In this document: positions 1-64,000 of the stretch, piece after piece | Layout of the letters: each line of letters begins with the position of its first letter | Numbering within the stretch: the stretch's first letter is position 1 | Source of the DNA: a virus | Taxonomy: Duplodnaviria > Caudoviricetes | IMG/VR virus record: IMGVR_UViG_3300026159_000398 | Reading direction: 5' to 3' (one strand) | DNA length: 64,000 bases | Made by a program: the position numbers and the translations under genes | Notes under the pieces: model-generated | Told to the model about the DNA's origin: nothing | The model's database searches: none | Seen by the model: the letters and a program-made list of their open reading frames with translations, nothing else

Positions 1-61
1 TTGAACTATATATAATTATATATCGGGAAACATATATTCATTTAGAAAAAAGTGGGAAAAA

Positions 62-1873
62 ATGGCATTCCAGGCACGAAAAGATGGACTTACGGAATCA
101 CAAATTGCTGATGAACTTGATAAATTGACTAAGGTTGATGACAAATCTGGATTTCTGTATTTCCTTGAAAATTATGTCTACGTTGAGCACCCAAAGGGTT
201 ACGCTTTCTTGGGAGATGAAATATTTAATTGGCAAAAAAATGCTGCGCCGACCTTCTTATCCTCACGTTACATTATCGCGAAAAAGCGTCGTCAGGTTGG
301 TTATTCAACTGTCGTTGGCGCTTATTGTCTCTATCGCGCTTTGTTGTTTGATTCTCAAATCATTAACGTTGTATCTATTAAGTTAAAAGATTCTACAACG
401 TTCCTTCGCCGTACAAAATTCATCTACAATAAACTGCCCGTTTGGATGAAGCAAAAACGAATTGAAGATGCGAAGACCGTTATGGTTTTTGAACATAACG
501 GTTCTTCAATCTCCAGTTTGCCATTGACTGATGACCCTGCTCGTGGTGATACTCTTTCATTGTTGGTTCTCGACGAATTTGCTGCAATGAGAAATGCCGC
601 ACAAGTTCTTGCTGCTGGTGTTCCTTCTCTTGCAGCTGGTGCTTTCATTCCATGGACAAGTACAACTCTTCCATCACAATTGTTCATCATTTCAACGTAT
701 CCAGAAAATCCAGTTGACAATGAGTATGTTCGTCTTTTGAATATTGCTCGTGAAGATCGTGATAGTGGTTATGCTGTAGTTGATGTCGACCCAAGTGATA
801 TTCCATATTACAACAACCCACAATGGATTAAAGAGCAAGTTGACTTGCTTGGCCATAAGAGAGCAGCAGTTGAAATTTTTGGTGAAGAGCCAATTGATTC
901 TGAAAATGCTCTACTTCCAGCTCACGTATTAAAAGAACTCAAAGATGTACCACCAATTCGCTGTGACTTCTTGTTGCCTGATGATATTGACGAAGAAGGT
1001 TACTACAAAGATCTTAATGTACTTGGACAAGCCGAAGATAATTTCGATGAGTCAATCAACTATATCAAAGGACTTTGGATTTGGGAAAATCCAGACCCAA
1101 ATGCAGAATATTGTATTACGTGCGACGTTGCAAAAGGTATTGGCGGTTCTGCTTCTACTTTTGTAGTGTTCAATTTGCATACGATGGAGCAAGCCGCTGA
1201 ATATGAGAATGACAAAATAGATATCGAAGGTTTCAAAAAGATAATTGAGATAGTGACCAACTATTACAATAAAGCCAAACTTTCAATTGAAAATAACGGT
1301 CTTGGTATTGGTGTAGTTGCTTATTTCTCTGAAACAAAAATGTACGACAATCTTTATTATCATCGAATGGCTAAAAAGAGATATGAGCCAGGATTTCCGA
1401 TGGGTGTCAATACTCGTGGTCCTTCGATTGTTCACATGCAATCAATGCTTTCCAATAAAGAATACACCATCAAATCAATTCGCCTAATCAATCAACTTCG
1501 AAACTTTGGCTACACGAATCATGGCAAGATTAAAGCATTGGGTTCTGGAAGAGATGACATCGTTCTGGCTCTTTGCCAATTCTCATACCTCTTGAATATT
1601 GGCTGGGCGGTTTCCCTGAAACAAACTCGAGATGAAAGACCTCTTGGCATTATTAGCAGCCAAGAAATTGAAGCGATGAATCAGAAAGAAGAAGAAGAAA
1701 GATTGTTGAGTTCAAATAAACCCAAGTCACAAGTGTTTAAATATTGGGAAGATATGGGGATTGATTTTGATTCGTTGGATGATAGAACAAAAGAGGCCAT
1801 TGAAATGATCAAGGCCTCTGGTATGTCAATATCTCGTGAAGAAATAGAAAATATTCTGAAAGGAAATTATTGA
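62..1873 (+). CDS. terL: Terminase large subunit (T4 gp17-like)
   Basis: KRRQVGYST Walker A-type motif, LLVLDEFA Walker B, C-terminal RNase H-like nuclease motifs DVAKGIG and DDIVLA. Confidence 0.93.
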   Translation: MAFQARKDGLTESQIADELDKLTKVDDKSGFLYFLENYVYVEHPKGYAFLGDEIFNWQKNAAPTFLSSRYIIAKKRRQVGYSTVVGAYCLYRALLFDSQIINVVSIKLKDSTTFLRRTKFIYNKLPVWMKQKRIEDAKTVMVFEHNGSSISSLPLTDDPARGDTLSLLVLDEFAAMRNAAQVLAAGVPSLAAGAFIPWTSTTLPSQLFIISTYPENPVDNEYVRLLNIAREDRDSGYAVVDVDPSDIPYYNNPQWIKEQVDLLGHKRAAVEIFGEEPIDSENALLPAHVLKELKDVPPIRCDFLLPDDIDEEGYYKDLNVLGQAEDNFDESINYIKGLWIWENPDPNAEYCITCDVAKGIGGSASTFVVFNLHTMEQAAEYENDKIDIEGFKKIIEIVTNYYNKAKLSIENNGLGIGVVAYFSETKMYDNLYYHRMAKKRYEPGFPMGVNTRGPSIVHMQSMLSNKEYTIKSIRLINQLRNFGYTNHGKIKALGSGRDDIVLALCQFSYLLNIGWAVSLKQTRDERPLGIISSQEIEAMNQKEEEERLLSSNKPKSQVFKYWEDMGIDFDSLDDRTKEAIEMIKASGMSISREEIENILKGNY

Positions 1874-2277
1874 TCTTCATCTTCCTCATAAGAAAGTTCT
1901 TGTTGTTTGCGTTGTTGAATCTCTCTAAAGTTGACAGCACCTTTAGGAATAAGATTTCCTGTACCGCCTTGACTAAATGTTTGAGCAATCTTTTCACGGC
2001 TCTCATTAGTCATTTGTATCTTTATGATTCCTGATACTTGCGAAATAACTTTATCAAGCTTTGCAGAAGCCGCAAAAACCAACTTCAGAGCATCATTAAC
2101 TTTGGCTTCAAGAATTCCATCTTGACTCATCTCAAAATCTTGATCAAGAACACTTTGTAATTGACTTTTCATGTCTTTATAGTTTTGAATTGCCAAATCA
2201 CGATCAGCTTCATAGACGGCAAGAGCGTCTTTTAGAAGTTTTGAAAGTTCTTCAAATTTTTCATTTTGAAAGTTCAT
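1867..2277 (-). CDS. Helical hypothetical protein, possibly terminase small subunit
   Basis: 136 aa coiled-coil-like ORF convergent with terL; function suggested only by size and position. Confidence 0.35.
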   Translation of the reverse strand: MNFQNEKFEELSKLLKDALAVYEADRDLAIQNYKDMKSQLQSVLDQDFEMSQDGILEAKVNDALKLVFAASAKLDKVISQVSGIIKIQMTNESREKIAQTFSQGGTGNLIPKGAVNFREIQQRKQQELSYEEDEDQ

Positions 2278-2609
2278 TTCTTTAACAACCTTTTTAAGAG
2301 TATTCCCATACCTGTCAACAAATAATAGGCTGGTTCATTTCCTTTGCAATATTCTTCCATTTGTTTTTCAAGTTGACTTTGTGGTATATAAAACCATTTA
2401 CCAAATATATTTGCCGAGAAACACCATTCAACGTGATCTGTTTCATGGCAATCCCATTCTTTACATTTATCACTGTCTTGAACAACGCATTTATGTTTTT
2501 GGCACCATTCAACTTCATAGCCATAATAGAATGTTAATTTACTGGTGATTTCCAATGTAGCATAATCATCATTGATTCCAATGCTAATCATTTTCTTCCT
2601 CCATCTCAA
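2274..2609 (-). CDS. Hypothetical protein
   Basis: ORF within a tightly packed minus-strand run; true start may be slightly downstream. Confidence 0.6.
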   Translation of the reverse strand: MRWRKKMISIGINDDYATLEITSKLTFYYGYEVEWCQKHKCVVQDSDKCKEWDCHETDHVEWCFSANIFGKWFYIPQSQLEKQMEEYCKGNEPAYYLLTGMGILLKRLLKK

Positions 2610-3267
2610 GTAAAACTTTAATTTCCTTCTTTAAAGAAAGCTTTTTTGCATACGAAAAGAAATTGTTGACACTCGCCGGTGAATAATTATGGGCCTTGGC
2701 AAATGCAATGAATTTCTTTTTAACAAAATCTTTACCAGAGTGAATTTGATAATAATGGTACAATAAATCCGTCAGCTCCTCAAACTTCTTTTTACCTTCA
2801 AAGAATTTCTTGAGAGCTTCAAAAGCATCGTCAACCATCAAATTATCATTAAAGTTTTGATAATATTTTACATTCTGGTTGTTAAAAACATCATTTATAT
2901 CGATCCCGATATTGCGATACAAATATTTATTTTGTTTTTTCGTATAGTTCATGAGATTTTTGGCAACAACAGTGGAAAAGAAATTGAAGATTGAACCACG
3001 ATCAGGATTGAATTGTTTTTTATGGATAGAAGAAATAATAGCAAGGCGACCCTCTTGAAAGAGTTCATCAATATCGCCAAATCTCCAGAAGCGATACTTC
3101 TGGTTATAAATCATACCATAAATTAACTTATCGAAGTATTGCGCGAACAACACTGTCATGATTTGTTCGGTACGTTTTGTGTTCTCTGTCGTGCTCTCGA
3201 ATATTGCCAAATACTCGTCGATCAGAACTTTCATTTTCTCCTGATCTTCGCGTGTTATGTAATGCAT
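2584..3267 (-). CDS. Phage sigma factor, gp55-like (late transcription)
   Basis: Sigma region 2 signature DELFQEGRLAII..FNPDRGSIFNFFSTVVAKNL, no clear region 4. Confidence 0.75.
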   Translation of the reverse strand: MHYITREDQEKMKVLIDEYLAIFESTTENTKRTEQIMTVLFAQYFDKLIYGMIYNQKYRFWRFGDIDELFQEGRLAIISSIHKKQFNPDRGSIFNFFSTVVAKNLMNYTKKQNKYLYRNIGIDINDVFNNQNVKYYQNFNDNLMVDDAFEALKKFFEGKKKFEELTDLLYHYYQIHSGKDFVKKKFIAFAKAHNYSPASVNNFFSYAKKLSLKKEIKVLLEMEEEND

Positions 3268-3682
3268 GATTGGTCCTCAGTGTCCCAAAGTCTTCTGTCC
3301 AATATGGGCACTTGAAGTGGCTATGCTTTCCATTGGCCACACCACGCATCAAACAGATAGACTTTTGATTTATAGTTTTCTCGTAACAACACACTCGACA
3401 CTTCTTTTCACCAAGAATAGGTGAATATTGTATTTTGATCTGTTTGGTTTGTGGCACGTTAATATTTTTAAAGTCGTAAACATAAACTGTATTATCTTTG
3501 TTATGAATTATACGTCGCAGTGGCAGAATATCTGCCAGCGAGTTTTTATTTCGATAGTACCAAAGAGCAAAATAAATCGCTCGATGTTTGTCTACTATCA
3601 AAGAGTTCTTTGGAAAGGTCGTAAAGATCTCCCAAAGTTCGTTGCCATGTTTTATTCTATTGATGTTCAGTGTTATTATCAT
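3128..3682 (-). CDS. Hypothetical protein with Cys cluster
   Basis: Start overlaps upstream stop (ATGA); CRVCC..C..C. Confidence 0.5.
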   Translation of the reverse strand: MIITLNINRIKHGNELWEIFTTFPKNSLIVDKHRAIYFALWYYRNKNSLADILPLRRIIHNKDNTVYVYDFKNINVPQTKQIKIQYSPILGEKKCRVCCYEKTINQKSICLMRGVANGKHSHFKCPYWTEDFGTLRTNHALHNTRRSGENESSDRRVFGNIREHDREHKTYRTNHDSVVRAILR

Positions 3683-4590
3683 ATCATTGGTGTGAATTCC
3701 ATTCTATCGATGACATTCTTCATAATTTTTGAATATTTGATTGGCATTTTTTCCATGTACTCATTGAAGTTCAATAACTTATAACGAGCCATGTGCAATG
3801 CGTCATCCATCACATTCTCTTGGAACATTGTCATTTTCTTCATATCTGAAGAAGTGATAATTGAATTCATGATATTGTCGTAAAGAACTGTTGATTGCGG
3901 TTTGTTGCAATGTTGACAATAATAATGAACTCGACTATCGATACCAAATTGTCCGTCAAACGTTCTTGCGACCGAATAAGCCTCAAGAATTTCACTGTAG
4001 TGCATATTAAATAGAAGCACATCCAAGTAATGTTCAGGTGGAATCACAGTGTCCATAAATTTCAGTTCTGATAATTGTGTAGAAATAAACAACGCCAACA
4101 AAAACCAGTCCTGCTCACCGTGTTCCGAATTCAAAAGAAGATTGCCAAAGAAGATGTTGTCTTCCACCAATCTGATTCTGAACGTAAGTTCCATATTACG
4201 AGACGAATACGAGACTGTAGGCGATAATCGGCTCTGGAACTTATTCATGATATTGACATTGAACTTGTCGACATCCATGTAAATTTGATTTTCTTTTTTA
4301 CAGTCTGAACACACTCCATTCAGATACACTCCTGTTCCTTCTTCTAATTCATTGACATATAAATACATCCACAAATAAAAAAAATCTTGTGTTGCCATTT
4401 TCATAATGTGGACGTCTGAATCTGTGTATCGTCTTAAAACAGCGAGCTGATAATCGAACACAGAGTCAAATAAATTATTGTCACTTTGGAATAACAAGAA
4501 GTCGTTCGTAATTTGTCGAACGAGAACAAACGGCGAATATAATAATCCGCCGCTTGGTAAAAATATAAGCTTTTCGAAAGAATTCTTCAT
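3679..4590 (-). CDS. Baseplate hub assembly protein (T4 gp26/gp51-like)
   Basis: LPSGG start, two CxxC pairs, paralogous architecture to neighbouring gene. Confidence 0.55.
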   Translation of the reverse strand: MKNSFEKLIFLPSGGLLYSPFVLVRQITNDFLLFQSDNNLFDSVFDYQLAVLRRYTDSDVHIMKMATQDFFYLWMYLYVNELEEGTGVYLNGVCSDCKKENQIYMDVDKFNVNIMNKFQSRLSPTVSYSSRNMELTFRIRLVEDNIFFGNLLLNSEHGEQDWFLLALFISTQLSELKFMDTVIPPEHYLDVLLFNMHYSEILEAYSVARTFDGQFGIDSRVHYYCQHCNKPQSTVLYDNIMNSIITSSDMKKMTMFQENVMDDALHMARYKLLNFNEYMEKMPIKYSKIMKNVIDRMEFTPMI

Positions 4591-4593
4591 TGG

Positions 4594-5556
4594 TTATTTT
4601 TTAGTTTGAAGCCTGATAATTCGATCGAAGATACTTTCAATTGGAAGTTCTTTAACAACTTCTTTGTTGTTAAGTGTACAACTCTTATTGGTGCAAAGAC
4701 GAATCTTCATATCCAATTCGACTGAATAAGAACCAAATTCATTCTCGAATTTAGAGAACGCTTTGAGGTCGTCTTCGTTGAGGTTGTTGATGATTTCTTG
4801 ATAATCGTCTTCAGTAATTTCACGAGCTTCTCCGTTCTCAACAACGGTACCTTCAAATTTGACGGTAACCATCTTCAGTGTTTCAATAGAAGTTGCATCC
4901 ATGTAGTCGCTTGATTGTTGAATGGTTGGGTACATGACATACCAATCAATCTTTGCTCCAGGAAAACTGGTGAGCTTGATTTTATGTGGGAGAACTATTG
5001 AAGCAGGCAGGTACTTTGTTTTCAGATCTTTGACAAGATCTACCATGAAATGATATTCAGTACCACACTCATCACACTGAAAGACCACATCAATAGGACC
5101 ATAAGTCAAATCCAATATCTTGAAAAAGATTGGCAATTTATCGATGAGGCTGAGATCGTAGACATTGATGTTCGATTTAACGCAACTTGCAATGACAGCG
5201 TCCATGGTCGTGTTGATTGCTTTGAAGTTGTTATTGGAAAGCAATTGGTAGAAAAGACTTTCTTCTGCAGCACCCATACGACGAACATAGATTTCGTTAT
5301 TTGGAACACTGATGAATTTGTTTCCGCTGACCAATTTCATTGGCTTGGGGTCTGGTTCAAATACAGAAGATTTTGGTTTTAAGTCACCAGCTACAGCGGC
5401 CTTAGGTTTTGGTTTTTGTTGTGGTTGAACTTCTTCTTTTTCTGCCATCTCTTCAGCAGTCATGCCATCAGTAGCTTTACTTCTTTTAAGTTGTTCGATT
5501 TCCTCAAGCGATGGGTTACGAATTACTCGAGCTTTACCGTTTTTTTCTTCGGCCAT
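4594..5556 (-). CDS. Baseplate hub subunit (T4 gp26-like)
   Basis: IYVRRMGAAEE, LSLIDKLPIFFKI, CDECG and MYPT motifs typical of gp26-like proteins. Confidence 0.65.
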   Translation of the reverse strand: MAEEKNGKARVIRNPSLEEIEQLKRSKATDGMTAEEMAEKEEVQPQQKPKPKAAVAGDLKPKSSVFEPDPKPMKLVSGNKFISVPNNEIYVRRMGAAEESLFYQLLSNNNFKAINTTMDAVIASCVKSNINVYDLSLIDKLPIFFKILDLTYGPIDVVFQCDECGTEYHFMVDLVKDLKTKYLPASIVLPHKIKLTSFPGAKIDWYVMYPTIQQSSDYMDATSIETLKMVTVKFEGTVVENGEAREITEDDYQEIINNLNEDDLKAFSKFENEFGSYSVELDMKIRLCTNKSCTLNNKEVVKELPIESIFDRIIRLQTKK

Positions 5557-5704
5557 TTATTTTACTCCTATTGGATTCTCATAGAATTATATTCCAGAAC
5601 TCGAAAAAAAATTAAAAAAAGTCACCAATTTTGGAATATAATTTAATAGGGCAATCCCACCATAAAAGTTGGAACACCTGGTCAATCTCACTTAATATAA
5701 TTTC

Positions 5705-6316
5705 ATGAAACAATTAGATCATTATCTTTTAGCGGTTCTTGAAGCAAAGCAAATGAGCTCATTGAATGCTTTAATAGCTAAGATTAACTCTGGAAAGCCT
5801 GTGTATATTTTACTATCTGGTGGATTTGGCGCAGGCAAATCTCATGTAATCGAGAAAGTCCTTGGTATTCCTAAAACTGACATCGTAGATATCGATGAGA
5901 TTAAAGTGTCACAGAATCTTAGTGTGCCAAAAGCAATCAATGAAATGAGAAAAATTCTGCAAGAGCGCATGACAAAGAAGCAAAACATCATTCAACAAGG
6001 AACCAGCGCCAATCTGCAATTAACTAAAAATAAAATTATCCTTGCCAAAAAAGCTGGTTATGTGACTATTTTGTTTCGAATCGAACGTGATGTTGATGAG
6101 CAAGTTACCTCTTTATTTAAAAGAGGTGAAGAGACTGGTCGTGGTTATGAAAAGGACGATCCTTCGAAGCCAATGGAAGAGCGCATTAAAGCAGCAAAAA
6201 GTACTGTTGAATTTAAAAATCAAAAATCTCTTGAGGTTTTTGAAGCATTGAAAGATTTGCCAGAATTGGATTATGTTCTCACATATAATACGACCACTGG
6301 TAAGGTAAGTGTATGA
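5705..6316 (+). CDS. P-loop kinase (zeta toxin/AAA_33-like), probably virion-associated
   Basis: LSGGFGAGKSH Walker A, DIDEIK, IIQQGTS; N-terminal ..VLEA propeptide-like segment. Confidence 0.75.
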   Translation: MKQLDHYLLAVLEAKQMSSLNALIAKINSGKPVYILLSGGFGAGKSHVIEKVLGIPKTDIVDIDEIKVSQNLSVPKAINEMRKILQERMTKKQNIIQQGTSANLQLTKNKIILAKKAGYVTILFRIERDVDEQVTSLFKRGEETGRGYEKDDPSKPMEERIKAAKSTVEFKNQKSLEVFEALKDLPELDYVLTYNTTTGKVSV

Positions 6317-6942
6317 GTCAACCATCTAATTTTTTAGGTAAAAAACATTCTGAAGAATCAAAAAAGAAATTGAGTGATTCACATCTAGGAAAGATTCCAT
6401 GGAATAAAGATAAAAAGTGGTCAGAAAATACAAAAAATAAAATAAGTAAAGCTTGTGAAGGCCGCATACCATGGAACAAAGGATTAAAAGGAGTACAAAA
6501 ACATTCTAAGGCCACTAAATTAAAAATGAGTAAAATACATACTGGCCAAAAGCACACAATCCAATCAAAACAAAAAATAAGTGAATCTTGGACTCCACGA
6601 ATGATAGGAAGAGGCATAAAAGGACATCATAATGGAATTTATTATGATTCATCTTATGAGCTTCATTTCATGCAATTACTTGATGAATATAAAATTCCTT
6701 ATGAAAGAGCAGATAATAAGAAATTTAGAGTGAAATATACTTTTGAAAACCAAGAAAGATTTTATTATCCTGATTTTTATTTACCAAGAGAAGGAAGTAT
6801 TGTTGAAATTAAATCTTCATTTGGTTTAAATAATTTAGTAGTCCAATTAAAATTAGAAGCAGCTCAAAAACAGTACGGAACAAAGTTTATTGTTATAACA
6901 GAACAAGAAATTCCAGAATTAAAAAATAATCATTATGTTTAA
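6313..6942 (+). CDS. NUMOD3 + PD-(D/E)xK (TnsA-like) homing endonuclease
   Basis: KHSEESKKK and PWNKG repeats; YYPDFYL..VEIK nuclease motif. Confidence 0.85.
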   Translation: MSQPSNFLGKKHSEESKKKLSDSHLGKIPWNKDKKWSENTKNKISKACEGRIPWNKGLKGVQKHSKATKLKMSKIHTGQKHTIQSKQKISESWTPRMIGRGIKGHHNGIYYDSSYELHFMQLLDEYKIPYERADNKKFRVKYTFENQERFYYPDFYLPREGSIVEIKSSFGLNNLVVQLKLEAAQKQYGTKFIVITEQEIPELKNNHYV

Positions 6943-8566
6943 ATTATATTGTGAAGCCATATCCAGTTCCAACGTGAACGTATTTGTGGTATTCCCGGGT
7001 AGATTTCAACCATTTACCAAAGGGCATTTTGATGGTGTTAAAACCGCTCTAGATATTGCTGGACCATATTTGAACAAACTGATTGTTTTGACGAGTGATA
7101 TTCGAGGCGAAAAAAGCTTTCTGTCATTTGAAGAAAGAAAGTATTTAATAGAAGAAGGTGTAAATCACGATGCTAGAGTAGTTGTACGTCAGTTAAAAGA
7201 AGGAACTCCGTACAACTACAAAAGCATTCTGAATAGCATTCCTGAAATTGATTCATCCAAACACCATTTAATTCTTTTAGTCACATCTGCAGATGACGCC
7301 AATAGAATTAAGAATGCGTTTCCAATTAACTCTCTTGAAGACATTGAGAACCTTGCAGGAAAAGCAGGATTCGAAAGACGCGTCAAAATGGTCAAGGATA
7401 AAATTGGTGATAAATTCAATCCAAAGACATTTGTCTTTTCAGCCATGGGCAAAATTGTAATGCCTCGCATGAAAGAAGGCGGCCAAAAGATTTCTGGAAC
7501 AAGAGCACGCGAAGCAATCAAAAACAATGATTGGAAAACCGTGCAGCAATTAGTTCCATACACCATAAACGAACACATAAAGACTATTTTAAAGAAACTA
7601 ATTTCCATGGAAAATGCCGTAACACCACCTGAAATGAAAGCAGATAAAGGTCTCCATTTGGAACACCTTGAAAAAGCAATTACTCGACCATCACGTAAAG
7701 AAGCTGCTCTTGATATTCTGCAGAAACTCATAAATGCCAATAAGAATCTTGTTGTAACTCAAAAGATCGATGGCCGCCCAGTAATCATATTTGGTCGTGA
7801 CATGGACAATAAATTCTTTATTGGCATGAAAGATGAAGTTCTCAAAGGACGATTCATGAAGTCGTACGACGACATTGAAAGCTTTCATTCATTTGACGAA
7901 AAGAAAGCTGGTGACAAAGCAGAAATGGTCAAAGGAAAACTTGGTGGCAAAATCAAAATGTTCACCACTTTATTTCAGACTCTTTCAGGCATGAAGATTC
8001 CTGCTGGAGTCGCGTACGCAGCTGATGTTTTGTTTTACCCAGGTTTTGGCAATAAATCAATGAAGAATAATATGTACGCCGTAAAGCCTAATACGACGTG
8101 GTACATTGCAACTAATAAAGACATTTCAGAAAGAATCAAAGCTGCAGAAATTGGGCTCGCTGTTCATACTCGTTTCAAAATGGATGGTGGAGTTTCTAAT
8201 CCTGTGGCAGTCACGACCGCAACAAGCGGACTTCAACAGATTCCTCAAGTATTTATTCCACGAACACAATTCAATCTTGAACCGTTGCGTGGTGTAGAAT
8301 CAGACCTGGCTAAGTTCAAAAGAACTGGTGATGTTGAAGCAATAAAGAAAATAAGAAATAAACTTCTTGATAAATATCAACAATTGGATTTACGAGCAGA
8401 AGTAACCACAAGTGATACAAGTGATGAAGTTTCTTCAGACAAAGGTGAAGGACTTGTCGTGCACGATTCAACCAACGGCAACACATTCAAAATTGTAGAT
8501 CTTGAGGGATTCACCAAACATGCTCGTGAAATTCATGCAACAAGAAAACAAAATATGTGGAGTTAA
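6935..8566 (+). CDS. HxGH nucleotidyltransferase fused to ligase-like (KxDG) domain
   Basis: PGRFQPFTKGH and ISGTRARE cytidyltransferase motifs; C-terminal TQKIDG and GEGLVV. Confidence 0.75.
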   Translation: MFKLYCEAISSSNVNVFVVFPGRFQPFTKGHFDGVKTALDIAGPYLNKLIVLTSDIRGEKSFLSFEERKYLIEEGVNHDARVVVRQLKEGTPYNYKSILNSIPEIDSSKHHLILLVTSADDANRIKNAFPINSLEDIENLAGKAGFERRVKMVKDKIGDKFNPKTFVFSAMGKIVMPRMKEGGQKISGTRAREAIKNNDWKTVQQLVPYTINEHIKTILKKLISMENAVTPPEMKADKGLHLEHLEKAITRPSRKEAALDILQKLINANKNLVVTQKIDGRPVIIFGRDMDNKFFIGMKDEVLKGRFMKSYDDIESFHSFDEKKAGDKAEMVKGKLGGKIKMFTTLFQTLSGMKIPAGVAYAADVLFYPGFGNKSMKNNMYAVKPNTTWYIATNKDISERIKAAEIGLAVHTRFKMDGGVSNPVAVTTATSGLQQIPQVFIPRTQFNLEPLRGVESDLAKFKRTGDVEAIKKIRNKLLDKYQQLDLRAEVTTSDTSDEVSSDKGEGLVVHDSTNGNTFKIVDLEGFTKHAREIHATRKQNMWS

Positions 8567-9246
8567 AAATGCCACCTAGAGGTTTTAAATGTTCTAAAGA
8601 AACTAAAGAAAAAATGAGTAAAAGTAAAAAAGGAAAAGTTTCTAATCGTAAAGGACAAAAAGATTCTGAAATTACTCGATTAAATAAAAGTAATGCACAT
8701 TTAGGAAAACAATGTTCTGAAGAAGCTAAATTAAAATTGCATAATATTCATGTTGGTAAAGTATTATCAGAAGAAACAAAACAAAAGATGCGCAAGCCAA
8801 AATCGGATATTCATAAACAAAAAATAAGTCAATCATTAAAAGGAAAAAAATTCTCAGAACAACGCAAAAATAGATTAAAAGAAAATTGGTCTCCAAACCC
8901 AAAAAGAAATTATGGTAAAGGAGGTATTTATAATGGAATTCCATTTGATTCTTCTTACGAACTCAAATTCATGCAACTTCTTGACGAATACAAAATTCCT
9001 TATGAAAGAGCAGACAATAAGAATTTCAGAGTAAAATATATTTTTGAAAATCAAGAACATTATTATTATCCTGATTTTTATTTGCCTAGAGAAGGAAGTG
9101 TTGTGGAAATTAAACCATTTTATAAATTAACTGAAATTGGTACATTAACTAAATTAAATGCAGCTAAAGAAGTATATGGCAATAATTTTATTATTATTAC
9201 TGAAAAAGAACTGCCAGAACTTATGAAAGGAAAAAACAATGTTTAA
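8557..9246 (+). CDS. NUMOD3 + PD-(D/E)xK homing endonuclease
   Basis: SEETKQKM repeats; C-terminus nearly identical to 6313-6942. Confidence 0.85.
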   Translation: MELKMPPRGFKCSKETKEKMSKSKKGKVSNRKGQKDSEITRLNKSNAHLGKQCSEEAKLKLHNIHVGKVLSEETKQKMRKPKSDIHKQKISQSLKGKKFSEQRKNRLKENWSPNPKRNYGKGGIYNGIPFDSSYELKFMQLLDEYKIPYERADNKNFRVKYIFENQEHYYYPDFYLPREGSVVEIKPFYKLTEIGTLTKLNAAKEVYGNNFIIITEKELPELMKGKNNV

Positions 9247-10498
9247 TCAATATCTTGAAAATATACTTTCCAATGCGTTTCTCGAAGGTGGCAACGTTGC
9301 CGTTCGCAGCGGAGATAAATGGATTGGCGCGCAAAAGATTGACGTCAAAACTTATGGTCGTGAAGCTTCAAGAGACGCTATCAAAGAAGTTCTGCACGCT
9401 CTTAATAAGAAACTACAACTGTGGAATGCTAAAGACATCGACAATGGTTTGATGCTTGCTGGTTCTGGCAAAGCATTATTCAATACCTCTATTAGTGATG
9501 AAGAGTTTCTTACTCATAAACCTCTTGTTGGTGATGTTGACGTCCAGATTCCCCTTGAAGCCAAACCTGCACTTGAAAAGATCTTAAAGCCGGGCGCCAG
9601 ATTCGGCAAAGCAATTTATATTGGTGCTGGCGAAAAAGCTCAAGGTGGCGATCAAGAAGGTGCTCAAATAAATACGCTCTTTAAACTGCCTCTCGGTGAT
9701 GGCGTAAATGCGCAATTTGACTTCGAATTCGTTGGATATGAAAAGAAAACGAAGCTGCCATCTGAATGGAGCCAATTTTCACACGGTTCATCATGGCGTG
9801 ACACTTCTGTACAAATTAAAGGTGTACTGCATAAATACTTGCTTCGTGCTGTGGCTGCTGGTAAAATCAAAATAGCAAAAGTCACGACTCCTGCTGGAAC
9901 CAAAATCAAAGAAGAACCAATAAAAGAACTTGCATTCTCTGTCGCTAAAGGTCTTCGCGTAAAAATGGTGCCTCTGGCAGATTATCTCGCTAACAAGCGA
10001 GTTCCTGATGAAAACAAAATCAAGCTTCTCAAGAATCTTGAAAAAGTAACTGGTAAAACTTCATTGCAACTCAAACGTGAAAAAGATATCATGATTGAAA
10101 TGCCAACCGCAAGTTCAGAATACGTTACTGATGTTCAGCAAATCATGACTGATATTGGATTGAAGTATAATAAAGCAGATGTGGATTCATTTGTTGGTGT
10201 GATTCAGATGCTCAAGGAAATGCCTGCAGCAAACATCACGAATATCTTCAATAATTTTGTTGATTTATTATTTGAGCAGGAAATAGAAAACCCTGCAAAT
10301 TATGCAGGGTCTGAAAAAGAAAAGATTCGTAAAGCTGCTGAAGTTGATGTCGCTGTGAAAAAAGCAGGAATAGACTACTTCATGCAAGAATTCCCTGCTT
10401 TGAAAGGACTTTCTCAATCGGTAAATCAACGACTCGTCGATTGGCAAAAAAATTATGGCAAGCGTTATCAAGCTCGAAAAGAGGTTGGTACGGAATAG
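9239..10498 (+). CDS. Pol-beta-like nucleotidyltransferase, probable head-packaged protein
   Basis: LAGSG..GDVDV..QFDFE motifs; N-terminal FLE|GGN propeptide-like segment. Confidence 0.55.
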   Translation: MFNQYLENILSNAFLEGGNVAVRSGDKWIGAQKIDVKTYGREASRDAIKEVLHALNKKLQLWNAKDIDNGLMLAGSGKALFNTSISDEEFLTHKPLVGDVDVQIPLEAKPALEKILKPGARFGKAIYIGAGEKAQGGDQEGAQINTLFKLPLGDGVNAQFDFEFVGYEKKTKLPSEWSQFSHGSSWRDTSVQIKGVLHKYLLRAVAAGKIKIAKVTTPAGTKIKEEPIKELAFSVAKGLRVKMVPLADYLANKRVPDENKIKLLKNLEKVTGKTSLQLKREKDIMIEMPTASSEYVTDVQQIMTDIGLKYNKADVDSFVGVIQMLKEMPAANITNIFNNFVDLLFEQEIENPANYAGSEKEKIRKAAEVDVAVKKAGIDYFMQEFPALKGLSQSVNQRLVDWQKNYGKRYQARKEVGTE

Positions 10499-10697
10499 AG
10501 TTAACCAATCCCTCTGCCATATCTTGCCGTATAAAGAGTATTACGAACGAGTCTTCGGATGTAGCACAATTCTTCTCGCTTTTGTTTTTTCGTGAGAACC
10601 AGCGTATCCATAAACTCGTCAACCAATTTATCAAGATCATATCCTGAATTCCTTGCTACCCAAAGTATGTTTTCAACTTTCAAAAAATCTTCAAATG

Positions 10698-12032
10698 TCA
10701 TTCTCCGTTGTCCTCATCATCTAGTATAGGACTATCAAAGCTGTCGTAAATTCGTAAGCATGGATAGTCTACGTTCATTGGAAGGATGATATCCTTTTGT
10801 CCTTCGCGATCTTTTAGAATCTTAAAATTGATTCTGCCTCTTGAACGCTCTTCTGGAGTATTGATCATTGCAAGCATCCAGTCGGCAATTTTGTATTTTA
10901 TGAATGACTCGCCCATTGTTGCTTCATTCAATTCTTCAACGGTCATATTGTACTGAACTACCGATTTCGACAATTGTCCTGCGGTGAGTACTGGAACGTT
11001 AATTTCCTGAGCGAGAGAGCGGAGACTTTCGAATGCTCCACCTGTGTCTTTGTACATATTACCAAAGACTTTGGAGGGTTTGAGGATATCACCGTAATCG
11101 ACGACGATGAGATCAATGTCCCGTAGATGAAGCCCAGCGTAAAGCTCAAGGTTGTAAAGATAACCCATAATGTGATGCTCAACAGTGGCTTTTCCAGTAG
11201 GAAACTCTTTGACGAACAATCTGTTTTCACATTTTTCATCTTCATAGAATTTTATTACCTTTTCTTTTTGACCAACCAACTCCTTAAGAGGAATTTTCAT
11301 TCCGTAAGCGTCCATTCGCTGGCATTTCTTTACTTCAGAAACTTCCAGTGTGATAGAGACTACATTTTTTTTGAGATTCTTCCATGTATGGAATGACACG
11401 TTGTCCAGGAAAATTGTCTTTCCTACAGAACTGGAAGCAACATTCACATACAATTGTTTACGGAACATGCCTTCTGAAATAGCATTGAGACGTTCCCATG
11501 GCCATCGTATGAGACCTTCGTATGCCGCTTCAATTTGTTTATAACGTTCGCGAGCCTCAGTGATTTGCATACCAAGATCGATATCATTATTCCACTGAAC
11601 GGCCTCACGCATTACTTGCGTAATTTCAGGATATTTTTTCTGTTCTTTGAGGTCAATAATTTTAATGACGGCGTCTTCAATTTTCTTTTCGTGTATGAAT
11701 TCATTGCATTCGTCGTACAAAAAGTCAATTTCATGTTTTGGCATTGATTTGACATTTTTGTAAATGAGTTTAATTTGCTTGACGACTGAATCTTCGTAGC
11801 CTTTCTTTTCTGCCATACTGATGGCGGTTTCTTCAGTAGGAAACTCTTTGTATTTGTTGAAATAGACGCGAAGTATTTGGAACACGCGATTATTATCCCC
11901 ATTTTTGAAATACATGGGATTGATGTGTTGGTACATGCGTATCCAAAGCTTTCTTTCTTGCATGAAAGCAGACAGTAAGTCTGTCTCCATGTCTTGAATA
12001 AAAGGAAATGTGTCTTGATTTATTTCGTTCAT
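10698..12032 (-). CDS. Replicative DNA helicase (T4 gp41/DnaB-like)
   Basis: ASSSVGKT, ITLE, VKEFPTG, IVVDYGD, LTAGQL and KDREG motifs. Confidence 0.93.
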   Translation of the reverse strand: MNEINQDTFPFIQDMETDLLSAFMQERKLWIRMYQHINPMYFKNGDNNRVFQILRVYFNKYKEFPTEETAISMAEKKGYEDSVVKQIKLIYKNVKSMPKHEIDFLYDECNEFIHEKKIEDAVIKIIDLKEQKKYPEITQVMREAVQWNNDIDLGMQITEARERYKQIEAAYEGLIRWPWERLNAISEGMFRKQLYVNVASSSVGKTIFLDNVSFHTWKNLKKNVVSITLEVSEVKKCQRMDAYGMKIPLKELVGQKEKVIKFYEDEKCENRLFVKEFPTGKATVEHHIMGYLYNLELYAGLHLRDIDLIVVDYGDILKPSKVFGNMYKDTGGAFESLRSLAQEINVPVLTAGQLSKSVVQYNMTVEELNEATMGESFIKYKIADWMLAMINTPEERSRGRINFKILKDREGQKDIILPMNVDYPCLRIYDSFDSPILDDEDNGE

Positions 12033-12295
12033 TAAACCCTCTTGATAATTTTTACACGATGATCGAGCAGAAATAAGGCGAGTTTGTCAAGAAGTTGTTC
12101 TTCGGCTGTGGTTTTGAACTTACCGTTCTTTTCACGCATTATGATTTTGATGTCTTCCATCATGCCCATAACTTCTTTGTTTATCACTTTGTATTTCTGT
12201 TTCATTTCGTACCTCTGATATATAATTATATTCCGGAAAAAGGCGCCACGATAAAAATTTGTGGACAAATATATAATTTAATAAAGGAGATAATT

Positions 12296-12544
12296 ATGGC
12301 AGAGCCAACCGTTAAAATAAACCCTGACGAATTATTCAATACCGTGATGGACACTGTTTTCACTCCTACATTGGAGCGTCATAGTCAACCGGTCACTGAA
12401 GAGGCATTAGGAACCAAAATAGCTTCTATGAAGTTCAATCTCGAACGAGAAATTTTTGAAGTGCTTTCTCACTTTGATATTCCTCGTGAGAAAGCGATTG
12501 GAGCTGTCGCAAATTTTATCCAGAATTTAGCACGCATTAAATAG
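12296..12544 (+). CDS. Hypothetical protein
   Basis: AAGGAG SD before ATG at 12296, divergent TATAAT promoter. Confidence 0.65.
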   Translation: MAEPTVKINPDELFNTVMDTVFTPTLERHSQPVTEEALGTKIASMKFNLEREIFEVLSHFDIPREKAIGAVANFIQNLARIK

Positions 12545-13082
12545 GTTTTAAATGACCAGTAACTTGGTCAATGATGGCTGATTCAGCCGGTCCAATAGCC
12601 ATACAAGTGGTAGTTGGCTTGCTGACTTTGCCATCACCATCACATCTTATGCATTTAAGTTCCATTGTGCTAGTGGCGCAAGAAACGCCAGTACCAAGGC
12701 AAACAGGACAAGTGTCAAAGAATTCGGTTTTGCCTGCATCCTCAATGACTGCAAAAGGAAGATCGAGAAAAGCCGCTTTATTGCGTAATTCGTAAAGTTC
12801 TTCCAGCGAACCAACACCTAAAACAATTTTAGTAAAAAGTCCATCAAGCCATTTATCCCAATCAGAATTGGGGTCGTACATGAGTGACTTGATTTTGATG
12901 TCTTTTTGGTATGTTGGACCTATTTTATTTGATTGTTCATTGACCAAAAACACAGGAACAACTTTGCATTCAGTACTCATACGGTCAAGAAGTACTTTCA
13001 TTGATGCGTGAGCTACTTGTGCACCTATTTTGCCTTTACGCATATTCAAATCGGTTCTTACGACTATAACTTGCTTTACCAT
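12537..13082 (-). CDS. pth2: Peptidyl-tRNA hydrolase type 2 with inserted CxxCxGxG zinc finger
   Basis: KQVIVVRTDLNMRKGKIGAQVAHA, KIVL, DAGKTEF and TCMAIGP. Confidence 0.92.
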   Translation of the reverse strand: MVKQVIVVRTDLNMRKGKIGAQVAHASMKVLLDRMSTECKVVPVFLVNEQSNKIGPTYQKDIKIKSLMYDPNSDWDKWLDGLFTKIVLGVGSLEELYELRNKAAFLDLPFAVIEDAGKTEFFDTCPVCLGTGVSCATSTMELKCIRCDGDGKVSKPTTTCMAIGPAESAIIDQVTGHLKPI

Positions 13083-13399
13083 GGAAAAACACTCCCGCAA
13101 TAATTACATTTTGATTTTCGTTCTGTTGGAGCACCACAACCAGGACATTTTTCAGGTCTTTTTTCTTTTTGTATTTGCCCGCGTTTATAGAATGGATTTA
13201 CTTGTAATTCACTATTGAATTTTCTTCCACCTAAATCCATCGGCTCATAACCTGCTTCTTTCATACGTTTATCTGTATCAGCTGAAGACATATTGTTGAC
13301 CCATTGTGTAGCCAAATGTCTAGCAACTGCTTCACGTTGAGCCATTGGTCCTATGAGTGGTTTTGGTGTTGTTGGTTTTTTGTTACTGAAGAATCTCAT
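13076..13399 (-). CDS. Hypothetical protein with C-terminal zinc ribbon
   Basis: CPGCGA..CNYCG. Confidence 0.65.
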   Translation of the reverse strand: MRFFSNKKPTTPKPLIGPMAQREAVARHLATQWVNNMSSADTDKRMKEAGYEPMDLGGRKFNSELQVNPFYKRGQIQKEKRPEKCPGCGAPTERKSKCNYCGSVFPW

Positions 13400-13599
13400 A
13401 TCACTCCGCTACGCAATAAATTATTCGTCCATTGATCAAAACGAATAAAAACTTCGCTTTGATTATTTGGACATCTATGATACCGTAAAACTTCTGTTAT
13501 GTAAATATCAGGTTCACAATTTGAGAATCCATAATATTCGACATTCTGAAAGCAACCAGTCAATAATAGACAAATGAAAATTATTTTCTTCATTACCAA
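13396..13599 (-). CDS. Putative lipoprotein
   Basis: MKKIIFICLLLTGC lipobox. Confidence 0.55.
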   Translation of the reverse strand: MVMKKIIFICLLLTGCFQNVEYYGFSNCEPDIYITEVLRYHRCPNNQSEVFIRFDQWTNNLLRSGVI

Positions 13600-13606
13600 A
13601 GTTCTT

Positions 13607-14269
13607 TTAAATTAGTTTATTGATTCTATTTTGAATTAGTCCGCGTGAACATCCCAGTTGATCAGCAATTTGTCTTTGTGTTTTACCACAATCTAATAAT
13701 TTTAAAATCATTTCATCTTTAATGTTTTTTTTGCGATATATTGAAGCAATTGTTTTCATTTTTTCTTTTTCTATTGGATTTGAAAATCTTTTTTGTTGTG
13801 CTATTTTCATATTAACTGTATTGGCTTTTTTTACTTTTAATGATTTTCGCCATTTTAGATAATCTTTTTTAGATAATTTGTTAATTCTATCTTTTTGAGC
13901 AATTTTTTGTGAATTGCTCATTTTAAGCAAGCTTTCTGTTGAATGTTTATGACCAAAATTTCCTGATTTAGCCTTTGGAGTTAAATTATAACCATAAATT
14001 TCATCATAGTTTTGGCCATCACTTCCATAAGCACGATAAAAATATATACATTCTGTTTCAGCTTTATCTAATTCTTTTTTATTTTTACACAATCCAATAA
14101 TTCTTTTTTCTAAATGATGATGACGAGTTTTTATTATTTCTTTTATTTGTTTGCCTGAACCAAAATATTTAGTAGTTTTAATAGGGTCTCCAAGTTTTTG
14201 TCCTACATAAACTTTGTGTGTATAATGATCAAGTATTAAATAAATATAACCAAAAGATTTTTTAGACAT
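13607..14269 (-). CDS. GIY-YIG homing endonuclease (NUMOD3 + C-terminal HTH)
   Basis: GYIY..VYVGQ..YFGSG..GYN. Confidence 0.88.
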   Translation of the reverse strand: MSKKSFGYIYLILDHYTHKVYVGQKLGDPIKTTKYFGSGKQIKEIIKTRHHHLEKRIIGLCKNKKELDKAETECIYFYRAYGSDGQNYDEIYGYNLTPKAKSGNFGHKHSTESLLKMSNSQKIAQKDRINKLSKKDYLKWRKSLKVKKANTVNMKIAQQKRFSNPIEKEKMKTIASIYRKKNIKDEMILKLLDCGKTQRQIADQLGCSRGLIQNRINKLI

Positions 14270-14315
14270 AATGATTGTTTCTCCAATATGATTATATTAT
14301 CTTTTGGTAAATATA

Positions 14316-15335
14316 TTAAATAATTTTTTTTAGTTTCCATAGTAATTTGGCTTTATAGTCCCAAAAATGAATTCTTTCTTTAAAATCAAATTTTATTCCT
14401 TTTTCGGCTAATGTGCCAAAATCTTTTTCATTTAAACCTTTATAATCGAATACATAGACTCCGGGTTGATTATGTTCGGTCAACCATTCGGCCCATTTCC
14501 ATCGAGCATTACGGCCGGCGTCATCATTGTCGAAAACAAGAATTACTTTATTAAGTTTCTTAGCAAGAATCTTTTTAAATTGTTCTTCAGTTCCGACACC
14601 GAACATCGCAACGCCATTAGGACGTTGGATTGCATCAAAACAAGCTTCAAATACTGCGCAAGTGGTGCTGAGATTGTCAAGATTCCAGATCGGAAAAACA
14701 TTTTCACCTCTACTTTTCTTCCATAATAATGGACTTTTGTTTTTAATATCTCGTCCTGCATAGAAGATTAAATTGCCATCTTCATACACAGGAAAAATTA
14801 TTCTGTTCTCTTCTTTATTGACAAATAGAACCGTCTTTTTGATGCGATCTTCTGGAACTTTTCTAGCTCGCAAATAATCAGCATATTCAGTATGGACTTT
14901 AGCGTTAAATTTCTCAAACGTATCTGGAATATTTATGTCGCTGACTTCTGCACGTTCAGAAACAAATAGACAACGAGGTTTGCTGTTACCAAGCATCTCT
15001 TTGATGTCAACGCCAACCATGTAGCGTCCAATAAACCATTGCTTGGCTTCTTTAACTGAATTAAGGTGCATTACCATTTTAACGAATTTGAAAAATTCTC
15101 CATGGTAATCTGAGCCATAAAGAGCTGCAGCCTTGAAGCCATTAAAGACTACAATCTTTTTGTCGTCTACTTGCTTGACGCCAATGCCACACCTCCATTT
15201 TCGGTCATTTGTACCCCATGAAGGTGGTTCATTGATTTGAATTCTCCAAGCCTCAGGGTCGCTCTTTGCGATTTTATAAGGCCCGAGATTTTCGTCAGCA
15301 ATAAAATTTACAACCGCATCTAGTGGTATAAACAT
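14316..15335 (-). CDS. DNA primase (T4 gp61-like, TOPRIM)
   Basis: RIIFP..GR, FEACFDA, VFDNDDAG and KDFG. Confidence 0.9.
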   Translation of the reverse strand: MFIPLDAVVNFIADENLGPYKIAKSDPEAWRIQINEPPSWGTNDRKWRCGIGVKQVDDKKIVVFNGFKAAALYGSDYHGEFFKFVKMVMHLNSVKEAKQWFIGRYMVGVDIKEMLGNSKPRCLFVSERAEVSDINIPDTFEKFNAKVHTEYADYLRARKVPEDRIKKTVLFVNKEENRIIFPVYEDGNLIFYAGRDIKNKSPLLWKKSRGENVFPIWNLDNLSTTCAVFEACFDAIQRPNGVAMFGVGTEEQFKKILAKKLNKVILVFDNDDAGRNARWKWAEWLTEHNQPGVYVFDYKGLNEKDFGTLAEKGIKFDFKERIHFWDYKAKLLWKLKKII

Positions 15336-15336
15336 A

Positions 15337-15804
15337 TTACTTTGTCGTGTCTTTTGCTTCCTTTGTTATTTCAACCAGATTGTCCATTGAGATCAAAAGT
15401 TCGCCATAAAGTTGCTCATGTGCCGTCTTGATATCAATACCTTCAGGCAGCGGACGAGTTGCTCCAAGCGAATAACGTTTGTTGTCAACGAGCCAATCGA
15501 TTTTCAAATCAACTACAGGTCTCTGTTGAATCTCAATTTTTTGAATGATTGCAGGGGGAACAGTGGATTGTGGTGCCACAGTTTTGGCTGCTGCGAGAGC
15601 TTCTCTTTCTGCTTGAACTTCTGCAGAAGATCTGCGTCTACGTACAGGCGGAGCCAGTGTTTCACCAATTTCTTTGAGGGATTTCCCACTCTTTATTAAG
15701 CTAGCGATCTTGTCAATTTCTTCTTGACTTAATACTACACTCTCTTGCACTTCTTGCGTTTCTTGAACCTCTTCAGCAGGGCTCACTACTTTCTTTCGTC
15801 TCAT
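15337..15804 (-). CDS. Hypothetical protein
   Basis: ORF in operon context. Confidence 0.65.
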   Translation of the reverse strand: MRRKKVVSPAEEVQETQEVQESVVLSQEEIDKIASLIKSGKSLKEIGETLAPPVRRRRSSAEVQAEREALAAAKTVAPQSTVPPAIIQKIEIQQRPVVDLKIDWLVDNKRYSLGATRPLPEGIDIKTAHEQLYGELLISMDNLVEITKEAKDTTK

Positions 15805-15805
15805 G

Positions 15806-16360
15806 TTACTTCAATCCTGTATATTTTTTCGTGTCAATCTTTGGTTTTATGATTGACTTGATTTTGCTGAAATAATCTTCTACACTGTCGACTATTTGAA
15901 AACTCGGAACAGCGAGCATAAATTCCTCAGGAGATTCTGCCGTCTCCTTGACTGCGTCAATCTCCTTCTGGACACTCCGCTTAATCTTTTCTTCGGAAGC
16001 CGATGCGGTCGATTTAAGCGTTTCAATAAACCTCCTCGACGTTTCAAAGCCGTATGAAACGATCACTGCATTTTGGATGTGTGGCGTCTTATACACTCGA
16101 TAACATTTTTGAATAACGTGAGGCAATTTAGGCTTTAAAAAATTGTGGTAGAAACGATAGGCGTCTCGCGCATCAAGTCTTTTCAAAGCGACACGCGCTA
16201 TCATTTCTACCAGTTCATCTGTAAGATCTTTAGACAGATAGTGGATATTGAGGCAATGAAGTACTTTATCGTCGGCATAAAGGACCAAAGCAAGGGGGTA
16301 TGGGTCCTTATGGTAACGAGAGTACTTGAAGTACGCGATATATCCACGTTTCAGCTGCAT
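15806..16360 (-). CDS. DNA end protector protein (T4 gp2-like)
   Basis: FKY..DPYPL..LNIHYL..YRVY matches gp2 family motif. Confidence 0.7.
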   Translation of the reverse strand: MQLKRGYIAYFKYSRYHKDPYPLALVLYADDKVLHCLNIHYLSKDLTDELVEMIARVALKRLDARDAYRFYHNFLKPKLPHVIQKCYRVYKTPHIQNAVIVSYGFETSRRFIETLKSTASASEEKIKRSVQKEIDAVKETAESPEEFMLAVPSFQIVDSVEDYFSKIKSIIKPKIDTKKYTGLK

Positions 16361-16992
16361 TACATTTCCATCGAGAGTTGTTTGAACTCAGGTTTCTTAG
16401 TAGCATAGAAATACATTGAACGAATAGTGTGGATGTTCTTTTTGAGCATCTTGGCTATTTCATCCATTTTGTAGCCTTGCTGCTTTAGTATAATTATATT
16501 CTTTTCAGTGGGAGAAAATTTATTCAACATTTGCTCTTTAGAGATTTTGTTGATAATTTGATCTTCCATTGAAAGAGAAGCACGCATAGGTTTCCATTTG
16601 GCTTCATAGTATTCACTTGAAGCTTCAACAGATTCTCCATGCTCTACCGATTTCCAGTTTTCCATGGAATGCTCATGAGCATTTTTCTTATTCATCTTTT
16701 TGCATTCTTGGATTAAATCGTTCTTGATTATCTCCCATGCCCATGTTGAAAGTTTGGCGGCTTTCTTGCTCTTTTCGTTGAAAGTATCAAGCGCCTTGAA
16801 AAGACCGATGCACGCTATTTGATACATATCGTCATAGTGGCTATCGGATTTTTTCGCAAACTTCAGAGTTATTTCGTTCAAAAATCCTTTATTGCGATTC
16901 ATGAACAAATTGAACTTGCGAGGGTCTGCTTTGATTTCAAGAATACGCTCATTAGTCATGTCCGCTATTTTGTAGCTTTCCTTTTTGCTCAT
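16360..16992 (-). CDS. Sigma70-family RNA polymerase sigma factor
   Basis: DDMYQIACIGLFKALDTF..LSTWA region 2 and C-terminal HTH region 4. Confidence 0.88.
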   Translation of the reverse strand: MSKKESYKIADMTNERILEIKADPRKFNLFMNRNKGFLNEITLKFAKKSDSHYDDMYQIACIGLFKALDTFNEKSKKAAKLSTWAWEIIKNDLIQECKKMNKKNAHEHSMENWKSVEHGESVEASSEYYEAKWKPMRASLSMEDQIINKISKEQMLNKFSPTEKNIIILKQQGYKMDEIAKMLKKNIHTIRSMYFYATKKPEFKQLSMEM

Positions 16993-17088
16993 ACACTCTC
17001 CTGAAAATTTGTTGTGATATATTAAATATAATAAAATTTTATCAAAAAGTAAACTAAAAATTTACATTCTAATAAAATTTTAAACTTC

Positions 17089-17826
17089 TTACATTAAAAT
17101 CGAATATGCATACTTTTTCCAATCATGCGAAACTGCGTCGGGGTCTTTGCTTGCTGCTACCCATAACATAACATCCTCGAACACACGAAAATCCAGTCTC
17201 TTGACTTTGTTTACACCAATTTCTTTGGTGATGTAATGCCATGCTTCGTGTTTCCATTCAACTGGAACTTTAGCAGGCGGAGCATCTTCGAGATGTTCTT
17301 CGATGTACGGCGCGATTTCTGACGGACTCACGATTATTTCTATTGGACTTGTTCGACTTACTATTGCTGGGTCGATCTTGTTTTTAGGAATATTCGTGAT
17401 CAGAATAACTTTGCTCTGAAAATCAAGAGTCGGCTTGAATGATTTCGTACCTTGAACAATGAGCATTGTCTGATCGAAATAAGTAATTCGTCTGACGGGT
17501 TCATTGGTAACCGCAGCACGAAGAATTTCGACATTTAATTTTTTGCGAATAATGTCATTAACATCATCGAAAACAATGATCATATTAGGGTCATTGTATT
17601 TATGCAATGTGACATACAAAGCTTGGGCGTCTTTAATACCACCTGTTATGTGAGTGAAAGGAACTCCTTCTTTTTCGAGTTCATCAACAACAGCGAATGA
17701 TTTGCCGATACCTACACTGCCCATTATCAGTCGAGAAGTTTTATAACCTCTCGTAACTGCTCTCACTCCCATCCTCAACATCTCCATTTTCTCATTCAGA
17801 GACATTGTGTAGTCTTGTTTTTTCAT
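17089..17826 (-). CDS. AAA+ ATPase
   Basis: GSVGIGKS, IVFDD, ILITN and SR finger. Confidence 0.8.
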   Translation of the reverse strand: MKKQDYTMSLNEKMEMLRMGVRAVTRGYKTSRLIMGSVGIGKSFAVVDELEKEGVPFTHITGGIKDAQALYVTLHKYNDPNMIIVFDDVNDIIRKKLNVEILRAAVTNEPVRRITYFDQTMLIVQGTKSFKPTLDFQSKVILITNIPKNKIDPAIVSRTSPIEIIVSPSEIAPYIEEHLEDAPPAKVPVEWKHEAWHYITKEIGVNKVKRLDFRVFEDVMLWVAASKDPDAVSHDWKKYAYSILM

Positions 17827-17838
17827 TGTAACTTTGTC

Positions 17839-18168
17839 CTATTTGAAGAGCTTCAACTGTCCAGCTTTTGTTAGCTCTTCATCTTTTTGGTATTGTAGTT
17901 GATCATTGTACATTTTTATTGCTTCACTCAAATTCGGTGCGCTCCAACTACGACCTTTGTCGTCTCTCACATAAATTGTCACTTCATGATTTGAATCATC
18001 ATAGACTTCATCGCCATTTTCGACAATAAAATCATACAAATCATCTTTGTCAATTGTTTCAAGAGCATCTATTCTTAGCATTTCACGCAATTGATCTGGA
18101 GAATCTACTTCCAGTTCATGTTCTATTTCAAGTGTATGGGCACTTTGAAAAACAATTTTCATACTCAC
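17839..18168 (-). CDS. Hypothetical protein
   Basis: AGGAG SD and AATATAATT promoter upstream. Confidence 0.65.
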   Translation of the reverse strand: MSMKIVFQSAHTLEIEHELEVDSPDQLREMLRIDALETIDKDDLYDFIVENGDEVYDDSNHEVTIYVRDDKGRSWSAPNLSEAIKMYNDQLQYQKDEELTKAGQLKLFK

Positions 18169-18510
18169 TCCTACGCCTTTTCGTCAAATTTCTGTCCTTT
18201 AAGAATTATATTCCGGGACCAATCCGTTTGTTTAGAATTATAGGGACATGGCTCACTTATTTTTTCGATTGGTTTTACTTTTAGATTCTTTTTTACCGGA
18301 AACTGAATCACCACTGTTTGATTCGGCGCTGTCGGTTTTAACATCTTTTTTGCTCCCTAGTTTTAATATGATGCACATCAGTGTCGTGGCACCAATAATT
18401 ACCCAATCATAGAATCCCATGTTATCCCTTCAGTTGTTTAAAAATGTAGTTGCCAAAAACTGCGGCAGCTATTAGAATCATCAACACTATCAGAATTACG
18501 GCCAATGTTT

Positions 18511-19284
18511 TCATTTCTTTTTTCCTATTTTCGCTATGTACTTTTGTAACAAATTATTTTTTGGACCATCAATCATTGTTGAGTGGCTCCAAACAAGATT
18601 CTCAAAAAATGCATTGACTCGACTTACATCAATGTCAGCGTATTTATTGAACTTGCTCAACTTCAATGAGTTATCCAAAAGATACGCGGCCCATTCATCT
18701 TCAATACGGTCGGCAGTGTTGTATCTATTGGTCAACTGGGTTTGCATAATTTCTTGGTATGCTATTCCAGTTTTCTCGTAAATACGATTTACGAAAGTTT
18801 TGTAGCTCTTGTTTGCACAATAAAGAGCGTGAGACATTTCATGAATCAAAGTTGTTTCTGGGCTGACGCCATTTTCTTTGCAAGTTATTTTATTGATCGC
18901 AATGATCGCGAACTTGCGGAGTTTCTTGCATGTTTTTCCATTAGTGGTAAAACATTCAAATTTCTCCAATGATTTCAGAACGGATTTTTCTTCTTTAGAA
19001 AGACTTTCATTAAATAGAGGATAAAATTCCGTCAAATGAAAATCCTGCATGAAGAGACCATAATATGAAGTCTCGTATGGATTTTCTTTTTCCAACATGA
19101 GACTCCAGTTTGAAAAATCTTCTGCTGTTATAAACTTCGCTTTGTCCTCAAAAAAGCATTCGAAATTGAATGCTTCACTTATTCGCAAGAAATAAGTTGT
19201 CATATCAAGCGGGTTTTCCACAAGATACAAAAAGATTCGAAGGTTGTTGATGTCAACGACCGTAGGCTTGATGAAATTGATCAT
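18511..19284 (-). CDS. HExxH zincin-like protein
   Basis: TLIHEMSHAL..DEWAAY. Confidence 0.55.
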   Translation of the reverse strand: MINFIKPTVVDINNLRIFLYLVENPLDMTTYFLRISEAFNFECFFEDKAKFITAEDFSNWSLMLEKENPYETSYYGLFMQDFHLTEFYPLFNESLSKEEKSVLKSLEKFECFTTNGKTCKKLRKFAIIAINKITCKENGVSPETTLIHEMSHALYCANKSYKTFVNRIYEKTGIAYQEIMQTQLTNRYNTADRIEDEWAAYLLDNSLKLSKFNKYADIDVSRVNAFFENLVWSHSTMIDGPKNNLLQKYIAKIGKKK

Positions 19285-20059
19285 GAATCGTTCCTGATTA
19301 AAATATCTTCGAGCTGCTTATGAAAATATTTTAATTCAGAAGCGGTCGCAGGTCTTATTTTTATTTGGTCGCCATTTGCCAGCGCCAGTTGAACCTCGGC
19401 CCATGAAAAGCGAGAATAGTGTTTATGGTGCTTTTCGTAGACCGAACTCATTATGGTGCAAGATTTTGAATAAAAATCCTCGCCTATGAAAATTAAATTA
19501 TGCGTCACTGGTTTTTTACTTTTTTTCATTTAATATCCTATCCATGTTGTCTAGGGCACGTTGAAAATGAAATGTCACCCAATCCGATATCGGCAATTGA
19601 AGACGTAAAAGCCATTTGAATCTGGTGACCAATTGTGAATAACCAATCCAGAACGCAACTTGAATTCCGTAAAACCACGCTCTGAACCATTGGCTCCATG
19701 TGATGTAGTCAGGATTGTCTTTATTCATCAGCTGCACCTCATAGAAATTTCTGTTACTTGTTGTTTGTCTGTTTTTATTTCAGTAACAGACCAATCTTCT
19801 TTTGAAGAAGAAGGATATTCAGTAAGTGCCAATCCTAATGCCACTGATTCGCATTCAGCAACTACAATGGTTTCTATTTCTTCAAAAGCTCCACGATTGC
19901 CATGCCAATAATATGAGCAATGAAAAACTTTTAAAGACTTAGTTTCTGTTTCAGTAAGTTTTTCTTCAAGTTTTTCTTCGAGTTTCTTTGCTTGAAATGC
20001 CCACCAATCACGCTCTTCCCATGTGAACATGAAACGCGGGCATTTAAGTTTTTCAGTCA

Positions 20060-20539
20060 TTACTCATCGCCCTCCTCTTCTTTATCAGCCGAAGATTTTC
20101 TGCGCATTATCTTTTGGCCACCAGATCTCGCCAATTTCTTGAGTTCACGTTCTTTTTTCTTTTCAGCTTTGTAACGTTTGGCAGCAGCACGGTCTTCTTC
20201 AGTAATGAAGACAGTTTGGGCATCGTAGCCAAGTTCTTTTCGTTCGGCATGCAGAACATGAAGTTGTTCACGAAGCCCAAGATGTTCAGGGCAACCACGT
20301 TTTCCATTGGCAGTGTATTGCCAAATTTTCAACGTAAGTTCGTGCATTTGTTCAGTGATAGCTTCTATGCGAGCAGCATTCAACTTCTTGCGTTTCTTTT
20401 CTTCACGATACGCCTTGAGTTCACCACGTTTCCACTTATTCTTGCCACGCTTTTTACGGCCAGTAGGAGTGAGTTCTTCCTCTTCTTGCTCCTCAACAAT
20501 ACCGTCTTTCAAGGCTTCCATTGCGGTAAGGTCTTCCAT
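20060..20539 (-). CDS. Highly charged hypothetical protein
   Basis: Strong GAGGAG SD; K/R/E-rich. Confidence 0.65.
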   Translation of the reverse strand: MEDLTAMEALKDGIVEEQEEEELTPTGRKKRGKNKWKRGELKAYREEKKRKKLNAARIEAITEQMHELTLKIWQYTANGKRGCPEHLGLREQLHVLHAERKELGYDAQTVFITEEDRAAAKRYKAEKKKERELKKLARSGGQKIMRRKSSADKEEEGDE

Positions 20540-20784
20540 GTTACTCTCCTCTTCTGAGTTAACGACGTTTGTCGGCGCTTTGAATTTCTGCTGCTAATTG
20601 ATTATATCGAATCTCGATATATTTTTCTCCATTGTGGAGACGCTCATATATGTTGCTTGCATTACCAAAACTTTGACCATGTTCTACAAGCAAATATTCT
20701 TCCATATACCCAATGAGATGGGCTTTTGCGGCCATTATAGGATGACGATTTTTATCCTTGAGCCACTCATGAAAATGTTTCAAA

Positions 20785-21078
20785 TCATAATTCGCCATTT
20801 GCAATCCTCAGTAATTGTCCACAATATTTCTTGACACGCTTACGAGCATCATCAAGATGACGACCAGACAGGTGACGGCCCGACTTAAGCCAACAAGCAT
20901 AATACGTCATGCGATGGGCATCAGGTCCGTTGAATCCACGAAAATTTTGATATTTGGAAGTTTCAGAGACTTGCTCGTCTCTTGTTTGGCGTTCATAGAT
21001 GGCTAGAATGGCCCTCTCAAGCCACCTTTGATCAGTAGCTATTTTTGCCTCGATATGCTCTTTTGTTATGCTGTTCAT
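20785..21078 (-). CDS. Hypothetical early protein, likely leaderless mRNA
   Basis: ATG lies 7 nt after the -10 box of the early promoter. Confidence 0.7.
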   Translation of the reverse strand: MNSITKEHIEAKIATDQRWLERAILAIYERQTRDEQVSETSKYQNFRGFNGPDAHRMTYYACWLKSGRHLSGRHLDDARKRVKKYCGQLLRIANGEL

Positions 21079-21084
21079 GATAAT

Positions 21085-21124
21085 ATCATAACATTAAAAG
21101 AGGTTTTTGTAAATACTTTTATTA
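21085..21124 (-). promoter_or_regulatory. Host-sigma70-type early promoter (copy 1 of 3)
   Basis: TAATAAAAGTATTTACA-N17-TATGAT with TG extension; near-identical copies near 52036 and 52707. Confidence 0.8.
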
Positions 21125-21485
21125 GATAATCAGGCGTTTATGATATTCTTCCGCCATAACTTCTTTTGTCTTACGGGGGTCATAGTCTCTTAAAAATTCA
21201 GAAACTATTTTGAGCGCCATTTGATTGGGTGTGGTTAATGAATCATTGTCCTTTGCGGCGTCACAAAGTTTTGTATAGGTGTCGTTTTCAAGTGCGAATG
21301 CGACGGTTTGGCAGTAAAGATTGTCTTTGACAACTTCACGAACTTTTTTAGCACAACGTTCAATAAAAGCAATGCAATCATCAGGCCTCGATGATGAATA
21401 AACTTCTTTCCATTTGAAAAGTTTCTTTTTTTCGACAGCGTATGCTACTGAACTGCCTTGCATCACTCTTACAAAACGAAATTTA

Positions 21486-21698
21486 TTATTCTTCATAGTC
21501 ATCCTCAACAAGCGCTCCACTTACGCATTGAAAACTTAATTGACACACTCCACAGTTTTCGCAGAGTTCAGGGTGAATAAAACATTTTTTGTATTGGCCA
21601 CGAATATCAATTGGTTCAGTAGATTGAAATATCGCACCCATCGGGCATTGCATGACGCAAAGCCCGCAGCCAATACACTTACTTTCAATTATCTTCAT
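21486..21698 (-). CDS. 4Fe-4S dicluster ferredoxin
   Basis: CIGCGLCVMQCP and CENCGVC....C. Confidence 0.85.
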   Translation of the reverse strand: MKIIESKCIGCGLCVMQCPMGAIFQSTEPIDIRGQYKKCFIHPELCENCGVCQLSFQCVSGALVEDDYEE

Positions 21699-22209
21699 AT
21701 CTTTTTGTTTAAGTGTAATTGTATTTCTTCGTCAATCAACTTCTCAAATGCATCATCTTCGAGTGCATGCATTTTATCAGGGTTCATGGCGATTTGGTAA
21801 AGGATATTGTAAATCATTTGACCAAAACGAAGATCGGGGTATGTCTTCCATAAACCACGAAGCTTTCCGATAATTCTGTCGATTCTGTCAATGTCTCTCA
21901 TTTGTAACCTTTTTTAATACACTCTTCAATTTCTTTTTCGGACCACATTTTACGTTTGGCCCATGCACCAGCCTTTTTGATTTTGATGTTCAAAACAGGT
22001 TGATGATTGTCTTGAACTAATTTGAAGAACCACCAATAAAGTTTTTCTTCGTCTTTTGTGGATGTCATACAAAAATCGTATCCTAAATACTGAGGACCAC
22101 CAGCTCTCATGTCAACAATATCATTACGCTCGCAGTCAATAGTGATCTCGAATACGTTTTTTGCCATGATGTTCACCACCATCTTTAGAGTTGTGACTCA
22201 CTCTTGATG

Positions 22210-22555
22210 TGGACCCGCGGAGAGTCGAACTCCGGTCTTACATAAATACAACTAATGTTGAATTACAAGCTTTTTTCATTTTTCTATCTTTGGTAGTGCA
22301 CCATAAAATGAATAAACGCGTAGCACCTAACATGTTTTTGTTTCAGTTGAAAGCCAACACCCAAATTGAATTCAATCAACCTATCCTCTAAATGAAGGTG
22401 ATCAGTAGTCGAGGAATCTATCTGACACCATGTTGCTTAGTTATTAAGCAGCGAGTTGTTCTTCAGCATTTAACTGTTTTGCCCCGTTTAACCACTCTGA
22501 GCAAGTGGGCTTGCACCATTAACTTTACCTCTGCAATCGAAACCAGTTCGGGCCC
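22210..22555 (-). ncRNA. ssrA: tmRNA, tag (A)AEEQLAA
   Basis: 5' GGGCCCGAACUGGUUUCGA; 3' T-arm and CGGGUCC-A with G3:U wobble; internal GCU GAA GAA CAA CUC GCU GCU UAA UAA. Confidence 0.93.
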
Positions 22556-23278
22556 TCAGGTTCTTAATTCTTTAATATCTTTTTCAGTGATAACAATAAA
22601 CTTATCACCTAAAATTTTTTTTGCAGCTTTAAATTTTGCTTTATTAACAGGATTTTTGACAGCAAAACTTGCTTTTATTTCTACTATTACATCTGTTTCA
22701 GGCAAATAAAAATCAGGGTAATAATAATGTTTTTGATTTTTAAAAAAATATAAAATTCTATGTTCTTTTGTGTCGGCTTTTTGAAATAAAATATTATTTT
22801 GTTCTAAAAATTTCATGTAATTTAATTCATAATTAGATTGATAAATAAAATCTTTATAAATACCTTGTTTTCCTCTGCCATTAACATTTTTATTTTTAGG
22901 ACTCCATGCATCTCTTGCTTTGGCGCGTTCAGTTTCGTTTTGATATCTTTTAGTTTGTGCTTCACTCATTTTCTTTTTAGCTATTTCTGAATGTGTTTTA
23001 CCTAATCTGATAGTATTATTTTTCATTATTTTGCTATAACGTTTTCGTTCTTTTGGATTATTGAATCTAACTTTTTGTGATTCGCTAATACTTCTTAAAC
23101 TAATATTGTTTGCTTTTAATACTCTTCGGATACATGTATCAGAACATCCAAACAATTTAGCAATTTGTCTAGGAATTTGTTTTTCATGGACATACAATCG
23201 TATAATCTCATTTTGTTGTTCAGAAGTAAACTTAATCATGGTTTTATGCTTCTTTGAAGTCTTGACATCCATCTGCAT
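22556..23278 (-). CDS. HTH/NUMOD3 + PD-(D/E)xK homing endonuclease
   Basis: YYPDFYL..VEIK; stop codon abuts tmRNA +1. Confidence 0.85.
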   Translation of the reverse strand: MQMDVKTSKKHKTMIKFTSEQQNEIIRLYVHEKQIPRQIAKLFGCSDTCIRRVLKANNISLRSISESQKVRFNNPKERKRYSKIMKNNTIRLGKTHSEIAKKKMSEAQTKRYQNETERAKARDAWSPKNKNVNGRGKQGIYKDFIYQSNYELNYMKFLEQNNILFQKADTKEHRILYFFKNQKHYYYPDFYLPETDVIVEIKASFAVKNPVNKAKFKAAKKILGDKFIVITEKDIKELRT

Positions 23279-23456
23279 TTCGTGGCATCATAATCATTGC
23301 ACCATATTTTTCAGACAATTTGGTACAAACAATATGTTGACCGAGAATTATCAATTTGAAAGCATCTTTATTCATCGAAGGAAATAAAGTATGTAGTTCA
23401 ACAATGGGAATATCTCCACCTCTGACACAAAATTCGCAGTTATGCATAATTCCTCC

Positions 23457-23534
23457 AAAAAAAATACCGTGGAGACCAAGCAAAAATCTTTTTAAAACCC
23501 GCCTATCTCCACCAGCTTGATTCTCCACGGTATT
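23457..23534 (-). ncRNA. Candidate ~75-nt hairpin RNA or attenuator
   Basis: ~19-bp stem AAUACCGUGGAGAAUCAAGC/GCUUGGUCUCCACGGUAUU plus U-tract, right after an AATATAATT promoter. Confidence 0.5.
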
Positions 23535-23707
23535 AACTTATATAATTATATTACGTCATTCACTGCTTTGTTTAGATTTTTTATGCGCATCATCCGGAAT
23601 TTTTTCGTCCCATGATAAGCAACTATAAATTCCGTTTTCTGGCGCTTTACAGAAATGACATTCTGCTTCAGAAAGAACGATCTGCTTACTTTTTTTACAG
23701 TAACCTA

Positions 23708-25324
23708 TCATATCTTTCCAGCAACAAATTCACTTATTACTCGAGGCGCATTTGCATCAAATCCTACGATGTCCAACATTCCAGCATCATTTGGGTCAGC
23801 AATTGAGAATCCATTACTGTTCATACCCACAACGATCAGACGAGCATCATGAACAAATTGGTTACGGTATTGTTTCAATGCTTGCACAGGTTGAATATTT
23901 CCAGCCCATGTTTCATTGTCTGTGTAGACGATGAAAGCATCAAACATATATTTCTTTTCTTTTGCCCAAATCATTGGCAATGCGCAATCTGTTCCTCCGA
24001 AATTGACACCATCAACTTTGTTCAAAATGGCTTCAAAACTCATGTTTGGAGTAATGTCAAGTTTTTGGAATCTGTTGTTGAAAGCCATGATTGTGTATTC
24101 TTTTTCAACACGAGCAGTTACCATAGCCATCAATGCTGAACATTCAGCACATGTTAAAATTCCACTTGAAATTTCAGAACTCATAGAGCCTGATACGTCT
24201 ATTCCAAGAAGCATTCTTTTTCCAGAAGGCTCAATTGTTTTGAAGCTCAAGTAAAACGCTTGTTCAAGAGCATCAACAATTTTTCGCACTGGAGTCCATG
24301 TCAAGTTGCCTCTGAAGCCACGACCCATGCTATAAGTTTTTTGAGCGAGAAGAATATCCATAGGGTGAATACGGCTTTTCTTTAGATACGCTTCATCTGT
24401 GATTTTACTTACGACCATGCTCACGTATTCATTTTGGCCACTATCAAGAACTCCAATAGAAGTCAGACGATTCAAGTTGCGAATGAGAGCCTTCAGAGGA
24501 ATATCTTTCAAAGCTGCTTTCCATACTGCGACATTGTTTTTTATCTCAGTTGGCCATGCATCTTGAGGAATCTTGTGCTCAGCGATCAATTCAATAGAAC
24601 GCTTGACATCTTCTGCACGAAGAGACTTCAATTCTTCGGTTGCATAAACCAAAGGAAGATCTTCTGTAAACTCGTTCTTTACGGCATACTTAAACAACTG
24701 TGCGTGCACAGGAGTCATAGGTTTGACGTGTGCAGAACGCAGAATATCTTTGTGTGTCCATTGGTTCTCTGTTCCTTGAACAGTACGGCCTGCATATTTG
24801 ATCATTTGATATTCAAGTTTTGTTGGGTCCATTGAATACCAGTTGCCAAATGCGTTACGAATGGCACGTCCCCAGCTTCTCAGATCGTCAATGTACTGGG
24901 CAAATGTAAACATGTGTGTTCCAGTACGGCAAATCTCAGGGAACATTCTCGATGCCGCATGTTTGATTATCTTGTCGTCTGTTTCTGAAAACAAAACTGC
25001 AAGCAGCATAATTGCTGGGTCATTCTTGTGTGCACGGCCTTCGACAGAAATATTGTACAGCATTGTAAGAACTTTTCCTGCATCTTCCTTAATGCAAGCA
25101 ATGCTGTTCTTGATATTCTCTTTTGTCAGTTTGTTTTCACGTATGTAGTAAGTGCCGCCCTCACTTCCGAGAATCAGGAATCTTTCAAGACGTTTCCATT
25201 TGTCAAGTGCAAATGAGAATCCACCGGCTGAGTTGGCAACCATGTCTGCCTCACGACCTGGTATAGGTTTTGATTGAGGAGTAACAGTTTTCTTTGCTTG
25301 ACTGTTTGTGTAGTTGTGTGCCAT
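23708..25324 (-). CDS. rsr: Ro60/TROVE domain RNA-binding protein
   Basis: NSAGG, RFLILGSEGGTYY, W.HKDILR..H; vWA DVSGSM, GGTDC.LPM and YTDNETW. Confidence 0.96.
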   Translation of the reverse strand: MAHNYTNSQAKKTVTPQSKPIPGREADMVANSAGGFSFALDKWKRLERFLILGSEGGTYYIRENKLTKENIKNSIACIKEDAGKVLTMLYNISVEGRAHKNDPAIMLLAVLFSETDDKIIKHAASRMFPEICRTGTHMFTFAQYIDDLRSWGRAIRNAFGNWYSMDPTKLEYQMIKYAGRTVQGTENQWTHKDILRSAHVKPMTPVHAQLFKYAVKNEFTEDLPLVYATEELKSLRAEDVKRSIELIAEHKIPQDAWPTEIKNNVAVWKAALKDIPLKALIRNLNRLTSIGVLDSGQNEYVSMVVSKITDEAYLKKSRIHPMDILLAQKTYSMGRGFRGNLTWTPVRKIVDALEQAFYLSFKTIEPSGKRMLLGIDVSGSMSSEISSGILTCAECSALMAMVTARVEKEYTIMAFNNRFQKLDITPNMSFEAILNKVDGVNFGGTDCALPMIWAKEKKYMFDAFIVYTDNETWAGNIQPVQALKQYRNQFVHDARLIVVGMNSNGFSIADPNDAGMLDIVGFDANAPRVISEFVAGKI

Positions 25325-25354
25325 TTTATATCTCCATTTAGATTATTTGCGACC

Positions 25355-25392
25355 AAAAAAAACCACCCGTATCATCATTTGGTACGGGTGGT
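25355..25392 (-). terminator. Intrinsic terminator (attenuator) 30 nt upstream of Ro60
   Basis: ACCACCCGUA/UACGGGUGGU 10-bp stem followed by a U run. Confidence 0.85.
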
Positions 25393-25459
25393 CTTGTGGT
25401 TGGTTCGTAGCTTCAAAGATTTTACCTCCTCGCTAGGAACCATCATACAATAGGTATCT

Positions 25460-25511
25460 GATAACGCTTATCCCCCGTACCTTTTAAATAAGGTCAAATT
25501 TTTGGAAAGCG
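25460..25511 (-). promoter_or_regulatory. Circularly permuted Y-RNA-like Ro-binding helix in the Ro60 leader
   Basis: CGCUUUCC..UUGACCUU-loop-AAGGUACGG..GGAUAAGCG-UUAUC: the two strands of the Y RNA at 25611 in swapped order. Confidence 0.7.
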
Positions 25512-25610
25512 ATATTGCTCTCTATTGAGAGCAGCGATTTTTAAAACCGTTAAGTCATAAAAATCTCCTGTAAAAATAAGTTCGTTGAGACTAGTAACTA
25601 ATAAAAAATT

Positions 25611-25699
25611 GATCGGTCAAGTTGATGGATTGGGAGAGTGGCACATGGCCACGATACACACCAAAAGTTTGTAGATAACCCAAGTCCTTCCGTACCGTC
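25611..25699 (-). ncRNA. Y RNA
   Basis: 5' GACGGUACGGAAGGACUUGGGUUAUCU..CCCAAUCCAUCAACUUGACCGAUC 3'; paired ends with bulged helix, follows promoter, upstream of Ro60. Confidence 0.82.
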
Positions 25700-25728
25700 T
25701 AAACTATATAGAATTATATTACATGCGA

Positions 25729-26214
25729 CTATTTTTTTATAGGTTTTTTTTCTTTTTTTGCCACTTTTTTCTTGCGTGCGGCTTTAACTTCTGCTAATCT
25801 TTCGTCTTCTTTTTCTTGAAAAGCTTTCTGCAGTGCTATAGATTGTTCGTGATGGATTTTGGTATTGACATTCATTGTTGCCATAAGCCAATTTTTACGG
25901 AGCCATCTTATAAGTTCAACAATTGGAAGAGATGTAATTCCTGCGACAACTATATCAGAACCACCAATAACCCAATACATTTCATTGACGGTTTTGAATG
26001 TCACGAATCCTGAAAAAATCCATCCAATCATATTAACATGAAGCCACCCAATACAAAATACAACTCCAGCAAATATACACATTATCGCTACTGAAATGGC
26101 TATTATCAATAAAAACCCCGCAAGACATCGTGGTCCTGTGAATAAAGCATGTTTAAGTTCTTCTCTTTTCAGTCGAAAGAATTCTTTCCAGATCATTTTA
26201 AGTTTATTATCCAT
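25729..26214 (-). CDS. Membrane protein
   Basis: Long hydrophobic stretches, basic tail. Confidence 0.65.
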   Translation of the reverse strand: MDNKLKMIWKEFFRLKREELKHALFTGPRCLAGFLLIIAISVAIMCIFAGVVFCIGWLHVNMIGWIFSGFVTFKTVNEMYWVIGGSDIVVAGITSLPIVELIRWLRKNWLMATMNVNTKIHHEQSIALQKAFQEKEDERLAEVKAARKKKVAKKEKKPIKK

Positions 26215-26216
26215 AT

Positions 26217-26453
26217 TTATTTCCTTACCATTACTTTACAATTTCTCATTATCGATGTAGAAAAACAATATGTTTTTGAATAATCTGTATTTTGGCGACA
26301 AATTGTTGATTCTTTGATTGCAACTTTGTATTCTTGTTCTGAACATTTATATTCTTCAAGAGCATAGTTGTAATTTGTTCCAACTTCATGTCCCAGACAA
26401 CCAACAAAAAATAGTAAACAAATAAACAATAGTGCTTTTTTCATTACTTCCAC
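26217..26453 (-). CDS. Putative lipoprotein
   Basis: MKKALLFICLLFFVGC. Confidence 0.55.
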   Translation of the reverse strand: MEVMKKALLFICLLFFVGCLGHEVGTNYNYALEEYKCSEQEYKVAIKESTICRQNTDYSKTYCFSTSIMRNCKVMVRK

Positions 26454-27577
26454 CTTTTCATTTTTGACGATATTGGCGAATGGCTTATAAATACATCAAC
26501 AATCTTGAATTTCCTTTTGAGAGTGAAAAAAATCCATGATACAAATTGATCTTCATCATCAAAATAGATTATTTCACCATCGTGTATAAGCCGCCATTCA
26601 TTCTCAATGCAATCAAGGCATGTAATTACCAGATTGAAAGGAACATTTCGTAAATAAGCATCTTTATAAATGCCATATTCAAGCCAATCATAATCAAGAA
26701 GCCCTACTCTGAATTTACCTTGCGGCGAATCATCAAAGTTTTGTTCAAACGGATTTGGCTTGATATTATGAGGAATATGTTCAGTTGGGTGCGGACCATT
26801 TCCATGACGAGTATGGTACGCTCGAGTGACAATCCAAGGAAAAGGCGTATATTGAACAAAATTCCTGCTTCCTGTGTTGGAAGGAGTCACATGCGGAAAA
26901 AATCCATTATGTTGGTCAAGAAGCAATCCTTGGGAGCCTTCATAAATAAGACTTTTGAATTCTTTGCCTTTTCTATCTTTTGTAAGATTGTCAGGTGCCA
27001 TTTTTACAAAAGGATTATTCGTAATAATGAAGCTTGCGTTCAGAAAATTCTTCACATATTCAGTATCATATTCGCATTTATAGTGTTTAGCAATAAGCTT
27101 CAATTTTTCATGAAGAACAGATTGATAAAATAAATCTTCAAATTTTAGATGATAAAAGTTTTCTTCACGACGGTATGTCGCGTTGATTCCAAGCCCGCAA
27201 CTTCCATGAGCATTTTGGCTTTCTGCTATTCTGCCAGCTCCAATATCGTATGGAGTTGTCACAGGACAGCGGCGATCAATGTAGAGTTCGGGTTCAATGC
27301 CCATTTTCATGAGCATATCAAGTTCGACTAAAAGAGCTACGGGGTCAATGGTACACTCAGGGAACCAATAAGTCGGAATTCCTCTGAGTGTACCACTGCC
27401 GAAACTTGAGAACACATGGCTAGTTTTTTCATCTACAACAACTTGATGACCTGCCTGTTGGCCTCCGCAGTAACGTACCACAAGCGGGCGTTTTAATTTC
27501 TGACAAAGGTAGTCAACAACCATACCTTTCCCTTCATCACCAAAACCTGCGCCAATTACTGCGTTGCTAACATTCAT
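26444..27577 (-). CDS. purA: Adenylosuccinate synthetase-like protein
   Basis: GFGDEGKG, GGQQAGH, HGSCG.G, EGSQGLLLD and TRHGNGP. Confidence 0.88.
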   Translation of the reverse strand: MNVSNAVIGAGFGDEGKGMVVDYLCQKLKRPLVVRYCGGQQAGHQVVVDEKTSHVFSSFGSGTLRGIPTYWFPECTIDPVALLVELDMLMKMGIEPELYIDRRCPVTTPYDIGAGRIAESQNAHGSCGLGINATYRREENFYHLKFEDLFYQSVLHEKLKLIAKHYKCEYDTEYVKNFLNASFIITNNPFVKMAPDNLTKDRKGKEFKSLIYEGSQGLLLDQHNGFFPHVTPSNTGSRNFVQYTPFPWIVTRAYHTRHGNGPHPTEHIPHNIKPNPFEQNFDDSPQGKFRVGLLDYDWLEYGIYKDAYLRNVPFNLVITCLDCIENEWRLIHDGEIIYFDDEDQFVSWIFFTLKRKFKIVDVFISHSPISSKMKRWK

Positions 27578-28491
27578 TAAAGTATGATCTCCTGTTTTGT
27601 TGTGTTGTTTGTTCCTGCTGTGTTGCTCATATTAGGGATATCGCCTTGACGATTTTTGACAATAATGTCAGAAATAATTCCATCGATATCCTTGTGACTG
27701 TCTGCAACAAATAAATGATCTTTAAGAATCTGTTTCCAATCATCTACCGTTGATGACATACTTCCTGCATACGTTTCTACCACGTGAATGTGATAGCATT
27801 CGTATTTCTTGGAAGCTTCTGCAAGCAATTCTTCTGTGGTAAAATCATGATATTGGCCAGGGCCCATGATTCTTTCGAGATCGCGTGCATTAAGAGTCTT
27901 CAAAACTGGCTCATCACCAATCGTTATGAGAATTCCTTTTTTGCCGCGTTTTTCGAAACAATCGATGGAGGTATGGAATGCTGCAAAATACCATGCCAAC
28001 ATGTAGCTTTCACCAGTGTTTCCACCACCACGGCCTTCAAGCCAGGTGTCTCCGAGCCAGTTGTCAAGAAGCTCATCACTTGTTTCAAACTGACCAACCT
28101 GAAGAGGTGCCGAATCGCATGTGTGGTCACCTATCGCAAGAAATAAAACTTGAGGATGCTTTATTCCTTTTTGATAAATCTTGTTCATGATGTTAGGGAG
28201 TCCCTTCTTTATCATGAAATTAGGAACAGAACCCATCGAACCAGTAACATCAAGTGCGATAATTATCGCATCAGATTCAGGGTGTTCTTCAGAATCACGC
28301 GATTCACGAATTTTTACGCCATTGGGATTCATGCTCGCCTTCATGCCATGAGCATCATAAAGGCGATTATTATCCAGCATATCAAAATCGGCCATGTTGT
28401 CGACTTTGAATTTGCTTTTGAGGCGCAAATTACGAGGGTTGAGTTCAGCATCTCCTACGTAATTGACGATCGAATAACTTCCGTGACCCAT
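27577..28491 (-). CDS. vWA domain protein
   Basis: ALDVTGSMG MIDAS, GGGNTGESY and IGDE. Confidence 0.82.
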   Translation of the reverse strand: MGHGSYSIVNYVGDAELNPRNLRLKSKFKVDNMADFDMLDNNRLYDAHGMKASMNPNGVKIRESRDSEEHPESDAIIIALDVTGSMGSVPNFMIKKGLPNIMNKIYQKGIKHPQVLFLAIGDHTCDSAPLQVGQFETSDELLDNWLGDTWLEGRGGGNTGESYMLAWYFAAFHTSIDCFEKRGKKGILITIGDEPVLKTLNARDLERIMGPGQYHDFTTEELLAEASKKYECYHIHVVETYAGSMSSTVDDWKQILKDHLFVADSHKDIDGIISDIIVKNRQGDIPNMSNTAGTNNTTKQEIIL

Positions 28492-28493
28492 AG

Positions 28494-28850
28494 TTACTTC
28501 GCTCCTTCGCCGAACAGTTGTTTGTATTGCTCTTTGGCGATCTCGAGAGTTATTTCGAGATTCCTGATGTCAATGCCCCTCTTGATATCCGTTTCGGTAA
28601 AAACAGCGGCATCAAAATCTTTGGGAGCAACAACAGTGCTGACTGCGTTGTTAGGTGCGAGGTCGATGCTGTTTTCGCGTACGCGTCTCAGCTTCTTGAT
28701 ATCATCTTCGATATCTTCGATCTTGCGCCTGTAAAGACGTTCAGTGTCTTCAAAGATCGCTTGAGCACGATCTTCACGAATCTGTTTCGCATTGCGTTTC
28801 AGAGACGTAAGAAAAGTACCTTCAACTTTTACTTCTTCATTATCTACCAT
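28494..28850 (-). CDS. Coiled-coil hypothetical protein
   Basis: Operonic with vWA and purA-like genes. Confidence 0.65.
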   Translation of the reverse strand: MVDNEEVKVEGTFLTSLKRNAKQIREDRAQAIFEDTERLYRRKIEDIEDDIKKLRRVRENSIDLAPNNAVSTVVAPKDFDAAVFTETDIKRGIDIRNLEITLEIAKEQYKQLFGEGAK

Positions 28851-29169
28851 GCGCTTTCTCCTTTTATTAAGATTTTAAAATTGCGTTTATAGCGTCAATT
28901 TTCTTTTGTAATGCATTGCGTTCTTTTACGGCATTTTCATCGATACGGTATTCTCTTTTAAGAATCTCATCTACCCATTCTTTGTTGAGAATTGCAACAC
29001 CGTGAGCAGCTTCTTCAGTAAAGAAATATCCACGAGTTTCGCCAATCATTACTGAATAAAAACTTCTGACAATGTCCTCAATCATTTTATCTTTAAAATG
29101 CTTATTGAGCTTTGTCAACTCCTGATAGACATCATCAGGAACTTCAAATTCTAATTTTACTTTTTTCAT

Positions 29170-29589
29170 TTAATCCTTATTGTATTGAAGTGTGCCATCG
29201 GGATAAATGACAACAATTCGTTTTCCTGATTTTCTGGCGTAACGAATAGTTGCCCATGTGCCTGAACGAAGTTCTTCAGCATATTCCCATGGTGTTGCGA
29301 TCAAAAGTCCGCATTCATCTACAATATCATGATTGCGAACTAAATAAGGTTTTTCATCACGTGTTTCGTTAAAGGACGTGAATGCTCTTTTAGAAGGATT
29401 TTCAGGCGGATGACAGACCACATGAACATCAGGTTGAACATAAATTACAGCTTCAACTGCTTCTTTGTCTGCGCCAACACAGTCACCATGGTGAAATTCA
29501 TCAATACGAAGTTTTTTGATAATTTCACCAAAGGTGCGTAACTGTTCGGCAGTCATGCCGTTTTGTGTTCCTGTAAATCCGACCTTCAT
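29170..29589 (-). CDS. SLOG/YspA-like nucleotide-binding protein
   Basis: GFTGT, HGDCVGAD, RNHDIVD and SGTWATIRYA. Confidence 0.75.
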   Translation of the reverse strand: MKVGFTGTQNGMTAEQLRTFGEIIKKLRIDEFHHGDCVGADKEAVEAVIYVQPDVHVVCHPPENPSKRAFTSFNETRDEKPYLVRNHDIVDECGLLIATPWEYAEELRSGTWATIRYARKSGKRIVVIYPDGTLQYNKD

Positions 29590-29595
29590 GAATAA

Positions 29596-30237
29596 TTATA
29601 TTGGTGCGGCAGGTCCTATGTTTAGGAAAAAAGTGGGCCAGCGCTTCTTAAATTCCCAAAGCAAAGGAATCATAATGCGCTTCATGTCTGGGTGGGCGGC
29701 GTCTGCGGTTCTTAATTCAAAGATATGACGCCATTCGCGGATATTAGCTTTTACGACAATTTCAGTCTTCAAATCATTTGGTAGGATGCCCCTCGCTGCG
29801 TTAGGCGGCAAGCCAGCGGCAATCATTTTCATGTACATTTCTTCAACCGCAATAAGAGTTTTAATGTAATCATTAAGGACTACACTCCCTTCACTTCCGG
29901 TAAGCCAATACGGATTTATGAATGTAATCTCATTACCAAATTTGTCTTTTGAGTAGTTGCAATAACGGGTGCTTTCTTGTGCGAAGCTGCACATACGATG
30001 GCGGACAATCTCATGTGTAAATCCACGATTATGAATGAATCGAACAGTGATGTCTGCAAATTCAATCATGGCTTCATGGCCACGTTTGATTATGTTTTCT
30101 ACAAAATGTTCTGCAGAATCTTCTGTGATTTTGTCTTCGGATTTGTAGCAAGTCCTTGCTGCACATTCAATTGCTTGAAGAAGAATTTCGGCGGTGCTAT
30201 CTATGAGGATGTGAAAACTCGGCTCTATTAACTGCAT
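29596..30237 (-). CDS. thyX: Flavin-dependent thymidylate synthase
   Basis: HEIVRHRMCSFAQESTRY, ARGILP and NIREWRH. Confidence 0.95.
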   Translation of the reverse strand: MQLIEPSFHILIDSTAEILLQAIECAARTCYKSEDKITEDSAEHFVENIIKRGHEAMIEFADITVRFIHNRGFTHEIVRHRMCSFAQESTRYCNYSKDKFGNEITFINPYWLTGSEGSVVLNDYIKTLIAVEEMYMKMIAAGLPPNAARGILPNDLKTEIVVKANIREWRHIFELRTADAAHPDMKRIMIPLLWEFKKRWPTFFLNIGPAAPI

Positions 30238-30475
30238 TTACTCTCTCCTGAATTTTCAGATCGGTTTTCAAATTGATCACATGTTTCTGAACTTTGTTTG
30301 CTTATTATGTTTTCTTTATCAATATGGCAATCGCCTTTAACATTTTGAACTGATTTTTCTCCAAAAATTTCATGAATAAATGGGTTATAAATGCTATGCC
30401 ACGATTTGCAATTAAAACACACTTTTTCTTTTGGATGAGATGCTTCTTTTACTTTGAACATTTACTCTCTCCTGT

Positions 30476-31138
30476 TTAAAAAATTATCTTTCTTCCTTTA
30501 ATCCAACCTTGATCTAACCATTTTTGAAGATCAGATTTAGGAATTGATTTACTTATTTTTGTCTCTAAACTATGAATCCAACAATTACCATAATTTGAAT
30601 TATTTTTACCTTGCTGATATTTAGAATTCGCTTTTCCTATTTTCTTTTTGGATTCATCTGTATGTTTTTTGCCAGTCCATGACCAGCCGCCTTTCTTTTC
30701 AAATGTTTTACGAGTTGAATTAACTCTTTTTTGTAATTGTTCTTTAGAATTCCATTTATCTAGATATGCTTTTCTAAATTCTAAATCATTTTTTACTTTA
30801 TCACCGGTAATTCTACCACCAATTAAACCAGACTTCGAAGGTGATTTTTCTAAATCTGTAGCTTGCCCACCAACCTGACAGTTATATGTATCATCACGAG
30901 CAACAAATTCGTCATCTACAATTTGTTGTTCTCTACGATTCATATCTTCATAATCTTCACAAAAAAATAAAATTTCTTTTTTAAAATTTTCTTTTCCAAA
31001 TAATTTAATATCACGATGCAAAAGTATTCCACTACCCAAATAATTGTCATTCGGATTTGTAGTTTGATGTTGACCGATATAAATTTTATTATTGACTAAA
31101 CATGTTGTTTTATAAATAGTGAAATATTGTTTTTTCAT
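30476..31138 (-). CDS. GIY-YIG (Seg-like) homing endonuclease with NUMOD3
   Basis: IYKTT..YIGQH..YLGSG..YN. Confidence 0.88.
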   Translation of the reverse strand: MKKQYFTIYKTTCLVNNKIYIGQHQTTNPNDNYLGSGILLHRDIKLFGKENFKKEILFFCEDYEDMNRREQQIVDDEFVARDDTYNCQVGGQATDLEKSPSKSGLIGGRITGDKVKNDLEFRKAYLDKWNSKEQLQKRVNSTRKTFEKKGGWSWTGKKHTDESKKKIGKANSKYQQGKNNSNYGNCWIHSLETKISKSIPKSDLQKWLDQGWIKGRKIIF

Positions 31139-31144
31139 AAAAAA

Positions 31145-31169
31145 CCTCTTAATAAATTATATTAAGAGG
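31145..31169 (-). promoter_or_regulatory. SD-sequestering hairpin with embedded AATATAATT promoter
   Basis: CCUCUUAAU-AUAAUUU-AUUAAGAGG. Confidence 0.75.
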
Positions 31170-31209
31170 CAGTTCAATTTTTGTTCAATATTTTTTATTG
31201 AACTCTGAT

Positions 31210-31283
31210 TATCCTCCGGCAGAGTCGAACTGCCATCACTGAGTTCGTAGCCCAGTACTCTAAATCCATTGAGCTAGGAGGAC
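31210..31283 (-). tRNA. tRNA-Arg(ACG)
   Basis: Cloverleaf, loop CU-ACG-AA. Confidence 0.9.
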
Positions 31284-31287
31284 GAAT

Positions 31288-31365
31288 TACCCTCAGAAGG
31301 ACTTGAACCTCCATGCATCCAATTAACCTTTCAACGCGTTCGTAGCGCGAGGGTATACGGAGAGA
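31288..31365 (-). ncRNA. Rearranged tRNA-like RNA with ACG anticodon-type loop
   Basis: T-arm GGAGG-UUCAAGU-CCUUC, CGCG-CUACGAA-CGCG arm, no canonical D-arm. Confidence 0.6.
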
Positions 31366-31369
31366 AATG

Positions 31370-31441
31370 TCCTGAGAGTCTGAGTTGAACAGACACCTGC
31401 TGGGCTTCAACTAACCGTGCGACCAAGTACACTATCTCAGG
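31370..31441 (-). tRNA. tRNA-Phe(GAA)
   Basis: Cloverleaf, loop UU-GAA-GC, one mismatch in anticodon stem. Confidence 0.8.
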
Positions 31442-32015
31442 TAAAATATAATTCTGGCAATTCTTGTTCAGTAACGACAAAAAAATTATCGCCATATTGT
31501 TTATTTGCGGCTTTTAATTTAGCCTGAATTTTTGATTCCTTTAATCTAAAATGAGGTTTTATTTCCACTATACTTTTTTCTCTTGGTAAATAAAAATCAG
31601 GATAGTAGTAATGTTCATTGCCTTCAAAAGTATATTTGACTCTAAATTTTTTATTATCTGCTCTTTCATAAGGAATTTTATATTCATCAAGAAGTTGCAT
31701 GAATTTGAGTTCAAATGAAGATTCATAAGGAATGCCATTATAAATTCCATTTATACTTTTTAATCTTTTATTGCTGGGTTCCCATCCGTCACGAATATGT
31801 TGTTTATGTTCTTCGGAAAGTTTCTTTCCTTTTCGAGAATTACTTATTTTAAGTTTTGTTTCTTGCGAAATTTTATATCCTTTAGAACGATTCTTTCCGA
31901 TGCATGACACACTTATTTTTAATTTTGTTTCTTGGGAAACTTTGTGTCCTTTGAGTGAATCGCTAATTTTTTGATTTCGTGCTGATGAATATTTGAAACC
32001 CTTTTTTCTTGACAT
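31437..32015 (-). CDS. NUMOD3 + PD-(D/E)xK homing endonuclease
   Basis: SQETKLKIS repeats; YYPDFYLPRE..VEIK. Confidence 0.85.
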   Translation of the reverse strand: MSRKKGFKYSSARNQKISDSLKGHKVSQETKLKISVSCIGKNRSKGYKISQETKLKISNSRKGKKLSEEHKQHIRDGWEPSNKRLKSINGIYNGIPYESSFELKFMQLLDEYKIPYERADNKKFRVKYTFEGNEHYYYPDFYLPREKSIVEIKPHFRLKESKIQAKLKAANKQYGDNFFVVTEQELPELYFT

Positions 32016-32016
32016 G

Positions 32017-32100
32017 ATAATTACCTCTACTATAATTATAAACGGAAGTTAGGCTGATTGAGTAGAGCAATCAGCCAAGGGAGCTACCCTCTTTCCTTCC
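32017..32100 (-). promoter_or_regulatory. Structured 5' leader (three-way junction + kissing loop on SD), copy 1
   Basis: GGAAG/CUUCC, AGGG-UAGCU-CCCU, 9-bp stem with loop CUCUACU complementary to SD loop AGUAGAG. Confidence 0.8.
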
Positions 32101-32123
32101 TGTATTTATAATTATATTACATG

Positions 32124-32405
32124 TCAAAGATTTTTTTGATATTGTTTTTTAAATTTTGTTAATTTCTTCCAGCTTTTTGTTGTATAACAACTGGGATATT
32201 TTTCAAGATTCCCCCACCTATTTAGATATGAAGGGCCTCTTCTTTTACGTAACAAAATTCCATCATCAATATCTTTTTGCCATCTGCATCTCTCTTGTTG
32301 AACTCTTTGACGACGATATCCAAGCCATCTGTGTTCAGCAAGCATCCACCATTTAGGGCAAGGATGTTCTTCATATCCCCACCACTTTGACCAATGATAG
32401 TACAT
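32124..32405 (-). CDS. Basic Trp-rich small protein
   Basis: AGGAGG SD; C-terminal KSWKK..KKQY. Confidence 0.65.
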   Translation of the reverse strand: MYYHWSKWWGYEEHPCPKWWMLAEHRWLGYRRQRVQQERCRWQKDIDDGILLRKRRGPSYLNRWGNLEKYPSCYTTKSWKKLTKFKKQYQKNL

Positions 32406-32683
32406 TATAACCTCCTAAGTTTTCACTTAAAAGTCATAAAGTACCTCCATAAAAAGTTTTTTCATAATAACATCCTTTTTGAATTTTAACATGAACAATG
32501 TTAATGTTCAGCTTTTATGTTAATGACACCATTGTTTGATGTTCACATGTATCTTCAGCATCTTTTTTGGTATTATTCAATTCACAAATTCCTGTAGTAC
32601 TTTGAAATTCTTGTAAGTCTTTTTCTGTATGTTTATAAAGACTTTCCCACTTTTGGCAATTTGCACAAATTTTTAATTGTCTG

Positions 32684-33355
32684 TCAATTGGTTTTCTCAT
32701 TGTTATTTTCCTCAAATTCTTTTTTTATTCTTATAATTTGTGTTCTACTAATTTTTAGATTTTCTGAAGCTCGTGATATCCAGCCGCGTTTATCATAATC
32801 ATATAATTTTATTTTTTTATATAATTCAGCACGTATTTGTTTGGCTTTTTCTGATGAATATGTTAAATTTAATTTTTTGAGACAACGAGTTATATGAACA
32901 ACACTGCAATTAAATTCTTTAGCTAATTCTTCTGTATTGATATTACTTTCAAATAATCTTTTTAATTTTTCAAAATCAATTTCTTTTTTATTCCATGCCT
33001 TTTGTGAATTTTTTGCGCCTTTATTCCATGGTGAACATCCCTTTCTGTTACCTGGAATTGTATGAATAAATCCGCCTTGACCACCTTCTAAAATATTGTA
33101 ACCATAAAGTCGATTATTACTTTGAAAAAACTTTATGCATTCTTTTTCAGCTTTATTAAGTAATTTTTCTGAATTACACCAACCTAGAATTATTTTTTCT
33201 AAATGAATAGAACCACGTTTTTGAATAACTTGACGAATTATTTTTCCTGAGCCAAAATAATTCTTTATACCTTTTAAACTTTGATTAGTTGTTTTACCAA
33301 CATAAACTTTTTTTGTAAAATGATCTTTAATGAGATAAATGTAGCCGTATGACAT
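32684..33355 (-). CDS. GIY-YIG homing endonuclease
   Basis: MSYGYIY..VYVGK..YFGSG..GYN; start reassigned to 33355 from SD position. Confidence 0.88.
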   Translation of the reverse strand: MSYGYIYLIKDHFTKKVYVGKTTNQSLKGIKNYFGSGKIIRQVIQKRGSIHLEKIILGWCNSEKLLNKAEKECIKFFQSNNRLYGYNILEGGQGGFIHTIPGNRKGCSPWNKGAKNSQKAWNKKEIDFEKLKRLFESNINTEELAKEFNCSVVHITRCLKKLNLTYSSEKAKQIRAELYKKIKLYDYDKRGWISRASENLKISRTQIIRIKKEFEENNNEKTN

Positions 33356-33356
33356 G

Positions 33357-33442
33357 ATAATTAGCCTCAACATAATTATAAATATAGAAGTGAGACCAGT
33401 AAGTTGAGGTTACTGGTCAAGGGAGCTACCCTCTGTCCTTCT
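33357..33442 (-). promoter_or_regulatory. Structured 5' leader (three-way junction + kissing loop on SD), copy 2
   Basis: AGAAG/CUUCU, AGGG-UAGCU-CCCU, 9-bp stem with loop CCUCAAC complementary to SD loop GUUGAGG. Confidence 0.8.
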
Positions 33443-33488
33443 GATATTATAATTATATTACATCATCGACTAAATTCTTCTCTCATTT

Positions 33489-33965
33489 TTACTGGACGAG
33501 TGAATCCGCGGCGTGCGTCGCTGCCCAGCTATCATGCTTGATTTTGTATTCGAAGCCCATTGCTTCCACCCATCCAATAGCTTCTTTAGCAATAGAGTTG
33601 GATTTGTGTTCAGGGTTTGGGTTGATGTCCAAGTGAACTTGGAATCCACGAGTTCCAACAAGATCAAGTAGCTTTGTAGAAGCATCAACCACAAGTTCAA
33701 CTTCCTTCATCAAGCGTTCACGCATACTTCTGATGCGAGCGGTTTTTGAAACTTCCACAAACATGTGGCCGCCTTTTGAACTTTCAATGTGAACGATGAT
33801 AGCAAGACCAAAACTTGTATAAGCTTTGTGGTTCTGGCTGTCAACTCCAACATAGATTGTGCTGGTTTGAGGAGTATTTTTGATGTACTCTTTCAAATCA
33901 TCCCAATCAATAGCTTGTGTGATTCTTCTTTCCCCTTCTTTTAGATCGCTCTTGAACTTTTTCAT
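33489..33965 (-). CDS. RNase H-like protein (YkuK/DUF458 type)
   Basis: IYVGVDSQ, LMKEV, VHLDIN and AATHAAD. Confidence 0.85.
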   Translation of the reverse strand: MKKFKSDLKEGERRITQAIDWDDLKEYIKNTPQTSTIYVGVDSQNHKAYTSFGLAIIVHIESSKGGHMFVEVSKTARIRSMRERLMKEVELVVDASTKLLDLVGTRGFQVHLDINPNPEHKSNSIAKEAIGWVEAMGFEYKIKHDSWAATHAADSLVQ

Positions 33966-34480
33966 ACGAACGTCATCTCCATCTTACCCAGAACTTTTAT
34001 TTGAGATGGTTCTATCATGGCTGAAAAACAGCCACTCTGATAAAAATCAGCAGTGTCGCCGTTCTTATCATAGGAACCGTCTTTTTTCAGACGTTTTACG
34101 AAAACATGATGGCCATCAGGATAAACGTCATTGTGTGCTTTTCCACCGCCATCCATTTTCGTCTTTATAACTACAAACTTTCCACCTTTGAGACAAAACT
34201 TTTCATAGGAAAGTTGTTGCTTGCTTAATTGTGTTTTTACAAAGTTGATTATTACTTTATTATCGACTTTCGCTCCAACTCTTTTAAAGGCGTTGCGAAC
34301 TTCATTGGCAATGTCATGATAATCTGTATCAATTATCGGGTCATATTTTTCATCAATAGTTACTTCATGATGGCATTTATCATTTGAGAATGCCATGTTC
34401 TGATAAACATATCGTTCAGGAACATCGGTATAAACGCAATGACCTTTTCTCAGTTCAACAACATCACCAACTTTCAGCAT
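33962..34480 (-). CDS. Hypothetical protein
   Basis: Operonic ORF with SD. Confidence 0.65.
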   Translation of the reverse strand: MLKVGDVVELRKGHCVYTDVPERYVYQNMAFSNDKCHHEVTIDEKYDPIIDTDYHDIANEVRNAFKRVGAKVDNKVIINFVKTQLSKQQLSYEKFCLKGGKFVVIKTKMDGGGKAHNDVYPDGHHVFVKRLKKDGSYDKNGDTADFYQSGCFSAMIEPSQIKVLGKMEMTFV

Positions 34481-35027
34481 GACTCACTCCTTTTCATCTA
34501 AATGTCTTTCAATGTATGCCTTATCCTGTTGAACTTTGTATGTGTCAAGTTCTCTAGACATCATTTTCAGAAGTTCTTTTTCAAGATCGCAGCTCATGGT
34601 TTTTAATTCTTCAGCTGCTTCAACTGTCCATTTGCATTTAAATGGTTTATTGTGATAAATTTTACGAATCTTCCACCAATTACGCCATCCAACTTTCTTG
34701 AACGCTTGGCGAACTGGAACATTCATTACAATTCTGGTGGTTGGTATTTTTCCAAGCTCACCAAAATCTATTACGTCTCCTTTCCAATGAATGGTAATTC
34801 TCATTACCACCCTCTTTCGTTGTTTGTTGTAATTTCTATGACAGCGAAAACTGCCATCAATAATCCTAAGAGACCTAAAAAGAAAATAATCGAGAAAAAC
34901 AACCAATCTTTAGTGATAATTTTATTTCCAGCTTCTTTAATCATGTGCCACAAAAATGCGACACCACATCCACCAAAAAATAACCATCCTAAAACAAAGG
35001 CTAAAACAATTTCCATACTCTCTCCAT

Positions 35028-35108
35028 TAGGGATACCCAGACTCGAACTGGGACGCCATTAGGCACAGGGTTTGAGCCTGCTGAGTAGACCAATTCCTCT
35101 ATATCCCC
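35028..35108 (-). tRNA. tRNA-Leu(CAA)
   Basis: Cloverleaf with variable arm. Confidence 0.9.
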
Positions 35109-35362
35109 GTATTTTTATTTATTTATTGCAAGGCAGATTTTCTTGAATTCTGCATCGCATGCTTTCATTGATGTTTCTTCGTCTTCTTCTACACCAAAAT
35201 CCCAGGTGTATTCATTGCCATTACGCATAGTGAATTCAATGGAACACAAATCATCTGTTTTATGAAATGATTCAATGTCATAAGTACGTATAACATCATT
35301 TTGAGGATGACCATCTTTACTCTTGCATATCAGAAAATCCATAACTCTCTCCTTTTGTTTTG

Positions 35363-35436
35363 TGCATCCCGTGAGATTTGAACTCACCACTTTCCCGTTA
35401 TGAGCGGGGTACTCTAACCAACTGAGTTAGGGATGC
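35363..35436 (-). tRNA. tRNA-Met/Ile2(CAU)
   Basis: Loop CU-CAU-AA, G1:C72 paired. Confidence 0.88.
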
Positions 35437-35852
35437 TTATTTCACTTCTTTGGCGTTTCTCAATCTCATTATCAATTCTTCAATTTTGACTCGTTTGAAT
35501 GGAAAAAATAATGAGTGCTTCGCTCTATCAAGAGCAGTTTTCAGAAGTTCAATTTCTTCTTCAGTGAGAATGTCGATCATGTAACGTCTTTGACGGTAAT
35601 TTCTCATACGCTCTCCTTTGGATATTTTATTGAAATAGATTTTATGATTATTTCTTTTGGTTCTAAAATCATTAAGTCACCAAAAACCACACCAAAATTT
35701 TCTAGACTTGCATTTCCATTTCTTCGCATAACATCAGTAATGAAGGCTTCAGCTTGTTCTACCATTTCAAAACCTTTCATGCCGTGCTCGAATTCGGTAT
35801 CGTAAAATACCCAGACTTTTCGTTTCATTTCCATAACTCACTCCTTTAAATG

Positions 35853-35924
35853 TCCGCTCGACAGGAATCGAACCTATTTCTCCGGTTTATCAGACCGGTG
35901 CTTCGCCATTTAAGCTACGAGCGG
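35853..35924 (-). tRNA. tRNA-Ile(GAU)
   Basis: Loop CU-GAU-AA. Confidence 0.9.
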
Positions 35925-35930
35925 GTGATG

Positions 35931-36004
35931 CAGAAGTGACTGGATTCGAACCAGTATCTTTCGATTTTGGAGATCGATATTTTGGCCAGTTAAACTACAC
36001 TTCT
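35931..36004 (-). tRNA. tRNA-Trp(CCA)
   Basis: Loop CU-CCA-AA, G73. Confidence 0.92.
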
Positions 36005-36048
36005 AAATGTCTTCTTATTGAATTATATTATAATTATTTATACTTTAT

Positions 36049-36717
36049 TTAGATTTTTAATAATTCTGGTAATTCTTTTTCAGTTATAAGTAAAAATTTA
36101 TTTCCAAATTGTTGTTTGGCTGCTTTTAATTTTGCTTTTGTTTTTAAATCTTTTAAATAATATACTGATTTAATTTCAATAATAGAATCTTCTCTTGGTA
36201 AATAAAAATCAGGATAGTAGTAATGTTCTTGATTTTCAAAAATGTATTTTATTTTAAATTGATTCGCTCTTTCATAAGGAATTTTGTATTCGTCTAATAA
36301 CTTCATAAAATTAAGTTCATAAGATGATTGATAAAATATTCCATTATGAAAACCGTATTTTCCTTTTGCACGTTTATTGTTAGGTGTCCATGCTTCACTA
36401 ATATGTTTTTTATGTTCTTCAGAAAATGGTTTTTTGGGTTTACCTTTTCTTAAGATACTTTTTTGTTGATTGGCTTCTAAAGAGTGTTTGCAGCCTTTAG
36501 CATTTTTATTACCAATTTGTGCAAGAGACATTTTTTGTTTTGTGGTTTCAGAAAATGGTTTTCTTTTTTTCCCTATATTAGAAAGACTTATTTTTAATTT
36601 AGTTTCTTCTGAATGTGGAACTCCAGATTTGCCTTTTTTGGGTGATGGTTTACCTTTTTTAGCCTCACTCATTTTTCTTTTGGATTTTTCTGACATTTTA
36701 TATCCTTTATAGCTCAT
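36049..36717 (-). CDS. NUMOD3 + PD-(D/E)xK homing endonuclease
   Basis: HSEETKLKIS repeats; YYPDFYLPRE..IEIK. Confidence 0.85.
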   Translation of the reverse strand: MSYKGYKMSEKSKRKMSEAKKGKPSPKKGKSGVPHSEETKLKISLSNIGKKRKPFSETTKQKMSLAQIGNKNAKGCKHSLEANQQKSILRKGKPKKPFSEEHKKHISEAWTPNNKRAKGKYGFHNGIFYQSSYELNFMKLLDEYKIPYERANQFKIKYIFENQEHYYYPDFYLPREDSIIEIKSVYYLKDLKTKAKLKAAKQQFGNKFLLITEKELPELLKI

Positions 36718-36912
36718 AATTGTTTCCTTAGAGTATTGTAATTATTGCACCATAATTTTTAAAATGATCAATAATATTCTCAAAATGTTTGCCAAGAGTC
36801 CATTGAGCAATATCAGGTGCTCCAGTGATTATTGTATTTTCTTCCTTTAAAACGAAATATTTTCCATCTGGCATCTTCACTGAAAACAACCGCATACGCG
36901 CCTCCACGAATG

Positions 36913-36985
36913 GGAGAATATCGAGACTCGAACTCGAACTGCTAGGGTCACGACCTAGGGTGCTAACCATTACACCATACTCTCC
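36913..36985 (-). tRNA. tRNA-His(GUG), C33
   Basis: G-1:C73, loop UC-GUG-AC. Confidence 0.88.
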
Positions 36986-37042
36986 ATATGCAAGTCACGT
37001 AAAACGTGACAAGAACCATTTGTACACATGGTACATTGGATG

Positions 37043-37114
37043 TGGGCCCATAGAGAATCGAACTCTACTCAATCGGTTAAAAGCCGATTGCTTCGCCAAC
37101 AAAGCTTTGAGCCC
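37043..37114 (-). tRNA. tRNA-Lys(UUU)
   Basis: Loop CU-UUU-AA. Confidence 0.9.
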
Positions 37115-37190
37115 AAAATGATTTACTCTTTTTTTAGAGAGGCAGTTAATCTCATTCCTCTACACGATTAAAGCTAATGCGTACTATATG

Positions 37191-37277
37191 CGGATGACCA
37201 GAGATTCGAACTCTGAGAGCCTTTCGACCCGCTTGTTTTCAAGACAAGTCCCCGCACCCACTGGGGTCAAGCCATCC
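37191..37277 (-). tRNA. tRNA-Ser(UGA)
   Basis: Long variable arm, G73. Confidence 0.9.
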
Positions 37278-37422
37278 ATAAATACTGAGTGACCATAATA
37301 TAAAGGTTGTCTCGAGATCTCTTTATACCACACATTTTTACCCCAATGTGCCGGATATATCATCTTGATGGTCAAAATTTTTCTTGCGTCTAGTTCGGAA
37401 GAAAAATTTTCTTTACTCATTT

Positions 37423-37509
37423 CGGAGCCGAGAGGATTCGAACCTCTGTAGGAGTTACCCATACAACAGTTTAGCAAACTGTCCACTTACCTGGCTAGTG
37501 TACGACTCC
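37423..37509 (-). tRNA. tRNA-Ser(GCU)
   Basis: Long variable arm, G73. Confidence 0.9.
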
Positions 37510-37524
37510 ATTCACAACTTAAAA

Positions 37525-37656
37525 GAGAAAATATAAATGAGGGACCGATATAGATTATGTGTTTATATCTGGCAGGTTCACCCACAGGCATCTTATCTAC
37601 GAGCTATGTCTCTCACCAGCTGCCAACCTCTAACATAGATCACTTTACATTTTCTC
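37525..37656 (-). ncRNA. Rod-shaped structured RNA, possibly 6S-like
   Basis: GAGAAAAUGUAAA/UUUAUAUUUUCUC closing stem, central bubble, UGGCAG/CUGCCA stem. Confidence 0.45.
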
Positions 37657-37659
37657 ATG

Positions 37660-37733
37660 AGACGCGGATGGGACTCGAACCCACACAAAACAGTTTTGCA
37701 GACTGACCCATTATTCCATTCTGGTACCGCGTC
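37660..37733 (-). tRNA. tRNA-Cys(GCA)
   Basis: Loop CU-GCA-AA, U73. Confidence 0.9.
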
Positions 37734-39459
37734 ATGAATAATCTACTTCACTGAATTTGAATCCTTTGTTTTGAAATAGATCAATACAAATATCAACTAA
37801 TTCAGCATTATATTTTGTGCCTCTGCCATCGCGTAATTCTTGAATAGCAATATCAATTCCGAGAGCCGGACGATATGGTCTATGAGAAGCGATAGCTTCA
37901 ACAATATCTGCAATACAAATAATTTGTGCACCTAAAAGAATTTGATTTTCTTTTAATCCTTGTGGATATCCCGAGCCGTCTATTTTTTCATGGTGCTGAT
38001 AAATCATTTCAGCAATTGGCCAAGGAAAATCAATCTTCTTTAAAATATCATAACCATCTTTTGCGTGCATTTGAATCAATTGAAATTCAATGCTATTAAG
38101 AGATGATGGTTTTGCAAGCAATTCAGATGGAACTCCAAGTTTTCCAATATCATGAATACTGGCTGCGAGTTCTATTCCTTGAATATCTTCAAAATCAAGA
38201 CCTTTGGCTTTGGCTATCTCTTTCGCAAGTTCTGCAACTCGCAATTGATGGCCTGCAGTATAAGAGTCTCGAGTATCAACAACCAATCCAAGAGCTTGAA
38301 TAATACCACTCAACGTTCTTTGAAGTTTATATTCAGCTTCTTTTTTCGAAGTAACATCAATCGAAAAATTCAATGTTGCTGGCTTGCCTTTCCATTCAAC
38401 GCGTGAAGAAGTTATTTCAACCCATTTAATATTACCACGAGTATCTTGTACTCGAAAAGCGTAATTAGTTGGGACATCTTCTCCGTTTAATCTGCGTTGA
38501 TATCGATCAAAAACAAAACCTAAATCTTCTTTATAAATAACTTCAGATACTTTTTTATTGGCAATAATTTCTTCTGGCGGACATTCCATCAATTTTCCGA
38601 ATGCCGGATTTGCCAATGTAAAACCATCTTCTTGTGCAACAAAAATTGCTATTGGTGCGTCTTTAAAAAGTCGAACATAATCTTCTTCGGTCTTTTTCTT
38701 TTCTGTAATGTCAATACCAAACGACAACGTTCCAATAACTTTTTCAATAACCTTTACAAGAGTATTGCGCCAAAGAATGTATTTTTCTTGTCCGTCTTTG
38801 GTTAATATGGGATTTTCGAATTCGTATGGAATTCCCTTTTCTGTCAGTCTGTCAAACTGTTCCCATATTTCTGGATATTTTTCTCTCGGAACAAAAATTT
38901 CAAGAACTTTTTTATTCTTTACTTCATCAAACTTATACCCAGTAATTTCTTCAGCTGCTTTATTAAAAATAACGGCTCTTGCGTTATGATCAAGCATGAG
39001 AATCATTGTATTAGCGTGTTGAATTAAATCATCTGCAAATTCTTTTGCTAATCGCAGTTCTCTTTCTGTCTGCTTGGCGACTGTAACATCATGAATGATT
39101 CCTAACAAAAATTCTTCTTCAGCGATTTCAATTCGCGTCAAGAATATTTCTGTCTCAATCATCTTTCCTTCAAAATCAATACAAGTCCAATCATATTGTT
39201 GATTTTCAATTTGAGCAACTTGAATGATGCACTTACATTTATCTTCCGATAATTGTCCGTCTTTTTGATATTTTGGAGAAAGTTGTACAGGTGTTAAACC
39301 AATCAAATCCTCTCTTTGACATTTAAACATCTTTTCTGCTTGAGGATTGCAATCGACTATCATGTCACCCGCAAGAATTAAAATAGCGTTTGGTGTTTTA
39401 TCAAACAGCAAACGATATCGTTGCTCTGATTCGAGCAACTTCTTTTTCAGCTGTTCCAT
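37732..39459 (-). CDS. PAS-PAS-PAS / HD-GYP cyclic-dinucleotide phosphodiesterase
   Basis: Three PAS/PAC repeats (..HDVT, ..IDIT, ..IDVT); YTAGH, HDIGK, HHEKIDGSGYP and RPYRPA. Confidence 0.93.
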   Translation of the reverse strand: MEQLKKKLLESEQRYRLLFDKTPNAILILAGDMIVDCNPQAEKMFKCQREDLIGLTPVQLSPKYQKDGQLSEDKCKCIIQVAQIENQQYDWTCIDFEGKMIETEIFLTRIEIAEEEFLLGIIHDVTVAKQTERELRLAKEFADDLIQHANTMILMLDHNARAVIFNKAAEEITGYKFDEVKNKKVLEIFVPREKYPEIWEQFDRLTEKGIPYEFENPILTKDGQEKYILWRNTLVKVIEKVIGTLSFGIDITEKKKTEEDYVRLFKDAPIAIFVAQEDGFTLANPAFGKLMECPPEEIIANKKVSEVIYKEDLGFVFDRYQRRLNGEDVPTNYAFRVQDTRGNIKWVEITSSRVEWKGKPATLNFSIDVTSKKEAEYKLQRTLSGIIQALGLVVDTRDSYTAGHQLRVAELAKEIAKAKGLDFEDIQGIELAASIHDIGKLGVPSELLAKPSSLNSIEFQLIQMHAKDGYDILKKIDFPWPIAEMIYQHHEKIDGSGYPQGLKENQILLGAQIICIADIVEAIASHRPYRPALGIDIAIQELRDGRGTKYNAELVDICIDLFQNKGFKFSEVDYS

Positions 39460-39528
39460 TTATTTTCCCTTAATAAAAATTGGTGTCAATTATATATTAA
39501 GTCGAAATTTATAAATGGAACAGAAAAT

Positions 39529-39601
39529 TAGGGCTACGGAGGTTTGAACTCCGATCGTCAGGTTGAAAACCTGATGTCCTCACCAATTAAACGATAGCCC
39601 C
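39529..39601 (-). tRNA. tRNA-Glu(UUC)
   Basis: Loop UU-UUC-AA. Confidence 0.9.
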
Positions 39602-39603
39602 AT

Positions 39604-39707
39604 TGGCGGGGTCAGGAGTGTTTGAGCCTCCATCTCCTCTCACGGACGAGAGGTGTTTTAGTATGGCACGCTTGACATGCCAGGCCGGCCAATTAAACTA
39701 CAACCCC
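39604..39707 (-). ncRNA. tRNA-like RNA with hairpin inserted in D-loop, encoded CCA
   Basis: GGGGUUG/UGACCCC-GCCA, D-loop insert UGGCAUG-UCAAG-CGUGCCA, non-standard anticodon and T loops. Confidence 0.6.
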
Positions 39708-39712
39708 ATAAT

Positions 39713-39784
39713 TGGGGTGAATGGGAGGATTCCCTCCATTTCAGGACCCGCTGTCCTGTGTCCTAGGGTTAGACGACATTCACC
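39713..39784 (-). ncRNA. tRNA-His-like RNA with reduced T-loop, encoded CCA
   Basis: G-1:C73, CCA, loop CA-GCG-GG, T-loop GAAU, no D-loop GG. Confidence 0.6.
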
Positions 39785-39787
39785 ATG

Positions 39788-39860
39788 TCTACGACCTGGG
39801 AGTCGAACCCAGATTTTTCTCCACCCCAAATGGAGTACCATTCCGCTAGGCGAGTCGTAG
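39788..39860 (-). tRNA. tRNA-Pro(UGG)
   Basis: C1:G72, loop UU-UGG-GG. Confidence 0.88.
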
Positions 39861-39864
39861 TTAT

Positions 39865-39935
39865 TTGTCCCTAAAGGAATTGAACCTTTACTGTGGGGGC
39901 CAAAACCCCATGTCTTACCGTTAGACGAAGGGACA
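39865..39935 (-). tRNA. tRNA-Gln(UUG)
   Basis: U1:A72, loop UU-UUG-GC. Confidence 0.9.
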
Positions 39936-40026
39936 ATGTTTGATGAAGAGCGGTCCGGTTTGCTACTAGCTACCATACGGCAACCTTCAAATGCATCCTT
40001 TGGGGCCTTGATTATTCTTCATCGAT

Positions 40027-40106
40027 TAGCCCACCCCAGATTCGAACTGGGACGCCGAAGCACAGGGTCTAGACCTGCTAGATAGACCAGATTCTCTTAG
40101 TGGGCC
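40027..40106 (-). tRNA. tRNA-Leu(UAG), C33
   Basis: Variable arm, loop UC-UAG-AC. Confidence 0.85.
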
Positions 40107-40114
40107 GTAAAAAT

Positions 40115-40195
40115 TCGGGATACTCGGATTCGAACCGAGACGCAATTAAGCACTGGGTTTAAGCCAGCTGGATAGACCTATTCTCCTATACCCCG
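40115..40195 (-). tRNA. tRNA-Leu(UAA)
   Basis: Variable arm, loop CU-UAA-AC. Confidence 0.9.
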
Positions 40196-40199
40196 TAAT

Positions 40200-40275
40200 T
40201 CGTGATGAAGAGATTTGAACTCTTACTGAATACGCTCTCAACGTATTTCCTCTACCAAAATTGGGATACATCACG
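40200..40275 (-). tRNA. tRNA-Leu(GAG), short variable loop
   Basis: Loop UU-GAG-AG, ~5-nt variable region. Confidence 0.8.
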
Positions 40276-40358
40276 TTAATGCGACGCACTTTTGTTACTG
40301 TGATCAGCAGTTTTTTGTTTGTGCGCCTTATCGCTTTTACCGTGCGACAATTGCAATG

Positions 40359-40430
40359 TGGGTTGTCAAGGATTTGAACCTTGCCCTGCGATTTTACAGA
40401 CCGGCGTGCCACCAGCAACACTTACAACCC
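40359..40430 (-). tRNA. tRNA-Tyr(GUA), short variable loop
   Basis: Loop CU-GUA-AA, ~4-nt variable region. Confidence 0.8.
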
Positions 40431-40435
40431 AAATG

Positions 40436-40506
40436 AGCATTCGACCAGAATTGAACTGGCATCTCAGCGTTGGCAACACCGAATTCTACCATTAAACTAC
40501 GAATGC
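40436..40506 (-). tRNA. tRNA-Gly(GCC)
   Basis: Loop UU-GCC-AA, U73. Confidence 0.9.
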
Positions 40507-40510
40507 AAAA

Positions 40511-40634
40511 CGTACTGGCGATAGGAATCGAACCTATACCGTCATCTTTTAAGGGTGATAATCAATCTCTGTCCGTACCAGTTTGGTCTAATGTGTAGAA
40601 ATTGAGTTTTACGCTTTACCAAAAGCGCCAGTAC
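40511..40634 (-). ncRNA. tRNA-mimicking Y RNA (YrlA-like, ends in acceptor stem)
   Basis: GUACUGG/CCAGUAC acceptor, D-like arm, AUAGG-UUCGAUU-CCUAU T-arm; anticodon arm replaced by UAGACCA-AAC-UGGUACGG..GAUUAUC Ro-type helix. Confidence 0.78.
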
Positions 40635-40638
40635 TATG

Positions 40639-40710
40639 AGCGGGAAAAGGGATTCGAACCCTCAACGATCAGTTTGGAAAACTGAGCTTCTACCATTGAA
40701 TTATTCCCGC
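40639..40710 (-). tRNA. tRNA-Gly(UCC)
   Basis: Loop UU-UCC-AA, U73. Confidence 0.92.
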
Positions 40711-40715
40711 ATAAT

Positions 40716-40744
40716 AAAAATGCCCCTCTTTGTGGGAGGGGCAT
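40716..40744 (-). terminator. Attenuator terminator ahead of the tRNA array
   Basis: AUGCCCCUC-CCACAAA-GAGGGGCAU-UUUU. Confidence 0.85.
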
Positions 40745-40779
40745 CATTCCGATTTTAAAATTTAACACCAATTAAAACA

Positions 40780-40872
40780 TCACGGATGACATGCCCCAAC
40801 CTGTCCTGGGAGAATCTGACCTTCCAGACTTGAGGGTTGATAAAAACGTTTATGTAAGGAACATATCATCAT
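40780..40872 (-). CDS. Putative 30-aa leader peptide MMICSLHKRFYQPSSLEGQILPGQVGACHP
   Basis: Between promoter (40888-40897) and terminator; AGGU SD; 3' end is the antiterminator strand. Confidence 0.7.
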   Translation of the reverse strand: MMICSLHKRFYQPSSLEGQILPGQVGACHP

Positions 40873-40926
40873 TTTGAATTACCTATAGAATTATATTATT
40901 GCACTTTGAAATTTATTTATAAAAAT

Positions 40927-41202
40927 TTACGCTACTTCTAAAAATTGTGCGTCCTCTCTGTCTTTTTGTTTTAACTCGGCATTTGAAAGAGGACGCTTAC
41001 CAAATGCTCTTGTTTTACATGATTCACATCCACAAGATAATGGGTGGTGTTTTTTGTAATGACCTTTAAAATCTGCAAGAAACTTTTCGCCGTTAAGCGT
41101 GTTAAATTTTTCTGGCATCTTGATTTCGTCTTTCATTACATGATAACGTTTTTCGGTGATGCGTTTATTCTGGTGTCTTTTGTACGCTATTCCACGTCCC
41201 AT
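40927..41202 (-). CDS. Basic small protein with CxCxxC
   Basis: GAGG SD; SCGCESCK. Confidence 0.65.
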   Translation of the reverse strand: MGRGIAYKRHQNKRITEKRYHVMKDEIKMPEKFNTLNGEKFLADFKGHYKKHHPLSCGCESCKTRAFGKRPLSNAELKQKDREDAQFLEVA

Positions 41203-41405
41203 AAGACCTCACAAATAATTTTTGTAAAAGCTAATATAGCCTAAAGTCACTCCCCAATAATATCCAGTATTTTGTTGCTCAACTTCATCAACACATCTAA
41301 TGAATCTGAATTGAGGTAAATAGAGAATATTTGGTTTTTCAAAAATTTGTTCTATTTCAATGGTATATCGTTTTTTAAAAATATCTTTTGAATACATACT
41401 CATTC

Positions 41406-41645
41406 CTATTTTTTATTCAAGACTCTATACCACGAAAGTCTTCCATTTGAACCACAACTATGATAAATTACAGTGTCTTTGCAAACAATATAATAATGAT
41501 TGTATTCACCTTTAATGTCCAAGCCCCATATTTCGCATTCAGGAAACATAGTCTTTAGTATTTTGACATTTTTATCCCATTGTGGTTTGTCATTACCGCA
41601 AGCCAAAAACATCAGAAACACAAGACATAAAAATATTTTTTTCAT
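41406..41645 (-). CDS. Putative lipoprotein
   Basis: MKKIFLCLVFLMFLAC. Confidence 0.6.
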   Translation of the reverse strand: MKKIFLCLVFLMFLACGNDKPQWDKNVKILKTMFPECEIWGLDIKGEYNHYYIVCKDTVIYHSCGSNGRLSWYRVLNKK

Positions 41646-41814
41646 TTTTCACTCCTTCCATCATTTGCTCTCAATAATTCAAGCTCCTCAAGAAGAGGTT
41701 TAATGTCTTGAAATTTTACCAGAGTATTGTCGTCATCTGGTTTTGCCTTAAATAAAGCTACATCAGGATTCCAATAATATTGGGGCACTTGTATCATCAC
41801 TCACTCCTTTAATG

Positions 41815-41888
41815 TCGGGGCGAAAGGATTTGAACCTTCGACCACATGTTCCCAAAACACGTGCGCTACCAGACTGCGCTACGCCCCG
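41815..41888 (-). tRNA. tRNA-Pro(UGG)
   Basis: CGGGGCG acceptor, loop UU-UGG-GA. Confidence 0.92.
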
Positions 41889-42813
41889 AAAATGACCAAT
41901 GCAATTAAAGCCAATGCTGCTAAGATATACAAAAATAAAATGAATTTTATTTCCATTTCTTTTCGTGCAATTCGACACTCCAACCACTCTGCTATCTGAT
42001 GAAACGCCGATTCTTCTGGCTCTTCATGAATTGGTATTCTTGCTACTTTTTTAGTAGGCACTTTAGTTAGAGCTACCTTTAAAAAGTATTCCGCAAAGCC
42101 AACTGAGAAGAACCGCATGCCACCATCCGATTTCGCCGATGATGAATCCTTTAACTACTATGCCAGGAAGAACAAAAGGCACTACATACGGCCATATCAG
42201 CCATACAAGCGTTCCAGCAAAAACCGCTACAATGAAAAGAAGCACTAATGCTACAACGGCCGCTCCTACACCAGCAATAAGCTTGGCAATAAAATCACTC
42301 ATTCGCATACTCCTTAAATTTATTTACAACTCTTAAAGCATTCAAGTTGTTGTTGCTGTATTTCAATAGTCGAATTCTTTACTGAATTATTGCAAAATTG
42401 GACAATATTAGCCAGTAATAGCACACTCACAACAACCAATAAAATTCGTTTCATTTTATATTTCCTTTTCAAAAAGTTGCTTTAGAATTGGACTTTGCCA
42501 ACCAAAAAGTTTCACATGACGATTGATACAATAAAGAGTTACTTTTTTCCAACCTTCAAGTTCATTGTCTTCAAGATCATGCCACATAAGAAGTGGTCGT
42601 AAGACTTGAACGAGCGTAAATGTCCGTTTGCCGTAATATGAGTCTTCAGTTTTCTGTGTGATTTTGGTTACTTTTCCAAAATTCATCCACAATGAACTTC
42701 CAGTACGGCCAGGATATGTGATGACATCTCCGACTTTTACGTCATTGCCACAACAATCTTTATAACTTTCGAGTTGAACAATAATGTCCTCTTTCATACT
42801 CACTCCTTTAATG

Positions 42814-42885
42814 TAGAGTCGGAGAGACTTGAACTCTCATCCTACTGCTTGTAGGGCAGCCGCTCCGCCATTGAGCTACGACTCT
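42814..42885 (-). tRNA. tRNA-Val(UAC), C33
   Basis: Loop CC-UAC-AA. Confidence 0.88.
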
Positions 42886-42919
42886 GTGTGGCCGTTAGTT
42901 GACGGCCAGTTTACAATAA

Positions 42920-43225
42920 TTATTTTACGAGTTTTTTTCTCTGCTTGTCAGTCAGAACTTTATCCATTGCTTTAACTTGTTTTTCAAGATCAGCAATTTC
43001 GACTTTCAAACCTTTCATTGCAGCTTGTTTTTCTTCAAGCTGAACTTTGACGCTTTCTGTTTTCTTCATTTGAATTTTGCATCCAGTGACTCCACCGAAT
43101 GTCATGCCAGCGAAAAATATCAGAGCAGCGAGAGCGCCGTAAATGACAACCTTACCAATCTTCGTTGCTTTGAAAGCTACGAATTTGGCTTTTGCGGCCG
43201 CAAAAAATGCTTTAACTTTTTCCAT
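42920..43225 (-). CDS. Membrane-anchored coiled-coil protein
   Basis: One TM helix then coiled coil; AGGAG SD. Confidence 0.65.
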   Translation of the reverse strand: MEKVKAFFAAAKAKFVAFKATKIGKVVIYGALAALIFFAGMTFGGVTGCKIQMKKTESVKVQLEEKQAAMKGLKVEIADLEKQVKAMDKVLTDKQRKKLVK

Positions 43226-43251
43226 TGTTCACTCCTTGTTTTTTTAAACTG

Positions 43252-43326
43252 CGGGGCATACGGGACTCGAACCCGTGATGATTCCTCCGTGACAGGGAGG
43301 TGGCATTGCCGCTAGCCCAATACCCC
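43252..43326 (-). tRNA. tRNA-Asp(GUC)
   Basis: Loop CU-GUC-AC, G73. Confidence 0.9.
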
Positions 43327-43989
43327 AAATTGTTCGTAATATCGAATAGTATTTTCGAACCAAACTTCTAATTTATATCCTAAACTTTTTACAGCATTCC
43401 ATTTTAAAATATCATTGTCTTTTTCGTATCCTTTAACTTCAATGTAATAAAAAGTATCATCGTGATTTATTACTTTAAAATCTAAAAGATATGAGTGGTC
43501 TTTTTTGTCTTTTCCAATATATGTGAATCTGTCTTTGGTATATTCCCAGTCTTTAATTAAATTATTATTTTTCCAATAATCAAGAATTTTACAAGTTCTT
43601 AATTCATAAGTTCCTTGAACTTTAATACCGTTGTAGTCATACCATTTGGTAGTTCCGCCTGCTACAAAATTATTTCCATCTTTATAAGCTTTTTTGTTGA
43701 TTGTGCTCCAATTTGGAGGTTGAATTTTTTGTTTTAAAATAGCTAATTTGATATTGACTTTTCTTGCGCATTCTTTTGAACAGTATTTTTGGTTTTTGGT
43801 TTTTGGAATAAAAGATTTTCCACAAACACAAATTTTTGGCTCTCTAATAATTTTTAATTTTTTGCTGACTTTTCTATTGATTTGTTCTCTGTTTTCTTTT
43901 GTACTAAATCCTCTAGCACATTTTGAAGAACAAAATCTTCCAGAGCCGTATGAACCATTATGTTCATTGCCACAATTTTCACATTTCAT
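43312..43989 (-). CDS. Zn-finger + PD-(D/E)xK homing endonuclease
   Basis: CENCG..FCSSKC repeats; YLLDF..YIEVKG. Confidence 0.8.
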   Translation of the reverse strand: MKCENCGNEHNGSYGSGRFCSSKCARGFSTKENREQINRKVSKKLKIIREPKICVCGKSFIPKTKNQKYCSKECARKVNIKLAILKQKIQPPNWSTINKKAYKDGNNFVAGGTTKWYDYNGIKVQGTYELRTCKILDYWKNNNLIKDWEYTKDRFTYIGKDKKDHSYLLDFKVINHDDTFYYIEVKGYEKDNDILKWNAVKSLGYKLEVWFENTIRYYEQFGVLG

Positions 43990-44030
43990 ATTCGAACCTC
44001 TATATTTAATTATATTACAAGAGTTCGAAT
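43990..44030 (-). promoter_or_regulatory. SD-sequestering hairpin with embedded promoter
   Basis: AUUCGAACUCU..AAUAUAAUU..AGAGGUUCGAAU-AUG. Confidence 0.75.
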
Positions 44031-44049
44031 AAAATTATTAAAATAAATG

Positions 44050-44123
44050 CGGGGAAGGTGAGAGTCGAACTCACAACCCAACGGTTAACGGCCGTTTGCT
44101 CTAGCCATTAGAGCTACATCCCC
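44050..44123 (-). tRNA. tRNA-Asn(GUU), C33
   Basis: Loop CC-GUU-AA, G73. Confidence 0.88.
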
Positions 44124-44280
44124 GAAGTCTCCGTTTAATTCGCCAAACGGATAAAATGCGATGAGCAGCCATTTTGATTAGTAAGGAGTTGGACTTATGT
44201 GCACACATTACCAACCCAGTCTAATCAAGTCCCTTTGCAGAACGGGCTTGGACTAGTATGTCACCGTTCTTTTACTCATG

Positions 44281-44353
44281 TGGAGCCGGGGAGATTCGAA
44301 CTCCCGACCTAGTGCTTGCAGGGCACCCGCTCTCCCAACTGAGCTACGACCCC
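44281..44353 (-). tRNA. tRNA-Ala(UGC), C33
   Basis: G3:U70, loop CC-UGC-AA. Confidence 0.9.
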
Positions 44354-44543
44354 AAATACCAGAAGTGTGGGCTAAACACACTTCTGAACAATAAAGAATT
44401 TTCCGGTTTCTCTATTGGATTGGATTTTATTTAACAGTAAAAACCCTTGTCTAAAAACTGCGGCATCCTACTCGGTACCGACGAGTTCCTTCGCTATAAC
44501 CCTCCAAGGACTGAGGGACCGAGAACTTAGCCCGTTCTCAAAT

Positions 44544-44614
44544 TGGCGGGAATGGGAGTCGAACCCATCTGGCGAGGTTATGAGCCTCGAAACTCGCCGC
44601 TAGTCTATCCCGCT
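44544..44614 (-). tRNA. Initiator-type tRNA-Met(CAU)
   Basis: A1xC72 mismatch, loop CU-CAU-AA. Confidence 0.82.
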
Positions 44615-45486
44615 ATGTAGTTGCTGCCATTTCATGTTCAAGAAGAATTTTCTTCTTTTCGAAATACCAGTCAATTAACTTCTTTAAAAAATATATCAAC
44701 ACCGTTGAAACTGCGGCCAATGCAATATCCAAAACCACATTTCCAACTTCAAACGACAAACCTTCTTTTGTAACTTTGACAGTTGTCTTAACTTGCTTCG
44801 TTACTTTTTTCGCAGGTATGACAACTTTCTTTTCAACTAATTCTTCTTTATAAGAAGGAACTTCTCTTTCTTCATAACTATCAGAATGATAATCAGGTCT
44901 TGCAGCATAAGAATAAGTGTCTAATTTTTTTCTTTTTGCCGCCAGGTCTTGCATGAAAACTTTCTGCTTCGTATGGAACAATTTTACGTTCTAAAACCGT
45001 TACTTGTTTGGCTGGAATTATTTCTTCCTTTTTGACCATTACGGTTTTATCAACTAATGGCTTGAATAATTTATCATGATTGAGAAATATGATAGTTGAC
45101 GTCAAGCCAATTACAATTGCTATTGAAATGACTAAAGTTAGTTTGTGCTTTTGGTTTATGTTCATTGCAATTTTTGCATGGTTGCCATATCCGTCAGCGC
45201 AAATTCTTTCTTCAGTCCGAAAGCTCCATTAGACTTTTTTTCGTACCACATATACAGTACGTTTTTGACTTTGGCTTCGACTCTGTTTCCACCACTTTTC
45301 TTTGCTTCTGTTGGATTTTTTCCCATGCTTTCTCTTCCTGTTTTTCTTTAATTCCTAACGCAAACACACTCGGAAGAAGCAATAATCCAACTAATGCAAC
45401 AAAGCCAAAAATCAACATGAACAAATTTTTAGCAAATGATTCATTACTTCCTGGTCCTACCATCATTCACTCTCTTTTCTTTTATG

Positions 45487-45560
45487 AGCCAGGAAGAGGA
45501 ATCGAACCTCCGACATCCTCATTACAAGTGAGGCGCTCTAGCCGTCTGAGCTACCCTGGC
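45487..45560 (-). tRNA. tRNA-Thr(UGU)
   Basis: Loop CU-UGU-AA. Confidence 0.92.
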
Positions 45561-45561
45561 A

Positions 45562-45990
45562 TTATTGATACTTATACTTTTTACGATACTCTCGCTTACT
45601 CTTTTTATTTTTTGATTTATATGTTGGCAATTGACTATCACAATTACTGCATATCAATCTCAAATTACTAAATTTCCAATTTAAAGAATTACCATCAATA
45701 TGATCAAGAATTTTGACTAACGGTTTACCTTGCCAATTTTCTAGACCACAAATTTCACATTTATCTCCACGCTTTTCAGTTAAATAATCTTTGAGAACTT
45801 TTACATTAGTATATGGACCATTCTTTCCAGCTATACTCGGTGCTGTTTGATGTTTCTCATAATAAGCAACAAGTTCTTCACACATTTGTTTGTGTTGAAA
45901 AGCCTTTTGGCATTTATTATCACAATACGTTCCTGTACTTCTGCCATTGGCTCGTATTATTTTTTTGCCACAATTCTTACATACGTTCAT
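45562..45990 (-). CDS. HNH homing endonuclease
   Basis: CEICG..LDHIDGN..N...NLRLICSNCD; start reassigned to ATG at 45990. Confidence 0.88.
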   Translation of the reverse strand: MNVCKNCGKKIIRANGRSTGTYCDNKCQKAFQHKQMCEELVAYYEKHQTAPSIAGKNGPYTNVKVLKDYLTEKRGDKCEICGLENWQGKPLVKILDHIDGNSLNWKFSNLRLICSNCDSQLPTYKSKNKKSKREYRKKYKYQ

Positions 45991-46027
45991 GGTAGACCTC
46001 ATTATTAAATTATATTAAGGTCTACCA
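45990..46027 (-). promoter_or_regulatory. SD/start-sequestering hairpin with embedded promoter
   Basis: UGGUAGACCU-UAAUAUAAUUUAAUAAUG-AGGUCUACCA(UG). Confidence 0.78.
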
Positions 46028-46267
46028 AGAAAAAATATCGCTTTTTTCTACATCAACGCAATTCCGATCATCGACAGAATTATTACTATGAGGCCAATAA
46101 TCGAAATGAATTTAATATTCATATCCTCCCAGTTCTTAAGAGCACTGACGAGAAACTTTACGGCACCTAATGCTAACAAAGCTTCGATTATTAGAGTGGC
46201 TATCATTGTAATTTCGTTGTCCTTTTAATAATTATATTACGCGACGATCAAAAAAGTTTATTTTTTT

Positions 46268-46828
46268 TCACTTATCCAGCTTAAATTCGCGCTTTACCGT
46301 GCCAACAGGAACATAAAAGAAGCGCTTGACTTCATGGGCGCCCGGATTACATATAACTTTGTAACCAAAGATTTTTGTATCATAGTACTCTTGAACACGA
46401 AGCAAATAAGGCTTTGCAATTTCTTGCCTCGATTTTTCTACTATTGACACATTCTCATTGAAGTCTGCCTCATACCTCTTAAGTGCATAATCATTTATCA
46501 TATCATCATGGTACTTAATATAGTACGCTATGATAGTTTTGGTGCCGCTTTCACCACTGCCTGTTCCAAGAAAAAGATAGAATTGTCCGAATGTCGTATC
46601 TTTGTCTCGAAGCACTTCAAGCGGAAAATATTTCTTTTCATACTTGAGATTTTTATCTCGATGAAGATCAGCACAGGCTCCAATGCAACCACCAATAAAA
46701 ATCAAAGATGAACATATTATTGCCGTGCCAGTTTTATCAAAATCGAAATAATCATGCACAACCAATCCTACTACAACTAAAACAACTACTATGCCAGCTA
46801 CGATAAATCCTAAAAGTGCTATTTCCAT
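46268..46828 (-). CDS. Membrane protein
   Basis: Two N-terminal TM helices; GQFYLFLGTGSG. Confidence 0.65.
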   Translation of the reverse strand: MEIALLGFIVAGIVVVLVVVGLVVHDYFDFDKTGTAIICSSLIFIGGCIGACADLHRDKNLKYEKKYFPLEVLRDKDTTFGQFYLFLGTGSGESGTKTIIAYYIKYHDDMINDYALKRYEADFNENVSIVEKSRQEIAKPYLLRVQEYYDTKIFGYKVICNPGAHEVKRFFYVPVGTVKREFKLDK

Positions 46829-47729
46829 TGTCTTCTCCTATGCCCAAGATATAAGCAAATATTGTTTTCCGTGCAGTGACGCAGAAACCTGATAATTCAT
46901 TCGCTGAAGTTCGTGTTGGATTTGTCCTTTTCTCAATCCAGACCCTAACGATTCAATATCAAATTCAATTTCATATTCTCCTCGTTCTGCGGCTTTTCCA
47001 ATTTCTTTAAATATTGCATAAAGCTGCTTGCGGTTTACGTCTGTTGCAATTTCATTCGCTTTCCCTGGAGTTATGTATTCTGTTTTAGCTACTGGCATTA
47101 TTTCTTCTCCAATTTTTCAGAAAAATTATGCGACGAAATTTCCATCTGCTTTAAATCACATTTTATTTGGTGGTCCGAACAAGCCGACAAATAACCCACT
47201 TTGAAAGAATCAGTCGAGAGTTCAGTAACCGCTCTCCGAATTTCTTTTATGTCTTTTCGTGCATTGATGGGTATTGTAGCAAATAAACCTATTAAAGCCA
47301 AACCTAAACCGACACCTAAAAGAATTTCAACTACTTTTGTCATTGTTCCTCCTAATATTCACGCGGTATTTCGGAACGTCTGCAACGTTGTTCTTCTTCA
47401 CCAGGAAATTTCTTAGTGTAATAAAACGGACACTCACTTCCTTGGCATGGCACAAATGCTTCAACAGTACTTTCTGGAACTTGTGTAAAAGGTATAGTTC
47501 CATTGTTGACATAATGTGCTTTAGTGATTATTGTCTGTTTCAGCCATGGACACAGCATCTTTATTTCCTCCGTTTACTGCCGCTTTCATTATTTCAACAG
47601 CAAAACCCATTAAAGCGACAGTTAGTGTTTGAGCAGACACTCGCATTGCAAGCGGAAATTCTTCATCTTCTTGAACCGCATCACAAAATTGAATCATCTG
47701 TTTTATTTCTTCTAAAATTTTTATTTGCA

Positions 47730-47945
47730 TTAGAATATCTCGTTATACGTCATGATTGAAATACCAAGCTTTCTGGCATTTTGAAGCTTTACAGAATCGC
47801 CACTTTTGTCTTCGCAAAGCAGAATATCAGTTTGCGAATTGACGTAATTGACGACTTGATAGCCCATGTCCTCAAGCTCTTTTGTCAGTTCTACTCGAGA
47901 CTTATGACCAGTTCCTGTCATGCACACTCGTTTTTTCATATTCAC
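47730..47945 (-). CDS. Stand-alone BRCT domain protein
   Basis: VCMTG..R.EL...LE..G....V...TD.LL....S.K...A.KLGI.IM pattern of the LigA BRCT. Confidence 0.8.
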   Translation of the reverse strand: MNMKKRVCMTGTGHKSRVELTKELEDMGYQVVNYVNSQTDILLCEDKSGDSVKLQNARKLGISIMTYNEIF

Positions 47946-48040
47946 CTCTTAGTCCATTCCTATGCCGAGCAATACGAGAATAATTCCAAGCATATTGCCA
48001 CTAGCAATAAGAAGTATTCCACCAACTATAAGTAGTGCTT

Positions 48041-49174
48041 TCATTTTTCCTCACTCATATCTTTTTCATCACGGAATCCTTTAAGAACTCCGAAAATCGG
48101 CTTTCCAGTATTCTCATCATACTTTTGGAACTTAATGGTCGCCATGCGGCCAATAAATTCTTTTTGATGAGAAAGCATGTAATTCCTTTCAGCATCTGTC
48201 CCCATTGGACGAGCTTTGAATTCTTGGCCATCTTTCATCTTGCAAATGATGGCACCAAGCCTTTTGTCATCACCACGTTCAGTGGTAAATCCAACGACTT
48301 CAAATTCCTCGTCAACAAACATCTTGTACTTGAATATTGCATAACTATGTTTGTTTTCGTACGGAAATCCCATCAGTCGAATCATGACACCTTCATGGCC
48401 TTGATCGACGAATTTATCATGCCAATGTTGGATGCGACTTGGGTCTGTTATATAAGAAGGAACTATTTTGACCCTATCGCTTTCTTCCACGAATTCATCA
48501 ATATTCTTGACGCGCACTTCAGCAACATCCATGCTCATGTAGTCAAAAATATTATACTTGATTTTTTCTGCTTCTTTTACGTCTACTTGTTTTGTGGTGC
48601 GAATGATGGATTGAATTTCATTGAAAGACAAATCCATAGAGAATAATTCGCCATCTACCCACGTTACATCTCTCAGATGCTTGCACGCTTCTTTTATAAT
48701 ATCTCCCAGATGAGGAATAGAAACAATTTCTTTCCTCGAACGAGCGTACATTTTTCCAGTTTTGATGTTAACCATGCAACGGTTTCCGTCAAGTTTAGGT
48801 TGTACAATCACCTTCGGAAGATGATCAACCTTTTTGTGATGATTCACATACTTGTCGGCATGCATGATCTTCGGCACTGCCTCATTGACAGCAGTTTTCT
48901 TGCTGTGATCTGAAGTCAACTTACCCTTTACGAGCTCGAAACCTTGATTCATCTTATTGATGATTTTATTTTCAGCAGTGAAAATGGCTTGCTCCTCTGC
49001 TGTGGTTTCGTTTGCTCGACCAATGTTCTTGCCACTTTTTATGACTTGAACCTTGGTATTTCTGGCACCACCTTCTTGGCCCCATTCATAAGTAATTTTA
49101 TTACCATTGACCGTGGCTTTCCAGAGTTGGCTGGTACCCCTTGAGTTCGTCTTCTTCAATTCGTAATTTATCAC
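48041..49174 (-). CDS. ATP-dependent DNA ligase with N-terminal WGR-like domain
   Basis: EWGQ, QPKLDGNR, DGEL, IFD, EGVMIR and FKYK. Confidence 0.9.
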   Translation of the reverse strand: MINYELKKTNSRGTSQLWKATVNGNKITYEWGQEGGARNTKVQVIKSGKNIGRANETTAEEQAIFTAENKIINKMNQGFELVKGKLTSDHSKKTAVNEAVPKIMHADKYVNHHKKVDHLPKVIVQPKLDGNRCMVNIKTGKMYARSRKEIVSIPHLGDIIKEACKHLRDVTWVDGELFSMDLSFNEIQSIIRTTKQVDVKEAEKIKYNIFDYMSMDVAEVRVKNIDEFVEESDRVKIVPSYITDPSRIQHWHDKFVDQGHEGVMIRLMGFPYENKHSYAIFKYKMFVDEEFEVVGFTTERGDDKRLGAIICKMKDGQEFKARPMGTDAERNYMLSHQKEFIGRMATIKFQKYDENTGKPIFGVLKGFRDEKDMSEEK

Positions 49175-49298
49175 TCAGTTTCTCCTCTATTTGGCCTGTT
49201 CCATGACATGAATAACAGTCATACGTTATGCTTCGCTTTTCTGTTTGCATGTACATGGTTATTTTTCCGGTTCCTTTGCACAGCGGACATTTTTTCAT
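49101..49298 (-). CDS. Small DnaJ-type zinc-finger protein
   Basis: CPLCKGTG and CYSCHGTG. Confidence 0.55.
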   Translation of the reverse strand: MKKCPLCKGTGKITMYMQTEKRSITYDCYSCHGTGQIEEKLSDKLRIEEDELKGYQPTLESHGQW

Positions 49299-49402
49299 TT
49301 TTATTCCCTTTGAGATTATTAGTGCTCATATCCGCCTTACCCATTTTTTGCAGACGTTTTAAGACTTTGTCGTCCACAATAACTACTTCTATTTTTGGAC
49401 CG

Positions 49403-52002
49403 TTACCCATTAAGCCTCTTTATGAAGACGTCGAATGGAATTGCCATCACGAGGCCTTCTTCTTTATATGAATATACTTTGCGAAATGCTTTGTTGATAT
49501 TTGGCATGTAAATCCCTTTGGTTATTGCTTCAGTTCCATCGGATTTTTGCCGTCTTTTTTCATGCCACCCCTTGCTTGCCCAGATTTGGAGCGCATAGTT
49601 TCTCGCACCAGCAAAACTCATGAAATGAACAAGTGGTGCTTGAAAAGCAGGAGAATTAACGAACTTGAAATTGACTACCACAAGATAATCAGGCGCCGAT
49701 GTTTTCGCTTCAAGAAGACTTTTGCTCAAAAAGAATTCTCCATCTTGCTTGGTTACTTTGAAGTCAAGTTTCAGATCTTTCAGTATGGCGTCAACATGCC
49801 AACCATTACGTTTTCTCCACTCCTCATCTTCTGAACCATGTTCATAGACACACGGTAAATTAGAAGGCAATGCGTTTATGACATACATTTGTGCCTTGTA
49901 GCCGAAGTCAGCATCCTTTTGGACGAAATTTCTAGCCATAGATGACCTTTCCGAATATAGTGAATTGTATTAAGGCATCTGTGGAAATTGCATCCCAGCA
50001 ACAGGGGTCCATGATGCTCTTGAGACCATCTTCCATGCCATCAAGAAATATCTCACCCTTGAGAACTGCGTTGATGAAAAGAGGCAGTCCTTTGGCGGCT
50101 ATTTCTTCAACAGTCACGGAATACCGCTTGGCTTTTCCATCATCATCTTCTTCTTCATCTTCGAAAATCAGCACACCCTTTTCGTAATTCCATCCGACAC
50201 ATTGAAGGCAGAAGGAATATTCAGGATAGTTTTGAATTACCTCTTTTGCTAATTCGAGCAGTTGTCCATCAGGTACGTCTATGGTCACCTTCATTTTGCA
50301 ACCTCCATGAGACATTGTTTGGGAAAACACCAGACATCATGCTTTCCAAAAGCTACGTAATAGACATTTTTTCTATTGAGAAAATTTTTATCTATACGAA
50401 TTATTTTGCCTTGTTGTCCTAGTCGCCTGTCCATGCGAACGTCATTCCATCCAAGATACGGAGTATGTTTCATCAACAATTCTTTTGCATTTTGCTTGAC
50501 TATTACTTGGTCGCCTACTTTCATTAAAGCCCCCATGGTCCAAATTCTCTCCAGTCCCATCCACAACCTTCGGGTTCAGGACCTTTAAGCGAACGATGTC
50601 CGCCACACTTGTCACAAATTTCATGACTGCCATTTCTTCGTGCACCTTCATGATCACATGCGGCGACTATCTTCTTTCTCATTTCCCATTCAAAATCGCG
50701 CCACAGTTCGTTGAATTTCGATTCGATCAGTTTGTTCAGAATCTGATTGTCATTCAACTCTGTTTGTTTAGGAAACATGAGCCGAAAACCTTTACAGATT
50801 TTCTTTGCCCATTCATCATTTGCTATCTCATACACCATCTTCGGCCTCCGGTTTGGAGCGTTCAAAGATAACGAATTTTCCGAAATGCTTGTCCATCACT
50901 TTAAGAAGATGTTCATAATCTCCAGAAGTTGCGTCTTTATGAAACTCTTTCCAATCAATTCCAAGCTCTTTGCACCACTGCATGGCACATCCTAAAAGAA
51001 CAAACGCGTTCCCATCGGGCCCATCTAGATCGATAGTGATGGGAACGTTGTGACAGCGGGGTTTTTTGTAGCGTATCACTTACATACCTCTCATGAGGTC
51101 GGCGAGAGTCATTTGACGGCTTTTTCTCCGTCTCCGAGTCACCACTTGCTTTTTCGTCTCTTCCTTTTTCAGGCCAGCAATTTGATGACTTTTGATGATA
51201 GCGGGCCTACCGTTCGGCCAATGACTCACTATCCCATTCGGCGTAATTTTATCAATAGTGAATTCTTGCGGCATTGAACGACCTTGAATTCGTACGAGGG
51301 CAGTGTCGCCCGGTTTTATACCTTGGTCGTACACTTGGTCCATCCAGCTCGACTGTTTTTTGTAACGCTTGTCTTGCCAATCACTGACTTTTTGGGCGCT
51401 TTCCTTCTGAACTTTCGCGTCAGTTTTCTTGTTCTCGACAATCGACACTTCAGTCAATGAACTCAACCGCAACGTGTAGACTTTACCATCATCGTCGGTC
51501 ATTTGAACATTGTAGTACTTTCTGCCAATGTTGACGCTCAGTACCACAAATTCACGATTGCGAAACTTTATCCGCTTTCCAGTGAGATTATGGACTTGTG
51601 CACACGTTATCATTAACGAACCCCCAGTTGCATTTTGACGCGATCAGCTGCGAACTTGTACTGCTTGCCATCGTTGCCATTGCAAATGATGGGCATTTTA
51701 TACTTCTTGGTATCGATGCGAACGAGCGTCATCGTTATTCCCATAGAAGTGAACGTCCTTCCAAAATCCGCCGAAGTCAGCCCATAGAATACGCATTTGC
51801 GATTCCAATCAACTTGGGCATTTTCATCTTCCTTGGCGGCTATGACAGCCTCGAGTTTCGTCCGAAAAGTATTTTGGCTGTAGGCGATGTTGCCTATTTT
51901 CAGCTTCACACCAGTTTCAGCTTCGATTTCCGCAAACTTTGCTTCTAATACTTTCCGCATTTGCATTGCGGTCATCTTATTAAACTCAGCTACCTTAGCC
52001 AT
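49403..52002 (-). other. Early operon of small hypothetical genes
   Basis: Tightly overlapping ORFs (51613-52002, 51080-51613, 50828-51079, 50524-50865, 49932-50330, 49403-49939) downstream of an early promoter. Confidence 0.65.
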
Positions 52003-52035
52003 TGTTACCTCTCATTGTTTTGTGTTGTTGATTCA

Positions 52036-52074
52036 TTGTAACATTAAAAGGCGTTTTTGTAAATACTTTTATTA
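52036..52074 (-). promoter_or_regulatory. Early promoter (copy 2 of 3)
   Basis: TAATAAAAGTATTTACA-N17-TACAAT with TG. Confidence 0.8.
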
Positions 52075-52706
52075 CCTTCCTCTCCGAATTCTGGCGACGT
52101 ACTTCATTTGATTCCGAAGCACTTGGTCGTTCTTGGGGCACCACTTAGGGCGCATCAACTTCGGAGAGAATTCATAAATGTATTTACCATGCCCATTACT
52201 GTCAACAACTTTGTCGTGCATGCAAATGGACAATTCATTCCATCCTTCTTCAGCGTAGCAATCACAGTTTTTTCCGCATTTCAAAGCCATACTTCCTCCA
52301 TTATCCGCAAATACATGCTATTCCGAACAAAACTGCTATAAAGCTTTTGGCGTAAAAGCCGTAGCCCAGCAAAATTATTCCTACTATTAAAAGTATTCCG
52401 TCCATGTTCACCTCAGTCATTGATGATCAGAAGACGAGTCTTGATGTTCGGGTCACATGAAACATAGTTGAACCCGTAGATGTCTTCTCCATCCGTATCC
52501 GTACCAACAAAACGGAATTCCACTTCCTTGCCAGTCTTCGTGCTGACTATCGTTACATTGCGGCGATAATCACCAAAATTCGGCAGGCAGCTGATTTCGA
52601 CTGCGATACAATCCCCTTCCTTATTGTAGGAAAACGGGAAGGTAAAATCAGTTTCAAATCTTTGGCTCATTCTTTACTCCCTTTATCTTTTGTTTGGTAC
52701 GTTTAT

Positions 52707-52746
52707 ATCATATCATTAAGTGGAGTTTTTGTAAATACTTTTATTA
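52707..52746 (-). promoter_or_regulatory. Early promoter (copy 3 of 3)
   Basis: TAATAAAAGTATTTACA-N17-TATGAT with TG. Confidence 0.8.
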
Positions 52747-52754
52747 GGACACAT

Positions 52755-52778
52755 AAAAAATCCGCCAGGAAGGCGGAT
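52755..52778 (-). terminator. Intrinsic terminator
   Basis: AUCCGCC-UUCCU-GGCGGAU-UUUUU. Confidence 0.8.
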
Positions 52779-53281
52779 ATAAAAATTTGAATATCAACAT
52801 GTGTACATACGATGAGGTGAATATTCCGAAAAAGAGTTATTGATACAAACTTCTTCTTTTGATTGGAATGCTGTCATCCTGCATCCAATTTCGTCGTTTT
52901 CGTAATTTATGGTTTTCCATACTGCTCCAACGACTTTGTCTGCTGATTTGAATTTTCTGATTGGCGCCCCATTATTGTCTACCATGAGTCCGCCATAAAT
53001 ACAATTTTTACACGGTGCAATCATTGTTATACCACCAAACTTTTAAAATTATTGTGTCTTCTATTTTGTTTTCGTCAATGGCGTATTGGTAACCTTTCTT
53101 GCGAAGAATATCAACAACTGAATTTAGAGTTGGTGTTCCTGTACGAAAAGTTATTGTTTCAGATGGTTTTCCTGCATAAATTGCCCTTTTAAGAATTCTC
53201 ATGCATAATTGTACGTTTTCTTTTTGCAATTTTTTATTTTTTCTTGTGGCAATTCTATTTGCCGTTGTCGCATTAAAAATT

Positions 53282-53830
53282 TCAAACATATAAATCACAC
53301 TCCACATGGTTTAATCTCAACAATGGAATTCCATCATCTTCACTTCTGTTATATTTTTCAGCATAGACGACTTGCTTGACTCCTGCAGCAATCAGCAATT
53401 TTGCACATTGCATGCAAGGAGAAATAGTAAGAAAAATTGTAGAACCGTTTGTTTCAATTCCATTTCTTGCTGCATACCCAATTGCATTTTGTTCAGCATG
53501 AAGCTCAAACATTTGTGAAAATGTGCGATGTAAATTGTAAAAAGTATCAGACTTTAAGAAGTCATCGTATGTTGGATAAATATATTTGTTGAGCATCCAA
53601 TCAAAATCGAAAGCTCTGTATGTCGCATTTTCTGCATGGCTTGAGGTATTCCAAATTCTATGGAAAAAATCTTTGCATTCTTCTTGGCCGCTTGGAACTC
53701 CATTATAACCACATGAGATTATTCGACGATCTTTTGTCAGAACCGCACCAACTTGTACACGAACACAAGTTGAATGTTCAGCCATCTTTTGGGCTATTTC
53801 AAGAAATGTTTCATCCCAATTTTTTTTCAT
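53282..53830 (-). CDS. dCMP deaminase
   Basis: STC.R..VGA, GYNG, HAEQNAI and SPCMQC. Confidence 0.93.
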   Translation of the reverse strand: MKKNWDETFLEIAQKMAEHSTCVRVQVGAVLTKDRRIISCGYNGVPSGQEECKDFFHRIWNTSSHAENATYRAFDFDWMLNKYIYPTYDDFLKSDTFYNLHRTFSQMFELHAEQNAIGYAARNGIETNGSTIFLTISPCMQCAKLLIAAGVKQVVYAEKYNRSEDDGIPLLRLNHVECDLYV

Positions 53831-54558
53831 TCGTACACCAATGCCTCAGGGTCGTACCCTTCAACAATTTTCTTCAGCAAATCAAAGTGCCTTTCGTAAA
53901 CATGGAAACTTCCAGCAAACCAGATCAATTCTCCATATTTCAATTCAGGATACGTCAATGCCAATGTTTGATAAAGTTGTTTGTAAATGTAACATGCCCA
54001 ATAAAAGTCATTGAAGAATCCAAACACTGCATCATTGCTTCGAATAGAATAGATACTTATGAGCTTGTTGTCGCGAATCAAGAATTGATTCGAAATTGTG
54101 CACATAAAATCATGCATTCCATCTCGACAGCAATCTTCATGCATTGAAGGACGTGTGTAAATCATCAATGCTTGACGGCTGCTTTTGTCTCGTTGAAGAG
54201 TCTTGACACAATTATTAAATTGATCGCCATTCTCTTCAGAAAAAACACACCATCCATAATTGCTGTTGACGTAACCACCTTTATCTGCTACTTGTTGCCA
54301 AATTTTGATATCATCAACATGTCCACAAATACTGAGGTCCATACTGAGATACCAATTCAATTCTTTTTCACAGTAGGCTTCATTGGTTCTTTTTGCTCCA
54401 AAATCCAAAATAGGATATGCTGGATTCAGACGCATCATAGAACCAACAACTTCTACTGTTTTTGTAGAACCACTTTCTACAAAGTTGCCAGCAATCAGTT
54501 TCGAATAAAGCTCGCGAAATACTGGCATCACCATTTCTTCATTAGAGTAAAGTGACAT
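53827..54558 (-). CDS. dCMP hydroxymethylase-like (T4 gp42 family)
   Basis: IWQQVA, NSNYGW, IYTRPSM, DFMCT, RSND..FGF.ND and GSFHVYERHF as in gp42, with the cytosine-specifying Asp. Confidence 0.9.
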   Translation of the reverse strand: MSLYSNEEMVMPVFRELYSKLIAGNFVESGSTKTVEVVGSMMRLNPAYPILDFGAKRTNEAYCEKELNWYLSMDLSICGHVDDIKIWQQVADKGGYVNSNYGWCVFSEENGDQFNNCVKTLQRDKSSRQALMIYTRPSMHEDCCRDGMHDFMCTISNQFLIRDNKLISIYSIRSNDAVFGFFNDFYWACYIYKQLYQTLALTYPELKYGELIWFAGSFHVYERHFDLLKKIVEGYDPEALVYE

Positions 54559-55780
54559 CTCCTATTTCCACTCCTATAAGTCTCTTTATATCGTTTACGA
54601 CAACTTTCGCTACATTTTCAAAAGCACTTTGTCCATTGCGAATTCTGATTTGACGAGGCATATCTGATTCAAAAAAATCTTTGTATGTGTCAAGCGCTTT
54701 GTTCATGACTTCCATCAGATTGGAAAAATCATTCTTGACATAGTAAGGATAATGTTTTCCTTGAATTCTTTCGTATTCAAAAACTTTAGGTGTGATGGTA
54801 ATATTACGACAATAAATTGATTCACGATGTGCGCAACCACCATAACGCTCAAGTGTGTAGCCATGAAAACTTATTTTAGAACCCCATAGAAGTCCAAAAT
54901 ATTCCTTGCGAGTAAGAGGTTGCCCATTGTTATGAATATGCAACGCTGGTACCAGCTTCTTGAGGCCCTCCCAATCTGCCTTTTGAGATGGATTGGTGAA
55001 CACTACTTGAAAATCTTGGCGCTGTTCATAAAGAGCATTCACTGCCGAAATAAATTCATGATGATGAGTATAATTGATGTCACTCAAACGATTCAAGAAA
55101 AGAATTGTCGGTTTTTCAAGTTTAGGCCTTTCATGATCAAGAGCTTCACATTCTGAATAACCAAAATCCCAAATGACGCTTTTGGCTGCAATTTTCTTTA
55201 TGAATGATTTGTTGAAAACTTGCTTGGCGTTCTGGAAAAATGCTTCTTTGGTTGATGGACATGTGAAAACGCAAATGTCGCTGCATTCCATACCATCAAA
55301 TTGGCGCCACATGTAGGCAATTTCTTCAGGAACCTTAGGCTCACCAATCATTGGCGTATCCAGCCAGTAACAGCATGTGATCAGTTTTGCATCATGTTTT
55401 TTGTAATGCAAATATGTCTTGATGTTCCTTGATTGCTCAGTGATATTCGACCACACAATATCAATGTGAGGAAGATGATTAAAAAGTAAATCAAACATTT
55501 TTACATCGAAATGTTGACGATTAAGAAATGCATCCACAACAAATGGATATGAGACGAAATGGACTTGAGGGTCGTCCATGATATCTTCGTACCGATTTAA
55601 GTCTGCGAAATTCTCGATATAGTCAATGAGAACATACACATGCAGATCAGGATTGCATCGCGTGAGACGATTGAGAATTCCAACCATCATGTTGATATTG
55701 GAATCTGCAGTCAGCCATTTTCCTTCTTTGTTATAAATCGATTGTTGAAGAATGTAAAGAATGTTTATTTCTTTTCCCAT
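54542..55780 (-). CDS. Putative glycosyltransferase (GT-B-like)
   Basis: 412 aa; ILFLNRL..Y.HH, EY..LL and ERYGG..RESI GT-B-like C-terminal motifs; position next to gp42-like gene. Confidence 0.65.
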   Translation of the reverse strand: MGKEINILYILQQSIYNKEGKWLTADSNINMMVGILNRLTRCNPDLHVYVLIDYIENFADLNRYEDIMDDPQVHFVSYPFVVDAFLNRQHFDVKMFDLLFNHLPHIDIVWSNITEQSRNIKTYLHYKKHDAKLITCCYWLDTPMIGEPKVPEEIAYMWRQFDGMECSDICVFTCPSTKEAFFQNAKQVFNKSFIKKIAAKSVIWDFGYSECEALDHERPKLEKPTILFLNRLSDINYTHHHEFISAVNALYEQRQDFQVVFTNPSQKADWEGLKKLVPALHIHNNGQPLTRKEYFGLLWGSKISFHGYTLERYGGCAHRESIYCRNITITPKVFEYERIQGKHYPYYVKNDFSNLMEVMNKALDTYKDFFESDMPRQIRIRNGQSAFENVAKVVVNDIKRLIGVEIGDVTLL

Positions 55781-56301
55781 TGTATAAAATCCTTGATAAT
55801 TTTTATTTGCTCTTCTAAGTCTTCATTGGTTGTATTGAGTCGAAGTATTTTTTCCTGATGTGGAAGCAAACTTAATGTGGCTTCATACAACATTTTCAAC
55901 CCAAAGACTTCTTCTTCTTTAACATATTCGTCTTCGAACTTTTCCTTGAATCCATCTTTGTGGCAATAAATAATATAGAAGTCAGGAAAAATGCAATACG
56001 CTTTATGAAGTTCATTGAGAAATTCAATGTCAGTTTCGCGATTATAAAGAGTAGAATAAACTCTTTCGCAAACATAATTGCGATCACGAATCATTGAAAA
56101 TCCTATTTGATTAAGAAGAGAATATTCTAGTAAGCCTTCTGCGTGAAGTTTCGCTATGTTGGCTATTGGATTATTCGTATGATACTCTGCATTTGTGGGG
56201 TTATTGAAATACGGAATCTTCAATCGAGAAGATAATTCTTTTGCAATTGAAGTTTTTCCTGCATTGTCATGTCCGACGAAATGAATTATAAATTGTCTCA
56301 T
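55765..56301 (-). CDS. dNMP kinase (thymidylate kinase-like)
   Basis: GHDNAGKTS and IRDRNYVCERVY. Confidence 0.82.
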   Translation of the reverse strand: MRQFIIHFVGHDNAGKTSIAKELSSRLKIPYFNNPTNAEYHTNNPIANIAKLHAEGLLEYSLLNQIGFSMIRDRNYVCERVYSTLYNRETDIEFLNELHKAYCIFPDFYIIYCHKDGFKEKFEDEYVKEEEVFGLKMLYEATLSLLPHQEKILRLNTTNEDLEEQIKIIKDFIQWEKK

Positions 56302-57017
56302 ATTCTCCTCTGTAAAACAAACATGAAGTCACGCGATAATGTTGGATAATTTATAGCAGTTAAAACTCTTGCCATCTGATTTGGAAGAATATTAGCAAAA
56401 TATGATTCAGGGTCGTCAGTCTTTTGAACTATAAAATCAAACATTTCATCGGACATGCTCCATCCAAAAAAATCTATAACTTTAAAACGAGATTTCAAAA
56501 ACCATAAACCAATTATTTCAAAAGATGAATATTCATATTTATGATATTCTGGCCAATTGATTTGTTCATCAATTGAATTTGGCGTGCTTATGAAAAGAAA
56601 CCCACCAGGTTTTACAACATCACAAGCAATTTGTAATGCTTCAATACCTTGTTCTTTGTTGTCGAAATGTTCGATGACATCGAGCATCAACACACAATCG
56701 TAAAGATCACCACGATCAACACATTCTTTCAAAACTTGGATAGTGTCAATTGCCAAAATAAATCTGCGGCCTTGACGTTCAAAAAACTCAGGATTGATAT
56801 TGATGTTGACATCTACTCCGGTGTATTCAAAAATATAATTATCATATTCAAGAAGTCCCGCCATGTAACCAGTATCGCAGCCAATATCAAGAATTTTGGT
56901 GAGTCTATTTTCTTTGATGGTTTTACGGACATACTGGTCTTTCACGAATTTACAGAAATAACCAGGGTCCAAATCCATTTTAGAAAGTTCTTTTCTTAAT
57001 TCACTTGCTTGTTTCAT
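56298..57017 (-). CDS. Class I SAM-dependent methyltransferase
   Basis: ILDIGCDTG, GVD, DVIEH and KPGGFLFISTPN. Confidence 0.88.
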   Translation of the reverse strand: MKQASELRKELSKMDLDPGYFCKFVKDQYVRKTIKENRLTKILDIGCDTGYMAGLLEYDNYIFEYTGVDVNININPEFFERQGRRFILAIDTIQVLKECVDRGDLYDCVLMLDVIEHFDNKEQGIEALQIACDVVKPGGFLFISTPNSIDEQINWPEYHKYEYSSFEIIGLWFLKSRFKVIDFFGWSMSDEMFDFIVQKTDDPESYFANILPNQMARVLTAINYPTLSRDFMFVLQRRI

Positions 57018-57565
57018 ATTTCATATCTATGGAGAATTATATTGATTTGTTCGCTCTGTTGTTTAGAAATAATTCGAGGTCCACGAGAAATGTATGATGG
57101 ATGATAGAATTTCTCAACAGGAATATCGAGCTTCATCAATCGCAATGTAGTGAGTGCCTCATTACCAAAACACATAATCAATTTTGGTTTGATGATGTCT
57201 ATTTGACGTTGAAGATATTCATTACAATTGGCAATTTCATCGCCAGTTAATGGTGAATTTATTGGTGACGAACACTTGCAAATATTGCAGAAAAACATTT
57301 TGTTCATCACAATTTCTTTACCAAGATTTTGAAGAAGGTATTTGCCAATTTTGCAGCGAAGCCATAAGTCTTCATAATCATCAATGAATTTGTTGACATC
57401 AATGTGGTTGTTCTCAAGGCCTGGATTTCGCATGACAACCATAAGTGTAAGATTTTCAGGTTTGCCATAATAGACATGAGGCCAGGGAATTAAACTCGCT
57501 GACCTCAGCCTTTGGCATTTTGAGCAATTAAAAATTTCTTGTTCGAGTTGTTTTAATTTTTGCAT
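57014..57565 (-). CDS. Uracil-DNA glycosylase family 4/5-like protein
   Basis: CSKCQRL, RNPG, NICKC, EIANC and YHPS. Confidence 0.8.
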   Translation of the reverse strand: MQKLKQLEQEIFNCSKCQRLRSASLIPWPHVYYGKPENLTLMVVMRNPGLENNHIDVNKFIDDYEDLWLRCKIGKYLLQNLGKEIVMNKMFFCNICKCSSPINSPLTGDEIANCNEYLQRQIDIIKPKLIMCFGNEALTTLRLMKLDIPVEKFYHPSYISRGPRIISKQQSEQINIILHRYEI

Positions 57566-57754
57566 AAAGTTTCTTTTTTAAATTATCGAATGGGAAAAAA
57601 ACATATTTTCTCCATAAATATGTTCTTGTCCAATAAAACCACGTTCTGAAAGTTTGTTGGCCTGCTCCTCCACAATAAATACAATTTAGTGGATTTTCTT
57701 TGTGGTATAGGGCATCAAGCCCATCTTTGCCACTACCTTTGCATGACCAACATT

Positions 57755-58804
57755 TCATATCATCCCTTTGTCAATGGCATCCATGTACCAAGGAATCAGT
57801 AAATCAAGTGATGCATCAAGAGAATATTTTGCTTCGAATCCGAGAACTTCTTTTGCTTTCGTCGTATCGGGAATTCGACACTGGACATCATGATCGAAAC
57901 CTGGGTCATACACAATTTTAAAATCTTGTGGATGAAACATTTTCATTTGAATTTGGCACATCTTGGTTTTGATTTTATACGCAAGATCATTGACACAAAT
58001 TCCTTCTTTGGTGCTGATGTTGAATGATTCGAACATGGCTTTGTCACTTTCCATGACGGCCAAAATTCCATCAGCGATATCTTCAGCGTATGTGTAATGG
58101 CGAATTTGTTTGCCAGTTCCAAGAATATGAAGAGGATTTTGCTCTTTATAAATCTTATTGATCAGATCAGGAACCACATGGCTCATTGCAAGCTTGATAT
58201 TTCCTGACATGATTTCTTTGTCGTTCTTGGCACGAATTTCGCCAGTTCCTACACAGTTGAAAGGAAGAATAAGTTTGTATGGTAACTTGTATTGCTGATA
58301 CGCGCCCTTGCAAAAGTATTCTACTGCGAGTTTTTGGAATCCATACGTCGTGATTGGAGGCGGAATCCTGAACTCATCACCTTCTTTTGAAGGAAACTCA
58401 GTTGCAGTTTCATACACCATGCTGGATGAAATTGCAATAACATGATTGAGATTGCCATATTGTTTGGCGTAAATCGCTGCATCAAAAGATGAGGCGTTAA
58501 TGCGCTCATTTTCTGCAAGAAGAAAATAAGCTTCAGCGTTGAACATGGAAATTCCACCAATAATGGCAGCACCCATGACGAAAATGTCGATATGTTGATT
58601 GATTAAAACTTCTTTCAACAAATTGACATCTTTGGCATCTCCATAAATATGAAGATAATTCGGATGATTGTCAAAAGTACGTTCAACTTGACCATACTTC
58701 CAATCGTTGTCGAGTCCTACGACTGCATATCCTCTATCAAGAAGTTTTTGAATTGCGTATCCTGCAATAAAACCTCTGTCTCCTGTCCATAAAACTTTTT
58801 GCAT
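57755..58804 (-). CDS. NAD-dependent nucleotide-sugar epimerase/decarboxylase (extended SDR)
   Basis: TGDRGFIA, SSSMVY, YGFQK and G.G.Q.R..TY..D. Confidence 0.88.
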   Translation of the reverse strand: MQKVLWTGDRGFIAGYAIQKLLDRGYAVVGLDNDWKYGQVERTFDNHPNYLHIYGDAKDVNLLKEVLINQHIDIFVMGAAIIGGISMFNAEAYFLLAENERINASSFDAAIYAKQYGNLNHVIAISSSMVYETATEFPSKEGDEFRIPPPITTYGFQKLAVEYFCKGAYQQYKLPYKLILPFNCVGTGEIRAKNDKEIMSGNIKLAMSHVVPDLINKIYKEQNPLHILGTGKQIRHYTYAEDIADGILAVMESDKAMFESFNISTKEGICVNDLAYKIKTKMCQIQMKMFHPQDFKIVYDPGFDHDVQCRIPDTTKAKEVLGFEAKYSLDASLDLLIPWYMDAIDKGMI

Positions 58805-58806
58805 AA

Positions 58807-60042
58807 TTACCTCTGAATTATTATCTTGTTCATTCCAAGAACATTCCAAATGTCTACAATAATAGCCCCTTTCTTGAAGTTGTTCAAGGAAAGATTTTTG
58901 AATTCTTTGTGATTCATGGCGATGAAAACCACATCACAAAAAATCATAACTTCTTTTTCATGATAGACCCAGAATTTCATGTCATTATCTTTGTCATCAT
59001 ATTCGCCATCAATACCACCGAAATTTGGTTCAGCGATCATGATAGATTTAGGACTCAGACGATCAATGTAACGAATCATCTTCGGCACAAGACTGTCACG
59101 AGTATCATCGGTGTCGGCTTTCATTGTATATCCAAGAACACCGACATTTGCATTCCAGATTTTGTCTTGAACGAGATCAACATAAAACTTAGGCATGAAT
59201 TCGTTGACTTTGTACGCTTGAACGAGAAGATCGGAATGCGGCATGTTTTCGGATATCATGCCAAAATCTTTTCGAAGACAAGTTCCGGCTGCAAATCCAG
59301 GTTTTTTAAGACCATTGTTACGAGGATAATCCTCATTCATGATATCAAAAACTTGAAAAACATCTGCTCCAAATTTATTCGTCAGATATGTGAAATAGTT
59401 TGGAATTGCGAAATTGATATAACGATAAATATTGCAGAGCAGTTTCGAAAGTTCCGCTTCAATAAAATTGCACGGTTTGATTTTGACATTAAAACCAGCA
59501 AAAAGCTCTTTTGCTTTTACTTGAGATGGAACATCTTCGGCGCCGATGATTTGAGGAAGTTCGTAAAGTTCATCGAGTGAGTCGCCTTCAACAATTCGTT
59601 CGGGACACATTGCAATGTAATAATCACGGCCACGATGAAGTTGAGTCGCTTGTAGAATATAGTCAACAAGTTTTGTTGTGGTGCCAGGCGCGACTGTCGA
59701 ACGAAGAATAATCAATCGACCTTCAATTTTATTTTGTTGAATAAGAACATCAATGACACCTTTGATATGAGACAAATCAGTCTCAATATGCTGCATAAGT
59801 GGTGTGCCAACTGTGATGATATACGCTTTTGCATCTTCAGGATTGTAATGAATGGGAACATTGAATCCTTTGTCCATCAGTTCCTGAAAACCAGGTTCTT
59901 CGAATGGCATTTTTCCATTATTGACAAGATCGGAAGTGCGAAGATTCGTATCACAACCGACCACATTTAGACCGTTCTTTTTCAACGCGATTGCAAGAGG
60001 AAGTCCAACCCTACCGCAACCAATTACGCAAACGTCATACAT
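58807..60042 (-). CDS. UDP-sugar 6-dehydrogenase (Ugd/WecC family)
   Basis: GCGRVGLP, VGTP, RSTVAPGTT, PER..EG, AELSKL..N, GTCLRKD and K..TDD.RDS. Confidence 0.92.
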   Translation of the reverse strand: MYDVCVIGCGRVGLPLAIALKKNGLNVVGCDTNLRTSDLVNNGKMPFEEPGFQELMDKGFNVPIHYNPEDAKAYIITVGTPLMQHIETDLSHIKGVIDVLIQQNKIEGRLIILRSTVAPGTTTKLVDYILQATQLHRGRDYYIAMCPERIVEGDSLDELYELPQIIGAEDVPSQVKAKELFAGFNVKIKPCNFIEAELSKLLCNIYRYINFAIPNYFTYLTNKFGADVFQVFDIMNEDYPRNNGLKKPGFAAGTCLRKDFGMISENMPHSDLLVQAYKVNEFMPKFYVDLVQDKIWNANVGVLGYTMKADTDDTRDSLVPKMIRYIDRLSPKSIMIAEPNFGGIDGEYDDKDNDMKFWVYHEKEVMIFCDVVFIAMNHKEFKNLSLNNFKKGAIIVDIWNVLGMNKIIIQR

Positions 60043-60053
60043 TGTCTAACTCC

Positions 60054-60584
60054 TTAACAGTGATGAATAAGATTTGTTTGTTTGTCTATGTAATAACAAT
60101 CTCTGTTGTTATTTGATTCAAGAGCAAGATTAAAGACCTCAATTTCTTTTGTGGTATCGAAAGTTATGACACCTTTGACTTTTTTCAGAACCACTTTCTT
60201 GCCTTCCATAAAGAACAGTTTTGTCCAAGGCGAAATGGTATTGGCTTTTCCAAGATAAAATTCACCTTCGATTTCCATAGGAATTTTATGGTCTTCGGTA
60301 CATTCGAAATAGATTTCATTTTCAAAATCAAAAACAAGGCGAATCATGCCGTTGTTATATGGGCGGCGAGTGGCGTGCAGAACTTTTTTGCGAACATCAA
60401 CGCCAACCTTTTGGTCGAATGAATCAACGAAATATTCTTCATCTTCATGAAAAATACTGGCGAAACGAATCATGGTTATCTCTTCGCCTTTTTTGGTTTC
60501 TTCGTCTCTGAAGATTGTGATAGTGCGGTCGCCAGGAATACAGCAGGCATTGTAAATATTTTTATAAGCTTTGTAGATTTTCAT
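60054..60584 (-). CDS. Stand-alone Hint (intein-like) domain protein
   Basis: Block A CIPGD, block B CTEDHKI, block F VFNL, terminal IHHC. Confidence 0.65.
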   Translation of the reverse strand: MKIYKAYKNIYNACCIPGDRTITIFRDEETKKGEEITMIRFASIFHEDEEYFVDSFDQKVGVDVRKKVLHATRRPYNNGMIRLVFDFENEIYFECTEDHKIPMEIEGEFYLGKANTISPWTKLFFMEGKKVVLKKVKGVITFDTTKEIEVFNLALESNNNRDCYYIDKQTNLIHHC

Positions 60585-60627
60585 TGTTACCTCTGTTATA
60601 AATAATTATATTGTTTGGAAAGATAAA

Positions 60628-61353
60628 TTATTTAGAAATAGTTTCCACTTCAGGTTTTTTACTTCCTTTGTAAAACTTATTTATGACAATAACTTTTGGC
60701 TTCGGTGGTTTGTAACCAGTCATTTCTTCAAAAGTCTTGAATTCTTTTTTGGCTTCGAGCGTGGTTACTCTCCCCTGCAGAATTTCAATTTGTGCTTTAA
60801 GTGGAACAACCACATCATTTTCAAATTTACCGATTTTGTAGCGATAAGTTTCGCCAATAAAGTCACCATCAGTTAGTGCTATGAAACGTGAAAACATTAT
60901 AAGAGCAACAATTGCTACAACTGCGCTTGAAATAATTACAGATAAAAATGCCCAACGACGAAGCATCGTCATATTGATTTTGATTTTCGGTAAAGTTATC
61001 TTGATGACTTTTTTGCTGCGTTCTATTTTGAATTCTGTTTTTGGAACAGGAATGAAGTACGTTTTTTTCACTGGAACCGTAACTACTTGAACATCTTCTG
61101 TTGCGGCAGCAGCGTAGTCTTCAATGACGTCTGTTCTAATGAACGCATTTTTATCGGCAGGATTCATCTCAAATGGAATTTCTTTTTCTACAGGAGGAAG
61201 CCATTCCATTTTTGGAGGTTTGGAATTTTCGTATTGTGGACGGTTTCCTGTAAAATCAATCATCATTCGTGGACGATGTGAAGTGTCGTCAAATAAATCA
61301 CGAATGACACGCCATATTGAACGTTTACTCAGACCTTTTGTTTGCCAACTCAT
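60628..61353 (-). CDS. Membrane-anchored hypothetical protein
   Basis: Single internal TM helix. Confidence 0.65.
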   Translation of the reverse strand: MSWQTKGLSKRSIWRVIRDLFDDTSHRPRMMIDFTGNRPQYENSKPPKMEWLPPVEKEIPFEMNPADKNAFIRTDVIEDYAAAATEDVQVVTVPVKKTYFIPVPKTEFKIERSKKVIKITLPKIKINMTMLRRWAFLSVIISSAVVAIVALIMFSRFIALTDGDFIGETYRYKIGKFENDVVVPLKAQIEILQGRVTTLEAKKEFKTFEEMTGYKPPKPKVIVINKFYKGSKKPEVETISK

Positions 61354-61555
61354 CTCTACTCCATTGTATGAAGCCCCAAACTGAGGCTAGAAAATTGATT
61401 ATAAAGAGAACGACTTGTGACCAAAATCCAACGTACCAGAAATAGACCACAAATCCTAAATTCGAAATTGCCCAAATTATAAAACTCCAACGGCTCTTGT
61501 AGATATTCAGAGCCGTTCCAGCAATCGCGATAATCGATAACATCCAAGGAATCAT
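61325..61555 (-). CDS. Small PnuC-like membrane protein
   Basis: Three TM helices, W..W..SN and WGFIQW. Confidence 0.5.
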   Translation of the reverse strand: MIPWMLSIIAIAGTALNIYKSRWSFIIWAISNLGFVVYFWYVGFWSQVVLFIINFLASVWGFIQWSRDELANKRSE

Positions 61556-62154
61556 ATTTTAAGAAATTTCCTCCGTTCCATAATCCATTGCGCTTTTGCG
61601 GTGTCCATGTCATACAGCATGTTTTGAAGTTTCACCATCATGCGCGTATAATCCATCATGGTGCATTCACCTTCAAGCGTATCTTGAGGATGAATTTTAA
61701 GTTCTCCATCGACATCAAGCTTGTATTTCAGAAATTTGTAATGAGTACCAAAATACAAAAACATTTGTTGCTTTTCATCATAATCGATATTAGCACTTTC
61801 TTCATAGTTTGAAGGTCGAACTTTCTTAATCCACTTATACATTTCTGTAAGTTCGGATTTCGAATAGACACCTTCAACGTACGCCCAATCGTCAAGATAT
61901 TGGAGATTGGATTCGTAAAATCTTATGAATGCTTGAAACAACATTTCAAGCGAATAAGAAGTATACGAATGACCCATCGTATTCCAGATCATTTTCAGAT
62001 ATGAAAGTTTGTCATACTGAAGTGCGCAGAATTTTTTAAACGCATGCCATTTGATTTTGACCCAGCGTCTGAATGTGTCAATAAACAAAAATGCCAGCAT
62101 TGAAAATCCAATAACGAGAACAGTTATAAAGAAAGCTCCAATCCAAAAAGTCAT
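61552..62154 (-). CDS. Membrane-anchored hypothetical protein
   Basis: N-terminal TM helix. Confidence 0.6.
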   Translation of the reverse strand: MTFWIGAFFITVLVIGFSMLAFLFIDTFRRWVKIKWHAFKKFCALQYDKLSYLKMIWNTMGHSYTSYSLEMLFQAFIRFYESNLQYLDDWAYVEGVYSKSELTEMYKWIKKVRPSNYEESANIDYDEKQQMFLYFGTHYKFLKYKLDVDGELKIHPQDTLEGECTMMDYTRMMVKLQNMLYDMDTAKAQWIMERRKFLKI

Positions 62155-62157
62155 AAT

Positions 62158-62679
62158 TTACCTCACTTCAAAAAATTCTTTTACATTTACATTTCGAGCA
62201 TAAACTGTATTGCTCTTGATGGCATTGACATACGACCAATTTTTGTAATTGGCACGAATGGAAGCTGGACCAGCATTATAAAATCGCAACGCTTCAGTGC
62301 GATTTCCTTTTGCAATCGTAAGACAATATTTGTAGTATTTCATTCCATAGTGGACATTAACAAATGGGTCAAATAAATCTTCAGTATTTGCAGGGCCGTT
62401 ATACGGCATCACTTGGCATAAACCGCGTGCACCAACACATGAAACTGCTCTTGGATTAAAGTCGCTTTCTGATTTCATGAGTGCGGCAATTTCTTCTTTT
62501 GGAATTCCAAATTCGTTAAAACCGCATTGTACTGCGAGATAAATTGTGTAAGTGAATTTTGCGCCGTAATATTTGCGAAGTTTCAAATAATCGCCATAAC
62601 CATCATCAACAAATCCGGGGAGCAACATTGTAGATGACATTAAAACAACTGCCATATAATATTTTACTCGGAATTTCAT
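62158..62679 (-). CDS. Lytic transglycosylase (SLT domain)
   Basis: ESDFNPRAVS..GARGLCQ and YNAGP. Confidence 0.92.
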   Translation of the reverse strand: MKFRVKYYMAVVLMSSTMLLPGFVDDGYGDYLKLRKYYGAKFTYTIYLAVQCGFNEFGIPKEEIAALMKSESDFNPRAVSCVGARGLCQVMPYNGPANTEDLFDPFVNVHYGMKYYKYCLTIAKGNRTEALRFYNAGPASIRANYKNWSYVNAIKSNTVYARNVNVKEFFEVR

Positions 62680-62724
62680 GATGAATTATATTAAATAGAA
62701 GGAACAAACATTTAGGAAAATGGG

Positions 62725-62755
62725 AAGCGCCATGCGGGCATGCATGGCGCTTCGG
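62725..62755 (-). terminator. GC-rich hairpin, probable terminator
   Basis: GAAGCGCCAUGC/GCAUGGCGCUUC 12-bp stem, weak U-tract. Confidence 0.55.
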
Positions 62756-63893
62756 GATATTCACAAATAAATTAACTAAATTATAAAATAAATAAAATAT
62801 AAATTATCTTGCTTACTTCATTGGAATCACCTCGCTTATTGGTCCAACAGGAAACTATGTCCTATTAAAAGTTGGTACCAGTAAATTTGCCCGAATTATT
62901 TAAAAACCGAGTCTTGGCATTTCTGGCAGAGACCCGAAATTTTAAATTCACGGCGAGAAAGCTCATCGCGAAAATCATCGCTGTTCACGACGGTTTTGCA
63001 GAAAGGACATTTTCCTTCCTTAACAAGCTTGACTTTATCAGGAAAAATTGTTCCAACGATTTTGTCGTTCATTACGCACTCCCCCTATTGTAGTGTTGTA
63101 TTTGGTTCAGCGGTCAATTGTCTTTCAAAAAGTTGGCTTAATTCCATTAAGAGCAAAAAATTCTCAGTGACCATCTCGTCTTCAAGAGGGGATTCTCCGC
63201 CACCATTGTACGTGACAATCACTATGCCTTTGCCATTTGAATCTCGCACAACCGTCAGCTTTTCGATATAGCGCCCCTCATACAAATAGAGAGAACCTTC
63301 TTCGAATTTCATTTCCGAAGCGTGGTTGCTCTCTATGATTTCAATTATTTTTTCGTACACGTTTGCAGCGAGACGAAAATATTCTACTGTGAGTTCAGCC
63401 ATTCGTTTTGTTTTCATGGTAATTGGTATTCCATCCTTTTAGCCACTCTTTCCCAGACCGGATACTCTTCAAAAAAGACGCAGCCGAAATTTGCGCTAAC
63501 ATCGAAGGCTTCTACGTCGGCAGTTGCATTACCATGCACACTAAGTTCGACATAAACGCCATCATCATCATAAAGCTTCTCTTTGAGTCTGACACACTCA
63601 CTAGATTTCGGTTCATAAAGAGGTTCGAAAGTCCAGCGATTGTGTTCCCAAAATCGGCAATTTTTACATCTATTGTCGTTTTTGATAATCACCTCAAATT
63701 AAAATTGCTGTGGCATGGCCAGCATCTTGTTCGGGGTTGTTCAACTGGCTCCCACCGACATGGCCACAATTCTAAAAGTATAATAACGTCCACCGTATAT
63801 TTAACGTCCCTGATGGATGAGGATGTCCTTGGCGCATTACAGATTCCGTCCCATGCTCAACATTTTTAGAATCGCTTTCTCCAAGTAGACGAT

Positions 63894-63971
63894 TTGCCGG
63901 GGAGGGATTCGAACCCTCTTTCTATCCGAATTTGGCTGAACGAAAAGTCGATACAGCTAACATCTCCGGCA
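63894..63971 (-). ncRNA. tRNA-like element (acceptor + T-arm, no canonical anticodon arm)
   Basis: UGCCGG/CCGGCA and GAGGG-UUCGAAU-CCCUC. Confidence 0.5.
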
Positions 63972-64000
63972 ACCAAATAATTAGTTTATAATAGCTCCGC

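Follow-up and report, generated by a model that had tools for sequence, protein, structure and literature searches.

A strand-swapped Y-RNA helix facing a terminator in the Ro60 leader of a phage: a possible Ro60-sensing attenuator

We report here that the leader of the Ro60 gene in a 64,000-nt stretch of phage DNA (IMG/VR record IMGVR_UViG_3300026159_000398; hereafter the window) holds a degenerate, tRNA-derived and permuted Y-RNA module, and that one strand of this module is complementary to the 5' arm of an intrinsic terminator lying just ahead of the gene. Given the conserved anatomy of this leader, the near-equal energies of its competing folds and the recurrence of such pairing in L036 and L169, two unrelated lineages of Ro60 phages, a Ro60-sensing attenuator is plausible but unproven, and we put its chances somewhat short of even.

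Ro60 is encoded on the minus strand (ORF 23708-25324) as a full-length protein of 538 aa with TROVE and vWA_Ro60 domains (Pfam TROVE, 8e-34; vWA_Ro60, 3e-68), and the coordinates of all leader features refer to that strand. The window is part of a large phage genome, in which 27 tRNA genes and a tmRNA were counted, and most of it was found in one sequencing run only, from an anaerobic-digester metagenome. The tmRNA (22207-22555, minus strand, 101 bits) lies about 1.2 kb downstream of Ro60, and in the relative L004 a tmRNA (5671-6011) is also near the Ro60 locus; Ro60, Y RNAs, tRNAs and tmRNA therefore form one RNA-centred island. Both sequences also contain a possible amber suppressor, a tRNA with anticodon CUA labelled Pyl by ARAGORN (window 40027-40106, minus strand; L004 1358-1430), which hints at TAG read-through or recoding.

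The leader (Table 1) covers about 380 nt from a -10-like box to the Ro60 start and as a whole folds far better than its shuffled versions (z = -4.2). Boxes similar to TAATATAAT are also present in L003 and L004, and we regard this box as the putative promoter of the leader; a consensus promoter scan of the minus strand of the Ro60 leader returned no -35/-10 pair and no -35 element for it. Nematode stem-bulge RNAs are homologues of Y RNAs, and their Rfam model (RF01656) matched the first Y RNA at 26.7 bits (E = 0.024), which is below the gathering score. A Shine-Dalgarno (SD) sequence with a tiny ORF is found at a like position in all five relatives, where 2-6 codons specify unconserved peptides (MT*, MKT*, MDVKFH*, MKKL* and MYKT*). 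The P1 hairpin covaries fully, relatives carrying the compensatory versions GCCC/GGGC, GCGUUU/AAACGC and GUGGCA/UGCCAC (four versions in all). It occupies the D-arm place of the tRNA-Y chimeras described below, retains GCUC..GAGCA and is probably a former tRNA D arm. The stem of P4 differs in sequence yet pairs in L001, L002 and L003; in a related contig C25437-G25406 is replaced by G-C and the C.C mismatch 25436/25407 by U-A, both compensatory, and four of the five relatives share the loop motif GAGGUAAAA(U)CUUG. A third tiny frame, AUG GAG AUA UAA (25326-25337, minus strand), contains the Ro60 SD, and a single base separates its end from the Ro60 AUG; L001 and L002 share this frame, which is missing from L003.

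Table 1. Positions of the leader elements and of the tRNA-shaped RNAs that carry the permuted module (window coordinates unless a relative is named).
Feature	Positions	Strand	Remarks
-10-like box TAATATAAT (putative promoter)	25711-25722	-	5' of first Y RNA; invariant in window, L001, L002
Canonical-topology Y RNA	25610-25702	-	5' CGGUACGG..GGGUUAUC ... UUGACCG 3'; kept in L001, L002
Shine-Dalgarno GGAG + mini-ORF AUG ACU UAA	25550-25568	-	Between first Y RNA and P1
P1 hairpin GCUCUC-AAUA-GAGAGC	25516-25533	-	Covaries across relatives
Permuted Y module	25460-25511	-	Outer stem CGCUUUCC/GGGAUAAGCG; inner bulged stem UUGACCUU/AAGGU-A-CGG; loop; GUUAUC
P4 hairpin GGUUCCUAGC ... GCUACGAACC	25402-25441	-	Loop holds GGAGGU-N7-UUG
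Short ORF (predicted), UUG start	25375-25416	-	13 codons, UGA stop within terminator loop; spans terminator 5' arm
Intrinsic terminator	25355-25392	-	10-bp G+C-rich stem, 11-nt loop, U run
Terminator 5' arm + two loop bases CCACCCGUACC	25381-25391	-	Can pair with GGUACGGGGG (25481-25472) as antiterminator
tRNA-shaped RNA with permuted Y module	40511-40634	-	Window tRNA array, between two tRNA-Gly genes
Chimera sites	L005 2154-2408; L006 2064-2398; L007 449-704, 2218-2341; L004 4801-5039, 5313-5362
Chimera sites	L168 1560-1900; L028 1142-1265; L140 1122-1375; L036 about 320-405

The closest Ro60 proteins come from metagenome contigs (L002 and L001, 86% identity each; L003, 68%; L004, 67%), and our clade sample consists of the window and these four, the next-closest proteins (P0004, P0007, P0011 and P0016) being left out. 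L001-L004 keep the permuted module nearly letter for letter, with U-A to G.U or A-U changes in the inner stem. The module is also unchanged in contigs of related strains, near-identical variants that are informative for P4 and not for the switch. This conservation, together with the covariation of P1 and P4, indicates that the leader is a structured, selected RNA. A single-protein search of IMG/VR with Ro60 gave nothing close, and cultured phages gave matches only in Streptomyces phages and there only inside the Ro60 gene. Jay2Jay was discarded as a leader comparison, as its Ro-like gene directly abuts the preceding gene and thus has no leader.

Read on the minus strand, the module runs CGCUUUCC (25511-25504), AAAAAU (25503-25498), UUGACCUU (25497-25490), the loop AUUUAA (25489-25484), AAGGUACGG (25483-25475), GGGAUAAGCG (25474-25465) and UUAUC (25464-25460). 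The half of the Y stem that is normally 3' comes first and, after the 6-nt closing loop, is followed by the half that is normally 5', with the bulged A and GUUAUC retained; the module is a true circular permutation of the stem of the neighbouring Y RNA (25702-25610). It therefore departs from a Y RNA in that its helix is not made from the 5' and 3' ends of the RNA, the strands being swapped and closed by the loop at 25489-25484. It agrees with one in its position next to Ro60, the element, terminator included, stopping 30 nt ahead of the start, and in its bulged helix, which shares the UUGACC and GGU-A-CGG strands, the bulged A and GUUAUC with the phage's own Y RNA. When 15 homologous modules were aligned, 95.7% of the cells were paired (36-59% in slide controls), the covariation score was 0.477 against 0.239 for shuffles (reached by none of 500), and A-U to G-C and C-G to A-U changes were seen inside the Ro-binding stem. 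A covariance model, R1, also placed the leader module among the top scores of the family (58.7 bits), a score owed to the presence of the window element in the training set of R1, so that the independent evidence is the 15-module alignment. The permuted helix is thus a real structure under selection, with homologues in the Ro-binding stem of the phage's own Y RNAs and in the anticodon-arm modules of the tRNA-Y chimeras. No Rfam family covers the module, overlaps being at chance level; the YrlA model (RF02553) had no match at E<=10 in 22000-27000 and the Rfam tRNA model none in 25340-25600. On inspection of the alignment we saw no acceptor or T-arm pairing around the module, and the D-arm-like hairpin is all that remains of a tRNA body. 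Exact-pattern scans for the module in IMG/VR and JGI metagenomes found nothing. R1 matches in L050 were rejected as permuted modules, since they proved to be junctions of tandem canonical Y RNAs.

In L005, L006, L007 and L168, which are Ro60 phages at 57-60% identity, the same module takes the place of the anticodon arm in tRNA-shaped RNAs that are complete in acceptor stem, D arm and T arm. The Rfam tRNA model scores those of L005-L007 at 45-58 bits, about 50 nt being inserted relative to it. L004 has such tRNA-Y chimeras downstream of Ro60, and R1 finds further ones in L140 and in L028, the latter with the bacterial GCCGAA motif and an encoded 3' CCA; Ro60-encoding phages from several clades commonly have them, often in tandem. 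The window has one within its tRNA array. Its acceptor stem is joined by a short D-like arm and by GGUUCGAUUCC as T arm, and where a tRNA would have its anticodon arm it carries a permuted Y module, UUAGACCA-AAC-UGGUACGG ... GAUUAUC. It contains the best R1 match of the tRNA island (40607-40555, 15.2 bits) and is not called by ARAGORN or Rfam. The leader copy shares with the chimeras the outer stem, the internal loop, UUGACC-loop-GGUACG, the bulged A, GUUAUC and a D-arm-like hairpin upstream; unlike them it has neither acceptor stem nor T arm, has on its 3' side a hairpin with an SD-like loop and then a terminator, and lies directly before Ro60.

Y RNAs and YrlA (RF02553; PMC4201824; 10.1101/312249) have in common with the leader copy a location next to Ro60 and the bulged Ro-binding helix with the GUUAUC of phage Y RNAs, but theirs is a helix made from the 5' and 3' ends, whereas that of the leader is closed by a loop and has its open ends on the other side. 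YrlA links the Ro-binding helix to a tRNA-like body, of which the leader copy lacks the T arm and the acceptor stem. In strand order the chimeras are YrlA returned to the normal order of a tRNA. The YrlA order is the only one in the accounts of Chen et al. (2014, PMC4201824) and Wang et al. (2018, 10.1101/312249), the latter authors speculating that more tRNA-like forms might exist; our literature search found no paper describing tRNA-Y chimeras or a permuted Y module.

The terminator is formed by ACCACCCGUA (25392-25383) and UACGGGUGGU (25371-25362), with a run of 7-8 U to 25355, and is a G+C-rich hairpin with a U run, as expected of intrinsic terminators. The consensus scan reports this hairpin on the plus strand only, and the minus-strand call, like that of the promoter box, is based on the sequence itself; a hairpin plus U-run scan located homologous terminators 32-37 nt before Ro60 in L001, L002 and L003. 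The only route into Ro60 leads through the terminator; no promoter lies in the 30 nt from there to the Ro60 AUG (25324). The 5' arm of this hairpin contains CCCGUACC, the complement of GGUACGGG in the helix strand, and these are the sole two copies of that 8-mer in 64 kb (GGTACGGG: one per strand, 93 nt apart; 0.21 expected, and two copies reached in 1 of 100 shuffles). The duplex of the helix strand with the downstream leader reaches -19.5 kcal/mol, whereas shuffled sequences average -12.4 (p about 0.008 in the window, about 0.01 in L002 and 0.002 in L001), while that of L003 alone is not significant (p 0.08-0.23).

Across the five relatives, 44 of the 47 cells of the ten antiterminator pairs are paired, compared with 14-22 when the strands are slid. 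In L003 a G to A change in the helix strand is matched by a C-G to U-A change in the terminator, which turns the antiterminator pair from G-C into A-U, so that helix, terminator and antiterminator all remain intact. In L001 a terminator pair is weakened from U-A to U.G and CCCGUACC is retained. The antiterminator further extends two bases into the terminator loop, bases of which the terminator itself has no need. L004 retains the module together with an unrelated terminator that lacks complementarity to the helix strand, and we found no significant alternative pairing there for either the helix strand or the terminator arm; four more Y RNAs follow the module before Ro60. With about three independent clade sequences carrying the pairing, covariation of the antiterminator therefore rests on the one double change in L003. 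The initial annotation had described the swapped Y helix, the terminator 30 nt before Ro60, the exact 8-bp complement between helix strand and terminator 5' arm (10 bp with a bulged A) and the resulting competition of helix plus terminator with an antiterminator. Its letters and coordinates are exact and its account of the duplex correct; the anatomy it saw goes beyond chance, and the competing pairing recurs in four of the five relatives, with mutually exclusive folds of comparable stability.

Alone, the permuted helix is predicted at -11.7 kcal/mol and the terminator at -17.3 kcal/mol, and the antiterminator, which excludes the terminator, is of similar stability. We defined the decision point as the transcript in which the 5' arm of the terminator has emerged and the 3' arm has not. 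At this point, and in the local 5' context, the helix and antiterminator folds of the window are within 1-2 kcal/mol of one another; L001 prefers the antiterminator, by 4-6 kcal/mol, and L003 the helix, by 0.4-2 kcal/mol. In the full-length transcript helix plus terminator is ahead by about 12 kcal/mol, and in a global fold of the window that includes the first Y RNA the helix state leads by 9 kcal/mol, with an equilibrium antiterminator probability of about zero, which argues that termination of the naked RNA may already be efficient. The helix is also the first to fold, and does so locally, so that termination may be the default of protein-free RNA. The calculated energies fit a switch set by a few kcal/mol of protein binding, without demanding one.

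How such a switch might work can be outlined as follows. The leader would first make a canonical Y RNA and then the module, which would correspond to the Ro60-docking arm of a tRNA-shaped Y RNA; being closed by a loop, this arm looks permuted. Its G-rich strand GGUACGGGGG would have two possible partners: the upstream UUGACC strand, giving the Ro-binding helix, and the terminator 5' arm some 90 nt downstream, giving the antiterminator. When Ro60 is plentiful it would bind the nascent helix and keep it closed; the terminator would then form, and the polymerase would halt 30 nt short of the Ro60 start. If Ro60 is in short supply or titrated away, the similarly stable antiterminator would form in a share of the transcripts and the polymerase would enter Ro60. 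The terminated product would itself be a partner RNA of Ro60. We infer, in other words, that Ro60 binds the permuted module and that this binding alters termination. Among the readings considered, the Ro60-sensing attenuator accounts for the largest number of features, namely the sequence-conserved terminator arm, the pairing into the loop, the matching change in L003, the near-equal energies and a signal specific to 5' arms (see below). Among the points that speak against it is that in L005-L007 the module sits in tRNA-shaped RNAs and no terminator precedes Ro60.

In the pyr operon of Bacillus subtilis, PyrR, which is encoded in the operon that it regulates, stabilises an anti-antiterminator hairpin in the leader and thereby lets an intrinsic terminator form. 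The proposed Ro60 leader is closest to this case in logic, as a strand of its hairpin would otherwise form the antiterminator. It would differ in that the protein is Ro60, the sensor hairpin copies the site of a cognate non-coding RNA (the Y-RNA helix) and no small-molecule co-effector is implied, the switch here being proposed from sequence. TRAP on the trp leader and L4 on the S10 leader, the latter regulating its own operon, are also proteins that decide on the nascent leader between terminator and read-through; TRAP, however, binds single-stranded triplet repeats and L4 works with NusA at a pause site, whereas the site proposed here is a bulged helix that mimics a partner RNA. Mimicry is familiar from the operator of Escherichia coli ThrRS, which resembles the anticodon arm of tRNA-Thr, and from ribosomal-protein operators, which resemble rRNA sites, free protein repressing its own synthesis in both. 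As in these, the leader would copy the cognate RNA element of the protein and the cognate RNA would compete for it, but they act on translation initiation and the output proposed here is transcription termination.

A leader that copies the Ro-binding helix and is coupled to a terminator would provide a simple feedback mechanism. If the attenuator reading holds, a prospect just under an even one, the leader would be a case of protein-mediated autogenous attenuation whose sensor was made by mimicry of the protein's partner RNA. It would also mean that a loop-closed, strand-swapped helix suffices for recognition by Ro60, and this would bear on tRNA-shaped Y RNAs and on the origin of YrlA from tRNAs.

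Other Ro60 lineages offer a view independent of the clade. In a wider survey of 239 further Ro60 loci (metagenomes and IMG/VR), in which we looked for strong hairpin plus U-run terminators within 80-100 nt of the Ro60 start, about a dozen independent Ro60-proximal terminators were found. In the first set, 13 strong terminators at distances below 80 nt from Ro60 were scored by comparing the 5' arm, extended by four loop bases, with the upstream 300 nt; complementarity at p<=0.05 was present for 6 of the 13 5' arms and for none of the 3' arms. Strong terminators lie 26-77 nt before Ro60 in L036 (about 590-650), L169 (630-665), L144 (1430-1470) and L068 (1430-1465), and in all four the 5' arms, not the 3' arms, complement upstream Y-RNA stems. 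The terminator 5' arm and loop of L036 form a 12-bp complement of the 5' strand of its Y RNA, GCCGAAG Ro motif included (-24 kcal/mol, reached by none of 300 shuffles), and for the 5' arm of L169 the matching strand is the 3' one of a Y stem (-18.5 kcal/mol, reached by none of 200). At the decision point, with the 3' arm still to come, both have a predicted antiterminator probability of 0.97-0.98. Because their sequences are wholly unlike those of the window, either convergence or very old covariation is implied. No relatives closer than 57% were found for L036 and L144 in our search for covariation.

It may be, and we advance this somewhat more tentatively, that terminators with a 5' arm antisense to the Ro-binding stem of a Y RNA gate Ro60 in several unrelated phage lineages, the stem serving as a co-transcriptional sensor of free Ro60 that keeps protein and partner RNA in balance. 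If so, Ro60 would gain its first described regulatory circuit, a protein-responsive attenuator made from the partner RNA of the protein itself, for which the phage of the window would have used the leftover arm of a tRNA-shaped Y RNA. The initial annotation had named a covariance search of TROVE-gene leaders in phages and bacteria as a check. Its reading of the leader as a Ro60 switch is partly supported: it gains from the recurrence in L036 and L169 and from the near-equal energies, and loses from the missing pairing in L004, from the place of the module in free-standing tRNA-shaped RNAs of other phages and from the conserved ribosome-binding site and short frame over the terminator. It knew of no Ro-responsive attenuator; likewise, our search of the literature found no description of Ro60 autoregulation, or of a matching of Ro60 and Y RNA levels, in any organism.

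A simpler account takes the leader for a unit that makes partner RNAs and ends in a terminator which is constitutive and leaky. Its products would be a canonical Y RNA and a second RNA, permuted, degenerate and derived from a tRNA; partial read-through would fix a high ratio of RNA to Ro60 mRNA, and the complementarity would be a by-product of arms derived from a Y RNA. Indeed, as the module of other phages belongs to free-standing tRNA-shaped RNAs, which lie in tRNA arrays and whose arms are homologous to it, the leader element may simply be a partner RNA followed by a leaky terminator. Y RNAs upstream of and co-transcribed with Ro60 are a known arrangement, in Mycobacterium smegmatis and Deinococcus radiodurans (PMC4201824) as well as in Thermus phage phiLo (PMC12135203). 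L004, with its unrelated terminator and no competing pairing, is in line with this account, as is the preference of the whole-transcript fold for helix plus terminator. Descent is a less even guide: the arms resemble Y strands in the window (GAUACGGGUGG versus GGUACGGGGGA), L169 and L144, and the complementarity could have been inherited from a duplicated Y stem rather than selected, the 3' arm of the terminator resembling the helix strand; but the L036 arm is unlike the 3' strand of its own Y RNA, so descent does not explain the complementarity there. Nor does a leaky terminator sit well with a complementarity that reaches loop bases, follows the change of the helix in L003 and is confined to the 5' arm across lineages, or with a terminator stem whose sequence is better conserved than that of the adjacent P4. 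We consider it unlikely on balance. If the terminator were merely constitutive, the finding would be a new, degenerate member of the Y-RNA family.

Ribosome-coupled attenuation is less probable again, and we regard it as improbable. A ribosome starting from the GGAGGU-N7-UUG of the P4 loop would translate across the 5' arm of the terminator and block the hairpin, and read-through would depend on translation, not on Ro60. Consistent with this, the window, L001, L002 and L003 share SD, spacer and UUG despite a varying flanking stem, and the frame covers the terminator 5' arm wherever the SD-UUG is present; a translating ribosome would therefore block the terminator. The second SD, with its mini-ORF in 5/5 relatives, points the same way. 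Yet neither the length of the peptide, its sequence nor the end of the frame is conserved (13 codons in the window, 21 in L003 and 44 in L001, the latter two reading through the whole terminator), L004 has no SD-UUG, L036 and L169 have no such frame, and the purine-rich P4 loop could instead be an RNA contact. The frame of the window (25416-25375) is a predicted one and its translation putative. Ribosome coupling could also act jointly with the Ro60 switch.

That the long-range pairing serves RNA processing or stability, for instance as the target of a double-strand-specific nuclease that separates the Y RNAs from the Ro60 mRNA, or is fortuitous, is very improbable: Y RNAs upstream of Ro60 are indeed processed from a common precursor in M. 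smegmatis (PMC4201824), but the pairing excludes both the Ro-binding helix and the terminator, a hallmark of attenuators, and the chance expectation is low.

Two further observations concern the Y-RNA arrays of the relatives. Before Ro60, L004 carries five canonical Y-type RNAs and the permuted module in a single intergenic stretch of 750 nt (2260-2980), a T-arm-like GGGUUCGACCCCC occurring in one of these Y-type RNAs. L006 (1750-1920) and L168 (1260-1425) have, upstream of their Y-RNA array, a separate promoter-to-terminator unit with a conserved RNA of about 130 nt, which contains UUCCCGUACAGG, including the complement of GUACGG, the core of the Y 5' strand.

Follow-up and report, generated by a model that had tools for sequence, protein, structure and literature searches.

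An uncatalogued structured RNA leader with a covarying kissing loop precedes unrelated selfish nuclease genes in phages

Both homing endonucleases and nucleases of the TnpB type are selfish and may be toxic, and to our knowledge only a few gene-specific hairpins of T4-like phages show how phages restrain them. Loop-loop contacts of the kind discussed below occur in other settings. In the cobalamin riboswitch platform (L5-L13), the RBS-bearing hairpin lies downstream, and its loop kisses a loop of the folded domain upstream of it; ColE1 RNA I/RNA II and R1 CopA/CopT form fully complementary loop-loop complexes that act in trans between two transcripts; and retroviral RNAs have dimerisation loops (GCGCGC or GUGCAC in the HIV-1 DIS, GACG tetraloops in MoMuLV). 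Among homing-endonuclease genes, RBS-sequestering structures repress I-TevI and mobE and have been predicted or implicated for I-TevII, I-TevIII, and segB (PMC3014915). The T-even-type hairpins are associated with late promoters, and their presumed purpose is to keep the selfish nuclease low or late (PMC3014915).

Two repeats on the minus strand of a 64-kb window (the whole stretch of phage DNA analysed), at 32016-32100 and 33356-33442, are members of a widespread, uncatalogued family of structured RNA leaders that precede selfish nuclease genes. Both copies have the same layout, in which a three-way junction (P1, the J1/2 joiner, the P2 hairpin, and P3; three helices in ~57 nt) is followed by a linker and a hairpin, P4. 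The features are as follows, read from the sequence unless another basis is named:

32044..32100, minus strand: copy 1 three-way junction (covariance-model match, MFE fold, family covariation)
32096-32100 with 32044-32048, minus strand: copy 1 P1, GGAAG/CUUCC
32078-32090, minus strand: copy 1 P2, AGGG-UAGCU-CCCU (joiners of copy 1: J1/2 GAAAG, J3/1 UAA)
32068-32076 with 32052-32060, minus strand: copy 1 P3, 9 bp
32061-32067, minus strand: copy 1 L3, CUCUACU
32017..32039, minus strand: copy 1 hairpin P4, 8 bp, A-U rich (sequence; covariation of P4 and the kissing helix across the family)
32032-32039 with 32017-32024, minus strand: copy 1 P4 arms, AUAAUUAU/GUAAUUAU
32025-32031, minus strand: copy 1 L4, AGUAGAG, exact complement of L3, containing the GAG of the Shine-Dalgarno sequence (SD) GAGG
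32013-32015, minus strand: copy 1 AUG, in C-AUG-UCA
31437..32015, minus strand: nuclease gene 1, ORF of 192 aa (Pfam NUMOD3 plus TnsA-like/endonuclease I-like domain)
33386..33442, minus strand: copy 2 three-way junction (covariance-model match, family covariation)
33438-33442 with 33386-33390, minus strand: copy 2 P1, AGAAG/CUUCU
33420-33432, minus strand: copy 2 P2, AGGG-UAGCU-CCCU, identical to copy 1 P2 (joiners of copy 2: J1/2 GACAG, J3/1 UCA)
33410-33418 with 33394-33402, minus strand: copy 2 P3
33403-33409, minus strand: copy 2 L3, CCUCAAC
33357..33379, minus strand: copy 2 hairpin P4, 7 bp (sequence; covariation across the family)
33373-33379 with 33357-33363, minus strand: copy 2 P4 arms, AUAAUUA/UAAUUAU
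33365-33371, minus strand: copy 2 L4, GUUGAGG, exact complement of L3, containing the entire SD GAGG
33353-33355, minus strand: copy 2 AUG
32684..33355, minus strand: nuclease gene 2, ORF of 223 aa from the AUG at 33355 (Pfam GIY-YIG/SegE-like)

All leader elements listed in the initial annotation are present on the minus strand where it had placed them, in both copies. Each 7-nt L3 is the perfect complement of its own copy's L4, and the SD spans the P4 loop and the P4 3' arm, with nearly the whole SD inside L4 in both cases. The window contains the 17-nt core twice (0.01 occurrences expected by chance), and the covariance model, run with all filters off, matched only these two copies there (73.0 and 72.3 bits, E ~1e-16). 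RNAfold unaided gives the junction and P4 for copy 1. Computed energies for copies 1 and 2 are -7.6 and -8.9 kcal/mol for the L3:L4 duplex and -2.1 and -1.5 kcal/mol for P4; for comparison, SD:anti-SD pairing comes to -7.1 and -5.6 kcal/mol.

The two downstream genes fit the different nuclease families that had been proposed. From its sequence, the product of gene 1 is probably a PD-(D/E)xK nuclease (Pfam match to NUMOD3, borderline matches to TnsA-like and endonuclease I-like domains), and gene 2 is assigned to GIY-YIG by weak GIY-YIG and SegE matches and by an N-terminus, GYIY...YVGKT, that is typical of GIY-YIG; its C-terminus has helix-turn-helix matches. Both unrelated genes start with AUG-UCA. 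Gene 2 has a further in-frame AUG at 33373, inside the P4 5' arm and lacking an SD, and the stop codon of gene 1 falls within a tRNA gene (31370-31441). A group I intron or IStron fragment was rejected, the intergenic space being just ~108 nt and the gene running into the tRNA, as were translational coupling to the upstream ORF (gaps of 23 and 46 nt, with a promoter box in between) and a hammerhead-like core (whose succession of joiner lengths around the junction is not that of the leader). No decoy site for L3 was seen when the leaders were inspected.

The initial annotation could match the leader to no named family, and database searches agree. Rfam 15 at gathering score gave no match on either window copy; at E <=10 over 31950-33520 it returned only chance miRNA/snoRNA-type matches, the Cobalamin model being absent, and four multi-copy relatives had no Rfam match at E <=1. 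The families covered include Cobalamin, int-alpA (RF02996), tRNA, hammerhead, twister, pistol, hatchet, and HEARO; the tRNA model identified 22 tRNAs in the window, none at the leader sites. Megablast of 31000-35000 against GenBank phages gave no match, and blastn of the window leader gave chance A-T-rich matches only. A 19-base pattern scan of genome contigs, which demanded ...CCCTTG and hence missed TTT variants, returned just two chance matches in MAGs, both lacking the family features, and full-text literature searches that included the core sequence found no description of the motif.

Viral and metagenome contigs were scanned for the exact core and then with a covariance model, yielding 71 matches that represent 69 distinct leaders, from uncultured phage contigs and from Enterocloster phage CB457P1. 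At least 26 separate viral contig records carry the leader, in addition to further metagenome fragments, and whole-contig searches of 25 records added few variants beyond the first ones. The leader is always on the coding strand, between promoter and start codon, and the position of the SD is fixed. One cultured lineage has it, Enterocloster phage CB457P1, where it lies upstream of an I-TevI-like gene and the pairing site is upstream of the likeliest SD.

The genes downstream encode at least five nuclease folds (GIY-YIG, HNH, PD-(D/E)xK, LAGLIDADG, and TnpB), which bears out the portability between unrelated nuclease families that two copies had suggested. Among 53 downstream proteins, the domains found were NUMOD3 (18), GIY-YIG (8), SegE (3), LEM-3 (1), HNH (7), HNH_3 (1), DUF7487 (4), CapR/treble-clef (4), TnpB (3), MTES_1575 (2), LAGLIDADG (1), and TnsA-like (1). 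Autoregulation via a shared nuclease domain was discarded as a candidate: the commonest motif, NUMOD3, occurs in only 18 of the 53, and the TnpB, HNH_3, and CapR-type proteins have no domain in common with the rest.

Compensatory change was scored on two alignments. Nested helices were evaluated on a covariance-model-fitted alignment (A2), in which 95.0% of cells are paired and both-side changes occur in 5/5 P1 pairs and 9/9 P3 pairs; its covariation score is 0.636, compared with 0.188 in shuffles (0 of 500 as high) and <=0.145 when the partners are slid. The kissing helix and P4 were scored on a MAFFT sequence-only alignment (A4), unfitted to any structure, in which 25 of 26 rows share the columns of L3 and L4. 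Here the kissing helix is 96.7% paired, with double changes in six of seven pairs, up to four Watson-Crick types per position, and zero G-U pairs, and P4 has double changes in four of five pairs. Perfect pairing of a leader's own L3 and L4 reaches at least 7 bp in 45/69 leaders (4.1% of mismatched leader pairs in the permutation control) and at least 6 bp in 63/69 (14.6%); no convincing kissing partner was found in L155, L157, and L043. In 50 of 67 leaders L4 sits on a P4 stem of 4 bp or more, as against 8.3% at control positions, and an SD-like 4-mer crosses the L4/P4 boundary in 62 of 69. The loop-loop covariation first noticed between two copies now extends over 58 distinct L3 sequences in the 69 leaders, and the loop-SD complementarity is preserved in the homologues. 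Judged by this covariation, the fold and the kissing contact are real and under selection.

The GACAG joiner and the G-C-rich P2 are conserved, while P1, P3, L3, L4, and P4 vary with compensation; part of this invariance stems from ascertainment, since most members were recruited through the core itself. P2 had been described as the invariant AGGG-UAGCU-CCCU, which is true of the two window copies, but UAGCU varies across the family. When a pattern scan left the P2 loop free, the matches with family features (P1 pairing and a loop-complementary site before the SD, judged by reading the sequences), together with the degenerate leader L064, all had near-identical loops (UAGCU, UCGCU, UAGCC, UCGCC, and CAGCU). 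In divergent members P2 is replaced outright (CAUC-GACG-GAUG, GAG-GUGCACA-CUC, and CAAGAU...AUCUUG). A palindrome of at least 6 nt is present in 12 of 24 P2 variants, compared with 2.0 expected from loop shuffles; self-complementary loops include UAGCUA, UGGCCA, UGAUCA, GUGCAC, and GUCGAC, and GACG occurs as a tetraloop in two members. The commonest loop, UAGCU, holds only a 4-nt palindrome, which the close variants UCGCU and UUGCU break.

P4 differs between branches of the family. The AUAAUUA/UAAUUAU hairpin of the initial annotation is present in the window copies, but is restricted to a window subfamily of five members (the two window copies, L014, L016, and L021); in most other members an anti-SD-like arm, (A)ACCU, pairs with the AGGU of the SD. 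The linker between junction and P4 has 10-20 bases and is A/C-rich in most members. In many leaders 2-4 nt of the SD lie outside L4, and in most members this remainder is paired in the P4 3' arm.

Upstream of P1 are boxes that may act as promoters, going by their sequence and placement, and the opposite strand carries matches to the sigma-70 consensus:

32107..32118, minus strand: promoter-like box AATATAATTATA, 6 nt upstream of copy 1 P1, an exact match to motif AATATAATTMTA
33448..33459, minus strand: promoter-like box AATATAATTATA, 5 nt upstream of copy 2 P1, the window-wide motif
32009..32036, plus strand: perfect (12/12) sigma-70-type consensus TTGACA-16 nt-TATAAT, overlapping the copy 1 start codon and P4
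33349-33376, plus strand: weaker (10/12) sigma-70-type equivalent at copy 2

Motif AATATAATTMTA has 30 matches at <=1 mismatch across the window, compared with 2.0 expected, and all eight exact ones are on the minus strand. The window leaders have this box of their own; elsewhere in the family, 16 leaders have an exact TATAAATA no more than 40 nt upstream of P1 (2-12 nt away in 13 of them), and many others have one-mismatch versions or TATAAT boxes. The plus-strand arrangement, of putative function, can also be read in L014, L016, and L021, and the plus-strand consensus may simply result from the A-U stem combined with AUG-UCA.

We propose, with a probability of about 0.7, that the leader is a portable translational brake on selfish nucleases. 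Each copy would belong to an autonomous cassette of promoter, leader, and nuclease gene, in which it provides the 5' leader, with the RNA starting at or just before P1. The small junction would display a 6-7 nt loop, L3, on the long arm P3, and the short P4 hairpin 10-20 bases downstream would display its Watson-Crick complement, L4; when the loops kiss, the SD would be doubly buried, and nuclease translation would be held down because both the kissing helix and P4 cover it. That the effect is repression we infer from geometry alone, and any release signal is presumptive. Since GACAG and P2 are conserved while other elements drift with compensation, the junction and P2 are the likely control point, at which the brake would be set or released. 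Some considerations count against a brake. Plain repression needs just a simple hairpin, and the elaborate conserved junction is unexplained by a brake. Moreover, if the computed energies are a fair guide to its tightness, a gene under its own promoter would be almost silent in the absence of a release mechanism.

The alternative that fares best, itself a refinement of the brake and not a replacement, is a riboswitch-like or protein-controlled switch in which a small molecule or a protein would bind P2 and the GACAG junction and either strengthen or disrupt the loop-loop contact, with the nuclease made only under a particular condition. We regard it as possible, though clearly less probable than the brake as such. 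It would account for the strong conservation of junction and P2 amid drifting helices and for P2 loops that stay near-identical when left free in the scan; the architecture resembles the cobalamin kissing-loop expression platform, and a fully closed brake on an own-promoter gene calls for a release signal. However, the gene context, nucleases as opposed to metabolic or transport functions, suggests no ligand, the wholesale replacement of P2 in divergent members is hard to fit with one pocket or protein site, and no single domain is common to the downstream proteins, making autoregulation by the nuclease unlikely. A somewhat more tentative variant is that the leader is a true sensor, whose junction and P2 would sense a ligand or the leader's own concentration, the latter through P2-P2 kissing between mRNAs, and open or lock the L3-L4 contact; dimerisation of leaders is here pure conjecture. 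Such a sensor would confine the translation of nucleases of five unrelated folds to a particular stage or genome dosage, and it would constitute a new regulatory RNA class dedicated to mobile nucleases.

Because the P4 5' arm of the window subfamily resembles the promoter box, a T4-type explanation by two-promoter timing also opens for this subfamily. An upstream promoter would yield a full-length, untranslatable leader, and a second promoter in the P4 5' arm (UUAUAAUUAU) a short translated RNA free of the junction and the 5' arm. The P4 5' arm has TATAATTAT, identical at 10/10 positions to the core of the window promoter box and kept in 5/5 subfamily members; the linkers of L029:6793, L152, L155, and L157 (L157 being outside the 69-leader set) contain an exact TATAAATA, and T4 e, soc, and I-TevI are controlled in exactly such a way (PMC3014915). 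We nevertheless consider this doubtful. The linker of most members has no promoter-like box, their sole promoter being upstream of P1. The AA found ahead of the core in every exact promoter box is missing from the internal box, which has two mismatches in sense but one in antisense orientation. The stem requires the sequence anyway, and L016 retains the pairing via a U-A to U-G change.

The plus-strand consensus raises the question of antisense control, in which a promoter over the start codon and P4 (the perfect match at 32009-32036, the 10/12 version at 33349-33376) would produce an RNA complementary to the whole junction that opens the leader or triggers degradation. The same spacing recurs in L014, L016, and L021, the internal box is closer to the phage promoter consensus on the plus strand, and the AUG-UCA of both unrelated genes generates the -35 element. 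We think this unlikely: promoter-like matches in the region are no commoner than in shuffles (10 vs 11.1), the arrangement is limited to one subfamily and is a near-automatic outcome of an A-U palindromic stem and Met-Ser starts in an AT-rich genome, and no plus-strand gene follows.

It is about equally improbable that the leader activates translation or stabilises the mRNA, its 5'-terminal junction blocking 5'-end-dependent decay and the kissing complex presenting the rest of the SD. A pseudoknot beside an SD can activate translation too, as for repZ and repA of the IncI-alpha and IncB plasmids; the leader is predicted to begin at the transcript 5' end, many members leave 2-4 nt of the SD outside L4, and the A-rich single-stranded linker could serve as a ribosome standby site. 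Yet whatever SD bases L4 leaves over are, in most members, base-paired within the P4 3' arm, and in the window copies almost the entire SD is within L4. A DNA-level element (nuclease target, recombination site, or protein operator), to which a P2 that is often a near-perfect DNA palindrome and a core common to cassettes that move might point, is strongly disfavoured and very improbable, given that the covariation of four helices and a tertiary helix follows Watson-Crick and G-U pairing rules and that, unlike DNA sites, the leader keeps to the coding strand and the promoter-to-start-codon interval, with a fixed SD place.

Returning to the translational brake, the occurrence of one family before at least five folds in at least 26 viral contig records implies a portable control module that mobile nuclease cassettes either carry along or pick up. 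What is new is that a single structured RNA family with a covariation-supported tertiary contact is attached to at least five unrelated nuclease folds. For RNA biology it adds an uncatalogued motif with a small conserved core and an unusually clean, all-Watson-Crick 7-bp kissing loop; for phage biology it provides a marker for nuclease cassettes and their decayed remnants, and Enterocloster phage CB457P1 offers one cultured system open to direct tests.

Several known systems share single traits with the leader. The cobalamin riboswitch uses the same principle of loop-loop RBS occlusion, and the resemblance, noted from the outset together with the different core, is one of mechanism only: no Cobalamin model match was obtained, and the leader has a small three-way junction, no B12 box, and nuclease genes, in contrast to the four-way-junction core of cobalamin riboswitches. 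As in the ColE1 and R1 antisense systems, hairpin loops of 6-7 nt pair over their whole length by Watson-Crick pairs only, but both loops of the leader are on one mRNA and each gene copy has a private loop sequence. The likeness to retroviral dimerisation loops is the self-complementary P2 loop of many leader variants. With tRNA the leader shares no more than a 4-bp arm, a single-nucleotide joiner, and a 7-nt loop, and it has no T arm.

The closest parallel remains the hairpins of T-even and related phages (I-TevI, I-TevII, I-TevIII, Aeh1 mobE, and T4 segB), in which a cis RNA structure likewise buries the SD of a homing-endonuclease gene (PMC3014915). As in the T4-type cases, the SD of the leader lies in helices (L4 and the P4 3' arm, in covarying helices); it is not a simple local hairpin of one gene, as 69 leaders share the junction and the long-range loop pairing. 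The T-even-type hairpins are single and gene-specific, have no conserved sequence family, and are relieved via a late promoter inside the hairpin (PMC3014915). The leader described here, unlike them, has its promoter upstream of the whole structure in most members and combines a conserved three-way junction with a long-range kissing loop, in one family that serves at least five nuclease folds.

Both window copies of the leader were confirmed on the minus strand, on which all genes in that part of the window lie, with the helices, loops, A-U hairpin, and C-AUG-UCA start that the initial annotation had described. The leaders, their genes, and the surrounding features are as follows:

32016-32100, minus strand: leader copy 1
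31437-32015, minus strand: nuclease gene 1, with NUMOD3 and borderline TnsA-like and endonuclease I-like matches; its stop codon (31437-31439) sits within a tRNA gene (31370-31441)
33356-33442, minus strand: leader copy 2
32684-33355, minus strand: nuclease gene 2, GIY-YIG/SegE-like
31210-45560: tRNA region, housing both nuclease cassettes
22207-22555, minus strand: tmRNA (100.8 bits)
26444-27577, minus strand: PurZ-like adenylosuccinate-synthetase homologue (PHROG 1211, E 3e-57)

P1 is a 5-bp helix (GGAAG/CUUCC in copy 1, AGAAG/CUUCU in copy 2), followed by a five-base joiner (GAAAG and GACAG, respectively), the P2 hairpin AGGG-UAGCU-CCCU, which is the same in both copies, and a single U that precedes P3. 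The 9-bp P3 differs in sequence between the copies and ends in a 7-nt loop, L3 (CUCUACU and CCUCAAC), after which come a three-base joiner, the P1 return strand, a linker of 4-6 bases, and the A-U hairpin P4, AUAAUUA(U)/(G)UAAUUAU. The P4 loop (AGUAGAG and GUUGAGG) is perfectly complementary to the L3 of its own copy, and C-AUG-UCA follows. RNAfold, unaided, recovered the junction and downstream hairpin of copy 1. The window has two occurrences of a 17-base core (0.01 expected), and an unfiltered covariance-model search matched both copies and no other window site.

The window is a genome fragment of a large, AT-rich, uncultured phage and codes for a terminase, a DnaB-type helicase, the PurZ-like enzyme, a ligase, and 22 tRNA genes; no close relative was found among GenBank phages. 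The PurZ-like homologue hints that this phage may have 2-aminoadenine in its DNA. A small gene in the window has a likewise occluded Shine-Dalgarno (SD) sequence: in a hairpin at 32406-32439 (minus strand), just 5' of a 93-aa ORF (32124-32405), CUUUUAAGU pairs with ACUUAGGAG and buries the AGGAGG of the ORF. This hairpin has a weak FourU-thermometer-like Rfam match (E 0.74, far under the gathering score).

Scanning viral contigs with a 16-base core (the junction strand GACAG and the P2 hairpin region) identified four unrelated contigs that share the architecture of the window copies, each with a P3 loop complementary to bases immediately 5' of GGAGG. Further scans, which covered metagenome contigs, relaxed the 3' end, or left the P2 loop free, added many members. 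The covariance-model search proposed in the initial annotation, run with a model from 28 members, recovered divergent copies without the exact core, several of them sharing one contig (as many as six within a 33-kb fragment, and six also in a complete genome of 253 kb). The family thus extends far beyond two copies, to 71 hits and 69 distinct leaders. The core also matched five Enterocloster bolteae phage records, which represent one cultured lineage; in CB457P1 (OP172753.1), the sole record inspected of the five, the motif precedes a gene that carries the annotation I-TevI-like endonuclease. A cultured phage carrying the leader is available for testing.

Several members depart from the canonical form (L-numbers denote collected sequences, with positions within each). 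L027:116-158 and L064:4185-4239 keep the 5' half or most of the junction, have neither a kissing partner nor a downstream nuclease gene, and are likely scars of lost cassettes. L155:1501-1567 and L157:1501-1564, both on the phage contig of 253 kb that stands behind L033, combine a long, ACCUC/ACUCC-rich P2 loop with a TATAAATA box between junction and SD; they have no L3 partner and may represent a variant of the motif that regulates differently. A second P3 design (e.g., L036:11014-11070, L031:4183-4239, L070:11-67, and L151:1501-1557) has a 3-4 bp stem, then conserved GAAA and (G/U)AGUA flanking a 6-7 nt pairing segment, which suggests a structured internal loop replacing the 9-bp stem.

In the model-fitted alignment, 95.0% of cells are paired, and the covariation score is 0.636, compared to 0.188 with shuffled partners (0/500 reach 0.636) and at most 0.145 with slid partners; both sides change in 5/5 P1 pairs and 9/9 P3 pairs. 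P2 is little changed in canonical members; it is also a helix, because divergent members replace it by other stems (e.g., GGU/ACC, GAG/CUC, CAUC/GAUG, GGCC/GGCC, and CAAGAU/AUCUUG). The L3-complementary segment forms the loop (L4) of the short hairpin P4 in nearly all members. Members of the window subfamily (the two window copies, L014, L016, and L021) have AUAAUUAU/GUAAUUAU as their P4 stem; in most other members an anti-SD-like 5' arm, (A)ACCU, pairs with the SD bases AGGU, and many further stems occur.

A MAFFT alignment of 26 leaders, made from sequence only and so free of structural bias, placed L3 and L4 in fixed columns in 25 rows. Here, the L3:L4 kissing helix is 96.7% paired, with double changes in six of seven pairs. 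A single position of this helix shows as many as four Watson-Crick types, and G-U pairs are absent from it; P4 has double changes in four of five pairs. A permutation control agrees with these counts: perfect pairing of a leader's own L3 and L4 spans at least 7 bases in 45 and at least 6 in 63 of the 69 leaders, versus 4.1% and 14.6% of cases when L3 is matched to another leader's downstream region. The covarying loop-SD contact noted in the two window copies is thereby kept in homologues, across 58 distinct L3 strings, and judged by this covariation it is a kissing loop that is general across the family. L4 is enclosed by a stem of 4 bp or more in 50/67 leaders (8.3% at control positions), and an SD-like 4-mer lies across the L4/P4 boundary in 62/69. 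Given this position, the kissing helix, and the P4 stem, the SD is predicted to be buried twice. The kissing duplex contributes -7.6 (copy 1) and -8.9 (copy 2) kcal/mol, to which P4 adds -2.1 and -1.5; SD:anti-SD pairing yields -7.1 and -5.6 kcal/mol.

A promoter-like box lies immediately 5' of P1. Exact TATAAATA, the T4 late-promoter consensus, occurs at most 40 nt 5' of P1 in 16 leaders, 13 of which have it at a distance of 2-12 nt; many others carry either a copy with one mismatch or a TATAAT box. The window's own box, AATATAATTMTA, is found 5-6 nt 5' of P1 in both copies. It has 30 window sites with at most one mismatch versus 2.0 expected (15-fold), often preceded by G-N (e.g., 5582, 12221, 16489, 23541, 25709, 32107, 33448, and 40886); its eight exact copies all precede genes and lie on the minus strand. 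The box probably represents a promoter class of this phage's own, without a -35 element. With the box directly before P1, the leader is predicted to form the 5' end of a transcript of its own, and because the sequence 5' of the box varies between relatives, the unit comprises promoter, leader, and gene.

Pfam matches among 53 proteins encoded downstream of leaders were NUMOD3 (18 proteins), GIY-YIG (8, plus SegE 3 and LEM-3 1), HNH (7, plus HNH_3 1), DUF7487 (4), CapR/treble clef (4), TnpB (OrfB_IS605 with a Cas12f-like TNB domain, 3), MTES_1575 restriction-type (2), LAGLIDADG (1), and TnsA-like (1). A single family of leaders is thus found before genes of at least five nuclease folds, in line with the portability between unrelated nucleases proposed from the window pair. 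Leaders before TnpB (IS605 OrfB/Cas12f-like) genes are found in phage contigs (L029:1409-1503, L050:10935-11029, L055:11730-11824, and L050:8519-8608); the leader would therefore act on RNA-guided nucleases in addition to classical homing endonucleases.

The simplest mechanism fitting the fold, the kissing contact, the SD position, and the promoter-like box, and the most likely one, is intramolecular sequestration of the ribosome binding site, in which the kissing loop and P4 would brake translation of a selfish, potentially toxic nuclease. The initial annotation's interpretation is supported in part: the portability and the SD occlusion stand, the latter through covariation of the kissing contact and P4. 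The mechanism fits a theme with precedents: I-TevI and Aeh1 mobE have documented inhibitory structures at the site of initiation, and such structures are predicted or implicated for I-TevII, I-TevIII, and T4 segB (PMC3014915). Because a plain brake explains neither the conservation of the junction and P2, where a hairpin alone would suffice, nor, if tight, how these genes, each under a promoter of its own, come to be translated, the junction and P2 are probably the control point.

When the P2 loop was left free in the scan, all hits with family features (sequences read by eye) and the degenerate L064 had UAGCU or a one-base variant. The loop changes in more divergent members, yet tends to stay self-complementary (UAGCUA, UGGCCA, UGAUCA, GUGCAC, and GUCGAC; examples of P2 loops are L011:9640-9697, L004:3751-3806, L046:9096-9152, L154, and L188:1501-1557), with palindromes of at least 6 nt in 12/24 variants versus 2.0 expected. 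They are not mere extra stem, because several are off-centre from the P2 stem. The frequent self-complementarity, the different palindromes borne by copies within one genome, and the GACG tetraloops of two members, on different stems, suggest that leader RNAs could form homodimers through P2 loop-loop contacts, although the commonest loop holds just AGCU, which is itself disrupted in the variants UCGCU and UUGCU. A-minor docking of the A-rich linker on the G-C-rich P2 is possible.

For the window subfamily, one alternative is a second, internal promoter in the P4 5' arm that would yield a short translatable transcript. The sequence of this arm, TATAATTAT, is also the promoter-box core of the phage; four other members have an exact TATAAATA in their linker, and T4 e, soc, and I-TevI have such a second promoter, but most members are without any such box. 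The internal box is a slightly closer match to the consensus when read on the opposite strand, where sigma-70-type sequences overlap the start codon and P4, oriented antisense to the junction:

32009-32036, plus strand: perfect TTGACA-16-TATAAT opposite copy 1 (12/12)
33349-33376, plus strand: sigma-70-type consensus opposite copy 2 (10/12 matches, 16-nt spacer)

An antisense RNA spanning the junction is thus conceivable, with weaker versions of the promoter-like sequence in the four other subfamily members (copy 2 among them), but the matches may equally be a by-product of the palindromic A-U stem and Met-Ser starts, and promoter-like matches in the region are no commoner than in shuffles.

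The Rfam check suggested in the initial annotation returned no matching family for the leader (Cobalamin, int-alpA, tRNA, and small ribozymes included), and a literature search, run also with the core sequence, did not turn up the motif. Under the favoured sequestration reading, the leader is like the T4-type hairpins in mode of action but unlike them in architecture, conservation, and, for most members, promoter placement. It likewise shares its mode of action with the kissing-loop platform of cobalamin riboswitches, whereas its core is unrelated and it has no known ligand. Its fully complementary 7-nt loops resemble those of antisense kissing complexes, but the leader carries both loops on one RNA. 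The leader is thus a genuine structured RNA, widespread but so far uncatalogued, and a new form of a known theme, the SD-sequestering leaders on phage homing-endonuclease genes.

Follow-up and report, generated by a model that had tools for sequence, protein, structure and literature searches.

What large phage tRNA sets are for, and how they are controlled, is an old open question. Ideas currently discussed include codon compensation and the replacement of tRNAs destroyed by defence systems (PMC10264068, PMC11555353, PMC11464382). The locus described here lies in a 64,000-nucleotide stretch of DNA from a virus of the Caudoviricetes (IMG/VR record IMGVR_UViG_3300026159_000398; hereafter, the window). 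In this window a tRNA array is preceded by a promoter, a short open reading frame and a strong terminator.

Layout of the leader and the tRNA array

On the minus strand, the elements follow one another in the order promoter, 30-codon ORF, terminator and tRNA-Gly, the last of these 5 nt beyond the terminator. A first-pass annotation, made from the sequence, had proposed this arrangement, and each of its elements was found at the position it had been given. The parts of the locus are:

40914..40921, minus strand: TATAAATA box, read directly, upstream of the -10 box
40888..40900, minus strand: promoter core AATAATATAATTC from a promoter scan, with the -10 hexamer TATAAT at 40895-40890
40881..40884, minus strand: AGGU, a weak Shine-Dalgarno-like site that precedes the ATG by 8 nt
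40780..40872, minus strand: leader ORF of 30 codons plus TGA (MMICSLHKRFYQPSSLEGQILPGQVGACHP), read from the ORF translation
40745..40711, minus strand: intrinsic terminator GAUGCCCCUC/GAGGGGCAUU, with a 10-bp G+C-rich stem (stem 40745..40719), a 7-nt loop and a U tract
40638..40710, minus strand: tRNA-Gly(UCC), found by ARAGORN and Rfam, the first gene past the terminator
31144..40710, minus strand: presumed regulated unit of 20 tRNA genes, interspersed genes and an end terminator (31170-31144)

The promoter core is conserved in all relatives, and from it transcription is predicted to start near 40884. Its 13-mer motif with TATAAT occurs 18 times in the window against 7.2 expected, a count reached in none of 100 shuffles, and the same motif family is found upstream of tRNA-Trp (36020-36032) and of the Ro60 gene (25711-25723). 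The TATAAATA box resembles a T4-type late promoter and may act as one; it is unchanged across all leader copies, including those of the relatives L008 and L007 despite their differing upstream flanks.

The ORF has a weak candidate ribosome-binding site. The duplex of AGGU with the anti-Shine-Dalgarno sequence has an energy of -3.8 kcal/mol, compared with a median of -5.9 for long ORFs, and 31% of these long ORFs have a site no stronger than this. GAGGTAA-type sites are common among the genes of this phage. The AGGU site would fall at the extreme 5' end of the predicted transcript.

The array encodes tRNAs for Gly, Gly, Tyr, Leu (three), Gln, Pro, Glu, Cys, Ser (two), Lys, His, Trp and Ile, a CAU tRNA, and tRNAs for Leu, Phe and Arg. 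The leader terminator, at about -17 kcal/mol, is the strongest terminator-like site in 30.5-46.5 kb, and the only other strong minus-strand terminator in the region is the one at 31170-31144 that ends the unit. The tRNA-Gly(UCC) gene starts directly after the U-rich tail UUUAUUAU (40718-40711), with no space for a promoter of its own. As the first-pass annotation had cautioned, promoter-like motifs are also present inside the array, so that distal tRNAs may be transcribed independently of the leader and their dependence on it is something that we infer.

Two contigs from RNA libraries touch the locus. One, of 265 nt and from a digester metatranscriptome, spans 40912-40716 plus 67 nt past the terminator, where it runs into the spacer type of the relatives; it also holds the single occurrence of an S14T variant, which at this low depth is too thin to use. 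The second joins the upstream gene to the leader ORF. Both have depths of 2.5-3.8 with possible DNA carry-over, and neither was counted as evidence of transcription or read-through.

Alternative RNA helices and their conservation

Three segments of the leader, together with the 3' strand of the terminator (region 4), form the alternative pairings:

40858..40872, minus strand: region 1, the anti-antiterminator strand, a start-codon segment AUGAUGAUAUGUUCC that pairs with region 2
40783..40797, minus strand: region 2, the last five codons GGGGCAUGUCAUCCG, whose partner is region 1 or region 3
40738..40751, minus strand: region 3, the 3' strand of the antiterminator CGGAAUGAUGCCCC, which overlaps the 5' strand of the terminator

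The proposed antiterminator pairing between the end of the ORF and the 5' strand of the terminator is present, with -17.4 kcal/mol as a duplex. Absent from the first-pass annotation was helix 1:2, a 13-bp pairing that appears in both the minimum-free-energy and the consensus folds, contains the leader start codons and completes a 1:2 / 2:3 / 3:4 layout. The energies of these mutually exclusive helices are -25.4 (1:2), -19.3 (2:3) and -17.0 kcal/mol (3:4). As the transcript grows, the minimum-energy fold passes from 1:2 to 2:3 and then to 1:2 plus the terminator. Folding with region 1 blocked gives the antiterminator, and folding with region 2 blocked gives the terminator.

Region 2 is the best upstream partner of the 5' strand of the terminator (P = 0.01). 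Of 2000 dinucleotide shuffles, only 20 had an antiterminator at least as strong, so that the real one surpasses 99% of them, and the two-state logic was found in just 4% of shuffles.

We also folded the leader with a ribosome footprint. Once the A site has reached codon 23, formation of the antiterminator is prevented, which agrees, in computation, with the earlier suggestion that the antiterminator is masked by a ribosome that has come close to the stop codon. At equilibrium and with the complete leader, antitermination is obtained only for stalls at codons 2-8; when folding is computed before region 4 is made, this range widens to codons 2-22. Because the range differs with region 4, sensing of all codons would hinge on the kinetics of helix choice. 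An Rfam scan of 30000-47000 at E <= 1 returned only tRNAs and chance matches, none of them within the leader.

The cassette is kept in six metagenomic relatives at 93-100% identity, with the leader ORF open at the same length in all six. The ORF has 12 variable sites among these close relatives, 7 of them at third codon positions. The surroundings are less constant: the adjacent tRNA-Gly is just 45-48% identical in three of the six, identity is 62-83% over the 3' half of the gene upstream in two, and in L008 the cassette stands behind a different gene, with tRNA-Gly still next downstream. In L003, from a related lineage, tRNA-Gly follows the preceding gene after 7 nt and there is no leader, which indicates that the element is dispensable.

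RNAalifold found no compensatory pairs in the near-identical copies, as all stems are invariant there. Since the stems of the close relatives do not vary, the structural support comes from one divergent relative, L007, whose cassette is homologous, about 65% identical and placed before a different tRNA. Its leader peptide has 28 residues and is unrelated, giving no BLASTP alignment with that of the window. The sequence differs in all four strands, yet the layout is the same, with the start codon within region 1 and the stop codon within region 2. In the terminator, 4 of the 10 pairs are changed on both sides, a comparison made from separate folds of the two cassette types, as MAFFT put the 3' strands out of register. 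The L007 antiterminator has P = 0.0065, and the fold shifts in the same stepwise way as that of the window's leader. The overlap of ORF and antiterminator, on whose conservation the first-pass annotation had staked its proposal, is therefore retained in the relatives, L007 included.

Several searches were made for further copies. In INPHARED, blastn gave tRNA-level matches only and tblastn of the neighbouring gene gave none. Peptide and DNA scans of IMG/VR, two DNA scans of JGI metagenomes and a search via the HD-GYP neighbour returned no new leader relative, and two 20-mer matches in a GTDB genome scan were set aside as chance, the similarity extending no further. No extension of the L007 contig was obtained.

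Leader codons and the tRNAs behind the terminator

The agreement between the leader codons and the tRNAs behind the terminator is far closer than chance would give. The ORF holds cognate codons for 18 of these 20 tRNAs and for all nine of the first block. For a coverage of 18/20, comparison with 450 short ORFs from the window gives P = 0.0044, draws from codon usage give P = 0.0003 and nucleotides of the leader's own composition give P = 0.0017, and such coverage was reached by none of 343 30-codon gene segments. For the first block, the 9/9 coverage has P = 0.004-0.008 under all four nulls. The match is specific to the frame, the other five frames reaching 9-13, and P is 0.003 when conditioned on 26 distinct codons.

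The codon list from which this match was first noticed is correct: 21 of the 22 codons are distinct, and just Trp-CCA and Leu-CAA of the 20 tRNAs are without a cognate codon. The same annotation had held that these 22 codons (3-24) include none for Thr, Ala, Asn, Asp or Val, the amino acids whose tRNAs lie only upstream of the promoter. This is literally true of codons 3-24, a kind of 22-codon stretch that about 1% of short ORFs contain, but Val and Ala follow at codons 25 (GTT) and 27 (GCA); in addition, the leaders of the relatives L002 and L004 have gained Asn codons, and the window's tRNA-Asn lies upstream. An exact exclusion of upstream-only amino acids is overstated. Val25 and Ala27 also raised the suspicion that the codon census had been cherry-picked, which the coverage statistics rule out; the weakness of the exclusion claim remains.

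In L002, the changes R9S, S15N and Q19R shift CGU and AGU codons to new positions, and L004 carries R9N and Q19R. Coverage is still 18/20 in both (P 0.02-0.05 for L002). The expectation that codon content would follow small differences between arrays did not hold: L002 is without the first-block tRNA-Leu(GAG) and has kept a CUY codon. As a cause of the moved Arg codon we considered RNA pairing of ORF nucleotides 25 and 57 (C-G to A-U), and rejected it, as the flanking bases cannot pair.

These data bear on what else the cassette could be. Promoter and terminator bound a compact, highly conserved unit, which might instead be a stand-alone small RNA of ~170 nt, perhaps also encoding a 30-residue peptide, with the tRNAs made by constitutive leak and the codon match coincidental. 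Such a unit would be comparable to the stable non-tRNA RNAs encoded in the tRNA cluster of phage T4. Independent functions have been described for attenuator RNAs and leader peptides (rnTrpL/peTrpL; PMC6614838, PMC7968998), and the third-position bias (7/12) and the relocated Arg are compatible with selection on the peptide. We consider this explanation unlikely. The peptide differs between the two homologous cassette types, and neither version matched a family in a PHROG search; furthermore, a simple small RNA with a terminator needs no three-helix switch conserved with compensatory changes. Nor does it account for the coverage of anticodons by codons, at P about 0.001, or for the restriction of this match to one frame, and no other promoter is present for tRNA-Gly.

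A bistable RNA layout, which is real and conserved here, would be shared by a switch set by an antitermination protein of phage or host, a small RNA or direct tRNA binding, with the ORF as a by-product of helix 1:2. The weak Shine-Dalgarno site fits such a switch, and a 30-codon open frame is ~13% likely, as estimated from stop-codon frequency. Against this, the ORF spans exactly region 1 to region 2 in both cassette types despite their sequence differences, the codon coverage of the downstream tRNAs is again unexplained, and no Rfam family, T-box included, matches the region, so that we regard a non-ribosomal switch as improbable too.

An ordinary module boundary, at which the terminator ends the upstream operon, the promoter arose by chance, the cassette is a recombination joint, and pairings and codon match are fortuitous, would suit a strongly mosaic region (neighbouring segments alternate between 45% and 100% identity among relatives) in which no terminator lies between the upstream gene and the leader, so that upstream transcripts would also end at the leader terminator, but it is very improbable. 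The antiterminator (P = 0.01 in one cassette type, 0.0065 in the other) and the codon coverage (near 0.001) are jointly unlikely to be due to chance, the layout is kept under about 35% sequence divergence, and a promoter right before a terminator ahead of tRNA genes is hard to make sense of unless that terminator is regulated.

A putative attenuator and its known counterparts

We favor, with a probability of roughly 60%, the reading that the leader is a ribosome-mediated (leader-peptide) transcription attenuator gating read-through from the promoter into tRNA-Gly and the tRNA array. The direct basis of this proposal is fourfold: the elements read in the sequence, the competing helices with their energies, the agreement of codons with anticodons and its statistics, and a layout kept in relatives through compensatory change. 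The phage would then probably make the array tRNAs only when leader codons are read slowly.

Under the attenuator reading, transcription would start near 40884 and a ribosome would load on the 30-codon ORF. If all codons are decoded fast, the ribosome would reach the last codons or the stop codon and cover region 2; the 3:4 terminator would then form and the transcript would end 5 nt before the first tRNA gene. A ribosome delayed earlier in the ORF would leave region 2 free as region 3 emerges, the 2:3 antiterminator would form, and RNA polymerase would continue into the tRNA array. In an untranslated leader, region 1, which holds the start codons, would pair with region 2 and lead to termination. 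Because the ORF has about one codon per tRNA for 18 of the 20, the leader could report slow decoding by any covered tRNA, and this would give feedback control of the phage's own tRNA supply.

The first-pass annotation went further and saw in the leader a broad sensor of host tRNA destruction. On this reading the leader may be a sensor of the tRNA pool for counter-defence, in which cleavage or depletion of any host tRNA would stall the ribosome and turn on the whole set of replacement tRNAs. The causes of such stalling may include anticodon nucleases (PrrC, PARIS-type or retron effectors) and host shut-off. We regard this extension as doubtful. Simple feedback on tRNA supply would account for the data just as well as an anticodon-nuclease trigger, and a response to host tRNA damage is possible and not required by the feedback model.

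Classical leaders consist of a promoter, a short translated ORF, the helices 1:2, 2:3 and 3:4 and an intrinsic terminator, and the position of the ribosome decides between the helices. The ilvGMEDA leader carries Ile, Leu and Val codons and the thr leader Thr and Ile codons; further examples are trpL, hisL, leuL and pheL. In our computational comparison, the phage leader has the sequence and structural features that mark ribosome-mediated transcription attenuators: promoter and ORF, terminator, antiterminator, anti-antiterminator, codon content and conservation. It resembles the enterobacterial amino-acid leaders in the order of its elements, in its three alternative helices and in the several kinds of codon that it would sense, and its helix energies are ordered as in classical attenuators, for which the mechanism of leader-peptide attenuation has been modeled (PMC1183508). 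It differs from them in the regulated genes, which are tRNA genes rather than those for biosynthetic enzymes, and in its ~20 different single codons for 16 amino acids, compared with runs of one to three amino acids. A further difference from amino-acid leaders is that helix 1:2 includes the start codon, with the ORF extending across to region 2. In sequence the phage leader is not similar to the leaders of amino-acid operons, and the Rfam leader families (Trp, His, Leu, Thr and others) gave no match at E <= 1. The phage leader thus appears to work like these leaders without being a member of the group by descent.

To our knowledge, leader-peptide attenuation has so far been known for amino-acid and related operons, and our literature search found no publication on trp-operon-style leader control of tRNA genes. 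If the attenuator reading is true, tRNA genes become a regulated product of this mechanism, and tRNA supply would be gauged from within, by an attenuator that responds to how fast the codons served by its array are decoded. Synthetic circuits designed to sense a cell's translational state would also gain a compact natural part. The sequence alone yields sharp predictions, for example which tRNAs must lie behind an L007-type leader.

T-boxes bind one uncharged tRNA directly, via a specifier codon and the T-box bulge and without translation, and the genes under their control, for the most part in Firmicutes, are synthetase and amino-acid genes. The choice between terminator and antiterminator as a report on tRNA state is common to T-box riboswitches and the proposed attenuator. 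The phage leader has an ORF and no specifier-loop architecture, and it gave no T-box (RF00230) match.

The tRNA cluster of phage T4 encodes stable small RNAs, species 1 and 2, which the predicted leader RNA would resemble as a non-tRNA transcript among phage tRNA genes of a T4-like lineage. We know of no ORF, terminator switch or codon match in them.

The Caulobacter phage phiCbK (JX100813), an unrelated phage with an unrelated host and a GC-rich genome, has, like the window, a promoter, a mini-ORF, a terminator and a tRNA block; we compared the two on element order and codons. Its leader cassettes are annotated solely as a hypothetical protein (gp083) and 'predicted terminators'. Leader ORF 1 covers 9/9 of the tRNAs of its own block, with 21 of 45 codons readable (P < 5e-5), and leader ORF 2 covers 7/7 of its own, whereas each leader against the other's block reaches 1/7 and 3/9. 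If pool-sensor logic is also present in unrelated phages such as phiCbK, it would point to a widespread, undescribed way in which viruses gauge and repair the translation apparatus of the host. The two phages differ in how the task would be divided: phiCbK has several block-specific leaders, with 2-4 amino acids each, and the window has one leader for nearly the whole set.

Layout of the leader cassette

The 20 tRNA genes of the array (31144-40710, minus strand) lie behind a short cassette consisting of a promoter, a 30-codon ORF and a terminator. The best reading of its sequence is a putative leader-peptide attenuator gating the array, to which we assign a probability of about 0.6.

Features of the leader cassette and its surroundings
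41202-40927, minus: 91-codon gene upstream of the cassette
40921-40914, minus: TATAAATA box
40895-40890, minus: -10 box TATAAT, within the 13-mer AATAATATAATTC
40884-40881, minus: AGGU
40872-40780, minus: leader ORF, 30 codons
between leader ORF and terminator, minus: A/U-rich spacer, 28 nt
40745-40711, minus: terminator, 10 bp followed by a U tract
40710-40638, minus: tRNA-Gly(UCC)

The window has 18 matches to the motif family of the 13-mer, an enrichment over the 7.2 expected, and members of the family also occur upstream of tRNA-Trp and of the Ro60 gene. The leader terminator is the strongest within 30.5-46.5 kb, and the sole comparable minus-strand terminator (31170-31144) closes the array behind tRNA-Arg. 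The gap between the leader terminator and tRNA-Gly leaves no space for a promoter. Internal promoters may release distal tRNAs from leader control. The leader has a weak Shine-Dalgarno site, which would sit right where the predicted transcript begins.

Some 20 nt before the TATAAT comes the TATAAATA box, which we take to be the T4 late-promoter consensus. Every leader copy has it unchanged (40914-40921 on the minus strand, 3076-3083 in relative contig L007, and in contig L008), which suggests that two kinds of promoter may transcribe the leader.

Alternative folds of the leader RNA

The first-pass annotation had proposed that the end of the ORF pairs with the terminator 5' strand, and this antiterminator proved to be real. 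Region 2 (40797-40783), made up of the final five codons, pairs with region 3 (40751-40738), which overlaps the terminator 5' strand; folded as a hairpin, this pairing has -19.3 kcal/mol versus -17.0 kcal/mol for the terminator (3:4). When the upstream part was dinucleotide-shuffled 2000 times, an equally good partner arose in only 20 cases. An additional helix had been overlooked: region 1 (40872-40858), the start-codon segment, forms a 13-bp helix with region 2, at -25.4 kcal/mol including inner stems. Added to 2:3 and 3:4, it therefore completes the classical 1:2 / 2:3 / 3:4 layout.

Stepwise minimum-free-energy folds of the lengthening transcript gave 1:2 once region 2 had emerged, 2:3 once region 3 had emerged, and 1:2 plus the terminator for the complete RNA. 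Blocking region 1 yielded the antiterminator, and blocking region 2 the terminator. With a 28-nt ribosome footprint placed on the leader, nascent RNA lacking region 4 formed the antiterminator when the A site was stalled at codons 2-22 and lost it from codon 23 on; for the full-length RNA at equilibrium, the stalls that prevented the terminator were limited to codons 2-8. Because these ranges differ, the extent of the ORF that is sensed would be a matter of kinetics.

No close relative was found in phage, IMG/VR, JGI or GTDB collections. Relatives were identified through a large protein database, where the 91-residue protein encoded upstream forms nine clusters, and their contigs were then retrieved. 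Six of these (L001, L002, L004, L005, L006 and L008) have a cassette that is 93-100% identical, and no covariation is seen among these copies since their stems are invariant. Structural support for the switch comes from one divergent lineage, L007, whose version of the cassette lies behind a homologue of the gene found upstream in L008.

Features of the L007 cassette
boxes: TATAAATA and TAATATAAT, same as in the window cassette
L007:3123-3206: leader ORF, 28 codons
terminator: different from that of the window, with tRNA-Tyr 16 nt beyond it

The transcribed leaders of L007 and the window share 114 of about 174 positions, and their peptides do not align. As in the window, region 1 contains the start codon and region 2 the stop codon. 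Among upstream segments, region 2 pairs best with the 5' strand of the terminator (P = 0.0065), stepwise folds again run from 1:2 to 2:3 to 1:2 plus terminator, and 4 of the 10 terminator pairs are altered on both sides with pairing kept. The overlap of ORF and antiterminator is thus retained in L007 with a different sequence and the same layout; the first-pass annotation had said that its loss in relatives would refute the proposal, which therefore withstands this test.

Codon content of the leader

Under strict wobble rules, the leader contains cognate codons for 18 of the 20 tRNAs beyond the terminator, the exceptions being Trp-CCA and Leu-CAA; it covers 9/9 in the first uninterrupted block and 1/5 anticodons present upstream only. 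Coverage of at least 18 had P = 0.0044 among 450 short ORFs of the window, P = 0.0003 in draws from phage codon usage and P = 0.0017 in random sequence matched to the leader in nucleotide composition; none of 343 segments of 30 codons from long ORFs reached it. With the number of distinct codons set to 26, P was 0.003, and the remaining five frames of the same 90 nt reached 9-13. The match between codons and tRNAs noticed by the first-pass annotation is real and frame-specific. We had suspected cherry-picking because the ORF contains Val (codon 25) and Ala (codon 27); the coverage statistics rule this out.

The companion claim, that Thr, Ala, Asn, Asp and Val are excluded, is weaker than the coverage match. 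It stood for codons 3-24 of the window leader, and a stretch of this kind is found in about 1% of short ORFs; the Val and Ala codons lie beyond it, and Asn codons are present in the leaders of two relatives. Both the Val and the Ala codon belong to the antiterminator strand, and a ribosome stalled there could not give read-through.

Among the close relatives, leader variation is limited to codons 9-25, with third codon positions making up 7 of the 12 variable sites. L002 carries CGT to AGT at codon 9, AGT to AAC at codon 15 and CAG to CGT at codon 19, and L004 has AAT at codon 9 and CGT at codon 19; thus the single Arg and Ser(AGY) codons were relocated rather than lost, and coverage is 18/20 in every haplotype. 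Simulated substitution sets retained coverage in 2-5% of cases for L002 and 6-16% for L004, lineages that are not independent. The first block of L002 lacks tRNA-Leu(GAG), yet its leader keeps a CUY codon, which counts against strict tracking of the array. The L007 leader includes Asn, Thr, Asp and Trp codons and lacks Leu, Ile, Phe, Cys, Val and Ala, on a contig that ends shortly past tRNA-Tyr.

The public genome of Caulobacter phage phiCbK (JX100813; L018) served as an independent check. Its gp083 (45 codons) and an annotated terminator precede tRNAs for Pro, Pro, Lys, Lys, Leu, Leu, Leu, Ser and Ser; gp083 covers 9/9 anticodons of this block, with 21 of 45 codons readable (null mean 9.2; P < 5e-5). 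A second ORF, which is unannotated and has 32 codons, comes with a terminator ahead of Phe, Val, Ile, Ile, Val, Gln, Gln and Gly, and covers 7/7 distinct anticodons. On each other's block the two ORFs score 1/7 and 3/9, and the pattern is thus present in an unrelated phage. A third phiCbK cassette (L018 48055-48178) has TTGACA and a 20-codon ORF (MTHLLTRYEREATGLDTTTA) ending inside an annotated terminator, then tRNA-Glu and tRNA-Asp; the ORF holds GAA, GAG and GAT codons, a match too small for statistics. A full-text literature search, with most subscription journals outside its scope, found no paper on leader-peptide attenuation of tRNA genes.

The cassette could instead be a switch that responds to some non-ribosomal factor, a stand-alone gene for a small RNA or peptide, or a mere module boundary, but each of these readings fails to account for either the codon match or the conserved switch. 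The unalignable peptides of L007 and the window also argue against the peptide having a function of its own. For the attenuator, host tRNA destruction, the trigger first proposed, is a possible candidate; feedback on tRNA supply is more economical.

Array composition and other phage genes

Contig comparisons show the array to be a mosaic in which small modules are exchanged. L001, L002 and L004 carry another allele of the neighbouring tRNA-Gly(UCC), at 45-48% identity, with flanks, the leader on one side and a tRNA-like element on the other, that are 88-100% identical; in L002 and L004 the upstream gene is just 62-83% identical over its 3' half. L008 has another gene upstream of the cassette and tRNA-Gly still downstream. 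L003 has no cassette, and its tRNA-Gly follows the gene by 7 nt, so the cassette is dispensable in this lineage. Homing-endonuclease genes are inserted at differing places in L003, L007 and L008.

The source phage is uncultured. Its large terminase is T4-like, and the closest phage records are about 27% identical to it. The window encodes 27 tRNA genes, a tmRNA (tag GAKQLNAEEQLAA; 22209-22555, minus) and a Ro60/TROVE homologue with a vWA domain (23708-25324, minus), the latter two about 15 kb from the array. Inside the array, a 575-residue protein that combines PAS domains with an HD domain of the HD-GYP type (37732-39459, minus) is 77-99% identical to phage relatives. Among its closest homologues from cells, which match at 30-41% identity across most of the protein, are proteins named from Smithella and Syntrophaceae metagenome-assembled genomes, a weak hint at host or habitat. 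Sequencing runs labelled as wastewater or sludge metagenomes contain 22-44% of sampled words of 40400-41300; these are word matches rather than alignments and no more than a hint of habitat.

ARAGORN labels the 80-nt tRNA at 40027-40106 (minus) 'Pyl (cta)'. We set this label aside: the anticodon loop UCUAGAC reads as tRNA-Leu(UAG) with C replacing U at position 33, and the L001 homologue is called Leu(tag). Between tRNA-Gly(UCC) and tRNA-Gly(GCC), a 118-nt tRNA-like element (40510-40627, minus) combines an acceptor stem and T arm with a long insert in place of the anticodon arm. Part of it scores 27.6 bits as tRNA in Rfam, just under threshold, and ARAGORN calls vary among relatives (Phe in L002, Leu in L006). 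The element is 90-97% conserved in L001, L002 and L004 despite the replaced neighbouring tRNA-Gly.

Follow-up and report, generated by a model that had tools for sequence, protein, structure and literature searches.

Nine co-oriented genes on the minus strand of an uncultured T4-like phage (positions 53282–60042, most of them overlapping) include a conserved, portable block which most likely swaps cytosine for hydroxymethylcytosine (5hmC) and adds to it a phage-made sugar acid, sometimes methylated. We consider it reasonably probable that this cassette combines pre-replicative replacement of cytosine with post-replicative glycosylation. It would then be a variation on a known phage anti-restriction trick, with its chemistry deduced from sequence. 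The stretch of DNA analysed, hereafter the window, comprises 64 kb of a 205-kb genome; the gene identities, folds, signature residues of the thymidylate synthase (TS) homolog and conserved synteny described below were computed.

Organization and conservation of the gene cluster

All eight gene types named in the original prediction were recovered, seven by Pfam, NCBIfam or PHROG profiles and the glycosyltransferase by structure prediction, every one on the minus strand and in its predicted place, and the gene cluster as first observed is confirmed. Adjacent genes overlap by 4–43 nt or, given a start at 58804 for the SDR gene, are separated by a 2-nt gap. Downstream of the co-oriented block a consensus scan located a terminator-like hairpin with a T-run (52760–52778, minus strand), which is weak evidence since terminator-like sites in the region are no more numerous than in shuffled sequence.

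The ninth gene, which the first description did not mention, is a 76-amino acid zinc-ribbon ORF (57528–57758, minus strand) containing two CxxCxGxG zinc-finger motifs, with weak DnaJ_CXXCXGXG and Anti-TRAP matches below the cutoffs. None of the related loci contained a homolog; the ORF is phage-specific and its relevance to the cassette is doubtful.

The cassette genes recur elsewhere, as a synteny survey suggested with the original prediction revealed. Homologs of the glycosyltransferase (GT) are co-oriented with the same partner genes in 49 distinct metagenomic phage loci, which argues that the arrangement is not due to chance. Partners were counted in the 18 loci possessing at least 5 kb upstream and at least 2 kb downstream of the GT gene: the TS homolog is present in 17, the kinase and the SDR in 16 each, the dehydrogenase in 13, the UDG and the deaminase in 11 each, and the methyltransferase in four. 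Almost all loci of adequate length have TS and kinase genes flanking the GT homolog. Gene order and overlapping reading frames are kept across unrelated phage backbones, among them the T4-like phage described here, a 178-kb contig with a DnaE-type polymerase and a 732-kb contig. This shared synteny links the sugar genes to DNA rather than to the cell surface, and a phage-made donor for DNA glycosylation is the best reading.

One might instead suppose that TS and kinase give 5hmC DNA while virion proteins, the host envelope or a small molecule are the targets of the GT, the methyltransferase, the dehydrogenase and the SDR, whose linkage to TS would reflect no more than a shared early-expression block. 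GT4-like enzymes do act mainly on lipids, proteins and small molecules, and approximately 65% of phage GT contigs are without a neighbouring base-modification enzyme (Pyle et al., bioRxiv 10.1101/2023.12.21.572611). We nevertheless regard this as improbable, given the association of GT with TS and kinase and the order and frame overlaps just described, the presence within the block of an enzyme with the DNA-binding UDG fold, in one case joined to the methyltransferase, and the experiments in RB69, DLP3 and RL38J1 that connect the same kinase–GT–TS triad with glycosylation of DNA.

Predicted synthesis of the modified base

From sequence we infer what each enzyme discussed below acts on, which sugar is attached, what the methyltransferase modifies and what the UDG does. 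The TS-fold protein (53827–54558, minus strand; PF00303, 68 bits; phrog_160, 151 bits) is a predicted 5hm-dCMP synthase. It is 44–49% identical to T4-like dCMP hydroxymethylases (phmmer with T4 gp42, 3.5e-52), and when aligned with E. coli ThyA, T4 gp42 and RB69 gp48 it displays C146, D143, D169 and D177 in E. coli ThyA numbering. These positions discriminate among TS homologs, D169N marking the 5-hydroxycytosine synthases (PMC13326640). RB69 gp48 has N169, whereas T4 gp42 shares D169 with the cassette enzyme, and both D169 and D177 are kept in all 12 cassette TS homologs examined. The diagnostic residues support the proposal that this is a gp42-type dCMP hydroxymethylase, and because the D169N signature is missing the predicted base is 5hmC. 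The folate chemistry by which the enzyme would convert dCMP to 5-hydroxymethyl-dCMP requires no oxygen, and this suits the anaerobic digesters from which the phage comes.

The predicted 5hm-dCMP kinase (55765–56301, minus strand) is a TMK/dNK-like P-loop protein with GxDxxGKT and DR motifs (phrog_761 thymidylate kinase, 1.9e-8). Its AlphaFold2 model (pLDDT 91.9) has thymidylate kinases, deoxynucleoside kinases and YorR (3kb2) as Foldseek neighbours (TM 0.68/0.71), in agreement with the TMK/YorR-like fold reported for DLP3 gp78 and RB69 gp45 (PMC13326640). A search with RB69 gp45 weakly matched the cassette kinases of loci L013–L015. This enzyme would form the diphosphate, host enzymes would complete the synthesis of 5hm-dCTP, and the phage polymerase would incorporate it.

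A dCMP deaminase (53282–53830, minus strand; PF00383, 84 bits; phrog_174, 177 bits) carries HAE and PCxxC zinc motifs. The dUMP it produced could be converted to dTMP by the separate flavin-dependent thymidylate synthase ThyX, which is present, as had been claimed, at 29596–30237 (minus strand; PF02511, 149 bits). No gp56-like dCTPase was found within the 64-kb window, and complete replacement of cytosine is therefore putative; T4 gp56-like dCTPase ORFs lie beside the cassette in five other loci.

Predicted sugar-nucleotide synthesis and transfer

The first of the sugar genes (58807–60042, minus strand) specifies a 411-amino acid NDP-sugar 6-dehydrogenase with all three UDPG_MGDP_dh domains (PF03721, PF00984 and PF03720), a catalytic Cys255 in the motif GTCLRKD, and a TIGR03026 score (255 bits) over the cutoff. 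Its PDB matches are headed by Cap5O (3ojl, 154 bits) and 4r16 (142 bits), with UDP-Glc dehydrogenases at 48–96 bits; in BLASTP, E. coli WecC scores 129 bits over its full length (24% identity) and Ugd 50 bits. The UDP-ManNAc dehydrogenases, ahead of the UDP-glucose dehydrogenases, are thus the nearest clade, which points to a putative substrate at most; with respect to specificity the protein scores far under every NCBIfam equivalog cutoff. The 2-epimerase which a WecC-type enzyme would need for its supply of UDP-ManNAc is absent from the cassette.

The second (57755–58849, minus strand; PF01370, 107 bits) encodes an extended SDR resembling NDP-sugar epimerases, the true start of which is probably Met16 at 58804, giving 349 amino acids. 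Its motifs (TGDRGFIAGY, SSSMVYE and Y169xxxK173) are invariant in 12 cassette homologs. The nearest solved structures are C4-epimerases: 4zrm, 8rdg (GDP-sugar 4-epimerase), 3icp and 6zl6 (UDP-GlcA 4-epimerase). The SDR falls under all NCBIfam cutoffs. UXS and ArnA decarboxylases are characterized by T-S-E and 4,6-dehydratases by T-D-E; at this position the SDR has SSS, and activity as a dehydratase or decarboxylase is disfavoured.

In the textbook pathway UDP-xylose is made by UGDH together with an SDR, and pentose-modified cytosines exist in T4-like phages; Shewanella phage Thanatos, like the RB69-like phages, has pentoses on its DNA. The two enzymes might end in a neutral sugar, whether a pentose, with decarboxylation giving UDP-xylose or UDP-arabinose, or some other sugar without an acid group, leading to pentosyl-5hmC, and the C-terminal part of the SDR does have a weak NCBIfam match (46 bits) to the ArnA-type UDP-4-keto-pentose/UDP-xylose synthase. 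This we think quite unlikely: the serine triplet is invariant in place of T-S-E, neither UXS nor ArnA structures occur among the PDB sequence matches of the SDR, and the isomerase, kinase and uridylyltransferase genes of known phage pentose pathways are absent from the cassette. Since the dehydrogenase lies near the UDP-ManNAc dehydrogenases, and the SDR is C4-epimerase-like and lacks dehydratase and decarboxylase motifs, an epimer of a uronic acid is likelier than a pentose. Of the original proposal, then, the phage-made donor stands, on the strength of its synteny with GT, TS and kinase, and the decarboxylated pentose is disfavoured. We suggest that the pair converts host UDP-hexose or UDP-N-acetylhexosamine to a UDP-(N-acetyl)hexuronic acid epimer, a prediction only as to the sugar, because of the low identity to WecC and the sub-cutoff equivalog scores of both enzymes.

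The 412-amino acid product of 54542–55780 (minus strand) has no Pfam matches; among its 120 metagenomic homologs a few match PF00534 or PF13692. It had been described as GT-B-like, which structure prediction and Foldseek bear out: the AlphaFold2 model (pLDDT 94.9, pTM 0.92) indicates with high confidence the fold of a GT4-like, retaining-type glycosyltransferase, its neighbours being 7qsg, MshA (3c4q), OtsA, SPS (6kih), PglA and BshA. Two of these, MshA 3c4q and SPS 6kih, were likewise reported as PDB neighbours of DLP3 gp79 and RB69 gp46:47, DNA glycosyltransferases of the base-proximal type (Lee et al., NAR 2026, PMC13326640). Profile and sequence searches detected no similarity to T4 β-GT or to either ORF of RB69 gp46:47, including gp47 with the cassette GT profile. 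From its gene context DNA is the predicted acceptor, and the enzyme would move the sugar acid onto the hydroxymethyl group of 5hmC.

An accessory part of the cassette is a class I SAM-dependent methyltransferase (56298–57017, minus strand; PF13489, 59 bits), O-methyltransferase-like, with bacterial Hen1 and UbiG as best PDB matches (UbiG TIGR01983, 38 bits). The DNA amino-methyltransferase motif (D/N/S)PP(Y/F) was not found in its sequence. Where present, as here, it might O-methylate or methyl-esterify the attached sugar.

The UDG-like protein and comparison with other systems

An Fe-S protein of the UDG superfamily with a family-4 scaffold is encoded at 57014–57565 (minus strand; PF03167, 48 bits; NF040953, 59 bits, far under the cutoff of 250). 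Cys14, Cys17, Cys114 and C96/C98 of an NICKC motif align with ligand positions. In motif A, RNPG replaces GEAPG, the NPG being invariant in seven cassette homologs, and F60, N94 and an HPS motif are retained, the first two aligning with F55 and N82 of the best PDB match, S. tokodaii UDG (4zbx). The Asn reading the uracil-type face is kept, and the most likely task of this protein is to remove from the modified genome uracil or 5-substituted uracil arising by deamination of C or 5hmC.

Its place within the cassette in 11 of the 18 loci, the xNPG form of motif A in all members and its fusion to the methyltransferase in L031 could mean that it serves modification or warfare rather than repair, either as a base-flipping DNA docking partner offering sugar-5hmC to the methyltransferase or GT or as a glycosylase destroying unmodified host or differently modified competitor DNA. 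A family-4-like UDG fold does handle glycosylated hmC in Brig1, an enzyme for a cytosine derivative, but there Glu replaces the Asn that is conserved here as Asn94 (Brig1 paper). As the fusion is known from a single lineage, and as routine upkeep of the pyrimidine pool would account for the dUTPase, dCTPase and deaminase genes in these blocks, we hold such a role to be possible though rather unlikely.

With the glucosylation of hmC in T4 (gp42, gp1, gp56, Cd, and α- and β-glucosyltransferases) the cassette has in common the C146/D143/D169/D177 signature, the identity to gp42, the dCMP deaminase, gp56-like genes beside the cassette in other phages, and a GT-B gene adjoining the TS gene as β-gt adjoins gene 42. 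It differs in that the GT is GT4-like and unrelated in detectable sequence to T4 β-GT, the donor is apparently made by the dehydrogenase and epimerase-like SDR rather than being host UDP-glucose, the kinase is TMK-like with only putative likeness to gp1, and a UDG-fold protein and methyltransferase are added.

The gene clusters that specify glycosylated 5-hydroxycytosine in RB69, in Acinetobacter phage DLP3 and in Rhizobium phage RL38J1 (PMC13326640) possess the same triad in the same order (TMK-like kinase, MshA/SPS-like GT-B, TS homolog), a phage-encoded sugar-nucleotide pathway, shared PDB neighbours for kinase and GT, and, in RB69 gp45, a weak homolog of the cassette kinases. In contrast to these, D169 in the cassette predicts a hydroxymethyl link rather than an O2/flavin-dependent hydroxyl, and where those clusters have arabinose-5-P isomerase, kinase/uridylyltransferase and phosphatase as donor genes, the cassette has a dehydrogenase and SDR.

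There is less reason to call the modification undescribed, since reconstitution with epimerase and GT pairs from phage clusters of the TET type has already yielded hexuronic-acid-5hmC (433 amu; Pyle et al., bioRxiv 10.1101/2023.12.21.572611). Neighbourhoods of GT-B, ThyS, epimerase and dCMP deaminase were noted at survey level in the same work. The TET/5mYOX-dependent subclass II clusters (GT plus sugar epimerase) likewise employ an epimerase-dependent GT on 5hmC. Their 5hmC arises by methylation and oxidation in DNA, whereas that of the cassette, known from its genes alone, is predicted to be pre-replicative via the TS homolog; the cassette also adds its own 6-dehydrogenase, kinase, UDG-fold protein and sometimes a methyltransferase. 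Bacillus phage SP-15 (dihydroxypentyluracil with glucose and phosphoglucuronolactone) resembles it in having a uronic acid on phage DNA, a phage UDP-glucose dehydrogenase and GT-B transferases, but modifies a uracil derivative via a phosphodiester link with an unrelated gene set of the teichuronic-acid type.

Organization and distribution of the gene block

Positions 53282 to 60042 of the minus strand carry nine co-oriented reading frames; neighbours either share 4 to 43 bases or nearly abut. The first is an NDP-sugar dehydrogenase (58807-60042) with all three UDPG_MGDP_dh domains. Family searches identified an extended, NDP-sugar epimerase-like SDR (57755-58849), a member of the UDG superfamily (57014-57565), a class I SAM methyltransferase (56298-57017) and a thymidylate-synthase-fold (TS) protein (53827-54558). 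Judging from homologue lengths and the alignment, the true start of the SDR is probably Met16, at position 58804. The P-loop kinase (55765-56301) matches the phage "thymidylate kinase" family phrog_761, and is followed by a 412-amino acid protein without a family match, the putative glycosyltransferase (GT; 54542-55780). The block ends with a dCMP deaminase (53282-53830) in which the HAE and PCxxC motifs are intact. A 76-amino acid ORF with two DnaJ-type CxxCxGxG motifs (57528-57758, minus strand) separates the SDR gene from the UDG gene, whose start it overlaps by 38 nucleotides; a counterpart was sought in the related cassettes and was absent from all of them. Every type of gene named in the original prediction is thus present, with the orientation and overlaps described there, as is the separate ThyX (29596-30237, minus strand; PF02511, 149 bits). 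While the observation is confirmed, its interpretation is partly supported.

Directly upstream of the dehydrogenase gene is a 176-amino acid protein (60054-60584, minus strand) which has no match in Pfam, PHROG or NCBIfam, and for which the Atlas structure search gave TM scores of 0.7-0.8 to intein-bearing proteins. It is a Hint/intein-like, free-standing domain, not a pyrophosphatase or other nucleotide enzyme. No gp56-type dCTPase was found in the 64-kb window, and searches with the remaining ORFs flanking the cassette returned no family matches. Consensus hairpins at 62753-62724 and 52778-52760 are a weak basis for operon borders; since the promoter and terminator scan gave site counts near those of shuffled sequence, the operon is weakly defined.

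The distribution of the cassette was surveyed by collecting contigs which encode GT homologues and searching their ORFs with the window proteins. The same partners were recovered in 49 distinct loci, every match being co-oriented with the GT. Among the 18 well-flanked loci (GT flanked by ≥5 kb on its upstream and ≥2 kb on its downstream side) the TS homologue is present in 17, the kinase and the SDR in 16 each, the dehydrogenase in 13, the UDG-like protein and the dCMP deaminase in 11 each, and the methyltransferase, an accessory of the cassette, in four. A T4 gp56-like dCTPase occurs in three of these 18 and in 5/49 loci overall. The backbones are highly varied: besides the T4-like phage of the window they include a contig of 178 kb whose polymerase is of the DnaE type, and a contig of 732 kb. 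Since composition and order are kept while the cassette moves among such differing genomes, it is a functional unit. This conservation of a mobile block is also the main argument against the alternative that the sugar enzymes serve a protein or cell-surface target. What emerges is a compact, portable module carried by at least 49 metagenomic phage loci, from T4-like phages to the 732-kb contig.

The TS homologue, the kinase and the predicted base

The nearest relatives of the TS gene are those of T4-like phages. We aligned its product with E. coli ThyA, T4 gp42 and RB69 gp48, taken from annotated records, and use ThyA numbering. The residues which discriminate among these enzymes have been defined: Asp in place of Asn177 selects dCMP rather than dUMP, Asp or Glu in place of Leu143 gives access to water and a non-methyl product, and D169N leads to hydroxylation (PMC13326640). 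The window protein has C146, D143, D169 and D177, as does T4 gp42. The catalytic Cys aligned to C146 of ThyA and D177 are found in all 12 of the cassette homologues compared, and an acidic residue at position 143 (D/E) in 11 of them.

Two other products had to be weighed. The TS homologues of phages RB69, DLP3 and RL38J1 are flavin- and O2-dependent 5-hydroxy-dCMP synthases, and in these phages the sugar is joined directly to 5-hydroxycytosine (PMC13326640). Their gene clusters possess the triad TMK-like kinase, MshA/SPS-like GT-B and TS homologue in exactly the order seen in the window (PMC13326640), which would recommend the same base here. This reading was rejected on account of D169, which is kept (as RSND) in the window protein and in 12/12 homologues; RB69 gp48, as a control, has N169 in the same alignment, as published. 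The presence of a dCMP deaminase prompted consideration of a dUMP hydroxymethylase and thus of 5-hydroxymethyluracil, which was rejected because of the Asp at position 177. The signature as a whole, together with the retention of D169 and D177 among the homologues, leads us to predict 5-hydroxymethyl-dCMP as the product, in support of the gp42-like dCMP hydroxymethylase originally proposed. The 5-hydroxymethyl route is oxygen-independent and so fits an anaerobic habitat; if the prediction is true, phages of such habitats take this route and not the O2-dependent one to 5-hydroxycytosine.

By sequence the kinase has no match in the PDB. Its structural model (pLDDT 91.9) has as Foldseek neighbours thymidylate kinases, deoxynucleoside kinases and the prophage protein YorR (3kb2), the same neighbours as reported for DLP3 gp78 and RB69 gp45 (PMC13326640); in phmmer searches RB69 gp45 weakly matches three of the cassette kinases. 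The P-loop (GHDNAGKT) and DR73-74 are invariant or nearly so in 26 homologues. At 22 bits the score against TIGR00041 is far under the cutoff, and the protein is therefore not a Tmk orthologue; the P-loop, the DR motif and the modelled TMK-like fold place it among the thymidylate-kinase-like nucleotide kinases. In one metagenomic phage locus (L024, 7023-8009, plus strand) a region of approximately 160 amino acids resembling an HNH zinc finger lies in frame ahead of the cassette kinase, and probably represents the insertion or upstream fusion of a homing-endonuclease gene.

The glycosyltransferase and the predicted sugar donor

There are 120 metagenomic homologues of the 412-amino acid protein, a few of which carry the GT4 Pfam domains PF00534 or PF13692. 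An AlphaFold2 model built on 40 homologues (pLDDT 94.9, pTM 0.92) shows two Rossmann-like domains, and its Foldseek neighbours (probability 1.00, TM 0.65-0.73) are 7qsg, MshA (3c4q), OtsA, sucrose-phosphate synthase (6kih), PglA and BshA. On this model the protein, which the original prediction had called GT-B-like, has a GT-B fold of the retaining, GT4 type. Residues E311, G315, E320, R231 and K149 are invariant in the 40 homologues, and the acidic pair is spaced as E-x8-E. The canonical C-terminal acidic motif of GT4-type enzymes is E-x7-E, accompanied by basic residues to which the nucleotide diphosphate binds. For the base-proximal DNA glycosyltransferases DLP3 gp79 and RB69 gp46:47, too, MshA and 6kih have been reported as neighbours (PMC13326640). 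Sequence comparison revealed no similarity to known DNA glycosyltransferases: tblastn against 50,697 phage records gave no match, hhalign of the GT profile with RB69 gp47 returned a probability of 0.3%, and neither the window nor the loci gave a phmmer match to the T4 beta-GT, to RB69 gp46 or gp47, or to two GTs of Acinetobacter phages. By these comparisons the cassette GT forms a separate GT-B lineage, and its predicted role as a DNA 5hmC (5-hydroxymethylcytosine) glycosyltransferase rests on gene context.

The dehydrogenase, which possesses the catalytic Cys, scores above cutoff solely on the subfamily model TIGR03026 (general NDP-sugar dehydrogenase). It falls under the equivalog cutoffs (in brackets) for WecC at 154 bits (459), archaeal UDP-ManNAc dehydrogenase at 167 (750), TuaD at 97 (700) and AglM at 98 (670). 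Its nearest solved relatives are the UDP-ManNAc dehydrogenases Cap5O (154 bits) and 4r16 (142 bits), while the UDP-glucose and GDP-mannose dehydrogenases of the PDB score 48-96 bits. Among E. coli proteins it matches WecC over its full length with 129 bits and Ugd with 50 bits, both at approximately 24% identity. In sequence, then, the enzyme is nearer to WecC and Cap5O than to Ugd.

The SDR is likewise under every equivalog cutoff. Among solved structures it comes closest to C4-epimerases: T. maritima GalE (4zrm), 8rdg, which is a GDP-sugar 4-epimerase (PMC12171764), 3icp, and the UDP-glucuronate 4-epimerase 6zl6. The active-site strand reads SSSMVYE, with Y169xxxK173, and is invariant in 12 homologues. 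At this position the 4,6-dehydratases carry T-D-E and the UXS/ArnA decarboxylases T-S-E, the Glu acting as acid/base. The presence of S-S-S in place of either motif would disfavour both dehydration and decarboxylation, and a decarboxylating SDR of the UDP-xylose synthase/ArnA type was rejected on the absence of Thr-Ser-Glu. The decarboxylated pentose offered as one branch of the original prediction is accordingly disfavoured, also by the C4-epimerases being the nearest structures. Our best reading of the two sequences is that the donor would be an epimer of UDP-hexuronic or UDP-N-acetylhexosaminuronic acid.

The cassette shares its pathway logic with T4 (gp42, kinase, deaminase and GT-B), and it seems to join the T4 way of making 5hmC to a sugar-acid donor which it supplies itself. 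We consider the overall mechanism somewhat probable, and are much less confident about the exact sugar. Phage DNA bearing uronic acid has precedents. An older example is SP-15, with its phage UDP-glucose dehydrogenase (PMC5977210); the epimerase and GT pairs of TET-type phage clusters have been found to make uronic acid on 5hmC, and a survey in the same preprint recorded GT-B/ThyS/epimerase/dCMP-deaminase neighbourhoods (bioRxiv 10.1101/2023.12.21.572611). The suggestion that the modification is undescribed consequently stands only in part: 5hmC with a uronic acid is already known from those pairs, and in the papers searched there is no description of three things, the TS-based cassette with its own 6-dehydrogenase, the embedded Fe-S UDG-like protein and the optional methyltransferase. 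Nor did any of these papers join phage DNA, uronic acid and hydroxymethylcytosine, or UDG with hydroxymethylase/GT gene neighbourhoods. If the mechanism is true, pre-replicative pathways also yield uronic-acid, possibly methylated, glycans, and proteins of the UDG fold regularly accompany the hypermodification of cytosine. Hypermodified bases determine the escape of phages from restriction, CRISPR and glycosylase defences and are a source of DNA-labelling enzymes; the cassette is a defined set of seven to eight genes which can be reconstituted in E. coli.

The UDG-like protein, the methyltransferase and other genes

The UDG-like protein aligns best with the family-4 UDG of S. tokodaii (4zbx). 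It keeps the 4Fe-4S ligand positions (C14, C17, the NICKC cysteines and C114) and motif B (H155-P-S), all conserved in the cassette homologues, as well as the stacking Phe (F55 of 4zbx, F60 here) and the base-reading Asn (N82 and N94, respectively). It scores under the family-4 cutoffs (NF040953, 59 bits against 250; TIGR00758, 48.5 against 125), and motif A is (G/M)(R/E/I)NPG in 7/7 aligned members, not GE(A/G)PG. Motifs similar to this xNPG, namely GINPG and GMNPG, occur in MUG and SMUG1. Brig1, whose fold is closest to the S. tokodaii UDG, excises alpha-glucosyl-5hmC and has Glu where the uracil enzymes have Asn (PMC11078745). Retention of the Asn argues for a uracil-type substrate, which may be U or deaminated 5hmC derivatives.

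The methyltransferase shows matches to O-methyltransferase families of a generic kind, and its best PDB matches, both weak, are UbiG and bacterial Hen1, a ribose 2'-O-methyltransferase working at a nucleic-acid end. The DNA amino-methyltransferase motif was sought in this protein and is absent. In the metagenomic phage locus L031 (3378-4769, plus strand) a single 463-amino acid ORF fuses the UDG-like domain of the cassette (residues 7-183) to its methyltransferase domain (283-462), a hint that DNA is what the methyltransferase acts on. An identical partial copy is present in an NCBI MAG record (P0122); with the fusion as query this was the one such record, the other matches being stand-alone methyltransferases, and searches with the window protein revealed no longer, fused forms of the UDG-like protein.

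Taken jointly, these features allow a fuller reading, which we put forward as a speculative and rather unlikely one: an undescribed base, 5hmC bearing an epimerised N-acetylhexosaminuronic or hexuronic acid, which in the methyltransferase-bearing subset, including the window phage, would be O-methylated or methyl-esterified on DNA. The UDG-like protein would then be a dedicated partner, either a base-flipping adaptor of the methyltransferase, to which the L031 fusion points, or a glycosylase for deaminated hypermodified cytosines, and not a housekeeping uracil glycosylase.

The 732-kb contig (L006) encodes a further UDG domain, at the N terminus of a DnaE-type polymerase (gene at 12164-14467) which also has an intein. 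This contig keeps the stand-alone cassette UDG besides the polymerase-borne domain, and has an extra RmlD-like SDR after the TS gene. Elsewhere in the window a 377-amino acid adenylosuccinate-synthetase homologue (26444-27577, minus strand) matches the phage PurZ-type family phrog_1211 with 195 bits, NCBIfam PurZ with 42 bits (cutoff 300) and the PurA models with approximately 129 bits; its stop overlaps the start region of a 304-amino acid phrog_2971 protein (27577-28491, minus strand). The same strand encodes a Ro60 homologue with TROVE and vWA domains (23708-25324) and a triple-PAS HD-domain protein (37732-39459).
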